A DNA stretch of 61,446 bases, counting the filler, from Sphacelaria rigidula (Eukaryota), in NCBI GenBank assembly GCA_964200075.2. It is 11 parts of 11 records of this genome, joined end to end, with 100 filler letters (N's around TTAATTAATTAA, not from the genome) between each part and the next. Parts side by side here need not be neighbours in the genome. Positions count along the whole stretch, not along the records: positions 27,977 to 33,471 come from CAXNAA020026861.1; positions 33,572 to 39,066 come from CAXNAA020026862.1; 9 more parts are not named here. The stretch is one strand, 5' to 3'. Positions 1 through 61,446 of the stretch are shown here, in pieces; the stretch's first letter is position 1, and each line of letters starts with the position of its first letter. The translations under genes were made by a program, and so were the position numbers. Under the pieces are notes generated by a model that did not search any database, was not told the origin of the DNA, and saw only the letters and a program-made list of their open reading frames with translations.

Positions 1-51
1 GGTCAATGGTCTGATGACTATGGCAAGCATGATCATGAGTACACCCCCCCC
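1..51 (+). mobile_element. 3' terminus of C-tract-inserting non-LTR retrotransposon (subfamily B)
   Basis: GGTCAATGGTCTGATGACTATGGCAAGCATGATCATGAGTACA-CCCCCCC, matching the reverse complement of 59637-59690 and 11003-11050. Confidence 0.8.
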
Positions 52-559
52 TCCCGGAGGGCAATTTTTTCAAAAAGCCATGAAATTCTCGTTTTTGAAA
101 AAGTATATTGAGGAAATTTATCGAGAAACCTTGACAAAAAAAATCGACAAGTCTGGTGGGCTTCGCGAGGTTCGTACATTTGCTTCTGCTCCTTGCCCGC
201 TCTACTGTCCCGTTGTCCTCGGGTTCCGACCACCCTCTCACACGTGTATGCACACGAGCGCACGGTAGCGACAGCCTGCAGCCAAAGTTGCAACTTCATC
301 TCACGCGTCGCCAAACTTGCCCGGACTACTGATAGGTACTCGAGGCCCACGACACGGAACATGATCCCATAAACGTAATCTTGGGGGGGGCGGCGTGTCT
401 CCCATCTCATCGGTCTCCATGACAAGGATCTCTGTAGATGGGCGTAGCTGACCGCACCCGCCAACGCCCCAACAATAAACCGGGGGACAGCAGGCTGGGT
501 TCCCCCCCCCAAGAGGCCTACGTGTCCAAAATTGTTTTGTTGACCGACCCTTTGTCAGC

Positions 560-742
560 ACATGATAGCTGGATTCAGACTGTATGGAGCGCCTCATACG
601 GGCGGTATTGACACAAGCGATCCCACGCGCGTGGGAGCTCCAACTTCTCGGTGTGCTCGGCTGTTCTTGTCATTTTGATGTACACGTAGATTTTGCCTCC
701 CCAAACCAGCCACTTTTCTGGGGGAGGCTATCGCAATACCAG
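560..742 (+). repeat. Copy of abundant dispersed MITE family (Sola2-like); related copies at about 2230-2427, 3165-3368, 29293-29530, 30706/32706-32939, 33250-33471, 35810-35950, 36390-36470
   Basis: Shared blocks TTCAGACTGYATGRAGCGCCTCAT, ACGTAGATTTTGCCTCCCCAAACC and terminal GGGGGRGGCTATCGC. Confidence 0.8.
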
Positions 743-781
743 TCAAAAGAGAAGTAGTCCATCCTTGGAAACTACTTACAT

Positions 782-1584
782 TAGAGCTCGGAAATGGTAC
801 CAGTTATAACTGACCATTATCATTATAATGGTCATAATGGTAATGGTTATATAAAAGCTTTGGATAATGGTTTCAAACCAGTATTTACCGTTACCGGCTT
901 TATAAGCCATTACCGGCTACGTATGGTATGCTACATACACAGGCCTTGAAAATTGGCCCGAAATTCACGTATTTTTTAGCTCTCGTGAGGCCAAATCGCG
1001 TGAAAACGTGCTTCTAGTACCGCGCCTCTAGCGAAGCCCTCTGGGGGCGCCTCCGGCGGAACCCCCTTTGCCGGGGGGGGCTTTTTGGCTCACGGCTGCG
1101 CCGCTCGATGACCAAACCATTATGTACCATTTAATCAGTAGAGTTTACCACTCGTTAGTTGACAGATAGTTCTCGCAAATTTCCGGTTTGTGGACAGGTG
1201 CGTATTGGATTTTAGTGTGAAAACCGAAATCCGGATCTTTGGAGGGGGCTATGCTCCTAGCGTGCGCAGAACGCGTTTTTGTCTAAAGCGGCGCCTGGGG
1301 CGCCGATTTGAGGTCTGCCAACGCACACGTCGCCTAAGCAACACGTTGCACCCCCCTTGCCCGAGGGTTCTCGGTATGTCTTCTTCGTTGGGGTCGGGGT
1401 TGGGGTTAGGCTTACGGTTAGTGTTGTTCAAAATCCATCAGCACCTGCACAAACCATAAATTTCCGAAAACTATCTGTCAACTACCGAGTGGTAAACTCA
1501 CCTCCATTTAATAACTGGTTAATGAGTGCGCTACGCGTAACCATTCAAATGGTTGATGGTTAGACAAACCATTTCCGACCTCTA
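782..1584. mobile_element. Non-autonomous hAT-like DNA transposon (MITE)
   Basis: TIRs TAGAGCTCGGAAATGGT / ACCATTTCCGACCTCTA; 8-bp TSD ACTTACAT (774-781) / ACTTACGT (1585-1592); TAG start and 8-bp TSD are hAT hallmarks. Confidence 0.8.
1136..1504. mobile_element. Nested MITE with long TIRs and an internal telomere-like core
   Basis: GAGTTTACCACTCGTTAGTTGACAGATAGTT (1141) is inverted at 1469-1499; flanked by a duplicated CATTTAAT; internal GGGGTTGGGGTTAGGCTTACGGTTAG. Confidence 0.75.
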
Positions 1585-2324
1585 ACTTACGTAGTTCCGA
1601 ACTTTGTGTTTTCGGGCCAGTACAGGGATTATTCATCTATTATCTGCATGCGCACAGTGAGACGGCAATGAGATACACCCCACCCAACAAAGGTTACTCC
1701 GACGAAAAAAAATAGCGCGTTTGCGAAAGTCTTGTACGGCACTTTTTTTTCAGAAAAATCTTGGCACCCAGGGATCGCCTGCCTCCCTCAACAAGGAGTA
1801 GCTCTCAGTGGCGTGCTCGTTGGGTTTTCCCACCCTCGGCCTCATCTGGGGACACTGTTGCTTGAGGTGACGATCGTCGTGATAACGATACGGTAGTTCT
1901 GGTGGGTATGATCGTCGTGGTTCTTCGCGTGTAGTCTCTGTGGGATCAAGGTTGTCGCCGTGGCCCTAACCCACGTGAAGGTGGATACCCGATTGCACAA
2001 CCCGCGTCCTGGACAAGCTCAGGGCCTCTACGGGCTCTCGCGGCGCGCAAAGATACATCGGGATGTTCCTTCGGGATAGCGAGGGTTCAACTAAATTCGT
2101 GTGATACGCGCTCCGTGGTCGGTGGTCATGCGCGCATTATTCCTCGTCAAAGGTATCTCCGTCGTCGCGCCCTCTACAACATCTGCATGTGCTACGCTCT
2201 CGTCGCTTGTTTATTTCATCGTCAACGACAGACATTCTGAGAGACCTAGATTCTGGAACCAGCCGTCATCTCGATGCCTTGTATTCCCATTTCTTCGTGA
2301 CGGTTTATTTGTCCATTTTCTCGC

Positions 2325-2385
2325 GGGGGGGCGTACTCATTTGTTGCTCGCCTTAGTCGTTCGATCATTGACCACGCACCTCGTT
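2325..2385 (-). mobile_element. 5'-truncated 3' end of C-tract LINE (subfamily A) inserted in a MITE terminus
   Basis: GGGGGGGCGTACTCATTTGTTGC...GACCACGCA, flanked by the imperfect duplication TTTTCTCGCGGGGGGG / TTTTCTTGCGGAGGGG. Confidence 0.8.
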
Positions 2386-4046
2386 CGATCCTTTTTTCTT
2401 GCGGAGGGGCTATCGCGCCACCACTCTTCAACAAATCACTTTTGCCCACGTGAAGACTGGTGTAACTGGTATCCATGAAGTTGAGCGGTTGTTGGTTGAT
2501 TCAGTGCTTTCCAAATTCTCTGCTGGGCATATTTTTCCTGAACCGGAACTTGAGCGATTATATTGTGAGCGCACGTGTCGCTGTAGCACTTCATGGCTTG
2601 CCGTTGTCATCATGGGTTACCTCTCCTCACCGGCTGCTCAATACCTTCGTTTCTGCGATTGATGAAGTACTGTGTTTCTTCAACGGCCTGCGCCATGGTC
2701 TGTGTTCGTACACCGCTGCCGTTTATTTTCGATAATATCTCGGCTTCTGCTGCGCGCTGAGACTTGTCTTGAAAGCGATGCCGTGATTACCCTTTTCACA
2801 AATCAGCCTAAAAACTATCACGAACAAAATTGTCGTACAGTACAGCGCATGATAGAACAAGGAATCCTATAAAATGAGGTTCGTCATGAAAATGAGGTTC
2901 GAAGAGCGTAGCCGTTGAATGACAAAACCCCCTCAAGAGTACCGCACGACAGCGCTGATGCGTAATTTTGGGGAGGAGTAGCAAGTGCGTTCGTGGTTGT
3001 ACGTGCCGCCCATCCCTGGTTCGCTGCGGGCGACGGACAATAACAACGATTTGTCCATGCGAATGCGTTTGTTCGAATTTCGACGACGTTCTCACTATTG
3101 TTTGTCTCTAGGCCCGTGTCCAGAAGAAACTCTCTGGCGTCAAGTTGCTCGTCGGTGACGTGCTGGGGGGATATCACTACCAACACGTGGTTTCAGACTG
3201 CATGAAGCGCCTCGCTTATGTGGGCAATAATAATGGCGAAATAGACCCCAAGCGTGAGAGTCCCAAGCTGCTGGATGTGCTCGGCTTTTTTTTTGTCATT
3301 TCGACTCGCGTAGATATTTTGCCTCCTCAAACCAGTCACTGTTATGTTGGGGGCTATCGCGACGTCAACCTTGATTACTTTGGATTGCGGCAACTGTTTC
3401 TCGGCGTCGACAGCGATGGTTCGTACGATCCGCTCATTTAGATGGTCGAGTGCTGCGGGATTCTGCTGCTCTCAAGTGTTTCAAGATTTTTTCGCACACA
3501 TCTATTATAGCTCCCGTTGTTGAAGTGGAACTTGATTAAGTTTCGTTTTTTTTAGGGATTATTCATCATGGTGACAGACAAATGACTCCTTTTGGGGAGC
3601 TTCTGCGTGTTTATTCGAGCCTGGTCCGACCGAAACTGCAGGTTGTGGGTGTACCTGATTTTCCTTTCTCTCCCTCAGACAGCCCTGTCTTGCATCGATG
3701 AGCAGGTTTGACCTTATTACTGCCGTGCAGAATGGAAAAATATTTTGCCCGATATGTGATATGTCTCCTCATCCGCAGTTGCGGGAGGGCCAAAAAAGCC
3801 AGAACGTTTTTTTTTTTTTTTTGAAGTTGTATAAAATTCGCAAACGCTGAGTTTAGAAGGGCTCATTGAGCCGGGGGTATCCCTGCTGTAACCTTGACAT
3901 GCATGCCACCCACTCTTGATTTCAGCAAAAACACCCGGCGATACGTGCGCCGAAGACATTACCAGGTATGTCATGCGACAAAGCGTCACGCACATTGCCC
4001 CCCAAAACGCATGTACTCTTCACCATTCCATGTTAGTTCACATGTT

Positions 4047-4443
4047 TTAGGGTGTGTTGCTATTGTCTCCCTCCCCCCGCTCTCGATGATTTCGCGCCCG
4101 CGAGAGCGCCGTGATCCGGCCCAGTGTGTGCGGGTACCTGAATCGAAAGTGTGTGGCCTCGGCCACGTACGGTTTAATTAATTTCTGCGCCGCAACCACA
4201 GCGTGAAGGTACTCGTGGTGTTGGACTCGCTGGTTGCGGGGGACCGGCGAGCCGTCTCCTCCCGTTGGCAACTGGTCGCTGCATCCGATGTTGGTCACGC
4301 TCCACTTTGATGTTTCCTTCTTCTCGTTGGTGTGGTCCCCGTTCAGCACCGTTGAAGGTGGTGACAGCGGTAATGGTGATGGTAGCGAAGGTCTTAATGG
4401 GCTTGAAGAGGTCGAGGAGAAGCCCTTCTTGATTTTGTCGTAC

Positions 4444-4479
<36 letters not shown>

Positions 4480-4973
4480 CTGCTTCTGCTGCTGTTGCTG
4501 TCAGCACTGGAGGCTGTGTGGTACGTGTCGATGGTGCCTCTGCTGCTGATGCTTCTGCTGCTGATGCTTCTGCTGCTGTTGCTGTCAGCACTGGAGGCTG
4601 TGTGGTACGTGTCGATGGTGCCTCTGCTGCTGATGCTTCTGCTGCTGATGCTGTCAGCACTGGAGGTTGTGTGGTACGTGTTAATGGTGCTCGCGACGGA
4701 TGTGGTGCTGCCGTGGGAAGTGATTCCTCGGTTCACATGTTTCTGTTGCTGCTGGTGTCGTGACTTCAGCGTGAACGCTGCGGCAACATTATCTGCTGAG
4801 TTTCTCACGTTGGCGGTACAGCTGCTATCACTTGACCTGCCGATTATGGCCGGGTTAGCACCGGCAGCAGCAACTGGAGGAGTAACGCTGGCCGTGGCGG
4901 TACCAATTTTGCTCGTCGTTTTTTGTGCCTTAGTTGTGGCCACCGAAGTCGAAACCTCGTCCAGTGTATTGTC
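4047..4973 (-). CDS. Probable (terminal) exon encoding a Ser/Thr-rich low-complexity protein with tandem repeats
   Basis: About 300-codon open frame; candidate acceptor AATCAAG|GAC at 4973; repeats TYHT(A/T)SSADS(N/I)SSRSISSR; no recognisable domain. The plus-strand poly-Leu frame is probably its antisense shadow. Confidence 0.5.
4440..4682. repeat. Coding minisatellite: three ~70-85-bp units built from 15-bp subunits, plus a (CTG)n tract
   Basis: GTCAGCACTGGAGGYTGTGTGGTACGTG occurs three times; repeated CTGCTGCTGATGCTT subunits. Confidence 0.9.
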
Positions 4974-5496
4974 CTTGATTCAGGGTGAGGCGTACGTACG
5001 GGCGGGCGGACGGACAGACGGACAGACGAACAGTGAGAAAAAAAAATGCTCTCAGCGAGGAGTGTGGACGCGCTGGCGTGAATAGAAGAGACTACACAGG
5101 AAGGAGTGGCATATAATTTCCGTGACGCTGTTTTGCACAGCGCATCTCTCTCTCTCCCTCCTCAAGCTTGACACGTATATTTTGAAGTCCGCAAGGAATT
5201 CAAGATGCGTACGGTCGATGGAGTCATCTGCTTTGTACCCGGCCAGGAATGAGTAGGAGCGGCGGTTGTTGTGGCACGGAAATTGATACACCCCTGCTTC
5301 ATCGTATCGGTTGCCGAGCGCAGTTTTTGGCTTGCATCCATAGCGATGTTTACTAGTGGTGTTCTCGTACGTGTTCGACGTTGTCCATGTGCTCCAGATC
5401 TCTTTTCCCCCCCCCCCCCCCCCGCGCCCCCCCCCCCCCCCCCCCCCCACCCCTCGCCAACACCCCCCCACCCGCCCCCTCCCCCTCCACCTCATC

Positions 5497-5596
5497 NNNN
5501 NNNNNNNNNNNNNNNNNNNNNNNNNNNNNNNNNNNNNNNNTTAATTAATTAANNNNNNNNNNNNNNNNNNNNNNNNNNNNNNNNNNNNNNNNNNNN
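5497..5596. other. Artificial contig linker (N-run + TTAATTAATTAA + N-run); identical linkers at 11092, 16687, 22282, 27877, 33472, 39067, 44662, 50257, 55852
   Basis: Ten identical 100-bp spacers spaced 5595 bp apart, carrying a six-frame stop cassette; the contigs look length-sorted and concatenated. Confidence 0.98.
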
Positions 5597-5665
5597 CTTT
5601 ACGCTATACTGCCATCGCAATTTCCTCATGTCCCTGTTTGCTTTTAGTGAGTACATTCCAAACAA
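5597..5665 (-). mobile_element. Internal fragment of the same LINE family (post-RT region)
   Basis: Translates GMYSLKANRDMRKLRWQYSVK, versus GIYSLKTNRDTRKLRWQYSVK at 31178-31240. Confidence 0.85.
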
Positions 5666-5835
5666 CTTGGTTGGGCGGGGGGGGGGGGAGCCCTGGTGCT
5701 GTGATTTCCCGATGTGGGGCCCCTTGAGCAACAACATACATTCATCCATAAAGAGCATGATCCTACGTGACCCAAACGCGGAATCTCGGCGCAACTCGTC
5801 CGGCCGCTTCCTGCCTACACAACACGAATAATACG

Positions 5836-6200
5836 CCTGTGTGTGTGTTGTCATCCCAGTTATTCTGGACGCCGGTCTACATATTTCGGTACATGTGAAC
5901 GCACCAGCCGGGGTCACACAGGAGGAGGGCCAGCACAACGAGTTTTTTTTTTTTTTCTCAATTGTAATAGTTCTTCACCTTCCCTCTGCGGTGCTTGCCT
6001 TCAGTTTTTATCGCGAGAGGAGTTCAGCAGTCCCATTTCCCTCGTTGACCGTGTCCTTGATTTTTATTTTTTGTGTACCCACGACATACTGTAGTCGCTC
6101 GATTGCATTGTGCGAGAAAAATCCCAGATCGCTCCAAGATTCGAACCCATGACCTAACCGTGAAACCGTTTCGACGTTACCAACTGAGCCACAGGGGCGA
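5836..6200 (-). mobile_element. tRNA-derived SINE, near full length, (CA)n-like tail
   Basis: Minus strand starts TCGCCCCTGTGGCTCAGTTGG (A box) ... GGTTCGAATC (B box); body matches 21925-22281; ends in a CA-rich tail. Confidence 0.85.
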
Positions 6201-6589
6201 AGTATGATACGCCTGCACAGAAGAATCCGACAAAACGAAACAATCATGCCTCCACGGAGGCGGTTCTTTCCCACTTCGGCTCCGACATTCGACGGTTGAA
6301 ATTACTTCGCTCCTTGTCAAGCCCCAAAAGGAAGGCTGAGAATTCTTGGGAATAAGGAGCGATGCAGAGGATGCCCGAGACAAAATGTGCGCCGGCAGAG
6401 CTTGAATCATCGCAGTTGGCGACGACTTCGGCGTGGATTGGAGTCAAGACCCGAGATGCATGCTCCGCACACCATGCCAGCGCTCGGTACTGTCCGCCCT
6501 TCAAAGATCCGAATATAATAACCCCATATACTACAAACACCAAGTACGTTTCAACCATTGGACTCCGGAGCTGAACAAGGGGAAAAATC

Positions 6590-6885
6590 TGTAGACCTAA
6601 GGCTTTGGTCGTATGTCTATGGTCAACAACAGATGTTTACATGATTCAAGACTTGATTGGGAAAGTTCTGAGAAAAACGATGGTTTAGGGCAGGTGTTCT
6701 GATCGAAATCGGCGCCTGCAGCGTCGATTTCAGGTCTGCCAACGCACACTCCGCCTAGGGGAACATGTGCACCCCCCTTGCCCGAGATTCTCGTACGCCT
6801 TGGGTCGGGGTTAGCGTTGGCGTTTTTGTTAGTTTGTTCGAAAGAATCAACCATAGATATACGACCAAAACTGTAGGTCGACTCG
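6590..6885. mobile_element. MITE with telomere-like core but different TIRs from the 1136-1504 copy
   Basis: GTAGACCTAAGGCTTTGGTCGTATGTCTATGGT / ACCATAGATATACGACCAAAACTGTAGGTCGAC inverted; core TGCACCCCCCTTGCCCGAG...GGGTCGGGGTTAGCG. Confidence 0.7.
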
Positions 6886-6924
6886 AACAAAAGACTAGTG
6901 GATTTACAACATCTACAAACTGAC

Positions 6925-9900
6925 CTGCACGGCGCGGTTGCCGGGCTTCCTTCGCTCCTAGACATATCGCTCCCCATCCTCGCCAGGCGGTGCACCAGAT
7001 CCCCCCCGGGCATTGGTCCCCGCATGCCGCCGCCGATACCGCCTCCTGGGAGGCCTCTCCTGTCTGGATGATGACTGTTGGGCATCATGCCGTGTCCGTT
7101 GTTGGTGGGGGGGCCGGGATGCATGTGACCGTTGTTGTGGTTCATACCGGCCGCGGCCAATGTCTCCGAGTTCCCCTCAGCGATAAGCCGATTGAGCATC
7201 GCGACAGCTGCGTCAACGTTTTTCTTCTCTCCCGTTACGCAAAATGTGGACATCTGAGGTTGGATCCGGGCCGAGGGGACACGGACGGCGAAGAGGCAGA
7301 GAGCGAGGCGATGAACTCATGTTGCAGGATAATTCTCGTTTCGCACGAGAGCACAGGGAATAGCTCAGAAGCTCAGTGCATAGCGTTGTCAATAAATCGA
7401 CGAGCACAGGTCACTTTTCTCGCGAAGAAAAAAAAAAGCCGTGCGTCACTCAACCACCCGCCCCCCTCCATCAGACTGGGATTTGAACCCTGCTCCGTTT
7501 CACCACTTTTACTGTTCTCGCACCCAACCCATGTAAGGAGGTGAACTCGTGAAAATTGAACAACACAGTACTGTCACCAAGGGGCGCTACCAACATAAGT
7601 ACCCACCCCCTCGATTCTAGCAATAGCTCGGTGTGGGCGAGACCTGAGGAGGGGGGGCGTGGGTGGGTGGGGGGGTGGGGGGGTACACCCGTTATGAGGG
7701 GGATAACCCCAAGATAACATGGGTAATAGACAATGACGATAGTAAGCACTGTACCACTAGAATTTCTGCCGGACTTTTCACGTTTTTCCTCCTCATCAAG
7801 AGCTTGCGAGGGGGTGGGGAAGGAAGATCCTGGACCCCAGCTGGTGGCACCCTTCGTCCCTGGGCATAGTCAGCGCATTTTCCATTTCAAGTCGTGGTGA
7901 GACTGGTGAGTGTACGAACAGCCGACCTGCAAATGTGTACAGTACAGTAAAATACTGCATCGAATCCTCCATCCTCCCCCTCCCTGCGCGCGCTTTTCCC
8001 CCTCCCTGAGCTTACCTTGCAGTTTGCAAAGACGCAGCTAGCACCACTCTCCGCCTGAATCTTCCGGCTGAGCCTCTGGATGGACGGGAGCAGGTGCACA
8101 GGGCACTGCACAGTCTGCGTGATGCCTGCACCGCCACCCGCCTGTGCTCGCGTTTATTCCAGCGCAAGAGAAAAAAAGAAATGCAAAGGGCGGCGGCACA
8201 GCAAAGAGTCGTTCGACAACCATATGGTTGAGTCATCCATCCTCTGTTCAATCGGTATCAAGCTTTATTGTTCTCCCTCCATCTTTCTCTCTCTCTCTCA
8301 CACAGTACCAGGGCTATCTTAAAATTTACCCTTGCACTAAAAATGTCATTTTCCAAGTGAAAATGAGTCGATTCAACGACTGACCCATGCTGGCGGTCAG
8401 AGGATTCAACGGTAGCCCATACCCCTCCCTCCCCACACACATCTCGTCTCGAAAGGGATGCGTGGTCGATGGTCAAACGGCTAAGGCAAGCAACAAATGC
8501 GTAGTATGTCCCGAGCGGAGGGAAACATGTATCGCACAGGCGAGATAATTATATTTGATGGAGTAAATAAAGTGAAAATAAACATGAGTTATTATTTACT
8601 GAAAATGCATGGAGAAAAACAACAGAGTTTTTACTACTTGGTAGGCCTTTACTTGATCTCAGCGTCAAAACCACGATTTGGAATCTTTAATGGGAGTGTG
8701 CTCCTAGCGTGCGCAGAACGCGCGTTCTTGCCTCGGTCGGTGCCGCAGGTGCCGATATGACGTCTACCAATGCACACTTTGCCTACTAAACACGTTGCAC
8801 CCCCCTTATCCGAGGGTTCTCGGTATGCTTTCGCAGGGGTTAGGGTTAGGGTTAGCGTTATCGCAAACGACAAAATGCCGAGAATTTTCTCCAACGTGCC
8901 AACGTAGTGGTAAACTGACCTCAAGAAAAAACTACATTACCATCGCTTAGCATTTGAAACGAACTTTCCCATCAAGCGTCATACGCACAGCGATTGCCCA
9001 TCAATGCGCTGAGGGCCTAAGAAGCACTAGCACAATCCAGGTACAGTGTGAAGTCATCCTCCAAGAATTGGCGGGACTGTCACATCAGCCGGTTGGCCGC
9101 GGGCAGCACAAGGGTTGCTGTGCGACAATCAGCCGATCAAACTGCGTTACAGTGATACGTGACAAGGTCGAGCGACATAGATTTTTCACTCCTTGTGCAT
9201 CAACAGCCCGATCCAAACTGGACCGGACCGGACCGGACCGGGTCTGACAATGGTGAAAGTGCCGTAGCAGTACTTCATCGATCATCGTTTTCACTTTGGT
9301 TTGCCCCGTATGCTTGATATATGATCCTGATCCCCTCCCCATACAATAATAGCGCTACGACAACACAGATATTCAACTCACACTCACAGCATCTGATCGT
9401 GCAACAAACAAGATATCGTACCGGTACGCAGGAACACAGCTGCCCCTGGCCGGCACAAAATCGAGCCAGCAGGGTCAAAAAACCTCGTTTTGGGACTCCT
9501 TAAGTAATCGGGGTATATTCTTTGCCCCTTCTCACTTCTCCGAGAAAAAGCAGATCCTTCATAATCCCATTTTCATTTTTATTCCTCCTTCTTGATTTTT
9601 TTCTCGAGAAAATCGAAGCACAGTCTTCTTTGACACAAATTTCAAAATTTCGGGCGAAAAACCTAGCTTTCATCATCCATCAGCCCGCCAGGTGTGCCGA
9701 AAAGAAAGAAACAACGCAAAAATTAAAAAGAAAACAACAGGAAAGACAAAGGAAAAGAAAAAGGAAAAAGGAAAGATAGTAAAAGAAGAGAAAACCACCA
9801 AACAAAAAACATGCGTTCCAATGGTTTCAATCTTTCGTTGCTGAACATCTGAATCTGGCGAGTCATATTTTTCAAGCGAACACGGTGCCGATGAATTAGC

Positions 9901-10855
9901 AAGAATTTAAAAATGTAGACCTTCGGAAGTAATAAGTGAGTCAAAGCATCGCGACCGGACATACGATTTACATACCGTCGATGAGCAGTAGTAATACTCA
10001 AACGCGCACGATAAGCGAAACAGAATAGATAACGCACAAACACACACATACACGTATCACGTATCACGTATCACGTATCACATATCACAAACACGTATCA
10101 CATACACGAATAAGTGCCAGGCCGGCGCGTGCACTGCACCAAATTGACAGGGTTTTTTGTGGGTTCAACTCCCTGCACTGCCTTGAGCAAAGGATTCCGA
10201 ACGCTCGAGGCGCCTACCCCATGTAACCGCCACGCGGTGGTCTAGCCTAGCCTCCGGATAATCGGAATCATAACCCGTGCGCGGGTAACGTGCTGGGTGA
10301 GGTTTCATCCTTCCTTCAAGGGAAAACACAGACACAAAAAACCTTTACCTGGGTCTTTGCGATAAACGTTGGTGCCGTCTTTACGAAACAGTTGACGGCA
10401 TCCATGGCTCCCTCCACCTCTTGTACTGCTCTCGCTTCAACGATAACGCACTGTCATGTCAAAGGGAGAAGCAAGAAAAGTTGACAAAAAAATAAAGGAA
10501 GCCATGTATATGATGTGAATATACCTCCATTCAGAGGACAAAAACAAAAGAAATCATGGGGGAAAAAAAAGGTTGCATGAAAATTCTCCTCCTCCACCCC
10601 CCCGAAAAAAAAAAAGAAGCGGAAGTATCAAATCAAACAACCGAAATCTTCATATTTGAACATTTGGTGATCTGCATTCAGTACGCGGAAAGATTTCCTG
10701 CTCGACAAAACACAACGCCTCACCTGCCCAGGAACGTCGACCCACAGCTCCGTGCCGGTCTGCTGCTTGAGCATGCGCGCGTTGCACCCCTTGTGCCCAA
10801 TGACCCAGCCGATTATGGACGTTGGTAGATGGGCCACTGCGCGATATCGCCCGGC
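6925..10855 (-). CDS. Partial multi-exon KH-domain RNA-binding protein (exons 10724-10855, 10349-10450, 8016-8141, 6925-7253)
   Basis: All four exons bounded by AG/GT and in phase; the join gives HLPTSIIGWVIGHKGCNARMLKQQTGTELWVD (KH GxxG) ... then a second degenerate KH (VQCPVHLLPSIQRLSRKIQAESGA ... FCVTGEKKNVDAAVAMLNRLI) and a Gly/Pro/Asn/His-rich tail. Confidence 0.85.
8445..8500 (+). mobile_element. LINE 3'-end fragment (subfamily A)
   Basis: CGTCTCGAAAGGGATGCGTGGTCGATGGTCAAACGGCTAAGGCAAGCAACAAATG, preceded by a C-rich tract. Confidence 0.75.
8670..8918. repeat. Third copy of the telomere-core repeat, with perfect GGGTTA units
   Basis: TGCTCCTAGCGTGCGCAGAACGCG ... CACGTTGCACCCCCCTTATCCGAGGGTTCTCGGTATG ... 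GGGGTTAGGGTTAGGGTTAGCG. Confidence 0.75.
10050..10105. repeat. (CACGTAT)n microsatellite
   Basis: Directly visible 7-bp tandem units. Confidence 0.85.
10138..10330 (-). repeat. Unclassified dispersed repeat homologous to 33625-33805
   Basis: Its reverse complement shares GGAAGGA-GAAACC, GGCTAGACCACC, GGCGGT, GGCGCYTCGAGCG, AAGGCAGTG and GTCAAYTT blocks in the same order. Confidence 0.75.
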
Positions 10856-10910
10856 CTTTGTGTGTTATCGCAAACGTGACGAAAAACAGGGGGAGAGAGG
10901 GGGGAGGGGG

Positions 10911-11091
10911 AGGGGGGGGGCGTACTCATTTGTTGCTTGCCTGAGTCGTTTGACTATTAACCACGCATCCGTCTCGAGATGGAGGAAACGATGACGAGGG
11001 AGGGGGGGTAATCATGATCTTGCATATCATGGTCATAAGACCATTGACCTCGCATCCCTACAAAACCGGGACGGAGCACGCCGGGTTTTCG
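10911..11091 (-). mobile_element. Two stacked LINE 3' ends (subfamily A 10911-10982, subfamily B 11003-11091), each at a G-run
   Basis: GGGGGGGGGCGTACTCATTTG... and GGGGGGGTAATCATGATC...CCATTGACCTCGCATCC. Confidence 0.8.
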
Positions 11092-11191
11092 NNNNNNNNN
11101 NNNNNNNNNNNNNNNNNNNNNNNNNNNNNNNNNNNTTAATTAATTAANNNNNNNNNNNNNNNNNNNNNNNNNNNNNNNNNNNNNNNNNNNN

Positions 11192-11260
11192 GAATCGTTA
11201 GGAGCCTCTGAACCAGACAAAATTTCGCGAAAAAAGTGCACCCCTACCGTAGCATTGCTC
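11192..11260. repeat. End of MITE family also seen at 30132-30388
   Basis: Reverse complement of GAGCAATGCTACGGTAGGGGTGCACTTTTTTCGCGAAATT. Confidence 0.8.
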
Positions 11261-12589
11261 AAGGGGAGAGTGTCGGTCTCTGTCATTCAATTCCAACGGT
11301 CGACAGTACGGGCGGGGTATTCGTTCCTTGCATTGAGTGTTAAGATTAGTAGAGAGCAGTCAAAATCTCGGCTAGCAGAGCCGTAGGAAGGATAGCATCG
11401 CAGCTTGTGTGGACTCAAACAGGCGGACAGGTTACCTCCCGTAAAACACGGTGTGACGCACGCAGCGTTTGTGCACATGCATATTTGCGACTGTATTTGG
11501 CTGTTTGAGGGTGTGCTGGTGTGATACTGCGTGACATCATTCAGGGATGGTTCTCGGAGTATAGTCGACTCTTTGAGGTAGTTTGTTGCTGTGATGACCG
11601 CTGGGGTCTTTGGGAGGGTGAGCGAATATATCGGACATCAGAGGCAAGACTGCGGTGCCCCCCTCTCCTCTCCTTCGCTACCTCCCTCAGTGTTGCTTCA
11701 TTTCTTGTGTCATGAGCACCACGCCATTTCATCAGATTCATTCTGTGAACCGTTACACGGTGAGACATTGAGTGATCCCGGGTGATACCAGATTATTTCA
11801 ACACTGTTCCTAGAGCGAACCTTTGATATCTGCCGGAGTTAGCGCTCGGTGCTTCAGAGATGAAACGCCCGCGTGAGGAACAAGAGCCGTGGGGTTCGGA
11901 TCCCGAGCATGATTCGTTGTTAATGGGATTTGGGCCTTAAATGGGTATGCTTGCGAAGGGGCGCGGCCCGGGAGATAACTGATGTGTTCATGGCGGTACT
12001 CTTCGACGAGTCTTTTAGTTTTTTATGAAGCCGACATTTAATCTCCGGGCTAGTAAGCGCTCACTATTCGTACGGAGGCCAAATATTCACTTGATGAGCA
12101 ACTTTCTGGTAAGCCTGGTGGGCAATAATCGAGCTTTTCAGCACATGGCCCGCCCTGCCTGAATCTGGTCTACCCAGTCTTGACATTTATATATATATAT
12201 ATGTGTGTGTATACAAGAGTTACGGCGGCTTCGCCGCCACGATCAGTGGATCGACATCCAAGATACATGAGCGCCGGTGATAGCTTTGTGCGTTGCGTAA
12301 TAGCAAGAGTCATAGTTTGGGGAGGCCGTAGCTGCTCACCAGCTGAGCATGGTGTGCATAAGGATTTAATCTTGAAGATGATACTAATTCCAAAAATGAC
12401 TATTTTGCCTCGTTTGTAATCTGAAGAGGAACATAGGTGTCAGGTTCACGATGGCACATGCAAAGGCGTGGCACTTGATAAACAATCCAACAATATCAAA
12501 GGTGAACCTCTGGAACTCATTGCCCAAGCCAAAACAAAACACTCACCTCGAGCCGTAGATGGTCATTACCTGAGCTATGCGTGACTTTG

Positions 12590-13250
12590 CGGAAATCTGA
12601 TAAAAATTCAATGAGAAACGATGATTTGTGTGAGACGTGCGCGGACCGGTGCTAATTGCGAGCGTTGCGTACGGGTCATACTTCGAAGACAAGGCAGTAG
12701 CTGCTCATCAGCTGAGCACGTTGCTCATCACTTAGAGCGCAAGGGTAGGTAAGTCATCTGGTCATGCGGCATACGTTTCAAGTAAATCTAATGCTGATTT
12801 CACAGATTGCCCATGCTCACGGTCAAAGAGTTGCTACCTCGCACAAAGTAGTCCAGAATCCAATGAGAAACGATCCGGAAAATGATGTAGATTTAATGTC
12901 TGGGGTGATACCAACTGAGTATTTGAAAAATGTTGCACGCGCCGCGCCTCATCGTAAAAAATAGCTGCTCATCACTCGAGCTGTGGGTGACCTTGCACAC
13001 ATCTGTTCAAAATTCAATGAGAAACGATATATGAATGAGATACGCGCAAACCGGTACTTCGAAGAAAACGCCGTCGCTGCTCATCAGCTGAGCACGTTGT
13101 TCATCTTGCTTATCCCCTAGACCGCGAGGGTAGGTCATCCGGTCATGCGGTGTATTTTTCAAGCAGAAGTGATGCTGATTCCGCAGATGAGCCATACTCG
13201 CGGTCGAAGAGTTACGATCTCGCATAGAGCTGTTCACACGACCCAAATCT
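12590..13250. repeat. Degenerate tandem duplication (~410-bp period) with recurring GCTGCTCATCAGCTGAGC motifs
   Basis: AAAATTCAATGAGAAACGAT at 12604 and 13009; motif at about 12331, 12700, 12963, 13076 and reverse-complemented at 29137. Confidence 0.75.
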
Positions 13251-16200
13251 GAAAAAAAGAAGCCGTTGCTTTCAGCGCCTCGTGATAAAACAGCCGCATG
13301 TACGGTAGAGCAGCAGTCCAGAGACGGTCAAAGGGAAGTACAATCGAGGCGACGCGACATGCCAGCAAGATCACAACATCCTCGAAGTGTGCCCCCAGAG
13401 AAACGGACAGCGATGGCACTTGGCTGCTTTGTACAGTTCCGACTCGACTGAGCATGATGCCGATTCAGTTACCAAGTAAAACCGATGCCAGTTACACGAA
13501 TGAAATTGGCCTGTGTGCGGTCGAGAGGTGACATCTCAGGCGGTTAAAAGGTGCACCGAGACGTCCAGCGAGGAAATGCATCAAACGGAACGCATCTCAA
13601 CGTCAAAACGCCAAGCAGAACACAGCGCGGGAAGTGCATGCACTCCAAACCCAAGCAGAACCGGAGCGCATCGAAATGTCCAGCGAAACGCAAGCCAAGA
13701 GGCTGATACGTATAATAAGCGGAAGAGTGTACTCTAAAGTCAAGTAAAAAGAAATGCTGGCTTCTGAGAGCTTCATAGAACGAAATGGCCCCGAAAGATA
13801 TGTACTCTAAATTCAAGTGAATAAACGCAGCATCTTGACACCTCTCTGCAGGGAACGAACCTCAGAACAAATGTCACTGATATAATCTCTGTTGTACAAG
13901 GTTTTTGGCGCTTCGCGCCACCGCTAAAGAGAGCGTTCCCCAAGGCAAAGGGTCATGAGAAGGGTTGCTACCGGCATCAACCATCGCCCACATACAGGAG
14001 TGCTCAGAGGCAAAGATAAGGTTCAGAGATCACTCTTTCGACACGAAGATTTTATTTAGAGATAACTCGTTCTCCTTTTTTTTGCTCTTTCGATTTTCAA
14101 TCATCGTCGACGACGATAAAATCCGACCGAAAAAGAATCGAAACGAGGCAGAAGACACTCATCCTGCACTACGAAAAAGATGCGCAGATTCTGCTGACTC
14201 ACGAGTGCTTCGAAAACAGACGAGGGGGCCAACGCACATCGGGAGAGTAAAGTTACGATAGCGCACCTACTGCATTGTTGAAATTGCTACGGTCACCGCA
14301 ATGCAGCACAGTGCTGCTACTGAAAGTCGTTGAAAGTTCATCCCAGCGAAAGGCACTAGACAACAGTCCAATGCAAGCGCGATAGTAGAGTGCCGCAGTA
14401 CAGATGGATCAGAGAAGGATGTGTACTGTAACAGACAGTAACTACAGAGGAGCATAAGTGGTCGATCACTGCGACCAAAAACATCCACGTCAAACCACGT
14501 TTATCAGCCTCCACTGTGAACTTTTAGTGCACACTGTAAAGTTTCAACGCCTCCACTCTGCACTATGACTATGCTCAGAGTTTTTTCCCGAAACTCTTTA
14601 ATATTGATGAATATCTGCAGTACAAAGTTACCGGTCGATCGCGCCGTGGCCTTTCCGACTGCCTCGCCGTGTCACAGGGAGGTCACGACGACGATGCTGA
14701 CTGTACGTCGGACCGGCATACGCGTGCAGGCTATATCATCTTATTCATTTCACGAGGTCGTTGCTTGGCATGGGAGCGAGGGATGGGTAATCATATGAAG
14801 CCGCTTACTCTTGCGCAACGAACAAACGTTCCAAAAAAGCCTATTTTAAGGAGTCAGTACCGATTTCGCCGGCATACGTAGTTCGGCGGATTATGCCACC
14901 TCATGAAAAATTGCTACTGTACTCTCTGGGAGAATTGTAGCCCACTCTTTCGACCTTTCGTGCGCCTAGTTCGACTTTTGGCCGGATGAATAGTTTGTCG
15001 ACCAGTCCACAAACACGGTTTCACAAGTGACCCCCAAAAGGCTAGAGTTCCCGGCTAAAAGTCAAAGTTGACGTACGAAAATGTCGGAAAGGGCGCTGGA
15101 ACCCTTTCGGAGAAGTACAGCGAGACCTTTCGAAGTGTCACAATCGGCAAAGCCTCGAACTATAGTAGTAGTTCTTGTATCACGAGTGTTTTTTCGGTGC
15201 CGAAACAGGATGCACATCTCGCAACAACACCCACCATTCAAACGAACGGTCAGAAACATCTGAGACGGAAGGAAACAGCACCACCAAACAGAAATTCCAC
15301 AAAGCATTCGCTCCATCATTCACGCCAGATGTTGTCACAAGTAACAGTAGAACGATGTACCGTAGTCTACCCGTTCCCCATATGCAACCATTAACCACGA
15401 GCATCGATCGACTATGCGTTTAATCAGCATCAAGTTAACTTGAAAGATAACTACATAGAACAGCATGTTGGTAAGGTTAGGACAGGATTTGTTTCTCGGA
15501 ACATAAGGTTTATCGTGATTTACACCAAGGCGGTCGAATCGTCCGAAACGACCGTCACCCCCTGAAAACCCGTGGTCTGGCGGGAATTATGGTGCAAACA
15601 TATTTGAAATAGACTTGGCCAGTACAGAGTCATAAGGAAGAATGTGTTCAAGATAGGGAAAAAACAAATGCACATTTTAGACAAATCTCATGGAAGGCAT
15701 CACCGCGATTTTAAATCTGACGGCCCTGAATTTCCGTCAGATTGCGGGCCTTCAGGGGGATGACGGCCGTTTCGGGCGATTAGATCTGTTATTATGACCT
15801 TTGTATGACCCGACCTGCTTACTAATAACCCTGGGCTAGTCAACCCGAACCGTCTTCCCGGGTCTGTCACCCTGGGACTGTCATCATCCAATCCCCAGTC
15901 TGGTAGTGTCATTCTCCCGTGTCAGGATGTTTCCTCGTGGGTGCATCCCTCTCCGTCAGTTCTGTACCTCAACCCGAACCGGCTTGCAAAGTCGGCCCTG
16001 TTCAAGTCCACGTCGCGGCTCCGCACACTCCGTACCCTTTCACCGAGTGAGAAGCTACAACCTACACACACACACCGTCCGGGTAGGATAAGTCATACTC
16101 ACTGTCCGACTGTGTCTTATACTATAGATCGCCTTGTTATAAATAACGAAAACCTCCTGCTCTGAACGCAAAACCCGTTCGTAGTCTCTCACACATGTAT

Positions 16201-16786
16201 AGCCAGATGACCTACCTACCCTCGTGGTCAGAGGGTTGAGCGATTCCGTTCAAGCTTTGGTTCGTGGCTGAACTCCTCGTACATATATTGAAAGGTATGC
16301 CCCATGTGCTCGGCACCAAATCACAGCTGCTTCCGAGTACTTGGAAAAAAAATGACCCTTCGTGGCGCAGAAAACGGCTAGTGGATTACAGCATTTAATT
16401 CAACGTGACAGACGTCGTTCTCTGGTAGTTCGGTGTTTGAACAAAGTACACCACACTACACTGTTTCCAACTGCGTGTGCACTACTGTAGTTCTGTGCCC
16501 TTTTTGCTCCACCTCACTGTACGACTCCTGTACTGTCCCCCAGAGCGCAGTGACCAAGGGTTGCTCGGTGCGCTCAGATGTAGATGCGTGGATATATTGT
16601 ACTAATGAATGTGCCGTATATAGCCTCTGCCAGACGATCTGGACAAGAGGGCTATTCAGTGAGGGACTTCTCCAGAATCCACTGGCNNNNNNNNNNNNNN
16701 NNNNNNNNNNNNNNNNNNNNNNNNNNNNNNTTAATTAATTAANNNNNNNNNNNNNNNNNNNNNNNNNNNNNNNNNNNNNNNNNNNN

Positions 16787-16858
16787 GGGGGGGCGTACTC
16801 ATTTGTTGCTTGCCTTGGTCATTTGACCATTGACCACGCATCCCTTTCGAGACGGAGC
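16787..16858 (-). mobile_element. LINE 3'-end fragment (subfamily A) at the contig edge
   Basis: GGGGGGGGCGTACTCATTTGTTGCTTGCC...CCCTTTCGAGACGGAG, followed by a G-run. Confidence 0.8.
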
Positions 16859-19139
16859 GTGGTTGGGGGGGGGGGTTGTGGACCGATGGGAGACTGCTAC
16901 CTACACCACGTCTCGTCGAGACATAAAATGATGATGCAACGTGAGAAATGGAATAAATATGCCGAAGACCCCACGTGTGGCAATCATTTCACGTTCCCTT
17001 TCACATTTTGATCATCGGGCTGTTCTTCCTCCTCTCACAGTGTAGAAAAAAATATGTTGAGTTTTTGTGGTGAGGAAGAGTACGAAATGTAACGTGAAAT
17101 GGTTGCGCCACTCGTAGGCTGTCGTTCCGCAATTGTAACTCTCATTTTTATTTCGTTTGTAATCTAGAAGATGAGGCCTTTAGTGGGGTTTTGCATATGC
17201 CTTTCATAGTGAGCTTCGGAAGGCTTTTTTTTATTGCTGTTGATGCCTTCTAATGTCGTTCCGTTATTGCTGCTGTATGTCCTTTTTTTGTTGGCTCACA
17301 CATGCAAAGGTCCCACTACGATACCTCCGGACGTATCCGCTTGGGTCCTGCTCCACTCAACATGGAAATCCCACCGTACAAGTTCATCGAAAGACGCGTC
17401 ATCGTCATCGGATAGGCAGGCATGATGGATGATGACATTTTTATCGACGTGGCAGATGATTTTGGACTCTTCAGGGAGGAGGTTTTGAAAATCGAAGCGA
17501 AAGCTTGAGGAGCATCTGAGGCGGGCAGGGAACGACGAGGGAAGGAGAGGGGAGGAGGGAGGGCACAGGAAATAAGTGTGCATTCATCATGCGGCTGCCA
17601 TTTTCGTTTTTGCAGACGAGGATCGGCGTGGCTCCCATTGATGTTGGCAGCAATCACCTCCGTGGTTTCATAAATATTTTTCCTCTCTCGTTTCTTTCCC
17701 TCTTCCCCTCCTGTCACGTTAGTCTCCTTTACGATGGATTTCGAGTTTTGTTTCTCATTTCATGGACCCCCTCTTCCGAAACACATGTTTTAAGCGCGGA
17801 AGTGAGAGGGGAGGGAGGAGAAAGAGGAGGAAGTGATAACTTGGGCGCCATGCCGCCCAAGATATTGAGGAGTTGATTTTGCATTTTGTGGGGTAGGCAA
17901 GGGGCGAGGGGAGGGAAAGAGAGGACAAGATTTCGCGCTTCTTGTCCAATCGCTGTGCCGTCCATGGACTACAGTCCACCAGCCGCGAAATGCACATGGA
18001 ATGTGCGAGCACTGGTGGTTATTTTTGCTGTTTTGAGGAAGGAAAACATGAAAAAGAGGGAGGGGGGGAACGAAAAGCATGCTTGTTACCTCAATACGTT
18101 CATGTTTCCACCTTGTGCTGCCCCATTCTTATGATGATGATACGTGCGTGGTTGACCCGAGCGTACAAGGAATCGGACAAGGGCCAACAGCGTCTTGATC
18201 AACTGGCGAGTCTTCAACACAATTTCTTCCTGAAAGAGTCTTGTGGAGCATTGGACTTCTTTGTCTATGCCGCAGCGGCAACAGATGGACCTCTAACACT
18301 ACAAGTACTCTGTGTACACTGTACTGAAACAGAGTAGTGCTATATACGGCAGGGGTGCACAGACCATTGATTATCGCGCTCTAGCTGACCACCCAGGGAT
18401 CTGGCCGTGGTCACATGATGTACGTACCCGAGACGAGACAACTAGAACACTCACTGAAGAGAAATGGAAAAACTGCGGAGGAGCATGGAAGGCACGCATA
18501 CTCACCTCACATGTGCTAGTCTGCATCTGTCCCATCCTGCCGATCAAATCACTTTACTGGCGCAGTCTAATGAATGAACAGTACAGGACGTGCGACTATG
18601 CACATTTTCGTGAGGATGGCGTATCGGTCCCCGAACGTGTTTTATTTTTGCTGCCACAAGGAACGACTTCGGTCCGTGCGTTACGGAGGTCGTGGATACG
18701 TTCGGTCCTGTCAGGTACTGGTGAACACATTGATGACAGTATGTACATCGAACGAGAGGGATTTTACGGTGGGTAGGGGTGCATGCATTCTTTGGTGCAA
18801 TTTGTTTCGAGGCTGCACAGTAAAGCCCAGATATTTGTCATTGAGATGCCCTGACCGTGCAGAGCCACAAAATAAACATACGAACCTCTGCCATTGGACT
18901 ACTCTCGAATGGTATCGTTACAATCTTCGCCTTTTCCTTCGTTTGTTGTTCCAATTTGAGTTTGACAAGGTGAAGTTGGATTTGGTTTCTGCTGGGCGTA
19001 AAAACTCGACCGACTGTTTCGTTGCGAAAGGATTTTTGCGACCCGATCCTTGCGACAGATTATTTCATATGCCGGACGAGCACGAGTGGCACTCGTGGCA
19101 CTCGCACTCGTTGGGCCGCTCATTGACCGAAAAATGATT

Positions 19140-19252
19140 GGGGCGAGCACTCGAGTCATTGCTCCTTATGCAAAAAATGTATAGGATGAGCACGGGAGTC
19201 ATTGCTCGTTCTGGAAAACATGAAAAGGACGAGCACTCGAGTCATTGCTCGT
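19140..19252. repeat. Short tandem repeat (~42-bp period, GAGCACTCGAGTCATTGCTC x3)
   Basis: Three visible copies. Confidence 0.75.
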
Positions 19253-20914
19253 TGTGAACGACTTCAGTGGAGGAGTCAGCAATCCGACGAGCAAATAATT
19301 CTTCCACGATCTTGAACCTAGAATCTTCAAGTTCACATGCACATGTGCACATCCTGTGACAGCCCGTCACGGTATTGCTCCTCATGTTTCATCACGCTTC
19401 ATTCGAGAACACGCAGAAGACATGCCAGCGAGTCCATCATTGTTGCACTTGGAGGTGTGGTGAATCAGGGATTTTTTTATCTAGTACCGCCGCATGCTCC
19501 GTGCTGTACCTAATAGTATAATACCGTACCAGTTCAAAGACGGATATGCATGATATAAACGGCACCGACATGCTCTGGTTATCATGAACTGTGTACGTGG
19601 CGCGGGAAGCGTAGTTTTTGTCAAGAAATTCAAAGACACAACCATACTGCAGTACAAGCATTTCTTATGATTAGCGTGCAACACGTGATCCGAACGAGAC
19701 AAAAGGCAAAGCATTTGCATTATAATACCTGGGCGCTTTGGCACTGAAACGAGTCTCACCAGTCCCTCCACTACCTACCGTAAGGAGATTGATACCACGT
19801 GTAATTTCGAAATGAGTTACGGCCAGACCTTCACTTTAGAGTAGAAGGGCCCAGCCGAGACCACTCTGGTTTCACCGCCTAAATCCGAGACCGCACAACG
19901 CCACAAACACCGAAATAAATTGGAAATTATATTGGACGCGCCCTGGACACAGGGCAATCTATCAGGAAACAAAATGCACACATTCCGACGTCCGTTCTAC
20001 CATTGAAATGTATGCTCATTGTCAACGCGCTGAATAAATACTGTAGATCAGCGTGGAAGTAAATGTACAACCCAAACACGCCACTCTGCCAGGAAGATGA
20101 AACAACAGCGGATTCTCGAAAGTGGGGTCGAACAACAAAATGACGTTCAAATCAAAAGCAGCCTTTGGGGGAACGGAAGGCCAGAAATTCCTCGAAATAG
20201 GTTTAGGGACGTCGTCAATATGAAGCTCATTTGTCATGATTTTGGGTCAGAGTAAGCATTGCTTTTGAGTTGAACCTCATTTTTTTGTTCAACCCTGTTT
20301 TTTAAAATACACTGCTGAACGGCTTCCTACTGAGCAAACATCGCCCATTCCCTCCCGCCTGACAAAGCTCACGCCCAGCAGAAATGGGCTACTATCCTAT
20401 ATAGAACTACACCGCTCCGACACCATGTCATCCCTCCTCCTCTCTCCTTTCCCACGCCTCCCTCAATGCGCACTTCCCGAGAGAATCTACGGAACCAATG
20501 CCCCATGTACAGGTACAAGACGAGGTAGGGCATGGAGGCAATCCTCCCTTCTTGCACCCCCCTCCACCCCCCCCCCCGCGCGCAGAACAGTACGTGTTAG
20601 AGGGGGGAAATGTGGAAAGTAAACGAGGGTGACAAGAAATCGTTTCATCCATTAGACGTTAGCGAGAGAGCGGTCGCTACCCTAGGAAATAGATGTTCAA
20701 CGGCGAACCAGGAAGGGAACAAGATATGCAGGGTGTTACAGCGGATACCGACCGTACATGTAGTAGGCGTTTCGAAGTACGTGTGGCATGTGCATTAGGT
20801 TTTGTTCCATCCGCATACTAGTGTTGTGTTCCAATTTGGCGTGCTTCACGTCCCTGGCCCGTCACAACTTCCAACTTCAAGCTACTTAGCAACAGTCGTT
20901 TCAGCTACTTAGCA

Positions 20915-21215
20915 ACACGCATGATCATGAGTACACCCCACCCCCCATGGGGTTAATGTCTATTGGCAACGACGCTGTAAAACACGCCACTCAATGTGTG
21001 CTTGGTGATTGCGGACCTGGTCCGGCGAAACCCAACGTGCTCCGTCTCGGCGTTGTTTGGATGCGAAGTCAATGCCATATGACTACGGCATGCAACATTA
21101 TGAATACAACCCCCTCCCTCCCGCCCGCGCGCTCAATATACAATTCCCCTCCCCCAATGGAGTTGGCGTCGGTTGGCAATGACGCCGTGACACACGCCAC
21201 TCACTGCGTAAGCTA
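20915..21215 (+). mobile_element. Two LINE subfamily-B 3' ends with a duplicated ~55-bp C-rich flank
   Basis: ATGATCATGAGTACACCCC (20921) and GCTCCGTCTCGG...TATGAATACAACCCCC (21039-21114); CCCCCMATGGRGTT...GGCAAYGACGCYGTRAMACACGCCACTCA occurs twice. Confidence 0.7.
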
Positions 21216-21924
21216 GGCAACCAAGCAACCGGTTTTGTTTGCGTTTGCGTTTTTTTGCGGTAACCATCTCTCGTTGGTGGTCGAGCTGCATCACACTGTG
21301 CGGGGTGGGAGAACCTCAACACCGCGCAAAGGGCATGGTTGTATAACTTAGGGTTTGAATGGTGAGACACCCATGAGGCAGTGTGGAGCCCATGGCGGTC
21401 CCTGGGAGTGGCTATGCCAGAAGACGAAGCAACTCATTAGAAGGTGTCATCCGCATGCAAGACCATCAGTACGCTTCGGGCTGTGACGGTTTAAGAGACT
21501 ACGAACTAGACTACTGACCAGTCAGCGCTGACTGATCAGTAGTCTGGAGCTAGTTGGTTATCTTTTCAACCGTCACAAAAGTTAGTCGCTGGATCGATTC
21601 CTGTCGAACGCACTTTCTTTGAAGAAAAAAGAGGAGAGAAAGCCTCTGTGAAAAATTGGCCCAAAGAGAAAAGGGTGGGGTATAGCCTGGTGCGTACAGC
21701 TGCTGCAGCACAGGAAGTATGTTTGGAGTTGACTGCTACGGACCCCAATGCACACACTCTGGAAACGAGTGGGGGACACGAGCAACTCAAGGTTACGGTG
21801 AGAAGTGACAACACTAGAGGTCCTGATGGCAGTCGATAGAGCGTAAACAATCTTAGTAGGATACAGCTTATCCTTCATGCGACTCGCCGAACGCATCACG
21901 GCGCTTCGCGCTTGGTGATTGCAA

Positions 21925-22281
21925 GCCTGTGTTGTGTGTGTTGACATCCCAATTATTCTGGACGCCGATCTACACCTTTCGGTATATGTGGGCTCATCAG
22001 CCGGGGTCACACAGGAGGAAGGCCAACACAGGAGTTTTTCCATTTTTGTTTTGTTTGAGTACCCCACCTTCCTTCCGCGGTGCCTGCCTTTTATTTTTAT
22101 CGCGAAAGGGGTTCAGCAGCCCCTTTCCCTCGTCGGCCTTGAAGTCGACTTTTGTGTTCCCACGACAGAGTCGCTCTCCACTGTTGGGTGTGAGAAAAAA
22201 TCCCAGAGCGCTCCGAGATTTGAACCCACGACCCAACCGTCAGAAGGTTTTGAGGTTAACAACTGAGCCACCGGGGCGATC
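21925..22281 (-). mobile_element. tRNA-derived SINE (same family as 5836-6200)
   Basis: A box TGGCTCAGTTG, B box GGTTCAAATC, conserved CCAGCCGGGGTCACACAGGAGG body and CA-rich tail. Confidence 0.85.
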
Positions 22282-22381
22282 NNNNNNNNNNNNNNNNNNN
22301 NNNNNNNNNNNNNNNNNNNNNNNNNTTAATTAATTAANNNNNNNNNNNNNNNNNNNNNNNNNNNNNNNNNNNNNNNNNNNN

Positions 22382-24360
22382 ACTATTTGTTTCAGGCAGG
22401 TCGGGGGTGAAAGAAATGGTGAAATGGTGCTGTGCTCGATGGCTTCTGATGTCTTGACTTCAAAACTGACTTTCACTTACACACTGGAGTTGACCCTCCT
22501 CCTGTGTGACCCCGGCTGGTGCGCCCACATATACCGAAAGGTGTAGACTAGTGCCCAGAATAAATGGGACGACAACACCCCGTGGCCCCTTTTGAGCGGC
22601 ATACACACACGTCATTGTAGCGGATATGTGTACGAAGAGTGCTGCTCTGCTTGTGCGACATTGGCGACATTCTACTCTTAAGAAGCTTGTGGCATGATAT
22701 GCGGGTATCCAAAATATGGGATAGACGAACGGGAACTGATCGGCACGCCCCGGAATACCCCCGAGCAGCTGCCCGTGATACAGACAGAGCCTCTTGCTCG
22801 ACTGTAGCTAGAGCGAGGACCAGCTCGCTTGAGAGGTGTCTTCCGAACTGGTGGGCGCAACAAAAATAGAGGAAGGAAGATAACGTGGGAGGCAGAGGAA
22901 GGAATTAACCGGCGACTTTCCGCCATTTGCTTCCTGAAACAAACTTAGTTTTCCATCCCGTTCTGTTCATCGCCGATTCGGATTCAGTATGAGTTTCCAA
23001 AGGGCGTGGTCTTCAGCTCGACGAGCGTCAAAGCAGGTGGGGAAGAGATAGCCGTGGGACAGCAGAACGAGCTACAGTATATTCGCCTCTCATGTATTCA
23101 TGCGAAAGAAGTATTTGTGATCGTGTGTATGCTTTTGTGGGCATGCCATCTGGTGCTCTAATGCTGTCGAGGACAGTGGGGTGTGCGACATCGAAGGACG
23201 CGGGTTGTTGCACACTAGAGTACAGTCAGAGTGCAATGTACAGATCTACAACCGTAACAGATTGGTTTCGCGTCCTCTATTCCAAGTCCTGCAGGATACT
23301 GTTGTGAAGCCTGAACAGAACAACTGGTTTACTATCTTCACTACTGTGCGGCATACTCTTTCGCATTGTGGCGGTCGTGCTGACTTCAAGTCAACCCGCT
23401 TCTTGTGCCATCATACGCAAATCGATCCTGTCTGTACACCCGTCTCCACAGTAGGAGTCGTCTTTCCTTCCCCCCAGGATATTAGGACCCGACAACAACA
23501 GCATGCGGCACGCGTCCTGTAATCCGCCTCGATTCTCCTCTTGAAACCCCTAGTCTTCGCTCACTGTTGAACCTCACTCTCACGCTCTTAGTCATCAATA
23601 ACGTCAAAAATCCTCTTGCCCTGTACATGGATATGCTGTACCAGCAGTCGTGCAGTAGCACGTGCCTCTCGCTTTTCAAGGCATCTCGCTTTCGATACGC
23701 ATGACCTGTCCGTTGGTCTCGGCAGGCGCTGTGCACGGAACGCTTATTACAACACAAAACCAGGCAAAGCGGGCGAGGACAATGCGCTCTCTACGCCCAC
23801 GGCAGCGGCAGTAGCTCTGTTCGCGATGGCTCTACAAAGAGCACGGGGGCGGGGGCGGCGGGGGGCCGAGGCGGTGGTGAAATGGACAACACTCTACCCG
23901 CGATGGTGTGCAGTACCTGCCGTGCGCCCCTACAGAGTCGCAAGGATTTGAACGGGACTCTGAGCGTGAGCTGCCCCAAGTGCATGTCGGAGTGGCAGCC
24001 TTGGGTGGCCTCATCTACCGCCACAATGGGACCAAATCGAAGTCAGGAAGGTGTCTCTTTAGCTGCGCCGGCTGCGTCGGCTGCATCCACTGCGGTGAGA
24101 GTTCTATGTAGAAGGTTCTCATTGCCCCATTGTTCGCTCTGCCGTGCCGTAGGCGTCGCATGCAACTATTTGTTTCAGGCAGGTCGGGGGTGAAAGAAAT
24201 GGTGAAATGGTGCTGTGCTCGATGGCTTCTGATGTCTTGACTTCAAAACTGACTTTCACGTACACACTGGAGTTGACCCTCCTCCTGTGTGACCCCGGCT
24301 GGTGCGCCCACATATACCGAAAGGTGTAGACCGGCGTCCAGAATAGACGGGACGACAACA
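22382..24360. repeat. Direct duplication: 22382-22579 is nearly identical to 24165-24362 (includes a SINE 3' end)
   Basis: ACTATTTGTTTCAGGCAGGTCGGGGGTGAAAGAAATGG... repeated about 1.78 kb apart. Confidence 0.9.
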
Positions 24361-24599
24361 CACACACACGCACGCACGCACTGGAGCGTTTCAGAATATT
24401 TGAACATGAATCACATTTTCTGTTGCAGTGGTGGCGAAGGACGGCGGGTTTACAGGTGTCGTCGAGCAATTGAGCTTGATCTGCTTCCTGGAGTTCATGA
24501 TGACTAGCGTAAAAGAAGCGGCATCGAAGTCCCCATACGGCACAAGCATGTTTATAAAACCAACAGATTGAATATCTGGGCGGATTTAGGCCGGTTCCT

Positions 24600-25080
24600 T
24601 TAAGGCCGATCCTTCATAGCAAGCAAAAAAAAGTCCTCTAAAAACACTTTTTCGGTCCTTCTTCATCGCCTCACGCCCTGAAAGAGAGCGAGGCGGAGTT
24701 TGAGACCTTGGAATCACTGACTGTACTCGTTTAGGCGATTCCAAGACATCTTCGCGTTTCTCGGTGGCCGCAGTTTTTATCTTTGCCAAATAAGCGTTTT
24801 TATGCAGAAATGCAGAGATGGTCAAGCCGAGAGAAAAATGGCAGTTTTTTCTTGATTTGGCCGTTCTTGGACAAAAATTCAAGTTTGGCCAAAATAAAAA
24901 CTGTGGTCATCGAACAACGCGAAGATGTCCGAGAACCGTCTCGACGAGTAAAGCAAGTGATTCCGAGGTGTCGAACTCAGCCTAGCTCATCTCTCTGAGG
25001 GCGTAAAATGACGAAGATGGACCGAAAAAAAACATTTTTCCGGGCAAAAAACAATGCCGAATTTTGAGTGACCCCTTATA
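24600..25080. mobile_element. Foldback/palindromic MITE (~480 bp)
   Basis: Arm 24640-24795 (TTTTTCGGTCC...GGAATCACT...GACATCTTCGCG...CAGTTTTTAT) pairs with 24885-25035 (ATAAAAACTG...CGCGAAGATGTC...AGTGATTCC...GGACCGAAAAA). Confidence 0.8.
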
Positions 25081-25729
25081 GCAATAGAAGAAAACGGTCA
25101 GAGTTGTAGCGTCTTGGACAGGCGTTATAGCTGAGTTTCAAATTTTGTATCCTGTGATCCGCTGCACGATCAAGCGACCACAACCCACAGCAGCTCATCC
25201 TCAAGTAAGCGCCACCACCACTACTGAAGAAAACACGACGGCCGCAATCATCCTACCTTACTCGAGCCTGGTTCAGTACGCACTCGATAGTGTACACCCG
25301 TATCACGGCAGCACACTCAGCCCCAACATCTTCAAGGCACTGGGGCATCGCCATCGCCTATAGCGTGCTGAGCGTATGGCGCGTTGTCTCCACAGGTTGA
25401 AGCCATACGGCTTTTCAAGGCTAAAGTCGTCCACTCACTTGATGTAGCCTTCTGCCGCACAGTCCATGCACGTGTTTGTAGCTTTTTGCTGCCAGCATGC
25501 TCTAGGCGATGGCGACGCCCGGGCGTGCCTTGAGGACGTTGGGGCTATTTGTGTTGCTGGATACGCATGTACCCTGCCGAGTACTCGCTGAACCAGACTC
25601 ACGGTGGTATCACGACCGCAGCCAAGCCAGCGACTTTCGCTTCGCTGTGAACGCGAAATGCTGAACCAATTCTCCTCGGAATTCGTGGAATCCAACCTTT
25701 TCCGTCGGCTCCGGCCCTTGTCGTAGTCG

Positions 25730-26500
25730 TGGTAGTCACCACCGGCACCGGCCCACTCCAGGTCAACCACCATCTCGTCCATGCTGTCGCACGTGTGCAG
25801 CATGTTGTGTATGATGCAACATATCTGGAAGATGTGTTGTCGATCTTGTCCACAGTCTGGAACGGCATAGATCCCCGCAGCATCCTGAAGCGTGCTTTCA
25901 GCATCCCGAAGAAACATTCGTCATCCTTGCGAACGCTCTAGAGTTTCTCGGTTCACTCGATTTCCTCAAATGTCGCAGATTTGATGGCGGATATGAGCAC
26001 CTCCCGCTTCAAAACGCTACAGGGGTGCGCGGGAATTTCGGAGTTAGTGTTGTGCGGAATGTGGTGCATATGACCGATGAACACGGAAAGGTAGCCACCC
26101 TGCGTTCTCAGCCCATGTCACCGAAGCGGGTGAAGTATAAACGGGTCAAGACACGATCGTCGCGCCAGGAAATTGTCACGATCAGTGGCGCAGCTGCGAT
26201 CTTTTCCATTCAACAAGGAAGTGGGCTTGCTCTTTCGGAGGAAGTCTCGACACGTTTGCTGCATCGCTTCCCGCGATCATGACGAAACGCCCGGTCCGTC
26301 GAACAGTTGATATGGGAAAACTTTCAAGTATGACGAGGAATACGTACAGGGCATCGCACCTTGGACGACGATCCCCAACATCTTCCATGACGATGGATAA
26401 CTGTCACGAATTTCGCACATCCGCGCGTGGCGTGATGGGTAGTATCCACACCCGCCAGGTCGGCGTTAATGTATCCCGATCTTGTCCCATCGATTGTCTT
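25730..26500 (-). pseudogene. Decayed PIF/Harbinger-type DDE transposase
   Basis: Reads ...EE(I)E*TEKL*SVRKDDECFFGMLKARFRML...DKIDN, then after a frameshift FQICCIILHNML-like IFQICCIIHNML; matches the E..FG.LK.RFR.L...C.LHN C-terminal signature; contains stops and frameshifts. Confidence 0.75.
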
Positions 26501-26680
26501 CTTTTTTTTTCGGTCCGTGGTCTCAAGGTGTTCCCTCGTGTGCGTGTGTTCGTAACTGCTCCATTGTATGGCCTCCTTCGCCGTCATCACTTCTACACTC
26601 CCGTTGTGGTCTATCCTCCCTTTCTCTACCCATATAATATGTTCCCATATATGTGTTCCCTCTTCCCGGGTGTGTAGAAA

Positions 26681-26882
26681 TCAGGGTTGCGTATGGGACC
26701 GAGAATAAAGTTCGATACGACGTTTTTAAAATACCGACCCACAACAGCCGATACCGATATTTTTGTCGATATTCCGAAATTGATACGATACGTATCGAGT
26801 ATCGATATTTCGATACGATACGGCTGTTTTGGTTATGGCCCCAGTATGCAAGACCGGGCGGTGCTGGCACACTGGCACCCTC
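26681..26882. repeat. CGATAC/GTATCG-rich small repeat (MITE-like); related sequence at 45350-45465
   Basis: Multiple CGATACGA/TCGTATCG motifs; starts CAGGGTTGC. Confidence 0.5.
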
Positions 26883-27717
26883 ACTTACTATATTAGGTTG
26901 CACAAGATACCACATCCCCTAGACTGATTTTCAAAGCTTTTTGACTCCTCACCAGGAACGAGACCGGGGCTGAACTGGGCGGCGTTGCAACGATCTCGTC
27001 GAGATCTTTCCAAAACGTGTCGTTTGATGTTGGCACCCACTTCGTTGTGGAGTAATCGAATTTTGGCAGTCGCTCCTGAGGCTGTGGTATCTTAGGTAAC
27101 CTACGGTAGTTCACAGTTTACAGCAGTGGACACATGATGTACAGCACCGGTAGTGTGCAATTTGACATCATAGTAGCGGCGGCATGTGGTGATGCAGCTG
27201 TGGAACGAATATCTTTCGTCGTCGTGCAAGAGGTGGGTGATCACAGCGAGCCGGGTGTATTATTGATAATATTTATTTTAGCGGCCATGGTGCTGTGTTT
27301 CGACCGAATGAGTGCATACCTCGACTCTGCAAATTCTATAAAAAAGAAAAGTGCCATGCCTTGAACACGCGCAAACGCGAAGGCGCTCTTGTTTTTTTCT
27401 CGTGTGTGTTACTGTCAATAACATGAAACGTCGGCAGCATGCGTCGAATTTCAATTTTCGGATGCAAAACAGTATATATATACGCGTAGACTAAGCGTCT
27501 GCTTGGTCGGGATGAAGAAAAAAAAAGAAACGAAACAAGCGCCAAAAGCAGCATGTTGATTGATCGCCGGTCGGGTCAATGGTTGGGATGACTATTAATA
27601 ATCGAGATGTTGCTTTTGGACGGTTTATTTCGACCCTCGCTTCTTTTTCTAGTCTCATTGGGGTAGGCCCCAAATGCCAACGATCACGAAGAAAAAACAA
27701 GAAGCTTGCAACAGTTC

Positions 27718-27876
27718 AAGGGTCGGACAAATCAATGATTCGTCTGGAAATCACTTGGTTTTAGCGTAAATGATTCGAATCGTATGAACCAATCCCTAGG
27801 ATTCGTTTTCAGCGTTGCAACCCAGGTACACGCGGCCTAGACACGTGGAATAGCGCAAAAGTTGCGTGGATACCCC
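27718..27876 (-). repeat. Partial copy of the MITE at 49454-49711
   Basis: Reverse complement of 49552-49711 over about 160 bp. Confidence 0.85.
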
Positions 27877-29292
27877 NNNNNNNNNNNNNNNNNNNNNNNN
27901 NNNNNNNNNNNNNNNNNNNNTTAATTAATTAANNNNNNNNNNNNNNNNNNNNNNNNNNNNNNNNNNNNNNNNNNNNAGAAATGGGACTTCAACCTCATTT
28001 TATGTTTCAACCTCAAAAATTAGGATCGGCTGTTATTTCGTTCTCTGAAGCTCTGAGAAGCCAGCACTTCGTCTTTACCTGATTTTAGCGTACATGTTTT
28101 CCGCCGATGATACATACCCCTTCGCTTGCGTTTTATTGGACAAGAAGGCGCGTTCTGTTTCTGCTTAGGTTTTGAGTACATATTCACTTTCTCACTACCG
28201 TCATCCTTCTCAACCGCTCTTCATTTATACGTGGAATCGGCGTCATTTTCGCCTGAAAATTGAATCGACATCATGTGTTGAAGCGTGAATGATGAGAAGA
28301 CTATAGAGTGACCTGCTGGCGACTTGACCCATCTATCCTGCTCGATGATGAAAACCTAAAATAAGGATTGCCACTCAGTCGGCGAGTCGCCCTTGCAGAT
28401 AAAAAGGCCTATCATCAGTTTCTGAGAACAATTCCAATATCATCACCCGATGATACTGAACGGCACTCAGTTCCCAGTCACCATCGAGTTCGACGCCATC
28501 TATCATTCATCGAGGAACGACCTGCATGCTGAACGCTGTGTGTGCATGCCTCTTTATCGCAGCTAGAGTGATGACAGGGGAACAGGCAAGGGCATTTCAA
28601 TGTGTGTGCCACTCTAGGCTAAATACGGTACGTTACCAGCAGCAAAGTTTGCAGATGCCCTACGGAGCGGATGCCCTGATTACATGGGACGCTCCGCACA
28701 CGTCTAAGTAGCGTCCAACATTTATTTCCTGTTTGCGACACATGTTCTTTTGAGAATCGAAAGAGACGACACAACATCGTGAATCATGCCACCACTCTCG
28801 ACTGAACACAGTCTTCCTTTCGGGGCAGGGCTTGCACACCTTGGCCATGTTTTGATCTTGCACTCATGTCCTATAATAGTCTCAACTGTACTTCATTTTG
28901 TCCTGTCTCTGCACTGCTGCTTGCTGCAGCTGCTGCCACTACTTTTCGGTACATGAGAGTTGTTTGTTCATCATGAGCGGCCGGATGCTGCAATTATTTT
29001 CACTTCTTTTCCGAATTTGAATCGGCATCATCTCAGCCGGTGCTGACCCGTTGTGCATGTACTATGCGTGCGTCTCACACAAATCATCGCATTCTCGTTA
29101 AACCTGCACAGATTTGTGCAAGGTCACGCACAACGTGCTCAGCTGATGAGCATCCACGAAATTTCTTCAAAGTATGCCATAACATGCCATTATTCGACGC
29201 ACATAACTATCACCAATGCTCACGTATCTTGGCTATCGATCCACTAAGCATGGCAACGACAGCCGCCGAAACCCGTGTATTTTATGTAGATC

Positions 29293-29530
29293 GAGTGATG
29301 CCGCGATGCCCCTCCCGCCAAACCAGTCCCGAAATTGTCACGAAGAAAGCGGACATACAGGGCAGGATAGCTGGTTTCAGACTGCAAAAAGGGCCTCATA
29401 TGGGTGACATTGGCAAAAACGGCCGCACTGCTTGGTGTACTCTCTGCTTTTGTCATCTTTATTCACAACATGTTGACATTGCTTCCTCAAACCAACCGTT
29501 TTTATGGGGGGGGATGTCGCGGCATCACTC
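29293..29530. mobile_element. Complete Sola2-like MITE (GAG...CTC termini, 4-bp TSD)
   Basis: TIR GAGTGATGCCGCGAT / GTCGCGGCATCACTC; flanks GATC / TATC. Confidence 0.75.
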
Positions 29531-30131
29531 TATCGTATAAATCCAACTCATGCAGGGCGACTTCTGCTTCATGCTATTTCGGCACCTTTCAGCCCTCTCT
29601 CTCCTCGATCCTGTAGGCCCGCGCGTCGCACAGTCAGCCACCATATTATGTTGACCCACTTCCGTGCTACTACTAGCGTTTTGTGCCGAAAGGGGGGTGT
29701 TATCGGTAACAGTTCACTATGACCGCCACATCGTATATAGTGTTGCTCGGCCAGAAGATATGGTATGTACGCGCGATAAACACAAGAGCAACAGGAGACA
29801 AGGAAAGACAGCGTCCGTCCATCGTCAAGAAGAGCCGTACTGGAGCTTGAGGTTCCGGAAGCCGGCGACGAGCTGGCGCATCTCCGCGTGGCTGTCGCAC
29901 GTCATCTGAGCGAGATGCAATGTAGAAGGTGGAGCGCCGGCCGAAAAGGGACATAAGAATGTGTTGTTTGTCCGTGAATCATGCTTACGATATAGCACTG
30001 TTGGCATTATGAAGCGGCTGTTAATCCTCGGCAGACGCTTGTTGTGGTAAAGTTCTGCCACTTATATTGGGGACATTATTCTGCACCCTCGTGCATGCTA
30101 CTTTTTTAGCACTTTATTATTAATACCAGCA

Positions 30132-30388
30132 GAGCAATGCTACGGTAGGGGTGCACTTTTTTCGCGAAATTATGTCTAGTTCAGGGGCTCCTAAGGGTTC
30201 TAGATGCACAAAAATATGGGTCAGGGCATCACCGTTTGAAAATTCATTCGGGATATTCCTAGCACATTGGAGTAGTAATCCTGGCGTACTTTCACATATT
30301 TCCATAGGTCGTGTTTAGCATGAGATGAAGGTCTCCTAACAATTCTAACCTCAGAAAAAAAATGTACACCCCTCCCGTAGCATGACTC
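30132..30388. mobile_element. MITE with ~31-bp TIRs, GAG...CTC termini and 4-bp TSD AGCA (Sola2-like)
   Basis: AGCA|GAGCAATGCTACGGTAGGGGTGCACTTTTTT ... AAAAAATGTACACCCCTCCCGTAGCATGACTC|AGCA. Confidence 0.8.
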
Positions 30389-31490
30389 AGCACTGCTCGT
30401 AATCATGGTCTCTCGACGGGAGCAATCGCACTGTACTGTTGTTTTCAACCTGACATATTATTAGTTGCAAAGTGATACATTATCGCTTCTACAGGCATAC
30501 ATGAATGGAAAGTCCAGAGAGACTGTCTTCACAATCAGGGCCTTGAGGAAAACACAGATTATTTGTCATTCGCATCAGAACTATGCATTCGCGAGAAAAA
30601 GACCAAAACTTCGGATAGATAGGCGATAGAATAGTTATGAGAACTGATGAGTCGATACACATGGAAATCGGACAGACGGAAGTAGAGGCTACGTCGGTTC
30701 TCAACGAGTGATGCCGCGATACCCCCCCCCAAAAAAAGGGATCTAAGATAATAAAGACCCGGTGGAGTTCAAATGGAAATAGGGAGAGGAGGAATCAACT
30801 GCCGATCATAGACCAGTATACATACCTGAAATGGGGAGAAGAGCAATCAACTGCCGATCGTAGACCAGTATACATACCTTGGCGTAGAAATCTAAAACAA
30901 ATGTTCTTGGGATGCGCATATAATAGATGAAGCAATAGAAAAAGGTAAGGCACGGATAGGCAGGATGGACGTGATCCTCAGGGACTCGCACCTAGATACT
31001 AGGATCCAGATATGCATCCTGATGAATGTGATTGTGCCAAAGCTGAAACATGCAGGAGAACTATGGAAGGGGAACGGGAAATTGGTGAAGAAGTTGGGAA
31101 CAGTACAGATGGCAGCAGCTAAGAAAATAGTTGGATGCTCGAAAACGACGAGGAACACAGTTTTGAGAGCAGACTTGGGAATATACTCACTCAAAACAAA
31201 CAGAGACACGAGGAAATTGAGATGGCAATATAGCGTGAAAAACATGCAGAGAAGGATATTGCCAGCCATAGTTGATACGTCTGTACGGAAGACAATTACG
31301 GAAGGGCAGGCTGGAATAAGGTGGGATAGAGAAATCGAGACAGCGGTGAAGGAACTAGGAGGAAACCAAGACGAGATAATGCCCACAGAGGAAGGCGCGG
31401 GGTATAAGACAAAAGTAAGAGACATGATAGAAACAAGGGGGCAAGGAGCGCTCAGATGCAAAGTGGATGAGGAAAAATACCGGAAGATAT

Positions 31491-32174
31491 AAACAGCCGA
31501 TCATCGAAATTGAGAATGGAGCTTTTCATTTAGGATGAGAACCCGGATAATTCGAATCTTCCACACGTCGGACAGGTCATGAGTTAACTCAGTTCTGTGG
31601 TGTAATCCATCCAGTTGGAAAAGGTACTGCTGAGCTATACAGCAAGCACGGTTCAGCTGGTGGAAAATGGTACCGCTGAGCTATATAATATAGCTCTGCC
31701 AGTGGAAATAGATACCGCTGAGTTATACAGTATATCTCAGCAGCTGAGATATACGAAAATGAGTTAGATGAGATTAATTGTCCGACGTGTGAAATCTTCG
31801 TATCCCCACCAAACCTTCGAAATATGGTTCCATTCCCTCACCTACTGGTAGCTATTGACAACTGCTACACGCCCTACGGATTTGGATTTCGATAGCCGAA
31901 ATGTTGGGATCCTAGATGAAGAAACAATATTGGGGAACTTGGGTGATCCGATCGGATCGCCGAACTTCCCCGGAATTACTTTTTCACCCAGGACTCCAAC
32001 ATTTCGGTTATCGAAATCCAACTTTGTATGACGTATAGTTCTCGTCAATAGCTACCAGCAGGTGAAGTAATAGAGCCATATTTTGAAGATTTGGTGTGGA
32101 TACGAAGATTTGAATCCTCCGGGTTCTCGTCTTCAATAAAAAGCTCCATCCTCAATTTCGATGATCGGCGGTTC
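31491..32174. mobile_element. Fully palindromic foldback MITE inserted in the LINE ORF (AT duplication)
   Basis: Termini AAACAGCCGATCATCGAAATTGAG / CTCAATTTCGATGATCGGCGGTTC; symmetry centre GATCCGATCGGATC near 31952; excision restores AAG ATA TAC GGG (KIYG) in frame. Confidence 0.85.
31562..31791. mobile_element. hAT-like mini-element nested in the foldback MITE
   Basis: 13-bp perfect TIR CACACGTCGGACA/TGTCCGACGTGTG; 8-bp TSD GAATCTTC/AAATCTTC; the empty site is visible in the 44490-44661 copy. Confidence 0.85.
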
Positions 32175-33624
32175 ATACGGGGGGTTGAGAGAGGGGATAG
32201 GGGTGACAACACATCTGCATGACCCAATGGACGCGGCGAAGAATCTGAAACTGCAACTTCGGGAGGGGGACCTGGACCTGCCAGAAAGAAGAGAGAGATT
32301 TACCAGTAGTCGAGAGGAAGAGGAAGTAGATGCAAAGAATTGCCCCTGTGGCAAAACAATAGAGAGCAGAAGTCATATAGTGGCAGAATGTGAACTATAC
32401 AAGGAGGAAAGGGGCGTGCTAGAGGGGGAAATGCGGGACGTGAACGAAGGTGGCATGAAATCGTTTGATGCAATTGATAGTAGTGAAAAACGATGGCTAT
32501 ACTAGGAGATAGATGGTGGCCACAGAAGGCGAAACAGGACGGGGATACAACATATAATTTGTTGTGTAATGTCTGGAAGAAACATAATAAGCACCTGAAT
32601 GTTAGAGATGTCTCTATTAGGAGTAGGAACGGTACTCCGTCTCGAAAGGGATGCGTGGTCAATGGTCGAACGACTAGGGCAAGCAACAAATGAGTACGCC
32701 CCCCCTTCAAAAGGGCCAAAAAACTGTCTCGAAGAAATGACCACACATACAGCGCATCGAGATGATGAATGGCTTCAGAAACCAGGTCTTGAAATTTACT
32801 ATGAAGTGCAGATCTTGATAATTGTTTTGAAGAAGGCAAATGCAGCCGATTTTAGAAACTAGGTCCGAATATCTCACACGTAGATTTCTCCCCGGTTCTC
32901 ATTCCACGTTTCTGGGGGGAGGCTACCGCGGTATCACTCCAACGCTGCGTCCTGAGTGACGATCCGTATATTTTTCTTCATATAACCTTTGAGACAATAA
33001 TTCTACAACTGTTATCAATATGATATGATAATGATAATTATTATTGTAACTGTTATTATCGAGCATTACCATTAATATCATCACAACTATTGTTATTGCT
33101 AACTATTGAAAGTATCATATTCAGTATTTGAGGTGGTGAAAAAAGAATCAAAATATAAACATATCATTGCCATCATTATCACTGTCATTAGAGGGTTTCG
33201 AAAACAAGTTTTTTGTCGGCGTGACGTTCGTCGGCGTATATCTGACACTTCTATGATAGCCCCCCCGTAAAAAAAAAACAGCCCAAAAGTGTCACAAAAA
33301 AAATTGTCATACGGCGCCTGATGTTTGGGTTCGGACTGCATGAAGCGCTTCATATGGGCGACATTGGTGAGAACGAACCCAAGCGTGGGAATTCTCCGCT
33401 GCTCGTCTTACTCGACTTTTTTCATTTCGATTTACGTGAAGATTATGCCTCCCCAAACCGGGCACTTTTCGNNNNNNNNNNNNNNNNNNNNNNNNNNNNN
33501 NNNNNNNNNNNNNNNTTAATTAATTAANNNNNNNNNNNNNNNNNNNNNNNNNNNNNNNNNNNNNNNNNNNNGATCAAAGCCACTCTCAATCAGCGCTCTA
33601 CTCTCGATCTCACGCACACTTTTT

Positions 33625-33805
33625 TTTTTCCCTTCATGGAAGGAGGAAACCCAACCAAACACTTACCCCGCAAGCGATTGCAGAGCCGATCACCCGAAGG
33701 CTCGGCTAGACCACCTCGCGGCGGTCATACGGGGAAGGCGCTTCGAGCGGTGGCTTAAGGCAGTGTGGGGGATGCTCCCACTAAAACCTCCCGTCAACTT
33801 GCCGT
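33625..33805 (+). repeat. Unclassified dispersed repeat (homologous to 10138-10330)
   Basis: Collinear conserved blocks, see 10138-10330. Confidence 0.75.
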
Positions 33806-36800
33806 AGTACACGCGCCGCCCTGCTCTGAAGAGCTTCGGCCCTAGGTAACACGTTGTTTATCATCTTTTGGTACAAAAACACTACTATACAATTGTTGTA
33901 CTGTACCGAGATGTACAACAAGCGAACATGCCAGGAGCTATCCGGTGATCGTTCACTTCGACAATCTCAGGCAGAAGGCGTGGCGTGTGGTGGTCCAGAT
34001 TGGAGTCATGCTTGGGCGTCAACTGGAGCCGCCTGTAGGAGTTCGAAACATACTTGTCCCCAGTTATCATCATGGGGGTATGCCTACACCGTAAAAATTT
34101 GCCAGATTGTTGGAATAGGGCTCCGATGTGTCGATTCGATTCTTTGCGGGAGAGCTTTTACAAAACACTCAAACTTTGTTGTTCCCGGAATTTCAATTAT
34201 GAACACTTACGGCTTTTCGACGTGGACGGATAAGCCCTCGAATATTTCCATATCATTTGACTAGCAGTCTACTCTGACAGTTTTCCCCTCGTTTTATTTC
34301 GGTCACCGGCGACCACAGCTGTTTCAGTTTTTACATCAACTGTTTGGGCTGAAAACTTCAACGGATGTCTTGGAGATGATCTCGAGATATAATGGTCTGT
34401 TTGATTTGTCAGCTCATAGCTGTCACTCCGGAAAACGAAACGGGCCTGGAAAAACGTGTAGTATAGAGGTATTTGATTAATTGAAAACCATAAATTCCCA
34501 ATTTCAGCACAATAGACAATACAGTGATGCCCGTGAATGAAGGCCCGGGCGACCAGAAATCCGTGGGCATAAAACGATGACAAGAAACGCGGAGGAATGA
34601 TGAGGGAAAATGAAGACGTCATTGATAGACTGGTCGGACCTGTGCCGAACCTGTGCCGAATCTTTGCCAAACAGAACACAAGCCCCATCCCAAGTTACCT
34701 AGGTTTAGTATACGACAGCTGTAACTTTTCATCGCGTTTTTCCCGAGACAGGAAGCAAACCGGTCTGTGGCACTTCACAGCCCCCCGCACACACACTACA
34801 CCTAGTCAGTGTAGCGGCGGAGTTGCTCAATTCGCTCCGGAAAGCCCCAGAACGTTGAAGGAAACGCAGTTTTGAGTACATTCTATGTTTGGTGCAGCGT
34901 TTTGCAAAGGGCTGCAGCCTCTGCGGCACGCGTTACGGAAAGCCGCCGCCACACTGACTAGTTCTGGTGTGTAGAAAGCGCACGCATCATACCGTAGTCC
35001 AATTCTCTGCTTCCTTGCCGAGAAAATTTCATTGGAAGATAAGCACAACAATATACTACAACAAGAGGGGCACAACAACAACACGGGCAGCAGCTTCTAC
35101 CCTCCTGTTAATGTAACCCTGTGTGCAGGTGTACAGCAACGTCAGTCACAGGTTTGTTGTAGAATGCACTATAATAATAGTACATTTTGTATGACCGTCG
35201 TCGTAACTGTAAGTGACGCGTGTACTTGTTATTGATACTGTTTGGCTTCATCTATTTTGCATTCAAAGCAATGTTTTCGAACAGCGTGGATTCGAGTTTG
35301 AGGTTCATCATTTGGGAGACGTTAAAGTTATCATCGAAATTTCATTTATTTCGTCCAATAGGCTCGGGATATACGCAAGCAGTCTCGACCATAGCATTTG
35401 TGCCAGAGGTTTTCATCCGGCAGCCCAAGCATGATAAGCAGTTCACCACCGTCAGGGTGCGGCAATTCTTGAGCAGGACGTGCCCCTAAGCGCTATAGAA
35501 CACGCAACAGGGCGATGTCCCTGTCGCGCAACTGCCGCTGACGCAAGTACGGTTCTTCCCGTTTGCGTGCGTGCATATTTTCGAAGTGCGGAGCAGGGGA
35601 ATATAGCAGCGAGGTACTCGCCTGCTGCGCCGACACGAGCGTGAGCTACCGCACCTCCTGTAACGTCTACAGCTCGTGAAGTGGTGGGTATATCTAAGCG
35701 CATAGCTGATCGAAAGAAAATATGCTGCAAACAACCTTCTTTGGACTAGTCATCGAGTTTTCGAGCGCCTCTTGTTCACAAAAGTATCTGAGAGAGACTT
35801 CATACTGTTGACTGATGCCGAGATAGCCCCCCCACAAAACGTGCACCGGAGACCGTCCGACAAACCGGCTGCGATCCTACTATTAGTGGGCTCGTATACA
35901 GCGATTTCGCCCACATGAGAGGCATGTAGCAGTCCGAAATCAGCTATAACGTCCAAATGAGTCGCGTCGTGCAGCACGAAACCAGTTCTAATGGCATCTA
36001 TGATCATTGCCTCCGTGCACTTTTTGGCTGGTTTTTGGGGAGGGGGGGGCTATCTTAGCAGCAGTCTGTTGCCGCCGGCGAAGATCGCGGTCTGCAAAGC
36101 GATCCAACACGGCGACAGACGCCAGTGATCTTTGAAACGCGGCATTCAGCAGTCTGGTGAGATACACTATCACCAGAGTACGGCATCATGACGTACGTAG
36201 TTGCTCGTGGCACCAGACCCTCCTGTGGTTGTGACCAAGAATACACAGTACAAAGAAGCCACTCGTCGAGCAGTCCTTCCACTTATTATGTCAACAGTCA
36301 AATGTGATGATACTAAGCCCCCGGCAGCCCCGGGGGAAAATATAGTCAGTTGAATGAAACGGACCAGATAAAAGCTTCACACACACAATGAGGAGGTGAA
36401 AACTCCCACGCTTGGGGTGCTTTCGCCACTAGCGCCCATGAGAGGCGCTTCATCCAGTCTGACCCAGCTATTATGCCTTGTATGGCCACTTTCTTCTTGG
36501 CAGTGTTGGGAGCTGGTTTCGGGGTTGGCTGTCGAGGCATCGTGCAGCATGCTTGCGAACTGCGAGCCGTTTTTTTTTTAATTTACAACCCGAAGACGAG
36601 GTAGCAAACAAACGAATACAGTCACCTCTCGTCATTTTCGTAGGCTGACGGTCATTGTATAGTTTTTCAAAATATATCTATTCTTCCTCACAGAAAGGGG
36701 GTCTGAACCAGCCAGGAAAAGTGCTGGGTCGATCTTCCTCAGATATGGCGAGAAACAATTGCACAGTTTTTTGCAGAACATCGCTAGAAATGAAACATGT

Positions 36801-37114
36801 AAAACAGTATTCAGGGGTACTGCAGTACATATTTCCCTGTTTAGAATCGAAGTTTCCTTGCTTGAACGGTTTATACCAGTTGCAATGGACGATTGGTTTC
36901 CTCGAATATCATCCGTCCCTTCACGACTTTACCTTGGTGCTCCAGATTGCAGCATGGAGGCACCCCCATAAGCCACGTCACCAACAGTTAGGTCACCACC
37001 ATGAGTATCTTTTTTCACTCCGCATAACAAGAAGGTCTCTACAAGTGTTTAATTTCCCATACATCGCCCCAATTGGCGTGTGGAACGCTCTTGTCTTCGC
37101 GTACGCACAGGTAC

Positions 37115-37351
37115 TGTGGCGAAATAACGCCCTTACATTGAGTTGGTAGTGATGATCTGGATAATGGCCAGGGACACTAGGTTGATACCCTGGCGTGTCT
37201 AGGAGGCTGTTCTTACGAGAGCACTCCTGAATAATTAGAATGTTGTGAAGGCTGACAACTGAAATTGAGGCCAGTAAGACTGGGGAGTCCCTCAACAGCA
37301 GTGATACAACAGTGCTTCCAATGGCTGGCGTCACAATATCGGTATTAGTGC
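37115..37351 (+). mobile_element. Putative 5' LTR (TG...CA, 37115-37335) and degenerate tRNA-iMet primer-binding site
   Basis: TGTGGCG...CGTCACA termini; CGGTATTAGTGC at 37340-37351 matches canonical TGGTATCAGAGC at 9/12; lies upstream of gag. The left boundary is tentative. Confidence 0.5.
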
Positions 37352-37645
37352 TAGTGCTAGTACTAGCGTTAGTGCTAGAAATCTGCTGGAAAGGATTTCG
37401 GTAGGAGTCTGGGAGCTGTGGAAACCTGATACACCACGGACGCGTGGAGAGGGTTCAAGCTGATGTAGCTGCAGAAAGGCGACTGGCCTGTGATTGATCT
37501 AGACGGGAGACTTGCTGAAGCTGCGTGCAGCGGGAGTTTGGAGGCTCCTACGACTGTGTGGTGCGGCGACGAAGCAAGGGAAGTGCAATTCGTGAAGGTC
37601 CGCTGGCCTGCAGGGGTTCGTAGGTAGCCGGTTACAGCTACAACT

Positions 37646-38960
37646 ATGGCTACCGGCTCACGAGGCACGTCCACCGTGACACCAGTGGTCATGCGGGAGG
37701 AGCTGCGACCACCGCAATACGGGGATAGGTACTCAGAGAGTGCATCTCGCACTTTTATTACGAAGTACTTTGAGTACAAGAAACGTGTGAAACAAGCTAA
37801 CGCAGGGGGTGCTGTGTGGCATCAGGTGGTTCCAATGGTTCAACAAGTGCCAACTTATGTGCAGAGAGTGTTTGTTCGTTTGGAGCATAAGAAGGTCACA
37901 ATCACCCCACCGCAAGTGGTTGCGGCGATCAAAGAGCATGCTGGGCATGCGATGGGCACTTGCCACTGTTGTGGCCAGGTCGGTCATAACGCGCGCAATT
38001 GCCCAACGTCTTCCGGTGGAGAGTCTGGGCCGTCTCATGCCGCGGGCCATCAGCATCGTCAGCACAAGGGCAAAATACGAGGTAATAGTGGTGCCGGCGG
38101 CGGATCCTCCGGCGATCGAGGGTCGCAGGCGAGCCCGCCGCAGCAACAGCAGTAACAGCAGGGGCAGCGGCGTCAGCATCGACCTGGTTATGGGTTCGGC
38201 GCCGCCGTAGGTGCTGTTGCTTCGCAATGGGCGGTGCAGGTGGGACCGACTTATACAGTGTCGAACACTGCGCCGGTGCCGGTGGTGGCGCCGGCAGCGA
38301 CACCGGCAGCAGCGCCAGGCGCGACGCCTGTTGACGCGCTGGCCGGAGGTTCGCCAAATTCTTGGTCTGCTGGCTGGGGATCCGCCGGCGGTGCCGTTTG
38401 AACCTGCCGGGGCGCCTTCGCCTGCGCAGCTTGGGCATCCGTGGCGTCAAGTAGGATTAGCGGCGCATCGGTCGGCCAATAAATCGCCAGTGGCGTTTGC
38501 GGACAAGTACGTTCCTGTGGAGCTGTGCCTTCCAAATCAACGGGAGTGTGGGGCCATTGTGGTTCAGGCGAAGTGGGATTCTGGCGCCCATTGAACGGAT
38601 CATGTGAGTCTGTCGGTACAGATTGTAGAGATGTTCGAGCGTCTTCTCCCAGGTGTGCCGCTGCGCATTCCGTTTTCGCTCGGGGCGTGGCAGGCTGTCA
38701 CCGCGTCGAGTCAGCATGTTTACGTCACAGAGCGTACCTCTCCGCTGCAACTATCGTTCACGGCCTCCTGGAGGCCGGCGCAGTTACCTCCGATCTCGTT
38801 TGCGATCATGCCGGGATCGGATGGCGTTATTCTTCTGGGGCTGCCGATGCTTCAGGATATTGGAGTCAACGCTCGGCGGTTGTGGGACTCCATGAAGACG
38901 CGGATGTCTCCGCCTGGTCCACGATTGGAGACGCCCGCCGTTTGGGCAGTCGTCGCGTGA
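37646..38960 (+). pseudogene. Ty3/gypsy-type LTR retrotransposon gag + aspartic protease remnant
   Basis: CCHC knuckle CHCCGQVGHNARNC; protease active site AKWDSGA and downstream VILLGLPML; in-frame stops at 38153 and 38592. Confidence 0.85.
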
Positions 38961-38994
38961 GCTTGTCGGTGGATGCTTTTCAGGAGGCTGGACA

Positions 38995-39066
38995 TGTGAC
39001 GTTAGCAGGTCTGCTAGTACTGCAGCGTCTAAATGCTGTTGAGGGACTCCCCAGCTCTTCTGGCCT
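38995..39066 (-). mobile_element. End of a related LTR in the opposite orientation
   Basis: TGTGACG...TGCTGTTGAGGGACTCCCCAG...CTGGCCT is the reverse complement of 37268-37335. Confidence 0.65.
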
Positions 39067-40969
39067 NNNNNNNNNNNNNNNNNNNNNNNNNNNNNNNNNN
39101 NNNNNNNNNNTTAATTAATTAANNNNNNNNNNNNNNNNNNNNNNNNNNNNNNNNNNNNNNNNNNNNCTGACCCAATCCGCGAGACCAAAATAAAAGACGC
39201 GTACCGAGGGAGAGATGGGTTGATCTCTTGGTACCACGGACTCATCCCGAGGAAGGGGAGGGATTCAAGGTGCGAGGGAAAAATAAAAAAATGGATGATT
39301 TATACTCCTGTGATTGATAAGGTACAACAAGTCACCACTGACCGCGTAAGTAACGATGTTGAGGAATCATCATTGAGGCAGTGTGTGGTATACTTGGTTG
39401 CAAACGTCTCCTCATACAGGACTATTACGTATCATGATAAGATAGATTGCTCTTCCGGAACAAACAGTTCCGCCATGTCGATATTCGGCCATTGGTACAG
39501 CCTACAAGCTCAGAGTCCGCCACTAGCTATTTTCTTGTCACTGCTTACACAAGTTTTTTGCGTACGGTTACCCGCTTATGAAATCGGTTGGTGGTGTTTT
39601 GTTTTTATGAGAGACTATTGGACGAAGTAATGTGACGGTACGACCGGCTGTGTTTTTTACTCCAGTTTGTGTGCGAACCAGTCTCGGTTTAGTCCGATCG
39701 GACACATACCGTGAGGAGTGGACTGCGTTGGCCCTCTCTCTTCCGTGTACTTGTCGTGGTTCAGAAATGTGCTGGGCGATCCGCCTTGGAACTACGTAGT
39801 GGCGCCGATGGTTGTGGATTGACTCAATTACGTTTCTTTTGACATGTACGGGTACCCGACCTCACAAAGCGGCCGGTTGCTTTCGTGTCTCGTCGTGTGA
39901 GCAAAGAAAAAGAAAATACTGTACGACTGGGTCATCACCCAGACGTCCTTAGCGAGTCGTTGCTCTCACACACATGTACCAATAATTAACTCACGTCAAC
40001 CGGGTTGGTTGTCCGTATCATGCGTATTTCGTTTTTTTGTTCCAACATTTTGTCCTTGCGGGAAACTTTCCTTTCCGCGACAAATCAGCTGTACATTGTT
40101 GATTTTGCCGATTGACTTGAGACGAGTGATTAGCATAAACTGGTTATTGGAGTGATACGATGCCTTGGCGGGCTTGCTTGTTTCCATCAATGAAACAGAA
40201 AAATCCGGAAATCCGGAAAAGAGCAACATTTTCTACATATGATACAGTTATGGCAGTGTATGATGACCGTTTCGATGCTTGGCCTCTGATTTCACATGAT
40301 CCCTTCTGAAATACTCACGGCATTTCAGGACACTACAGTTTTTGTACAACGGTTTGGTTTTTTTCTTCTGACTTTTCCACTATCTTTGATTTTCATGATT
40401 CCCTGGAATACTCACGAATTTGAGGACACTGCATTTTGTGTCTTGGTTCAGTCCTGTTTTTTGTTTGTGTGTGTTGTTTCCCTTTTGTTTTCGTGTGCTG
40501 GTTGGACCTCATCGTCTCCCGTGCCGAAGAGAAACTAGGGCGTCTCATTTTTTGCGTGCTTTTTCTCGGATCCTCCGAGGCGATATCGTACGATCGACTG
40601 GTCATGGTATTGCCTTCACGTGCAGTGCTCTTGCATCTGTCTTGACTGAGTGCCGTGCATCCTCTTGTGCCCAATTTCTTCAACGCTTGGGGTTATTGGT
40701 GTACACTTTTTGTGGTGCGGGAGAAGGTATGGATGAAGCAGCCTCGCCTCTTGTCATAGTCTGCAAGTGCTTCAACCATGATAGGCGTATGTAATGTGAT
40801 GGGGAGATACAGAGGCTAAATTAGTGTTTCGGGATACAGACTGGCGGGTACTAGATTTGTATATCTTTGGCGAATATTTCAGCGGCATAAGGATCTACTT
40901 CTCACCGGTTTTCGTGGCGTCTCTCTTCTCATTTTTTCTTTATTTTGGTAATGTTTCTTGTAAGGAATA

Positions 40970-41100
40970 GCAAGGGCGGTATTGGAAAGGTGAGCCTACG
41001 TCTGTGACCACGGGTTTGCGAGATCGGACTATTGTGCGGAAATAATACTAATACTAATACGACTACTACTACTACTAATAATAGTAATAATAATAATAAA
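40970..41100 (+). repeat. Probable retroposon 3' end with (TAA/TAC)n tail
   Basis: Short GC-balanced segment ending abruptly in AATAATACTAATACT...ACTACT...AATAAT. Confidence 0.5.
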
Positions 41101-44100
41101 AAGGATCAACCACGGGCCAGCTGTTGGGTTGATACATGCGTCGTTGGTCGCAATCGTATTGGATGACGTGGATTTATCGGTAGATATGTACATAAGCTTG
41201 TTTGAAGTTGAGCCGAGTGGATCTGAGTTGAGTTATGACTTTGAGTGAAGACATGTCCGGGGCAGGCCGACAGGACGATGTAGACGCCCTTTCGCAGCAC
41301 TTTCTCATCGCCCCAAGGCCCCAGCAGTAAAGTAAAGGACTATCAACACTTCAGCAGCGTCTGATAGACTTCAACTATCCCCTTTCTGCGGTGACAGAGC
41401 CTCAGGATCAAGGAGACTATAAGCGAGTCTCCCCTGAGTGCACTATATAACTTTTGTTCTGCTCACTTTCTCTATTTGTACACATGTGCTTTATAGCTCC
41501 GCCAGCTGAGCATACAACCAACTGTAGCAAGCATTACGATTGAAAGGTCATTGATCCTTGGACTTCGTCATCACCATCCTGCGCCAAGCAGCTACGGTGA
41601 CAATCCATTTATCACTTGACATAGTCATAAGCCACCCGCGATCGCTCGATTGAAAAACCCCACCACCCCTCTCGAGGACGCGCGCCCAGCAGTATGTCGA
41701 ACAAGGCATGGAAAACATAACCAGCCCCTGGCTGCACGCGCGTGCCTGCTTCGTGACCCACCTCCCGATGCCCCTCTGTGCCCTCTGACCGTCAAAATCG
41801 GCGACATTTGCATCAAATATAGGACGTCCTAGCCGGTGATGATGAAGAGCACGCCGTCCTTTTGCACAACTTCATTTTGCACCTCATCATGCACAAGGAG
41901 AAAAACACCGGGGCCAACCGAAGGTCACCAACCCGCACCGGTCAGCGGACAGAGGTAAAATAGCACACGATAGGGTGGCGACAACGGGGTAAAGCAAGAA
42001 GCGTAGCAAGACACGTGATCATTGAATTCGTAAAATCATACCCGTCGAAGGGTTGAAGAGATCGCTCAAAACACTCCCTCGCGACATTCCTAAGGCTTCG
42101 TGAGTTGGTGCCCTCTTCTTCAGTTGGTGCTGACGGCTTGAGTGCTCCTTGTCTTAATGCGGACGTAAACGGGTGGGAATGGAAACCGAAGATTTCCCAT
42201 CGAAAGGACGTCTAGTCATCAATTGCTGCGGTTGCATGGACCATCACACACAGAAACAAATATACACATTTCACCCTCATGACTACTTAAGCAGATGATG
42301 CATCAAAATCTCGAGACTAGTCTGAACCCTACCTCAGTCGCTATCCTGTCCAAATTGACACTTCAACACTTTCCCGTCTCTTGACGGGGGGGCGGGGGGT
42401 TTGGGATATATGCCCGTCTTTATGCCATCCCCAAACAGGTATACATAGTGGTGGGACGCGCCGTGCCAGAAGGTGACACTATTTACGTGCTATTGCAGGA
42501 GCTCACACGATACGGGGAGCCCTGGTCAAGCGTAATCTGGAAGCCTTCTACGGGGGAGGGTTTCGATTCCCGAGACAGCAGGTCACATCTTCGCCAGTAC
42601 CCAGATCTGCAGTACCATATTTTGAAGCTGAGGTTTTTCAGTAAGATTTTTGTTCGATCTCCTGTTTACTTGGATCATTGGTGAGTGGAGCAAACGAATA
42701 TATATAAATGTATATATATATCACATGACTCAAGTATTTGTGAACACTTGGCAATTTCATAGTACTCCTACTACGGTAGTGCAGACGCTTAGCCGGTGAG
42801 GAGCAGATTGGTCGTGTACATACCTTCCAGAGTCTTCTTCTGGTTGGTTAATCCGAGGGAGTCCCACGGCCCAACACCATGGGAGCACAGTTACTGCTCA
42901 TATACTCGGCAAGCCAAGATCAAAGGTATCAACAACCAGGAACCCAGAAGATGTATTTCTGGGTCCATCTGAGCTCCAGTGAGCTTGGGTTATGGGCCGC
43001 ACAACCAATACTGTGAGTCGACGGTCATTGCTGTGAGAGAGGCACTCGGGAAACTCACTGTGACACTCGTTGTTAACGCTACATCGTTTTGCACCTGTTT
43101 TGGTTTTTTATTTGCGCTTTCAAACCCCCCTTCTTCTGCTGCACGAGTCCGTGGTCTCAAGGGATCAACTCATTTCTCCCCGGCACACGCTTCGCATTCT
43201 GGCCTCGTGGATTGGATCATGACTAGCATTCCCTCACCGCGTCGACTCCCGTCAGAAAAACTCAGTCAACTATTTTAATTGTTTTCTCGCATAGTCACGC
43301 TTTCAACAACGGAAATCAGCTACTGTAGAGAAAGGACCCAGAAGCATCTGGCGGAGATCAAACCCGCGTTCATTCCACCCTAAAGATATCAGTCGTACCA
43401 TAGACCATCGGGGCAGAGTTGGTGAAGAGTCGCGAACATGCACCCTCTCTACCCCATCTTGCTTTTGTGAACAACCATCACCAAGGTGTCCACTGCAAGA
43501 CATTGCCTGCGTGGTCAGCCAGGAAAACAGTTGGGCCTGCCTCCGCAGAAACGTGCGGCCTTCCGAGCTCAGCCTCGACCTAACTGACGCTAAATCATGG
43601 TAAGCCCGGACACTACAGTGTATATACTCATGCATGTCGTATGAAATCTTCCCTCATGAAGCAAACCGAAGACTCGGACACCCACAGCGTTCCAAGTTGA
43701 ACAGAGTTGCATTGTTTATACCACGGATGATGGCTCCTCTACTCTTGTGCCCAGGGTCTGCGCTTGATTGGTACCCGTGGTAGAAGTACGACACGTAACT
43801 GCCTATGCCACATATACTCCTGTCTACGACAACACACGGTGAAACCGGATGAACAGTGGTACTTGCAGGCTCCCAGCGACTCTGATTCTGTAGTCTCGGA
43901 CGATAACCGAATGGCAATATTTACGTTCATGAAGTACATACTTCTAGAAATTGGCTCACGTGTGTTTCTCATAGCATTTTCAGCGTCTAGCGACTGCATG
44001 AATCCATTATACCTCCTGAACGTCTCACGGACCCCCAGGAGTCTCGTGACGCAGCCACGACATGTCATGGATGCGTCGTGGGTATCTCACGAGATCCATT

Positions 44101-44484
44101 CTCATGAACTCCATACATATTATGAGAGTCCATGGCTCACCCACGAGAATCCACGGATTCACGCGGCCCACGATTACAAGAGTCTACTACAAAGCACAGC
44201 AAATCGGCCATCAACAACGCTTGTTGAGTATAATACCGGAATCCTCCCCCTTATCACCCCTGTCTTTGCCCCGCCACTACTTTAACTTTTCGTTGCCTGT
44301 GCGCCTTGATAGGCTTCCGTTTTTCTCGAGCCCCGGGAATCCACCGCCGGCGCAGGGGTACACGAGTATCCAGGAGGAGGTTGTCTATCGTCCCACACCA
44401 CAGTCCTTCGTGTACGAAGTCGAGGATATGGTTCGCGAAGCTCTCAAGCGAGATATCAGGTCCGTTATATCCTATAGTATTTAA

Positions 44485-44661
44485 CACGCGATCTGACAAA
44501 TTGGGGATGGATCTTTCATTGCGGATGAGAAACCCGGAGAATTAAAATCTTCGTATCCACACCAAATCTTCGAATTATGGTTCCATTTCTTCACCTACTC
44601 ATAGCTATTGACAACTGCTAGACGCCATAGAAATTTGGATTTCGAACACCGAAATGTTGGG
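44485..44661. repeat. Second copy (one arm) of the 31491-32174 foldback MITE
   Basis: GGATGAGAAACCCGG...AAATCTTCGTATCCACACCAAATCTTCG...TAGCTATTGACAACTGCTA...CCGAAATGTTGGG; the contig ends near the palindrome centre. Confidence 0.85.
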
Positions 44662-44761
44662 NNNNNNNNNNNNNNNNNNNNNNNNNNNNNNNNNNNNNNN
44701 NNNNNTTAATTAATTAANNNNNNNNNNNNNNNNNNNNNNNNNNNNNNNNNNNNNNNNNNNN

Positions 44762-44840
44762 CATCGCTCCAAACGGGTGCGTGGTCAACGCCCCAACAAC
44801 TAAGGCCACCAAACAACGGGTCCCCCCCCCCCCCCCCCCC
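44762..44840 (+). mobile_element. Divergent C-tract LINE 3' end (subfamily C)
   Basis: GGGTGCGTGGTCAACG...ACTAAGGCCACCAA (GCVVNAPTTKAT, cf. GCVVNGRTTRAS) running into a C19 tract. Confidence 0.55.
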
Positions 44841-46385
44841 ACACTACACACTACACACCACCCCGCTACGGACCATTCTGTGCATGAGTACTGAGTATCA
44901 CTGGATGACACCCACATCGGTCCCAACAAAATGAGTAACTACTGTAGAAGAACCAACGTGCTGCGGTGTGTTTGGTGGCTTTTCTGCAGTATGCGCATAT
45001 CCCAGGTGCAGAAAGGAAGTGTCGCGGTAGAGCAACTGCAAGGTGTGCAGCCCGATCAACCATCTCATTTCCGCTCCATGTATTGACATCGTTTCTACGG
45101 TAGGAGAAGTGAGCGCCAGAGTATCCAATGCTGCCTGGTGTGTAACAACTACGCATCTGTGATCACCCTTATAGACCACGAGTATTTCATGAAACAGACG
45201 CAAAAACTGCTGCATATGCCCGTTGCTAAGGCGCACTATCGTGGTGTATGCTCTTTGTGTACTGCAATCTACATCAGCTTGCCCAACATCTACTGTACTG
45301 TTCCCTCGCGATGAACGCGTAATTGCATACTCTGACCAAAACAAGAGCAGCGGAATATCGAATCAAGGTCGAGTATCATGCGCGTCGTCTTTTTCTTCGG
45401 AATGTTGGAAAAGATACCGGTATCGCCTTTTTTTTGTCGTTTTTTTAATATCGTATCGGACCAAATTATCGCTTTGATCTTTAACGCTGGTTCGTACTTT
45501 ATAAATACGAGTGCGCCGTTGTACAGTACCGGACTAAACCAGCTGGGCCAGCTTACAAGCTGATCTGTAGGTTGCAGACCCATTCTCACCTCAATTTTGA
45601 GAGTTGAACTTTGAAATCAGGTATGGAGAATCGCTAGGGCAAAATAAATAAAAAAAACTTCAAGACTCAGTATACACTAAAGCGTCCGTGAGTCATGAAA
45701 AAAAAATCTAGATGACCCCAAATTTCTCTTTCATTATGCCCTAGCGATTCCCCATACCTGAGTTCTAAGTCCAACTTTGAACATTGAGGTAAAAATGGGC
45801 GATATAGAGCCTGGGCCGGTCATATTCAGAACAGTATTTTGTAGGCCATGTGCCAACCCAGTTTGGTACTTATGCTTTGACTCTTGTGTGGAGAATCGCC
45901 GAGGCATGATAACAAAAACGAATTGGGGCATGGCGATTTATTTTTCATGATTTAAGGACGTTTTGGTATAGTAAGCACCGTTTTTCACAAGAACGCCCCT
46001 CACGAGAAAGAAAAAATGCAGGCCCACTTCCTTGTTTCCAGTATGCCATGGCGACAACCCACACAAAATTTTGAAGCACATTTCTCTAAAATGAGCTGAG
46101 AAATTGAGGCTCGGGCCGAAAACAATATATATTTTCTCACAAACACATGTAGCAAAAAACTCCTGAACGTTTTGTTTTTTATTTTCACCCTTGCGACACT
46201 TGATACCAAATTTCAAAGCGCGACTCTTGAAACTGAGACGCGAAATCCAGTCTTCGTGCAATTAGAGCCTCTGCTCGTAACATATTGAGGTTAGCATGAA
46301 AACTGTGTGCGCCATATATCTAGATAAAGAGCAAGTTAGGTGAAGGTACGGGTATCGATTGTTTCCCGTGCTCAGGGGGATCTTC

Positions 46386-48023
46386 CAACGGCAGATCGGG
46401 TAGGGTATAAACTTTTGAATACTCGGGTAAAATACCCGGGTATTTGCTCCACCTAACGTTTGGGTACATCAGGTACGGCCTCAATACTCGATCCAAATTT
46501 GGTACGGCCTCGAAGACTCCACCCAAATTTTGGGTAGATTGAGTACGACCCCAAATACTCTACCCAATATCGGGTAAGCACTCTCAGCAATACCTGGGTA
46601 TAGAGTATCACCCCAAATACTCCACCCAAAATTTGGGTACATTGAGTATGACCCCAAATACTCGACCCAAATATTGGGTGAGTCATGTCTGTAATACTCA
46701 GATATACAGGATCACTCGGGTAAAATACCCGGGAATTCACATCAGGTACGGCCTCAATACTCGATCCAAATTTTGGGTGATTGGGTACGGCCTCGAAGAC
46801 TCCACCCAAATTTTGGGTAGATTGAGTACGACCCCAAATACTCTACCCAATATCGGGTAAGCACTCTCAGCAATACCTGGGTATAGAGTATCACCTAGTA
46901 TGACCTCAATACTCTACCCAATTTTTGGGTGGATTGGGTATGACCTCAAATACTCCACCCAAAATTTGGGTAGATTGAGTATGACCCCAAATACTCGATC
47001 CAAATATTGGGTGAGTCATCTCAGTAATACTCAGGTATACAGTATCACTTGGGTATGATGAGTGACCATTACCGTTGACGACTTCGTGACGTCACTTCAG
47101 ACCTTATTGAATAATGGGCGAACGGTGGTAATCAATGAGATGAGTGACGTCAGGTCACAGGCTACAATGAGTATGGGCGAAGGATGGCCATAAAAAAACA
47201 AAAGAAGCGTGCCGGTGCATGAACCTACCTGCCCCGCCACCGGCAGTACAAACCCATACCTCATATTCAAACTTCGCATCCTCTTCGATATCAGTGCCAG
47301 TACAAAGCGCTTTCCATCATCATTGGGTAAGCGAGTAGACGGGCATTTGGGTAGGTATTGTAAAAATGAGCGACTCTACGAGCCGCACATATGACTCCCC
47401 CATGGGAGATCCAGCGGTGAGAACGGTGGGACATATGGAAACACCGCGACAGTCGCGAGGAGAAACGACAGAAAAAGGCGCGACGGGGTCAGGAGTGATA
47501 GACCTGACCCCAACACAGGCCCCAGTGGCCCGTATTGTACAGGCGGTTTGGGTATCTTGGGTACGAACTTGAATACCAAAGTTATGCTCAAGGTTTCGGT
47601 ATGATGGGTCCGGCCTCAGATATTCTACTCAACGTTTGGGTAAATTGGGTATCATCCCGAATACTCTACAATTATTTGGGTTAGATTGGGGACAACCTCA
47701 AATATTCCACCCAAATTTTAGGTAGATTGAGTACAAGCTCAAATATTATTACCTGGGTATAGACTATCTCTTGGTACGACCTTAATACTCTACCCAAATT
47801 TCGGGTAGATTGAGTACGACCTCGAGTACTCTACCCGATCTCGGGTTAAGCACTCTCAGTAATACCTGAGTATAGAGTATCACGTGATTATGAACTCGAG
47901 TACTCTACCCGAAATTTGGGTAGATTGAGTATGGCCTCAAATACTCTACCCAAAATTTGGGTACTAAGAGGATGACTTCTAAAAAAAAAGAGTATTTAGT
48001 ATACCCTACCCGAGCTGCCCTTG
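46386..48023. mobile_element. 1.64-kb non-autonomous hAT-like transposon with long subterminal tandem arrays
   Basis: 24-bp TIR CAACGGCAGATCGGGTAGGGTATA / TATACCCTACCCGAGCTGCCCTTG; 8-bp TSD GGATCTTC/GAATGTTC; arrays of TACTCYACCCAAATTTTGGGTAGATTGAGTAYGACCYCAAA at 46410-47060 and 47540-47990. Confidence 0.8.
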
Positions 48024-48725
48024 GAATGTTCACATAAAAAAATATCATCTGTTGTGCATTATCATTCGGGCTTCGTACATTTTTAGTATGGACCCCATCT
48101 CCGTACGGTATAGGAACTGCTAGACATGGCGTTTAATCAACGACAAAAAAATGGCCCAGGCTTTTGAGCAGGTTGGCATCTTCTCCTTGATAAAATGATG
48201 AACATGATATGCGGATCACGGCTCAGTTCGTCTGTGTCGATGAGATGTGGCTGCGAGATCTTAAATCCGGCTTTAGGCTGGTCGACCTCGTACTGTCTCT
48301 TCACTCAGAGCTCCGCGCTGTTTCTTCATAATTTTCCCGCAATATTTGTTTGACGCGTTTCTCTGCCCTCATGATACATTTTCAGCGATGGGGTACGTTT
48401 CCTCGGGCCTGAGAACTCGGCAACTTCGTAAATGAGATAACTACTACTATAGTGGCAAACCGAACGCTTAGATGCGGTGGACCCCCGCGGTAAAGTCACC
48501 ACTTCACAAGAAAGGGTAAGGGTATCTGCCAGCGGATTATGACTGATGACAGTGCAGTATGTCAAGAGTCCAGTACATCGAGACGGGGTGGTTGCTACGA
48601 AAATTCAAAAACCGTGTAAAATAACTCTTGTTCATGTTCCGTCGCTCGTGATTACTTCGGTATATATCAAAGTGCAGTCCTACACCAACTACACGTGCTA
48701 CTGTTTTGACTCGTGCTGTTCCCAC

Positions 48726-49169
48726 CTTGAAGAAATCGAAGAGAAGGAGGAACACGAACAGGTTGTCCACGGAGAGGCTCAACTCTACCACATATCCTGC
48801 AAAAAATTGGACCGCCTTTTCGGCTCCCATGAACTGGTTGATACCAGCTCCGAAAGCTATCGCTCCACTCACGGCCAACGCGGTATTGGTGAGAGCACTA
48901 CTATAAGGGTCACCGTCTGCCTGGTCTGCGGTGGCCTCGACCTCGAGTTTCATGGTAGCAGTTGTAGCTGGTGCTGCAGCTGGTGCCACACCTCGCGCGA
49001 CCCGCGCAGGTGAGAAGGTTCGCCGATAGCCGCCCAGATTCGGACTTGCTGCGCAAGACCACGTACCGCTCAATCGGCGTGAGGATCGACGCACCAGTCC
49101 TGGCGCTCGAAACCCCACCACTCCAAGCATATGGAGTGCTATGCATAGCACTACAACACAAATTTTCAT
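48726..49169 (-). CDS. terC: Exon 1 of plastid-targeted TerC-family integral membrane protein
   Basis: Signal peptide MKICVVVLCIALHMLGVVG followed by F (ASAFAP-type), Arg/Ser/Ala-rich transit peptide, then FFAGYVVELSLSVDNLFVFLLLFDFFK (TerC E-x-S-L-S-V-D-N motif); donor AAG|GTGGGA. Confidence 0.9.
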
Positions 49170-49369
49170 GGGAAATGGTTCCTGTGAGCGTTACCGATGG
49201 TGTGGAAAAGTGCTGTAAAACCGAGTTTTACAGACAGTGGCGTCAGCAGGACAGTCAGTGCAACCTCGTCACCCCATCAAATGACCCTCTTTGTGCGGTA
49301 CTTTTTATAGTATACTCGTACAGTACAGTATTAGCTAATTCGCTTGCGCCTAGCTCCTTAGAAGCCGCC

Positions 49370-49832
49370 CGGCCCTGTGACTCCATTGGTAACCTCGAAA
49401 CCTTCTGGCGGTTGGGTCGTGGGTTCAAATCTCGGAACGATCGGGGATGTTTTCACGGTTAGGACGAATGATGACGACTACGAATCACCAAATCCACGAT
49501 TTCTTCGGTCTGACTGCCCCAAAAAAAGGAGAAAAAAGTTGACCGCTGGCTCAAGGGGTATCCACGCTACTTTTGCGCCATTCCACATGTCTGGGCTGGG
49601 TAGCTGGGTTGCAACGCTGAAAAGAAAGCGTAGGAATTGATTCGTACGATTCGAATCAATTATACTAAAACCAAGTCATTTCCAGACAAACAATTATTTG
49701 TTCAACCCTTGGATTTTTCTCACACCATGCCAAACAGTGGAGAGCGACTATGTCGTGGGTACACAAAGTTTGACTTAAAGGTCGACGAGGGAAAGGGGCT
49801 GCTGAATTCCTCCCGCGGTAAAAAAACGGCAA
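49370..49832 (+). mobile_element. tRNA-derived SINE interrupted by a MITE and truncated by another element
   Basis: Head CCCTGTGACTCCATTGGTAACCTCGAAACC...GGTTCAAATCTCGG; body resumes at 49712 (GATTTTTCTCACACC...GTCGACGAGGGAAAGGGGCTGCTGAA). Confidence 0.8.
49454..49711. mobile_element. hAT-like MITE (other pieces at 27718-27876 and 55952-56014)
   Basis: Imperfect TIR CACGGTTAGGACGAAT / ATTTGTTCAACCCTTG; flanks GATGTTTT / GATTTTTC. Confidence 0.7.
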
Positions 49833-50170
49833 TGGCCTAGGAAAGGTATACCTTCTCGTTTTTTGCCTAGGAAAAGGAAAAGTACGAAAAATGCCCCGAA
49901 ACGCGAAAACAGCAAAACACGCCATTTTGACCGTCTTCGCTCCGGATTTTTCACGCACATCGTTCGGGGGGCCATTGGCACCCGGGACTAGAAAAAAACG
50001 GATAAAAAATATGTTACTCGAAGAATATTATGGCCACGCGAAAACGGACATTTCGCCTCCAGAAACCGCTCCCCTTTTTGTGTAGGCCACATTTCGCCGA
50101 GGTATTATACCTGATCTAGGAATTATTATTCAATCATACCCTATCTGGGCCACCGATCTGCCGAGAACGT
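49832..50170 (+). repeat. Dispersed repeat homologous to 54718-55050
   Basis: TGGCCTAGRAAAGGTATACCTT...AACGCGAAA...TTCACGCACA...TCGCCTCCAGAAACC...TATCTGGGCCACC in both. Confidence 0.85.
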
Positions 50171-50749
50171 ACCTACCTCTGCTACGAGCTGGGCCAGCCT
50201 AGAGGCGGATTTGAAGTTTGCAGGCCCATGCTCTTTTATACATTTAGAGTTGGGCCNNNNNNNNNNNNNNNNNNNNNNNNNNNNNNNNNNNNNNNNNNNN
50301 TTAATTAATTAANNNNNNNNNNNNNNNNNNNNNNNNNNNNNNNNNNNNNNNNNNNNGCTTTTCCCCGACCGTCCTTGGACGGTGTCGGGGCCAAACTTTA
50401 ATTTATCTTGGTGTTTATCATCGAAAGCCCCCCCCCCCCCCCCCCCCCCTCCCACCATGCGCTCGTCGCCGCCCCCAGCAGCGATACGTGCCGATATGGT
50501 ATTAGTTTCTCCCGACGAACGTATGGAATATGTGTTCAGTTCTCGGCTTATAGGGCCAACGCGGATCATTTGGTTCGTACTATGCGTGCGAGGTGAACTT
50601 GGTTTGCGACAAACGGCGTTGCTTTCCCCCCAATTGCATGTGCGGGCCTCTCGGGCGATTTTTACACGGAACACGCCGTTGTTTTTCGTTGCTGTTATTA
50701 TTGTCGCACTCTTGGCCGTTTTGTACCTCGTGTATTGTTTTGTGTCCAG

Positions 50750-53700
50750 GTATGCCCCCAGAAATGGCCAACATGCCGAGCGCCAGCGTAGCATTCAGCA
50801 TGATGTTTGGGGAGCGACCGACAGACGAGGTCAGTTGTTCGCATCTTTGGCCTATATATTTTATTCGAAACACGTTCACCCCTTGAAAGTTATATGATGT
50901 TCGACCTAACAAGTAGATTTTTACTACATTGGTGGCACAGTTACGTGATGTTTCGACTTCGAGGACAAATTCCAAGCGTCAGTTTGCTGTGAAATCCAGA
51001 CTCTTGCCGGAGTCTTGGTCGATCCTGAATCTTCTCAACGACACTCACAACAACGATGATTTCGACAAACCTCTGATCATTGGTCTCCAACAAGGTAGCC
51101 CGCAGTGTCCAGAGCGTTTGGCAACGTGAGATCGAATCCAAGACGCTTATTTTTCGACTGTAGCGCGTAAGCACGTGAAATGTTGTCCATTATTCTCTTC
51201 CGTGTGTGTGTAGTCATTTCCTTCGCAGAGTGGTACACGGTACACATACCTGCAGTAGCTGTAGCTAGCGGTAATGTGGTGACTGCGTACATGTATGATA
51301 CGTTCACCTTTTTTTTCCCTAACGTTTTGGTGTGCTTTGTGTTGTGTGTTCGTCCGCTTGTGGGTGCAATGCAATAGACGTGGAGCAGCGAGGAAGGTGA
51401 TGAGTCGGGTGAGGGCGTAGAGGAGGACTACGATCCCGATGAGGAAGACTTCGACCTCGACCACGGTCAGTTTTGTGTTGCGCTGTACCCTTGGTGCATA
51501 CTGGATTCCTGTTACGACGATGGGTGCGTTGTACTTGTGGTGAACGGTCATTATCTCTTACGGTACGTCTGACCATAGCCTCAAAATTTGCCGTTTCCTT
51601 TCTGAAAGACATGAGCAAAGAATCCTGGGCAAAACTGAGTTCTGTGCCCTTCTTCCACAATGCGCAACGTATGTTCCACGCGCGATACTCCTCAGCACCG
51701 CTGCCACCACCATTACCACCATCAGCATCGGGCGTACGAATATTGTGATCTGCGTCAAGTCATTATTGAACGCGTCGCTTCTTTTCAATTCCGTTGCTTT
51801 GCTCTGCTTGAAGTTTATTTTACGGCTAGTTGATTCAATATCATGAATGCCCCCCCGCCCTCCCTCGCTCCGTCTCGAAAGGGATGCGTAGTCAATGGTT
51901 AAACGACTAAGGCAAGCAACAAATGAGTACGCCCCCCCGCCCTCCTTCGATTTAATTATCATTTGGGGTCTTCTTCATTCTCATATACTCTCTTCTTCTC
52001 CCTCTCCAGACGGTGAACCAATCGAGAGGGATGAGGTGAGAGGAGGACACCATGCAGAACAGCACCAGCACTGCAGCAACGGCAACGGAAACAGCAATAC
52101 CTCTTCGTCTGCAGCAGAGACAGCAGCAGCAGCCGCAGCGGCGGCGGCAGCGGAGGCCCTCAAGGCTGGGGTGGGGGTCGGGGGTAGACAAGGGGTTGCG
52201 AGTGGCGGAGGCGGCGGGGCTGGAGCAACTGGCGAGTGCTTATGGGAGCCCATGGTGCGACACTATTTCCGTATGAACCTCAAGGTGTGTCTTTTTTCTG
52301 ACAGCTAGAAGATGACATTATCATGAGGGGTCCCGTGGCTCGTTTCTGCTTGCGATCACGATGGAAGTTTTTGATCGTCTCTTGCCCGAAAATATGTGAG
52401 GCTGTGTTATTGCTGCTTTGTGCTGTACTGTTGGGCGGTGCCAATAGAGCATGGTGGCGCATGCTTGCGGGCCCTTTTTCGATTTCTCCCTTTTTTTTTT
52501 GTTGGCAGTGCGGCAGACAGGAGGCGTAATTTTCGCCCTGCGTTTGGCGTGAGCGTGTGTGGTTCCTTGACACACGAGAAGCTGTCGAGTGTGGATGAGA
52601 CTGAGTAGTCTACTATTGTCCTGTTCAAGGGTCCGTTCAGGACGTCTTGGAAGATGACCATGTCTGACTATGATACCACATCTATCGCCAGAGGTGATGT
52701 GGTTCCTCTATTTAGGGTGTGGGGGATTGGAAATTGCCGAAGTACACCCCAAGCTTAGCTGTTGCACGGTCGTGTGGTGGTGGGAGCGCAGTTCCGGATC
52801 TGGTATACCTGTTAGCTTCTCTCGAGGAAAACAAAAATATCTTTTGATACCGGAAGCATTGAATCTCTCCTCCCTCCGCTATGCATTCAGTCGGCAGTTA
52901 TGTGTGCAAATCGGCGATCGCTGCCAGTCTTGTGTGTCAAGGGAGTCAATTGGTGAGTGACGAAAGAACGCCAGTTGATCTGTCATGTGTCGACGACCCC
53001 GCCAACTCCCGTTCCCCCTCCTTAGGTCGTTCTTGCGTCCGCTCTTCCATCTTCCACTCTACAGAATCTTTAGCCTTAATCTACGCTATGCGCCGGGGTG
53101 TGTGCGTTTTCGTTGTTGTGTCATGTTACTCTTCAGGAGGAGGTTGAGCAACAGAGGGCGGCCGGGCGAGGGGGCGGTGGAGGGGGGTGTGGTGGTGGCG
53201 GTGGCGATGTTAGTGTAGACGTTGGCTCTGGGGAAGATGTGGACCTCGAGGAAGAGGTGATTGGCTTGTGTTCGGTGTACAGACGGTATCCGCCCTCTAC
53301 AATGAAGACAACGCTCTATCTTGAACATCTCTTGCACCTGTTTTACTGATTGGCGTCCTGGTGTTGCGTGCGTAACGTCCATAAACGTAGTTGCCATCGC
53401 TGCACGCAGTCAAGGAGCCGTTGTGACGCCCCGCCTTCCTCACCCTAGTGAACGAGTCGCCGAAAACACGCTAATGTAGCAGTATTGCCGCCGCGCCGTA
53501 GTGGTCTAATCGGCACACGTGACGGCAACTAGGGCGGAAAAACGCGGGTTCGATTTCCGAAAAAATCATTTTCTTTTTTCTTCTGAAAATGATCTGATTT
53601 CGTCTCTGACAACGTGGAGACATGAGTAGAATCTAACTTTTACTCGAGAAGAGACGAGGCGGTGCGGGAGTACTGATACAATCAATCTGCGATACCGAAA

Positions 53701-54558
53701 TGCAAGGCTCGTGCCGGTGAAGACATGGGTGGGGAGGCGCTCACGATGTGACAATGACACATTGGTGATTGATATGCTGGGCAACTGATTGCGTTCAGGG
53801 CGTCTTTTGCGGACCTTTTGCTTGTGGCCGTACCCGTTTACTGTGTTTCACTATGTTGACCAATTCTTCCACCCTGCGAGGTTCCATGATTGGGTAGGTT
53901 TTATGGTACGAAATCAGTTTTGTTTCTCCCGTAAAAAGCGCGCTTTGCGTCCAATACTTTTGCATTCGTCTTTTGTGTGTCGAAAGGCATTGCGACACGC
54001 GAAGGCTCTGAAGAAACGTCAGGATAAGAAGCGGAGGCAGAAGGAAAAGAAGCAGCGAGAGTCAGCGGCCAGACAGCAGGCCCAACAAGAGGCTGCCGAC
54101 CGGACTCGGGATGATGCCATGGCTGCGGCTGCTGCTACTGCTCCGGTAGAGGAGGTGCGTGTGTGTTGTGTCTGCGCATTTCCTTCACAACGTTGCAGTA
54201 TGTATACTGTATGTGTAGTCGTAGTCGTTTGTCGTTCGAGTGTATGCGTGCGGATTTTTTCCCGCCGATGCTTGTGTGTGTTGCCGATTGGTTTACCTCG
54301 GGACAAAGTACCACTCCAAACTGCGCGGAGGCACTGCATACCGTGGCGTCACCACGATCTTGAACGCACTGGAGTCCCGCCCAATTCCCAATTAACAACT
54401 TTGAAGTACAAAACACCCCCCGCACACGAACACAGGAGATGACAGAGGAAGAGGCCCTAGCTGCCAAGCGACGAGAGAGTGCTCGACTAAAGCGGAAGGC
54501 GGAGGAGGAACGCAGGGTTGGTCTGTTCGCCGCTTGCAGGGCAGGTTTCGTTGAGGAG
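50750..54558 (+). CDS. Partial multi-exon gene (50750-50829, 51378-51465, 52010-52284, 53137-53256, 53987-54154, 54436-54558): acidic, Gly/Ala-rich and coiled-coil protein, possibly entering an ankyrin repeat
   Basis: All exons AG/GT-bounded and phase-compatible; EEGDESGEGVEEDYDPDEEDFD, KALKKRQDKKRRQKEKKQRE, ending LFAACRAGFVEE (ankyrin-like start). Confidence 0.7.
51868..51931 (+). mobile_element. Intronic LINE 3' fragment with 18-bp TSD
   Basis: CCCCCCGCCCTCCCTCG|CTCCGTCTCG...ATGAGTACG|CCCCCCCGCCCTCCTTCG. Confidence 0.85.
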
Positions 54559-55011
54559 GTGGGTGGCGTGATGTTAAAATACGTGTGTATTCGAGGTTGC
54601 TCATGTTCCTCTTCTCCCTGTCACTCGGGGTACTACTGTCTCTCTTGTCTGTTACTCCATCTGGTTGGTTCTGTTCGAGCTCCCAACATAAACCTATATG
54701 AATATTTGTTTCATAGGCAATGGCCTAGAAAAGGTATACCTTATCGTATTTTGCCTAAGAAAAGTACAAAAAATGACCAGGAACGCGAAAGCAGCTAAAC
54801 ACACAACATACATCGAGTTCACTCCGATTCTTCACGCACAGCAATCGGGGGGCTCTCCGGCACTCGGACCTCGAAAACAATCCAGAAAAAAACATGATAC
54901 TCGCGAGATATGGCCATACGCAGAAGGACGTCTCGCCTCCAGAAACCACTTCCCCTTCCTAGGCTACATTTCGGGCAGGTACACCTGATCCAGAAATTCT
55001 TTTTCAATCGT

Positions 55012-55851
55012 ACCTTATCTGGGCCACCAGTCGGCCCAGAAAGTACGTGTCCTGGGCCATCGCTTCCTGCACTACACCTGATGCGGCACACTGCGCGCAA
55101 GGGCATGTACGCGCCAACTCCAACCATGACGGCCATACATTCGGCTCTTTCCCGCCCATTTGCCGTTCACGAACGCCACAACGACCACATGTTACTAACC
55201 TCAACGCTCCAACCATCAACCCTTTTGGGACCAGACTCTCCACAACGGTATGTTTGTGGCACTTTTCCCTTCCTTTCCTCCACAATAATCGTGTGTTAGT
55301 GGCGATCTGGGGCTGGTGTCATGTTCCGTATTAACTCATCTGAGACCCTTTTCCCCCACAATCGTGTGTTGATGGCAGGTGTCCATTACTTTTGTTCTCA
55401 AGTCAGAATGATGCCATTTCACACCTTTTGGTGAAATGGCATCATTTTGACTTGAAAACGACAAAATGGACACCTGCCATCAACACACGATTGTGGGGGA
55501 AAAGGGTCCCAGATGAGTTAATACGGAACATGACACCAGCCCCAGATCGCAACGGCACGATGCAACGGAACACTCCGCAAGCGCTAAAGACTGGAGCGTT
55601 GTGAGTTGTGAGTTGTGAGTTCAGTTCTTGTGTCCACGCGGAGAGACTCGGGAACCATTTATGGGGAGAAGAGGGTGTGGTCGTTGTGGCGTTCGTGAAC
55701 GGCAAATGGGCGGGAAAGAGCCGAATGTATGGCCGTCATGGTTGGAGTTGGCGCGTACATGCCCTTGCGCGCAGTGTGCCGCATCAGGTGTAGTGCAGGA
55801 AGCGATGGCCCAGGACACGTACTTTCTGGGCCGACTGGTGGCCCAGATAAG
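55012..55851. repeat. Large near-perfect inverted repeat/foldback centred near 55426
   Basis: 55012-55188 is inverted at 55675-55851; 55302-55387 inverted at 55465-55550; central hairpin ATGATGCCATTTCAC...GTGAAATGGCATCAT. Confidence 0.92.
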
Positions 55852-57479
55852 NNNNNNNNNNNNNNNNNNNNNNNNNNNNNNNNNNNNNNNNNNNNTTAAT
55901 TAATTAANNNNNNNNNNNNNNNNNNNNNNNNNNNNNNNNNNNNNNNNNNNNCAATCAGACCGAAGAGATCGTGGATTTGGTGATTCTTAGTCGTGATGAT
56001 TCGTCCTAACCGTGAAACATATCCTTGCTTTTTGTTTCATGTATACCGGCGTTTGTACGCCGTCGACGAGTGGCACGCCACTTTCTCTACGCCAACATAT
56101 CGGCAGCACAGCGGCACAACAACTAGCACTACCTCACAGCACCGAACACAACGACCATGTTTGCGCAGGTCGAGGCCGTTCGTTGTCGCCATCATACCTG
56201 CTGCGTTGCTGCGTGTTGCGTGCCGTCACGAACGTTTCTCGTTATGATCCTGTACACACACGGCGCATTGTGTGTGTGTGTGTGCAGGAAACATGGGCGT
56301 ACACATCGCACGCAACACTAAATTACTCTCCAGCTCGCTTCCGGTTGCGTCTCGTTTCACTGCGCGTGGTCGCGCCAAAACCCCGTCATGTCGGTGTCAC
56401 CTGTTTTGCAATATCATGCTTACGACTCGTCGGTTTCATCCATGTCCAACTTTACCCACTGCTCAACTCTAGGCACACGTGCATGCGGAGGCAAGAAACT
56501 GCGCAAACCTCTTGCTTCGTTCGTTTTCTGGAATCTTGACTACCTGCCCACGATCGACAAACTTCCTTCTTCGACTGCGGTAAATCGGCTGCTTACGTTC
56601 ATTTCCAAGTCACTCACAACACCGCCGCGCTACTGTACCCACTTGCCCTGTGAGACACACATCAAGCGCTGTACATGAGGCCCGAAAAAACTCAATCCGT
56701 GCACATAAACCGTGAGTAGCATGAGGAGTACGAGAGTTGTACCAAACGGTGCCCGTTGAAGGGTTCCACCCTACGACAGCCTCGTCGGAAAGCTGGTATT
56801 GTTGCCTACCACCGGCAGCCTCTTGCGTTTCCTTAGCTTGGACTGCGGTTGTGTCATTAAAAGCGCCCGTCGATTTTGTGCGATACATCGCCGTGTTATC
56901 TCGGAGGTTGCGTGCAATCAACTTTCGCATTTCCTCCTTCGTGAATAAATTGTGGCTTTTGCAATGGGAAAAAAATCTTTGGCGAAAAAAATCTCTGGCG
57001 CTGCGCTTGGCACATGCGGTGTCCCTCAGAGTATGTGATGGTCTATCCAATCGACGGGCGGCCCTGATATTTCTGTTTTTTCCCGTCAGCAACCGCTTCT
57101 TCGCGTCTGACGGTTACAGATACATGCAATATTTTCCGGTGGACTATGGGCAGTATTCCCGTGATAATGTGATCCGCTTCGCGCTGAAAACATTGAAGCG
57201 CGCGCGACAAGCGCTGGATCTCTCTCGAGTAGGGGCGGTTTATCTGTTTCCGGTTGCTTCACCGTCACCCGTCCGGGGTCACACGGAGTCATTCTTGTCC
57301 CGTACACGCCCTATTCGCGTTCCAAAGCACATTTCCGACTGTGCTGTCTCACTAACTTGTACTCTCCCCGCTCCTTCATGTCATGGCAGATTATTGGAGC
57401 TCCCATTGCTCGAGGAGTCGCCATCACCCTGCCGAGGCGGTGGACGGGGAGAAGCGAGTAGGCACGAGATCGCGCGACG

Positions 57480-60462
57480 ATGTGCGAACTACGGCGTCGC
57501 AGGCCGCAGAACTCGTCGTTGATTTTGCAAGCGACCACATTTCTGCTCGTAGTGCTCCGCGCGGACATCGCTGTTGCTCAACAACACGAAGGCTGTACGG
57601 GCAACGTCGAGTCCATAGGAGACGATTTCTGCGACGACGTCAACAATAACGCTCCGTGCTCCTACGACGGGGGAGATTGCTGTCCGTCGACGTGTGCTGA
57701 CGACGACGATAGCGGAAATCTTGAATGTATCTTTTACGCCGACCCTCGAAAGTGCTTCGATCCCGCGGCAATCGACTACGACCCAACTTACGAAAACTGC
57801 ACGGGAGATTTTTGGTCACTCGGGGACGCTCGTTGTGACGAGGGTCTCAACAACCCCGCGTGCCTCTTCGACGACGGCGATTGTTGCGCATGTACGTGCG
57901 TCGACGACTACGCGTTGAGCCCGTGCGGCACCGAAGCTCCGTTCGATTGTATCGATCCCGATGCTGCAGATGTCGGCTACGACTGCGAACCTAGACCGGC
58001 GGGGGTGGTCTCTCCTTGCACTCCAGCGTCCCAACGCGGCTGGGTCGTCCAGGATACTGTGGATGCGAATGCTCTAGCGGACGCCCTGAGCCTCTGCTCC
58101 GACGGCGTGTTCGAAGTGCATTGGAAGGGATACGTCTCGGTAGACCGGACGATTCGCGTCGCCGACCGGACCTCTCTCACTATCAACGGCTCTTCCGGTA
58201 GCAGCAGTGTCAGCAGTGCCGGGAGTGCCGGTGTCGTTGATGGGATGGGTAAGACTCGGCCTTTCGCCGTTGTTAACGCTACTCTGACGCTGAGCAACCT
58301 AGACATCAGAAACGGTGTTGCTCCCACAAACAACAGTAAGGGTGGTGCGTTGTTCATCGCAGCGGGCGCCGCCGTGACCCTCGCAGGAGCCACGACGTTC
58401 ATGAACAACAGTGCGGCGTACGGTGGGGCTATCTCCGTCGGTGATGACTCTGTCGTATCTTGGGGTGACAGCAACAACGACGAAATAACGATTCTCACCT
58501 TCGCCAACAACAGCGCGTCGCTGTACGGTGGCGCAGTATACATCTCCGACAATTCAACTGCAAGTTGGACTGGTGCGACAGCATTTATCGGCAACTACGC
58601 CGATGATGAGGGCGGTGCTGTTTGCTTGACTGGCCGGTCGTCCTTGTACTCATCACCTTCTATCACAGCAGCTGGCGGCGGCGGCACAGGGCAAGACGGT
58701 CTGACCAGCTTCGTCTCCAACAGTGCCTTCGAGCGAGGCGGAGCGCTGGTAGCATGGTACAACTCCACGGTCTCGTTCGGCGGAGAAAATACGACGTTTG
58801 TGGATAACATAGCCAAGTATGGCGCGGCGATCTACTCGAAAAGCGGGTCAAATATTTCGTTTCTGGGCGGCGGTGATATCTTGTTCGCTAAAAACCACGC
58901 ACAAACCGTGGTCGCCGGTGAGTTCTCGACGGAGGACGATGATGGTGATTGGGGCAACACTGGCTGGGGTGGCGCACTGTTTATCGAGTCGGCGCATGCT
59001 TCCTGGGGAAACGGCGGCGGAGTCACAACCTTTCGCGAGAACACGGCCATCCAAAGCGGGGGCGCCGTGAGAATCGAACGAGGAACCTTGTTGTGTCTGG
59101 GGCCGACAAGGTTCATCGGCAATAGTGCCACAGACGGGCAGGGCGGGGCCGTGTACGTTTACGAAGGTTCTGAGGTATCTTGGAGCGGGAGCGACACACT
59201 GTTTGTCGAGAATACGGCCGACGTCGGCGGAGCCGTGTACATCACCGACTCCGTCAACGTTTCGTGGGGTGAAGGAGGAGGGGTAACGACCTTCGAGCTC
59301 AACCGGGCAAAATCGAACGGTGGCGCCATCGGATGCTCCGTGGGTGACTCGCAAAAGTCCACATCGGTGATCAATATTGACGGTGAGACCAACTTTATCG
59401 GAAACTCATGCGGCAGCTACGGTGGAGCATTAGTGCTCACCAGCGCCGTAAGGATGAACCTTGGACCTGGGAGTCGAGAGGTATTCTCCGGCAACTCCGC
59501 TGGGGCCGGTGGAGGGGCGGTGTTTTTATCGGCGGCTGCCTACGGCCCCGCGTTTGTTGGTGCCAACTTTACTTCCAACTCTGCTGCGGTGAGTGTGTAC
59601 GTTCATCGATTATCACGGGACTTGGGTGCGTTGGAAAGGGGGGGGGTGTACTCATGATCATGCTCGCCATAGTCATCAGACCATTGACCTCGCATGCGTT
59701 GCGTTGGAAAGGGGCGAAGGAAAGGACAAGTGTCATCACCGACCAACTCATTGCGGACCAAAAACTCCGATAGAAAAGGCGACGGAAAATACTGGAAGAG
59801 TGGGTTCTGGTTTGCTATCGTACGCGCAGCTGATTGAAAGGCTGATGCAGCAGGCATCTGTCATCTGTCCGGGCTTCTCTTCAGGTACCTTTACGAAATC
59901 AGAGATAGCTACAAAATGTGACAAGAATTTGCTGGACCGCGCTGTGACTAACACACAAAGTCGCCGACAACACAGGTCCGACTTCTGCCCTCCCCACCGC
60001 TGCCCTGTTTCTTCTTCCCCGCCCTCCTTCTCCTCCTCTTCCTCCTTCTTCCCTTTCGTCCCCAACCTTGCCTTACGACATAAGGTGGGCGGCGCTGTAT
60101 ACTCCACGGCAAGCGGAACAGCGGTAGTAAAGAAGCCCCCCTCCGACGAAGTTGAAGTTCCAACGACGTACGACCGGTGCAATTTTGATGGAAACTCCGC
60201 CGCGTCCGTGGGAGGTGCGATAGAGACCGCTGCCGGAAAAGACGTCATAAGGAACAGCACATTTCGATCCAACCGGGCGGCGGGGGTAGGCGGCGCTGTA
60301 CGCTTGGCGGGTACGGCCACGGTTGTCGGGTGTTTGTTTTCCTCAAACGTGGCGGGCGAAGGTCCGGCGGTGTCTAATATCGGAAGCACGACGCTGAAGG
60401 ACTGTGAGTTCGTGGGAAATACTGTCGAGTGTGACTCGAGAACGTTCGTCGACTACTCTCAG
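57480..60462 (+). CDS. Secreted/surface protein with N-terminal LNR (Notch/Lin-12-like) Cys repeats and PMP-type GGA(I/V/L)/FxxN beta-helix repeats; exons 57480-59588 and 60085-60462, 3' part missing
   Basis: Hydrophobic leader; two GDxxCDxxxNNxxCxYDGGDCC-type modules; more than 10 FxxNxAxxGGA repeats; in-frame GT-AG intron 59589-60084. Confidence 0.88.
59637..59698 (-). mobile_element. Intronic LINE 3' fragment (subfamily B) with 15-bp TSD
   Basis: TGCGTTGGAAAGGGG(GGGGG)TGTACTCAT...CGCATGCGT|TGCGTTGGAAAGGGG. Confidence 0.85.
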
Positions 60463-60476
60463 GTGTGAGTCAAATC

Positions 60477-60480
<4 letters not shown>

Positions 60481-60520
<40 letters not shown>
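60481..60520. repeat. (TG)20 microsatellite
   Basis: Direct observation. Confidence 0.95.
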
Positions 60521-60522
<2 letters not shown>

Positions 60523-61446
60523 CTTTTGCACCGCGCATTTGCAACGTGTTCTAGTGTGCGCGTCGGCATCCCTAATTTTCGCGCACCAATGTGCGGAGTG
60601 CGCGCGAGTATACGAGTTTCGTCTTGGCATTTTTCGCCAGTTGCGTGATTGCTTTCGTTCGTCGGTCCTGTTTGTTTCTTGTCTGTCGTTTTGTTTCGAG
60701 TGACGCTTTTGTGCGATGTGCTTTTTTTCATATGAAGTCTCCCTTTGGAGGGATCACTCGCGTCTTTATCACCGCAAATGCGTCTGCCGGTCACATACAC
60801 ACGAACTATTTGGTGGGTCTCCTTGGCTGTACATGGAAGACGTACACGGCTCTTCGCTGCGTTGGCACCCTGCGGTACTGTCCCATGCCCACTGAATTAC
60901 ACCTAAAACCTGAAATCCTACAGCACAGGATCCGAGCTCCCGAAATGAAGAACACTATTGCTGCGAGTAATCTTTGCACGATACCTGAAGCCGCTACAGT
61001 TGTCTTCACCGTGTGTCTTTCTCCCCCAGATGGTACGACCTTGCGTTCGCTGGATAATATCCTTTGACTCGCCTCAGACCTGGGGAGAGGTGGTAGGGGT
61101 GTCTTGCAAAGAAACTACTTCAAAAACACGAGTGCAGCAGGGCATGATCTTTGATCTCCAATATGCACAATCCAGAGACTTTTAGAACACGCGTGTCATA
61201 CTTCAGAGTTGTGAGGCCTTCTGTTTACTGTTACTGGCATCTACAAACCAACAAACAGACCAACAATACTTGAAGAGTTGGTTATATATCTTGATTCTCA
61301 ACTATTCTGCTGAATGCTGATTTATTTCGGAACAGCTTTCAAGAGCAATTTCAAAAATAACAAAAAACACAAAACGGGACGCACCACCCACCACCTACAA
61401 AAAACAAAAAACAGGAAAACACAAGAAAGAACTACGAAGACAAACA

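Follow-up and report, generated by a model that had tools for sequence, protein, structure and literature searches.

A LINE family with 12 3' ends in the window

The window, by which we mean the entire 61,446-nucleotide stretch of Sphacelaria rigidula DNA that was analysed (assembly GCA_964200075.2), is made up of 11 pieces of 5495–5496 bp each, with spacers of the form N44-TTAATTAATTAA-N44 between them. Four of these pieces open at the end of a repeat element, namely the LINE family described here in three cases and a different repeat (repeat X) in the fourth. A search of the window with a profile built from LINE 3'-end copies (cut-off E ≤ 1e-5; the two next matches, at E 0.43 and 8.1, were excluded) recovered all 12 of the 3' ends listed in an earlier reading of the sequence, in line with the original prediction of at least 10 ends of a single family in 61 kb. 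The 12 ends are spread over seven of the 11 pieces and belong to copies ranging in length from 53 nt to ~1.27 kb (nested MITE excluded). A tRNA scan of the window returned no tRNA genes; a T-arm-like sequence lies near 49400–49450.

The long copy (30741–32698, plus strand; profile match 32636–32698) is 5'-truncated and dead, and retains the C-terminal part of the reverse transcriptase (RT), a CCHC motif and the end of the ORF. Its defects comprise an in-frame stop, a frameshift near 32487–32505 and a nested MITE, and by tblastn it aligns to residues 974–1360 of a full-length relative, P0002, at 61–70% identity. The same comparison with full-length relatives confirmed the RT C-terminus and the CPCG..H....C motif; the stop codon (TGA, 32691–32693) lies 5 nt from the last element base at 32698, so that all three coding features claimed for this copy in the original prediction hold. 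A Pfam search of the copy's own ORF pieces gave nothing significant; the long copy does not include the RT core. The nested MITE, which is unrelated, was delimited by self-BLAST (31490–32175, unstranded) and has 74-bp terminal inverted repeats at 31488–31561 and 32104–32177; its removal restores the reading frame (KYRKI|YGGL), from which we infer a duplication of TA.

The long copy itself struck a second MITE, Y (~260 bp), whose left terminal inverted repeat (30706–30730, plus strand) ends in a C-run and whose right arm lies near 32914–32940 on the minus strand. The C-run of this same terminal inverted repeat was hit independently in two MITE Y copies, by a short element at 2332–2388 and by the long one at 30741–32698, whereas in other MITE Y copies the run is an uninterrupted C7–C8.

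The family is a LINE with an APE-type endonuclease

The domain architecture of the family can be read from relatives of full length, the single proteins P0002 (1360 aa) and P0004 (1328 aa), which come from contigs of 4.9 and 5.6 kb. Both carry an APE endonuclease domain (Exo_endo_phos; residues 170–392 and 142–383, respectively) N-terminal to the RT, a region that the truncated copies in the window do not reach, and in P0002 the RVT_1 domain spans residues 740–989 (E 1e-30). The family is thus a LINE with an APE-type endonuclease. The two proteins end in ...GCVVNGQMTKASNK, like the copy in the window, and the terminal peptide ..GCVVNG.. is kept across relatives down to ~40% RT identity. The best PDB matches of P0002 are L1 ORF2p and R2 (RT core against L1 ORF2p, E ~1e-20), and those homologues that carry a name belong to Ectocarpus sp., with ~60–63% protein identity, which is that of another family or another species. 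Neither the PDB matches nor the names of the protein matches were informative for clade placement. The family shares with the annotation of RTEX-1/2_Ec32 an apparently single EN-RT ORF, a (C)n 3' terminus and a C-rich target site duplication (TSD), and on the basis of this table annotation is most likely a relative of these elements within RTE-X. The best reading is that of a very abundant jumping element and a novel member of the RTE-X-like kind.

C-runs, not poly(A), follow most of the 3' ends

The remaining 11 copies are as follows. On the plus strand lie copy A (1–51, profile match 1–43; cut by the start of the window, with a second type of tail that ends in ...ATGAGTACA), copy C (8445–8503, match 8444–8503; divergent end ATGCGTA), copy K (20593–20946, match 20871–20934 at E 1e-5), copy L (21020–21122, match 21048–21108; second tail type, divergent), copy H (44762–44840, match 44766–44821; 60 nt, divergent, at a piece start) and copy I (51850–51949, match 51869–51931). 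Copy K, ~340 nt long and ending in ATGAGTACA, belongs to a more divergent lineage (72.7% identity over 143 nt to 32415–32555 by blastn). The minus-strand copies are B (2325–2388, match 2333–2388; 57 nt, in a MITE Y C-run like the long copy), D (10912–10984, match 10921–10983; 64 nt), E (11002–11091, match 11008–11070; second tail type, at least 83 nt up to the piece end), F (16787–16857, match 16794–16856; 64 nt) and J (59627–59714, match 59647–59702). Copy D landed 17 nt behind copy E's C7 tail.

In nine of the 12 copies a run of at least seven C starts directly after the last element base (C8, C7, C9, C7, at least C7, C7, C19, C7 and C9 after copies A, B, D, E, F, the long copy, H, I and J, in that order; the run of copy F is cut by the start of its piece). 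After two further copies the C-run is interrupted (CCCCACCCCCC at 20936 for copy K, ACCCCCTCCCTCCC at 21109 for copy L), and one copy, ending at 8503, has no C-run. The claim that the 3' ends abut or adjoin C-runs is therefore borne out, as is that of a missing poly(A) or microsatellite tail, which inspection of the 3' junctions found in none of the 12 copies. The window contains 33 C/G runs of seven or more in 60,566 non-N bases (59 of six or more in 60.6 kb), nine of which adjoin a 3' end of the family, and against this run density within the window the binomial probability of nine such copies in 12 is ~2e-30.

Target site duplications and an empty allele

TSDs of 15–18 nt could be read, and all of them, including four clean ones, start with a C-run. 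At copy I, the 64-nt element (51868–51931) is flanked by duplications at 51850–51867 and 51932–51949 that are identical at 17 of 18 positions and both begin with C7. The duplications of copy J (59627–59641 and 59700–59714, around an element at 59647–59699) match at 15 of 15 positions, with five extra C at 59642–59646. Those of the long copy (upstream 30722–30740, C9 A7 GGG; downstream 32699–32715, C7 + TTCAAAAGGG) agree at 14 of 17 positions in a local alignment, and those of copy B (2325 and 2389) at 14 of 16, with CCCCTCC upstream versus CCCCCCC downstream. The original prediction had placed the C-run within clean duplications at copies I and J, which is correct apart from one coordinate (59626 for 59627).

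Copy J is also polymorphic. In a contig from run X4 (record 22, 1943 nt, depth 26.8), position 59626 is joined to 59700 without a gap; this comparison covers the piece that holds copy J and yielded one empty allele. Contigs from runs X1 and X3 enter the element from both sides and therefore carry the filled allele, and the Logan contigs of these two runs (records 6 and 13) show an identical G9 run and an identical junction. The empty site itself holds a C-run, CCCC, whereas the filled allele has C9 at its 3' junction, which argues that the element brings C's with it; since a deletion between the two 15-bp duplications would leave the same sequence, the X4 allele alone is not proof of the ancestral state. 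In all four runs compared over the copy J piece, the loose ends of other genomic copies extend past the 3' end as G-runs on the plus strand. Sequencing depth over copy J, as a crude ratio, reaches ~1e5 times that of single-copy sequence in all four runs; this figure is not a copy number, but it agrees with the finding of 12 copies in 60 kb. Together, the duplications, the truncated copies and the empty allele uphold the earlier identification of a LINE moving by target-primed reverse transcription (TPRT), and the suggestion that it may lengthen C/G tracts finds one supporting case in the change from 4 to 9 C at copy J.

Discussion

Given the observed identity of the family, its C-run adjacency, the anatomy of its TSDs, one empty allele and the gain of C at that site, we think it likely that this is an oligo-C-tailed APE LINE of a brown-alga-like genome, which inserts by TPRT with the oligo-C end of its RNA paired to a G-run at the nick. 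In such a scheme, a single ORF would run to within 5 nt of the element end, and the element RNA would terminate in a short oligo-C (~7–9 C) in place of poly(A). The nick in the bottom strand would fall on the 3' border of a G-run, whose 3'-OH end would pair with the oligo-C terminus of the RNA and prime cDNA synthesis, and the top strand would be cut 15–20 bp further on. A nick at the G-run, oligo-C pairing and an offset top-strand cut would together make every TSD begin with the C-run, and the run at the 3' junction would be at least as long as that of the target. Most products are extremely short (57–64 nt). The C's would reside in the RNA, and pairing, not endonuclease specificity, would pick the site. 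Against the scheme, homopolymers change quickly in length by mutation and are a source of assembly errors, and one copy (ending at 8503) has no C-run. At the long copy, nine C upstream versus seven downstream is the opposite of what an oligo-C tail predicts for the time of insertion, and both the C7 on either side of copy I and the two insertions into MITE Y are explained equally well by a pure target preference.

The size distribution of the copies bears on the source of the RNA. The original prediction spoke of variable 5' truncation, but truncation is not broadly variable: seven of the 12 copies are 64 nt or shorter (an eighth, 1–43, is clipped by the start of the window), and four share the same first nucleotide (CTCC..., at 10984, 16857, the 44762 region and 51868), 64 nt from the end, with differing upstream flanks. 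The second tail type (copies A, E, J and L) also carries the ~60-bp 3' module, and its homology to the first begins at CTCCGTC, the very point of the shared 5' start; in copies E and L the LINE reading frame is lost upstream of the module, within the short stretch available. We therefore entertain, as less likely than not, that the 57–64-nt copies, instead of being truncated LINEs, are a separate non-autonomous retroposon consisting of the tail alone, or else a processed fragment of RNA, which the LINE protein mobilises in trans, a proposal that would have a parallel in Ectocarpus, where the non-autonomous RTEX-N1/N2_Ec32 are described as sharing only a 60–100-bp 3' end with the autonomous families (PMC12477816). 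These copies, however, have no distinct head and no promoter-like part, their 64 nt match the coding end of the long LINE copy at 94% identity, copies B, C and J start elsewhere (within 20 nt), and the shared start would be explained equally well if TPRT aborted at a fixed boundary of the RNA or RNP. No complete non-autonomous element sharing the 3' module could be delimited within the window. A degenerate 21-nt 3'-end pattern found 12 loci among JGI metagenome contigs, all chance matches, which were rejected as extra copies as they carry neither the upstream module nor C-runs. As for a conserved hairpin in the module, the folds give no support for or against it: single folds have z-scores of -1.3 to +0.5, and the alignment fold of 10 copies has 11 pairs with no compensatory changes (covariation term +0.26). 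The tail-only proposal concerns the source RNA and not the mechanism of insertion, and is compatible with the oligo-C tail.

It is unlikely, in our judgement, that the element is truly tail-less, with an RNA ending in ...GAGTAC(G/A), an endonuclease that recognises G/C homopolymers and all C's at the junction supplied by the target. This would agree with the full C-runs in upstream duplications or targets (C7 at copy I, C9 at the long copy, C11 at 16865–16875 before copy F) and with copy B and the long copy having both struck a pre-existing MITE Y run. Against it, the runs downstream of the elements cluster at 7–9 C whatever the run of the target, while the upstream runs are 4, 4, 7, 9 and 11; copy J has four C in the empty allele and upstream duplication versus nine downstream; the upstream run of copy B is interrupted and its downstream run is not; and a curated consensus from Ectocarpus has (C)n as its 3' terminus (PMC12477816). 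Of the original prediction, insertion at C/G homopolymers stands, and its secondary idea of an oligo-C RNA end at the priming step fits better than its headline of a tail-less element. An artefact of assembly or sequencing (chimeras at contig ends or homopolymer errors) is very improbable: three copies (at 1, 16787 and 44762) do stand at the edge of a piece, and in one case the boundary between pieces interrupts a C-run, but contig breaks are expected at a very abundant repeat, eight copies are internal with TSDs, the independent X1 and X3 contigs reproduce the junction of copy J, and the empty/filled polymorphism, the protein homology and the published description of the same features speak against it as well.

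Returning to the oligo-C-tailed LINE, such a family would be the reason that the genome is peppered with C/G runs and that assemblies break there. More tentatively, the lineage may be a main maker of the G/C tracts of its genome, feeding on its own products, with its last 64 nt serving as a dual-use module. If so, the C7–9 run of each insertion would form a new landing site and give rise to element-C(n)-element chains, and much of the genome's total of C/G runs would trace back to the family. The 64-nt module, besides encoding the terminal peptide, would act as an RNA handle for the RT, which would explain the discrete 64-nt insertions. Were pairing of oligo-C with a G-run to select the site, the family would offer a natural counterpart to the poly(A)/T-run logic of L1 and a clean system in which to separate endonuclease specificity from primer–template pairing in TPRT.

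Comparison with known systems

L1 nicks at TTTT/AA and uses a T-run primer that pairs with its poly(A) tail, which is added by polyadenylation; the element comprises two ORFs together with a 3' UTR. The likeness to the scheme proposed here is that a homopolymeric RNA end would pair with a complementary homopolymer at the nick; the difference is A versus C. Microsatellite-specific LINEs, such as those of the Tx1, R4 and R1 groups, insert in a fixed register into tandem arrays of dinucleotides or trinucleotides. Both they and the present family use simple repeats, but here any C-run of at least four serves, in unique DNA, in MITEs or in other tails. To our knowledge, a C-homopolymer tail is unusual among LINE tails.

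A closer likeness is found among RTE-clade LINEs and their SINEs (Au-like and others), which have a very short 3' region and no poly(A). For retroposons related to RTE, a correlation is reported between the base with which the TSD begins and the 3' microsatellite-like repeat, and Nishiyama and Ohshima (2018) propose a role for the repeat in the RNA in determining where priming occurs (PMC6007223). The systems described there have microsatellite-like tails, and their target is marked by a T stretch ~10 nt upstream of the TSD, whereas here the tail would be a C homopolymer and the homopolymer itself is the start of the TSD.

The closest system is RTEX_Ec32 of Ectocarpus, described as its most abundant LINE group, with tandem arrangements (PMC12477816). 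Supplementary file 1 of that study lists RTEX-1_Ec32 as 'single EN-RT ORF; (C)n 3'' with a 'C-rich' TSD and RTEX-2_Ec32 as '(C)n termini/TSD'; in its main text the term 'C-rich' does not occur, and C tails or C targeting are not discussed. Across the literature retrieved on C-tract or oligo-C LINEs and on RTEX, C tails appeared only in this table; a Chlorella preprint, a Repbase review and a preprint on brown-algal genomes refer to RTE-X or to LINEs but give no information on tails. A C-tract-targeting clade has thus been described in part, as table annotation, and the C tail and landing in C-runs are largely a known oddity, already present in the published Ectocarpus repeat table. With the rows of that table the Sphacelaria family has in common an apparently single EN-RT ORF, a (C)n 3' terminus, C-rich TSDs and tandem arrangements, and perhaps a 3' end shared with non-autonomous partners; it differs from them in its 64-nt tail-only copies and its empty-site evidence, neither of which those rows contain.

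Identity of the element

A BLAST search of the window with the reported region, together with a profile derived from the copies, identified 12 copies of the LINE 3' end spread over seven of the 11 pieces, and recovered all twelve of the 3' ends named in the original prediction (two extra profile matches, with E values of 0.43 and 8.1, were left out of this count). The pieces are 5495–5496 bp long, are separated by N44-TTAATTAATTAA-N44 spacers and do not represent a single locus.

The long copy (30741–32698, + strand) matches residues 974–1360 of full-length relatives at 61–70% identity. As had been proposed, it contains a Cys/His motif (CPCG..H....C) and its stop codon, a TGA at 32691–32693, lies five bases ahead of the last element base. 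This LINE copy is dead and truncated at its 5' side, and its frame is shifted near 32490. The full-length relatives P0002 (1360 aa) and P0004 (1328 aa) each combine, in one protein, an Exo_endo_phos (APE) domain with a following RVT_1, and their C-terminal peptide is the same as that of the window copy; the endonuclease is therefore APE-type and not restriction-like, a choice the original prediction had left undecided. The sole named homologues of the long copy's protein are from Ectocarpus sp. (63% identity), which indicates that the genome belongs to a brown alga or something closely related.

The long copy also contains a tandem duplication of about 50 bp (30790–30875), such that the stretch encoding ..LPIVDQYTYL.. 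is present twice. Nested in its ORF is a 686-bp MITE unrelated to the LINE (31490–32175), which is bounded by inverted ends of 74 bp and contains a large palindrome (31792–32111); a related copy of this MITE lies at 44498–44661. From the restored reading frame we infer a TA duplication at the nested MITE.

Most LINE 3' ends abut C-runs

Read on the element sense strand, a run of at least seven C directly follows the element end in nine of the 12 copies, two others are followed by an interrupted C-run, and the copy ending at 8503 has none. C/G runs of at least 7 number 33 across the 60,566 non-N bases of the window, and nine such adjacencies in 12 would arise by chance with a probability of ~2e-30. 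The association of the 3' ends with C-runs is thus real and far beyond chance, as originally proposed, and the accompanying claim that poly(A) and microsatellite tails are absent also holds (no A-run or microsatellite follows the 3' end in any of the 12 copies). Long runs of 17, 22, 19 and 22 C occur at 5407–5469, 44822–44840 and 50428–50449; the group at 5407–5469 adjoins a piece end, and no element end could be recognised ahead of the run at 50428.

The C-run forms the start of every readable target site duplication (TSD), in agreement with the original prediction. These comprise the duplications of copy I (51850–51949, +; 18 nt, 17/18 identical), copy J (59627–59714, −; 15/15), the long copy (14/17) and copy B (2325–2388, −; 14/16). 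A second, MITE-like element, termed Y, also contains such runs. Its copy of ~260 bp (35810–36066) has 24-nt terminal inverted repeats ending in a C7–C9 run, and further arms lie at 30706–30730 (+), 32914–32940 (−), 29506–29535 (−) and 2389–2420 (−). Copy B and the long copy sit at the same position, at the terminal C-run, in two Y copies, whereas the run is uninterrupted in the third copy (35810–36066) and in the lone arm at 29506; pre-existing C-runs are therefore real targets. Insertions into older LINE tails occur as well, as with copy D (10912–10984, −), which lies 17 nt behind the C7 tail that ends copy E (11002–11091, −).

The element probably carries its own C-tail

Logan contigs from four public runs were aligned to the piece containing copy J. 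Contigs from X1 and X3 enter the element from both sides with no differences, and these runs therefore carry the filled allele. In contrast, an X4 contig (record 22, 1943 nt, depth 26.8, from a slightly diverged haplotype) joins 59626 straight to 59700 and represents an allele lacking 73 bp. The empty allele reads CCCC followed by the remainder of the TSD, whereas in the filled allele two copies of the TSD enclose 53 nt of element followed by five extra C, giving nine C at the 3' junction (the comparison draws on one empty allele, and homopolymers are unstable). The same empty sequence would also result if the 15-bp TSD copies had recombined with loss of the DNA between them, a caveat to this reading. 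Copy B likewise has CCCCTCC upstream versus CCCCCCC downstream. Downstream runs cluster at 7–9 (7, 7, 7, 7, at least 7 where a piece end cuts the run, 8, 9, 9 and 19), while upstream TSD runs measure 4, 4, 7, 9 and 11; the long, old copy, with nine C upstream versus seven downstream, tempers the extra-C reading. In all four runs, loose ends of other genomic copies extend beyond the element end as G-runs on the + strand. The original prediction is thus half right: the data support C-tract seeking but do not support a tail-less element.

A shared 64-nt 3' module

In four of the 12 copies the element starts at one and the same base, 64 nt from its end, and the sequences upstream of these copies are unrelated. 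Seven copies measure 64 nt or less, and an eighth is truncated where the window begins. The two tail types, variants of the 3' end, are homologous from this same point onwards. Random 5' truncation of the usual kind does not account for the shared start; the candidate explanations are target-primed reverse transcription (TPRT) that aborts at a fixed stop, and a tail-only RNA.

The final ORF codons overlap this module, whose nucleotides encode a conserved extreme C-terminal peptide (..GCVVNG..AMA..) found in 25 of 123 homologues (the relatives are proteins P0001–P0053). The motif [CR][VE][VA][NDY]G occurs in the last 25 residues of 25/123 homologues versus 3/5462 internal 25-residue windows, and extends to relatives with about 40% RT identity. 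These observations suggest a dual protein and RNA constraint on the module; no compensatory changes were found for its predicted conserved hairpin.

A repeat of ~66 nt, X (55952–56017, −; 49451–49516, +), is very abundant, has a sharp 5' boundary and ends in ...GGTCTGACTG followed by CCCC at 49517. Its summed depth in the Logan contigs of the four runs is thousands of times the single-copy depth. Many contigs link the LINE tail, a C/G run of 3–9 and the start of X, which may reflect insertion into older tails; the sides of these joints are short (19–28 nt), the software flags such rows with a warning, and they provide a lead only. Repeat X may represent another tail-only unit with a C-tail. 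Just upstream, 49395–49450 contains a tRNA T-arm-like stretch (GGTTCAAATC); ARAGORN found no tRNA anywhere in the window. Separately, the flanks behind copies K (20593–20946, +) and L (21020–21122, +) are alike (20936–21200; ..ATGGGGTTAATGTCTATTGGCAACGACGC.. and ..AATGGAGTTGGCGTCGGTTGGCAATGACGC..), and K and L with their flanks may be a ~180-bp tandem duplication or a composite repeat.

Relation to known systems

The curated Ectocarpus repeat library describes RTEX-1_Ec32 as 'single EN-RT ORF; (C)n 3'' with a 'C-rich' TSD, RTEX-2_Ec32 as having '(C)n termini/TSD', and RTEX-N1/N2 as non-autonomous partners that have the last 60–100 bp in common and 'can be present in tandem' (PMC12477816). With 16,418 copies, RTE-X is the library's most abundant LINE group (PMC12477816). 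The original prediction had named a match to an already described C-tract-targeting clade as one result that would refute it, and in substance the family shows such a match, through the RTEX-1_Ec32 and RTEX-2_Ec32 entries (PMC12477816). The family adds a new representative to a type that the Ectocarpus catalogue already contains, and its probable membership in RTE-X is judged from matching descriptors and Ectocarpus homologues. The main text of that source, as far as accessible, does not discuss tail or targeting ('C-rich' gives 0 matches; PMC12477816). Our literature text search found no further paper on C-tailed or C-tract-seeking LINEs and no study of the mechanism of C-tail or C-tract insertion.

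The element RNA most likely ends in about 7–9 C. Under TPRT, the bottom strand would be nicked at the 3' edge of the G-run, so that the primer would end in G's, and this G-run could pair with the oligo-C end of the RNA and prime reverse transcription. The proposed pairing follows the same logic as that of L1, the established case, in which a T-run primer pairs with poly(A). It also agrees with the proposal, made for RTE-related retroposons, that a 3' repeat of the RNA helps to set the priming site (PMC6007223).
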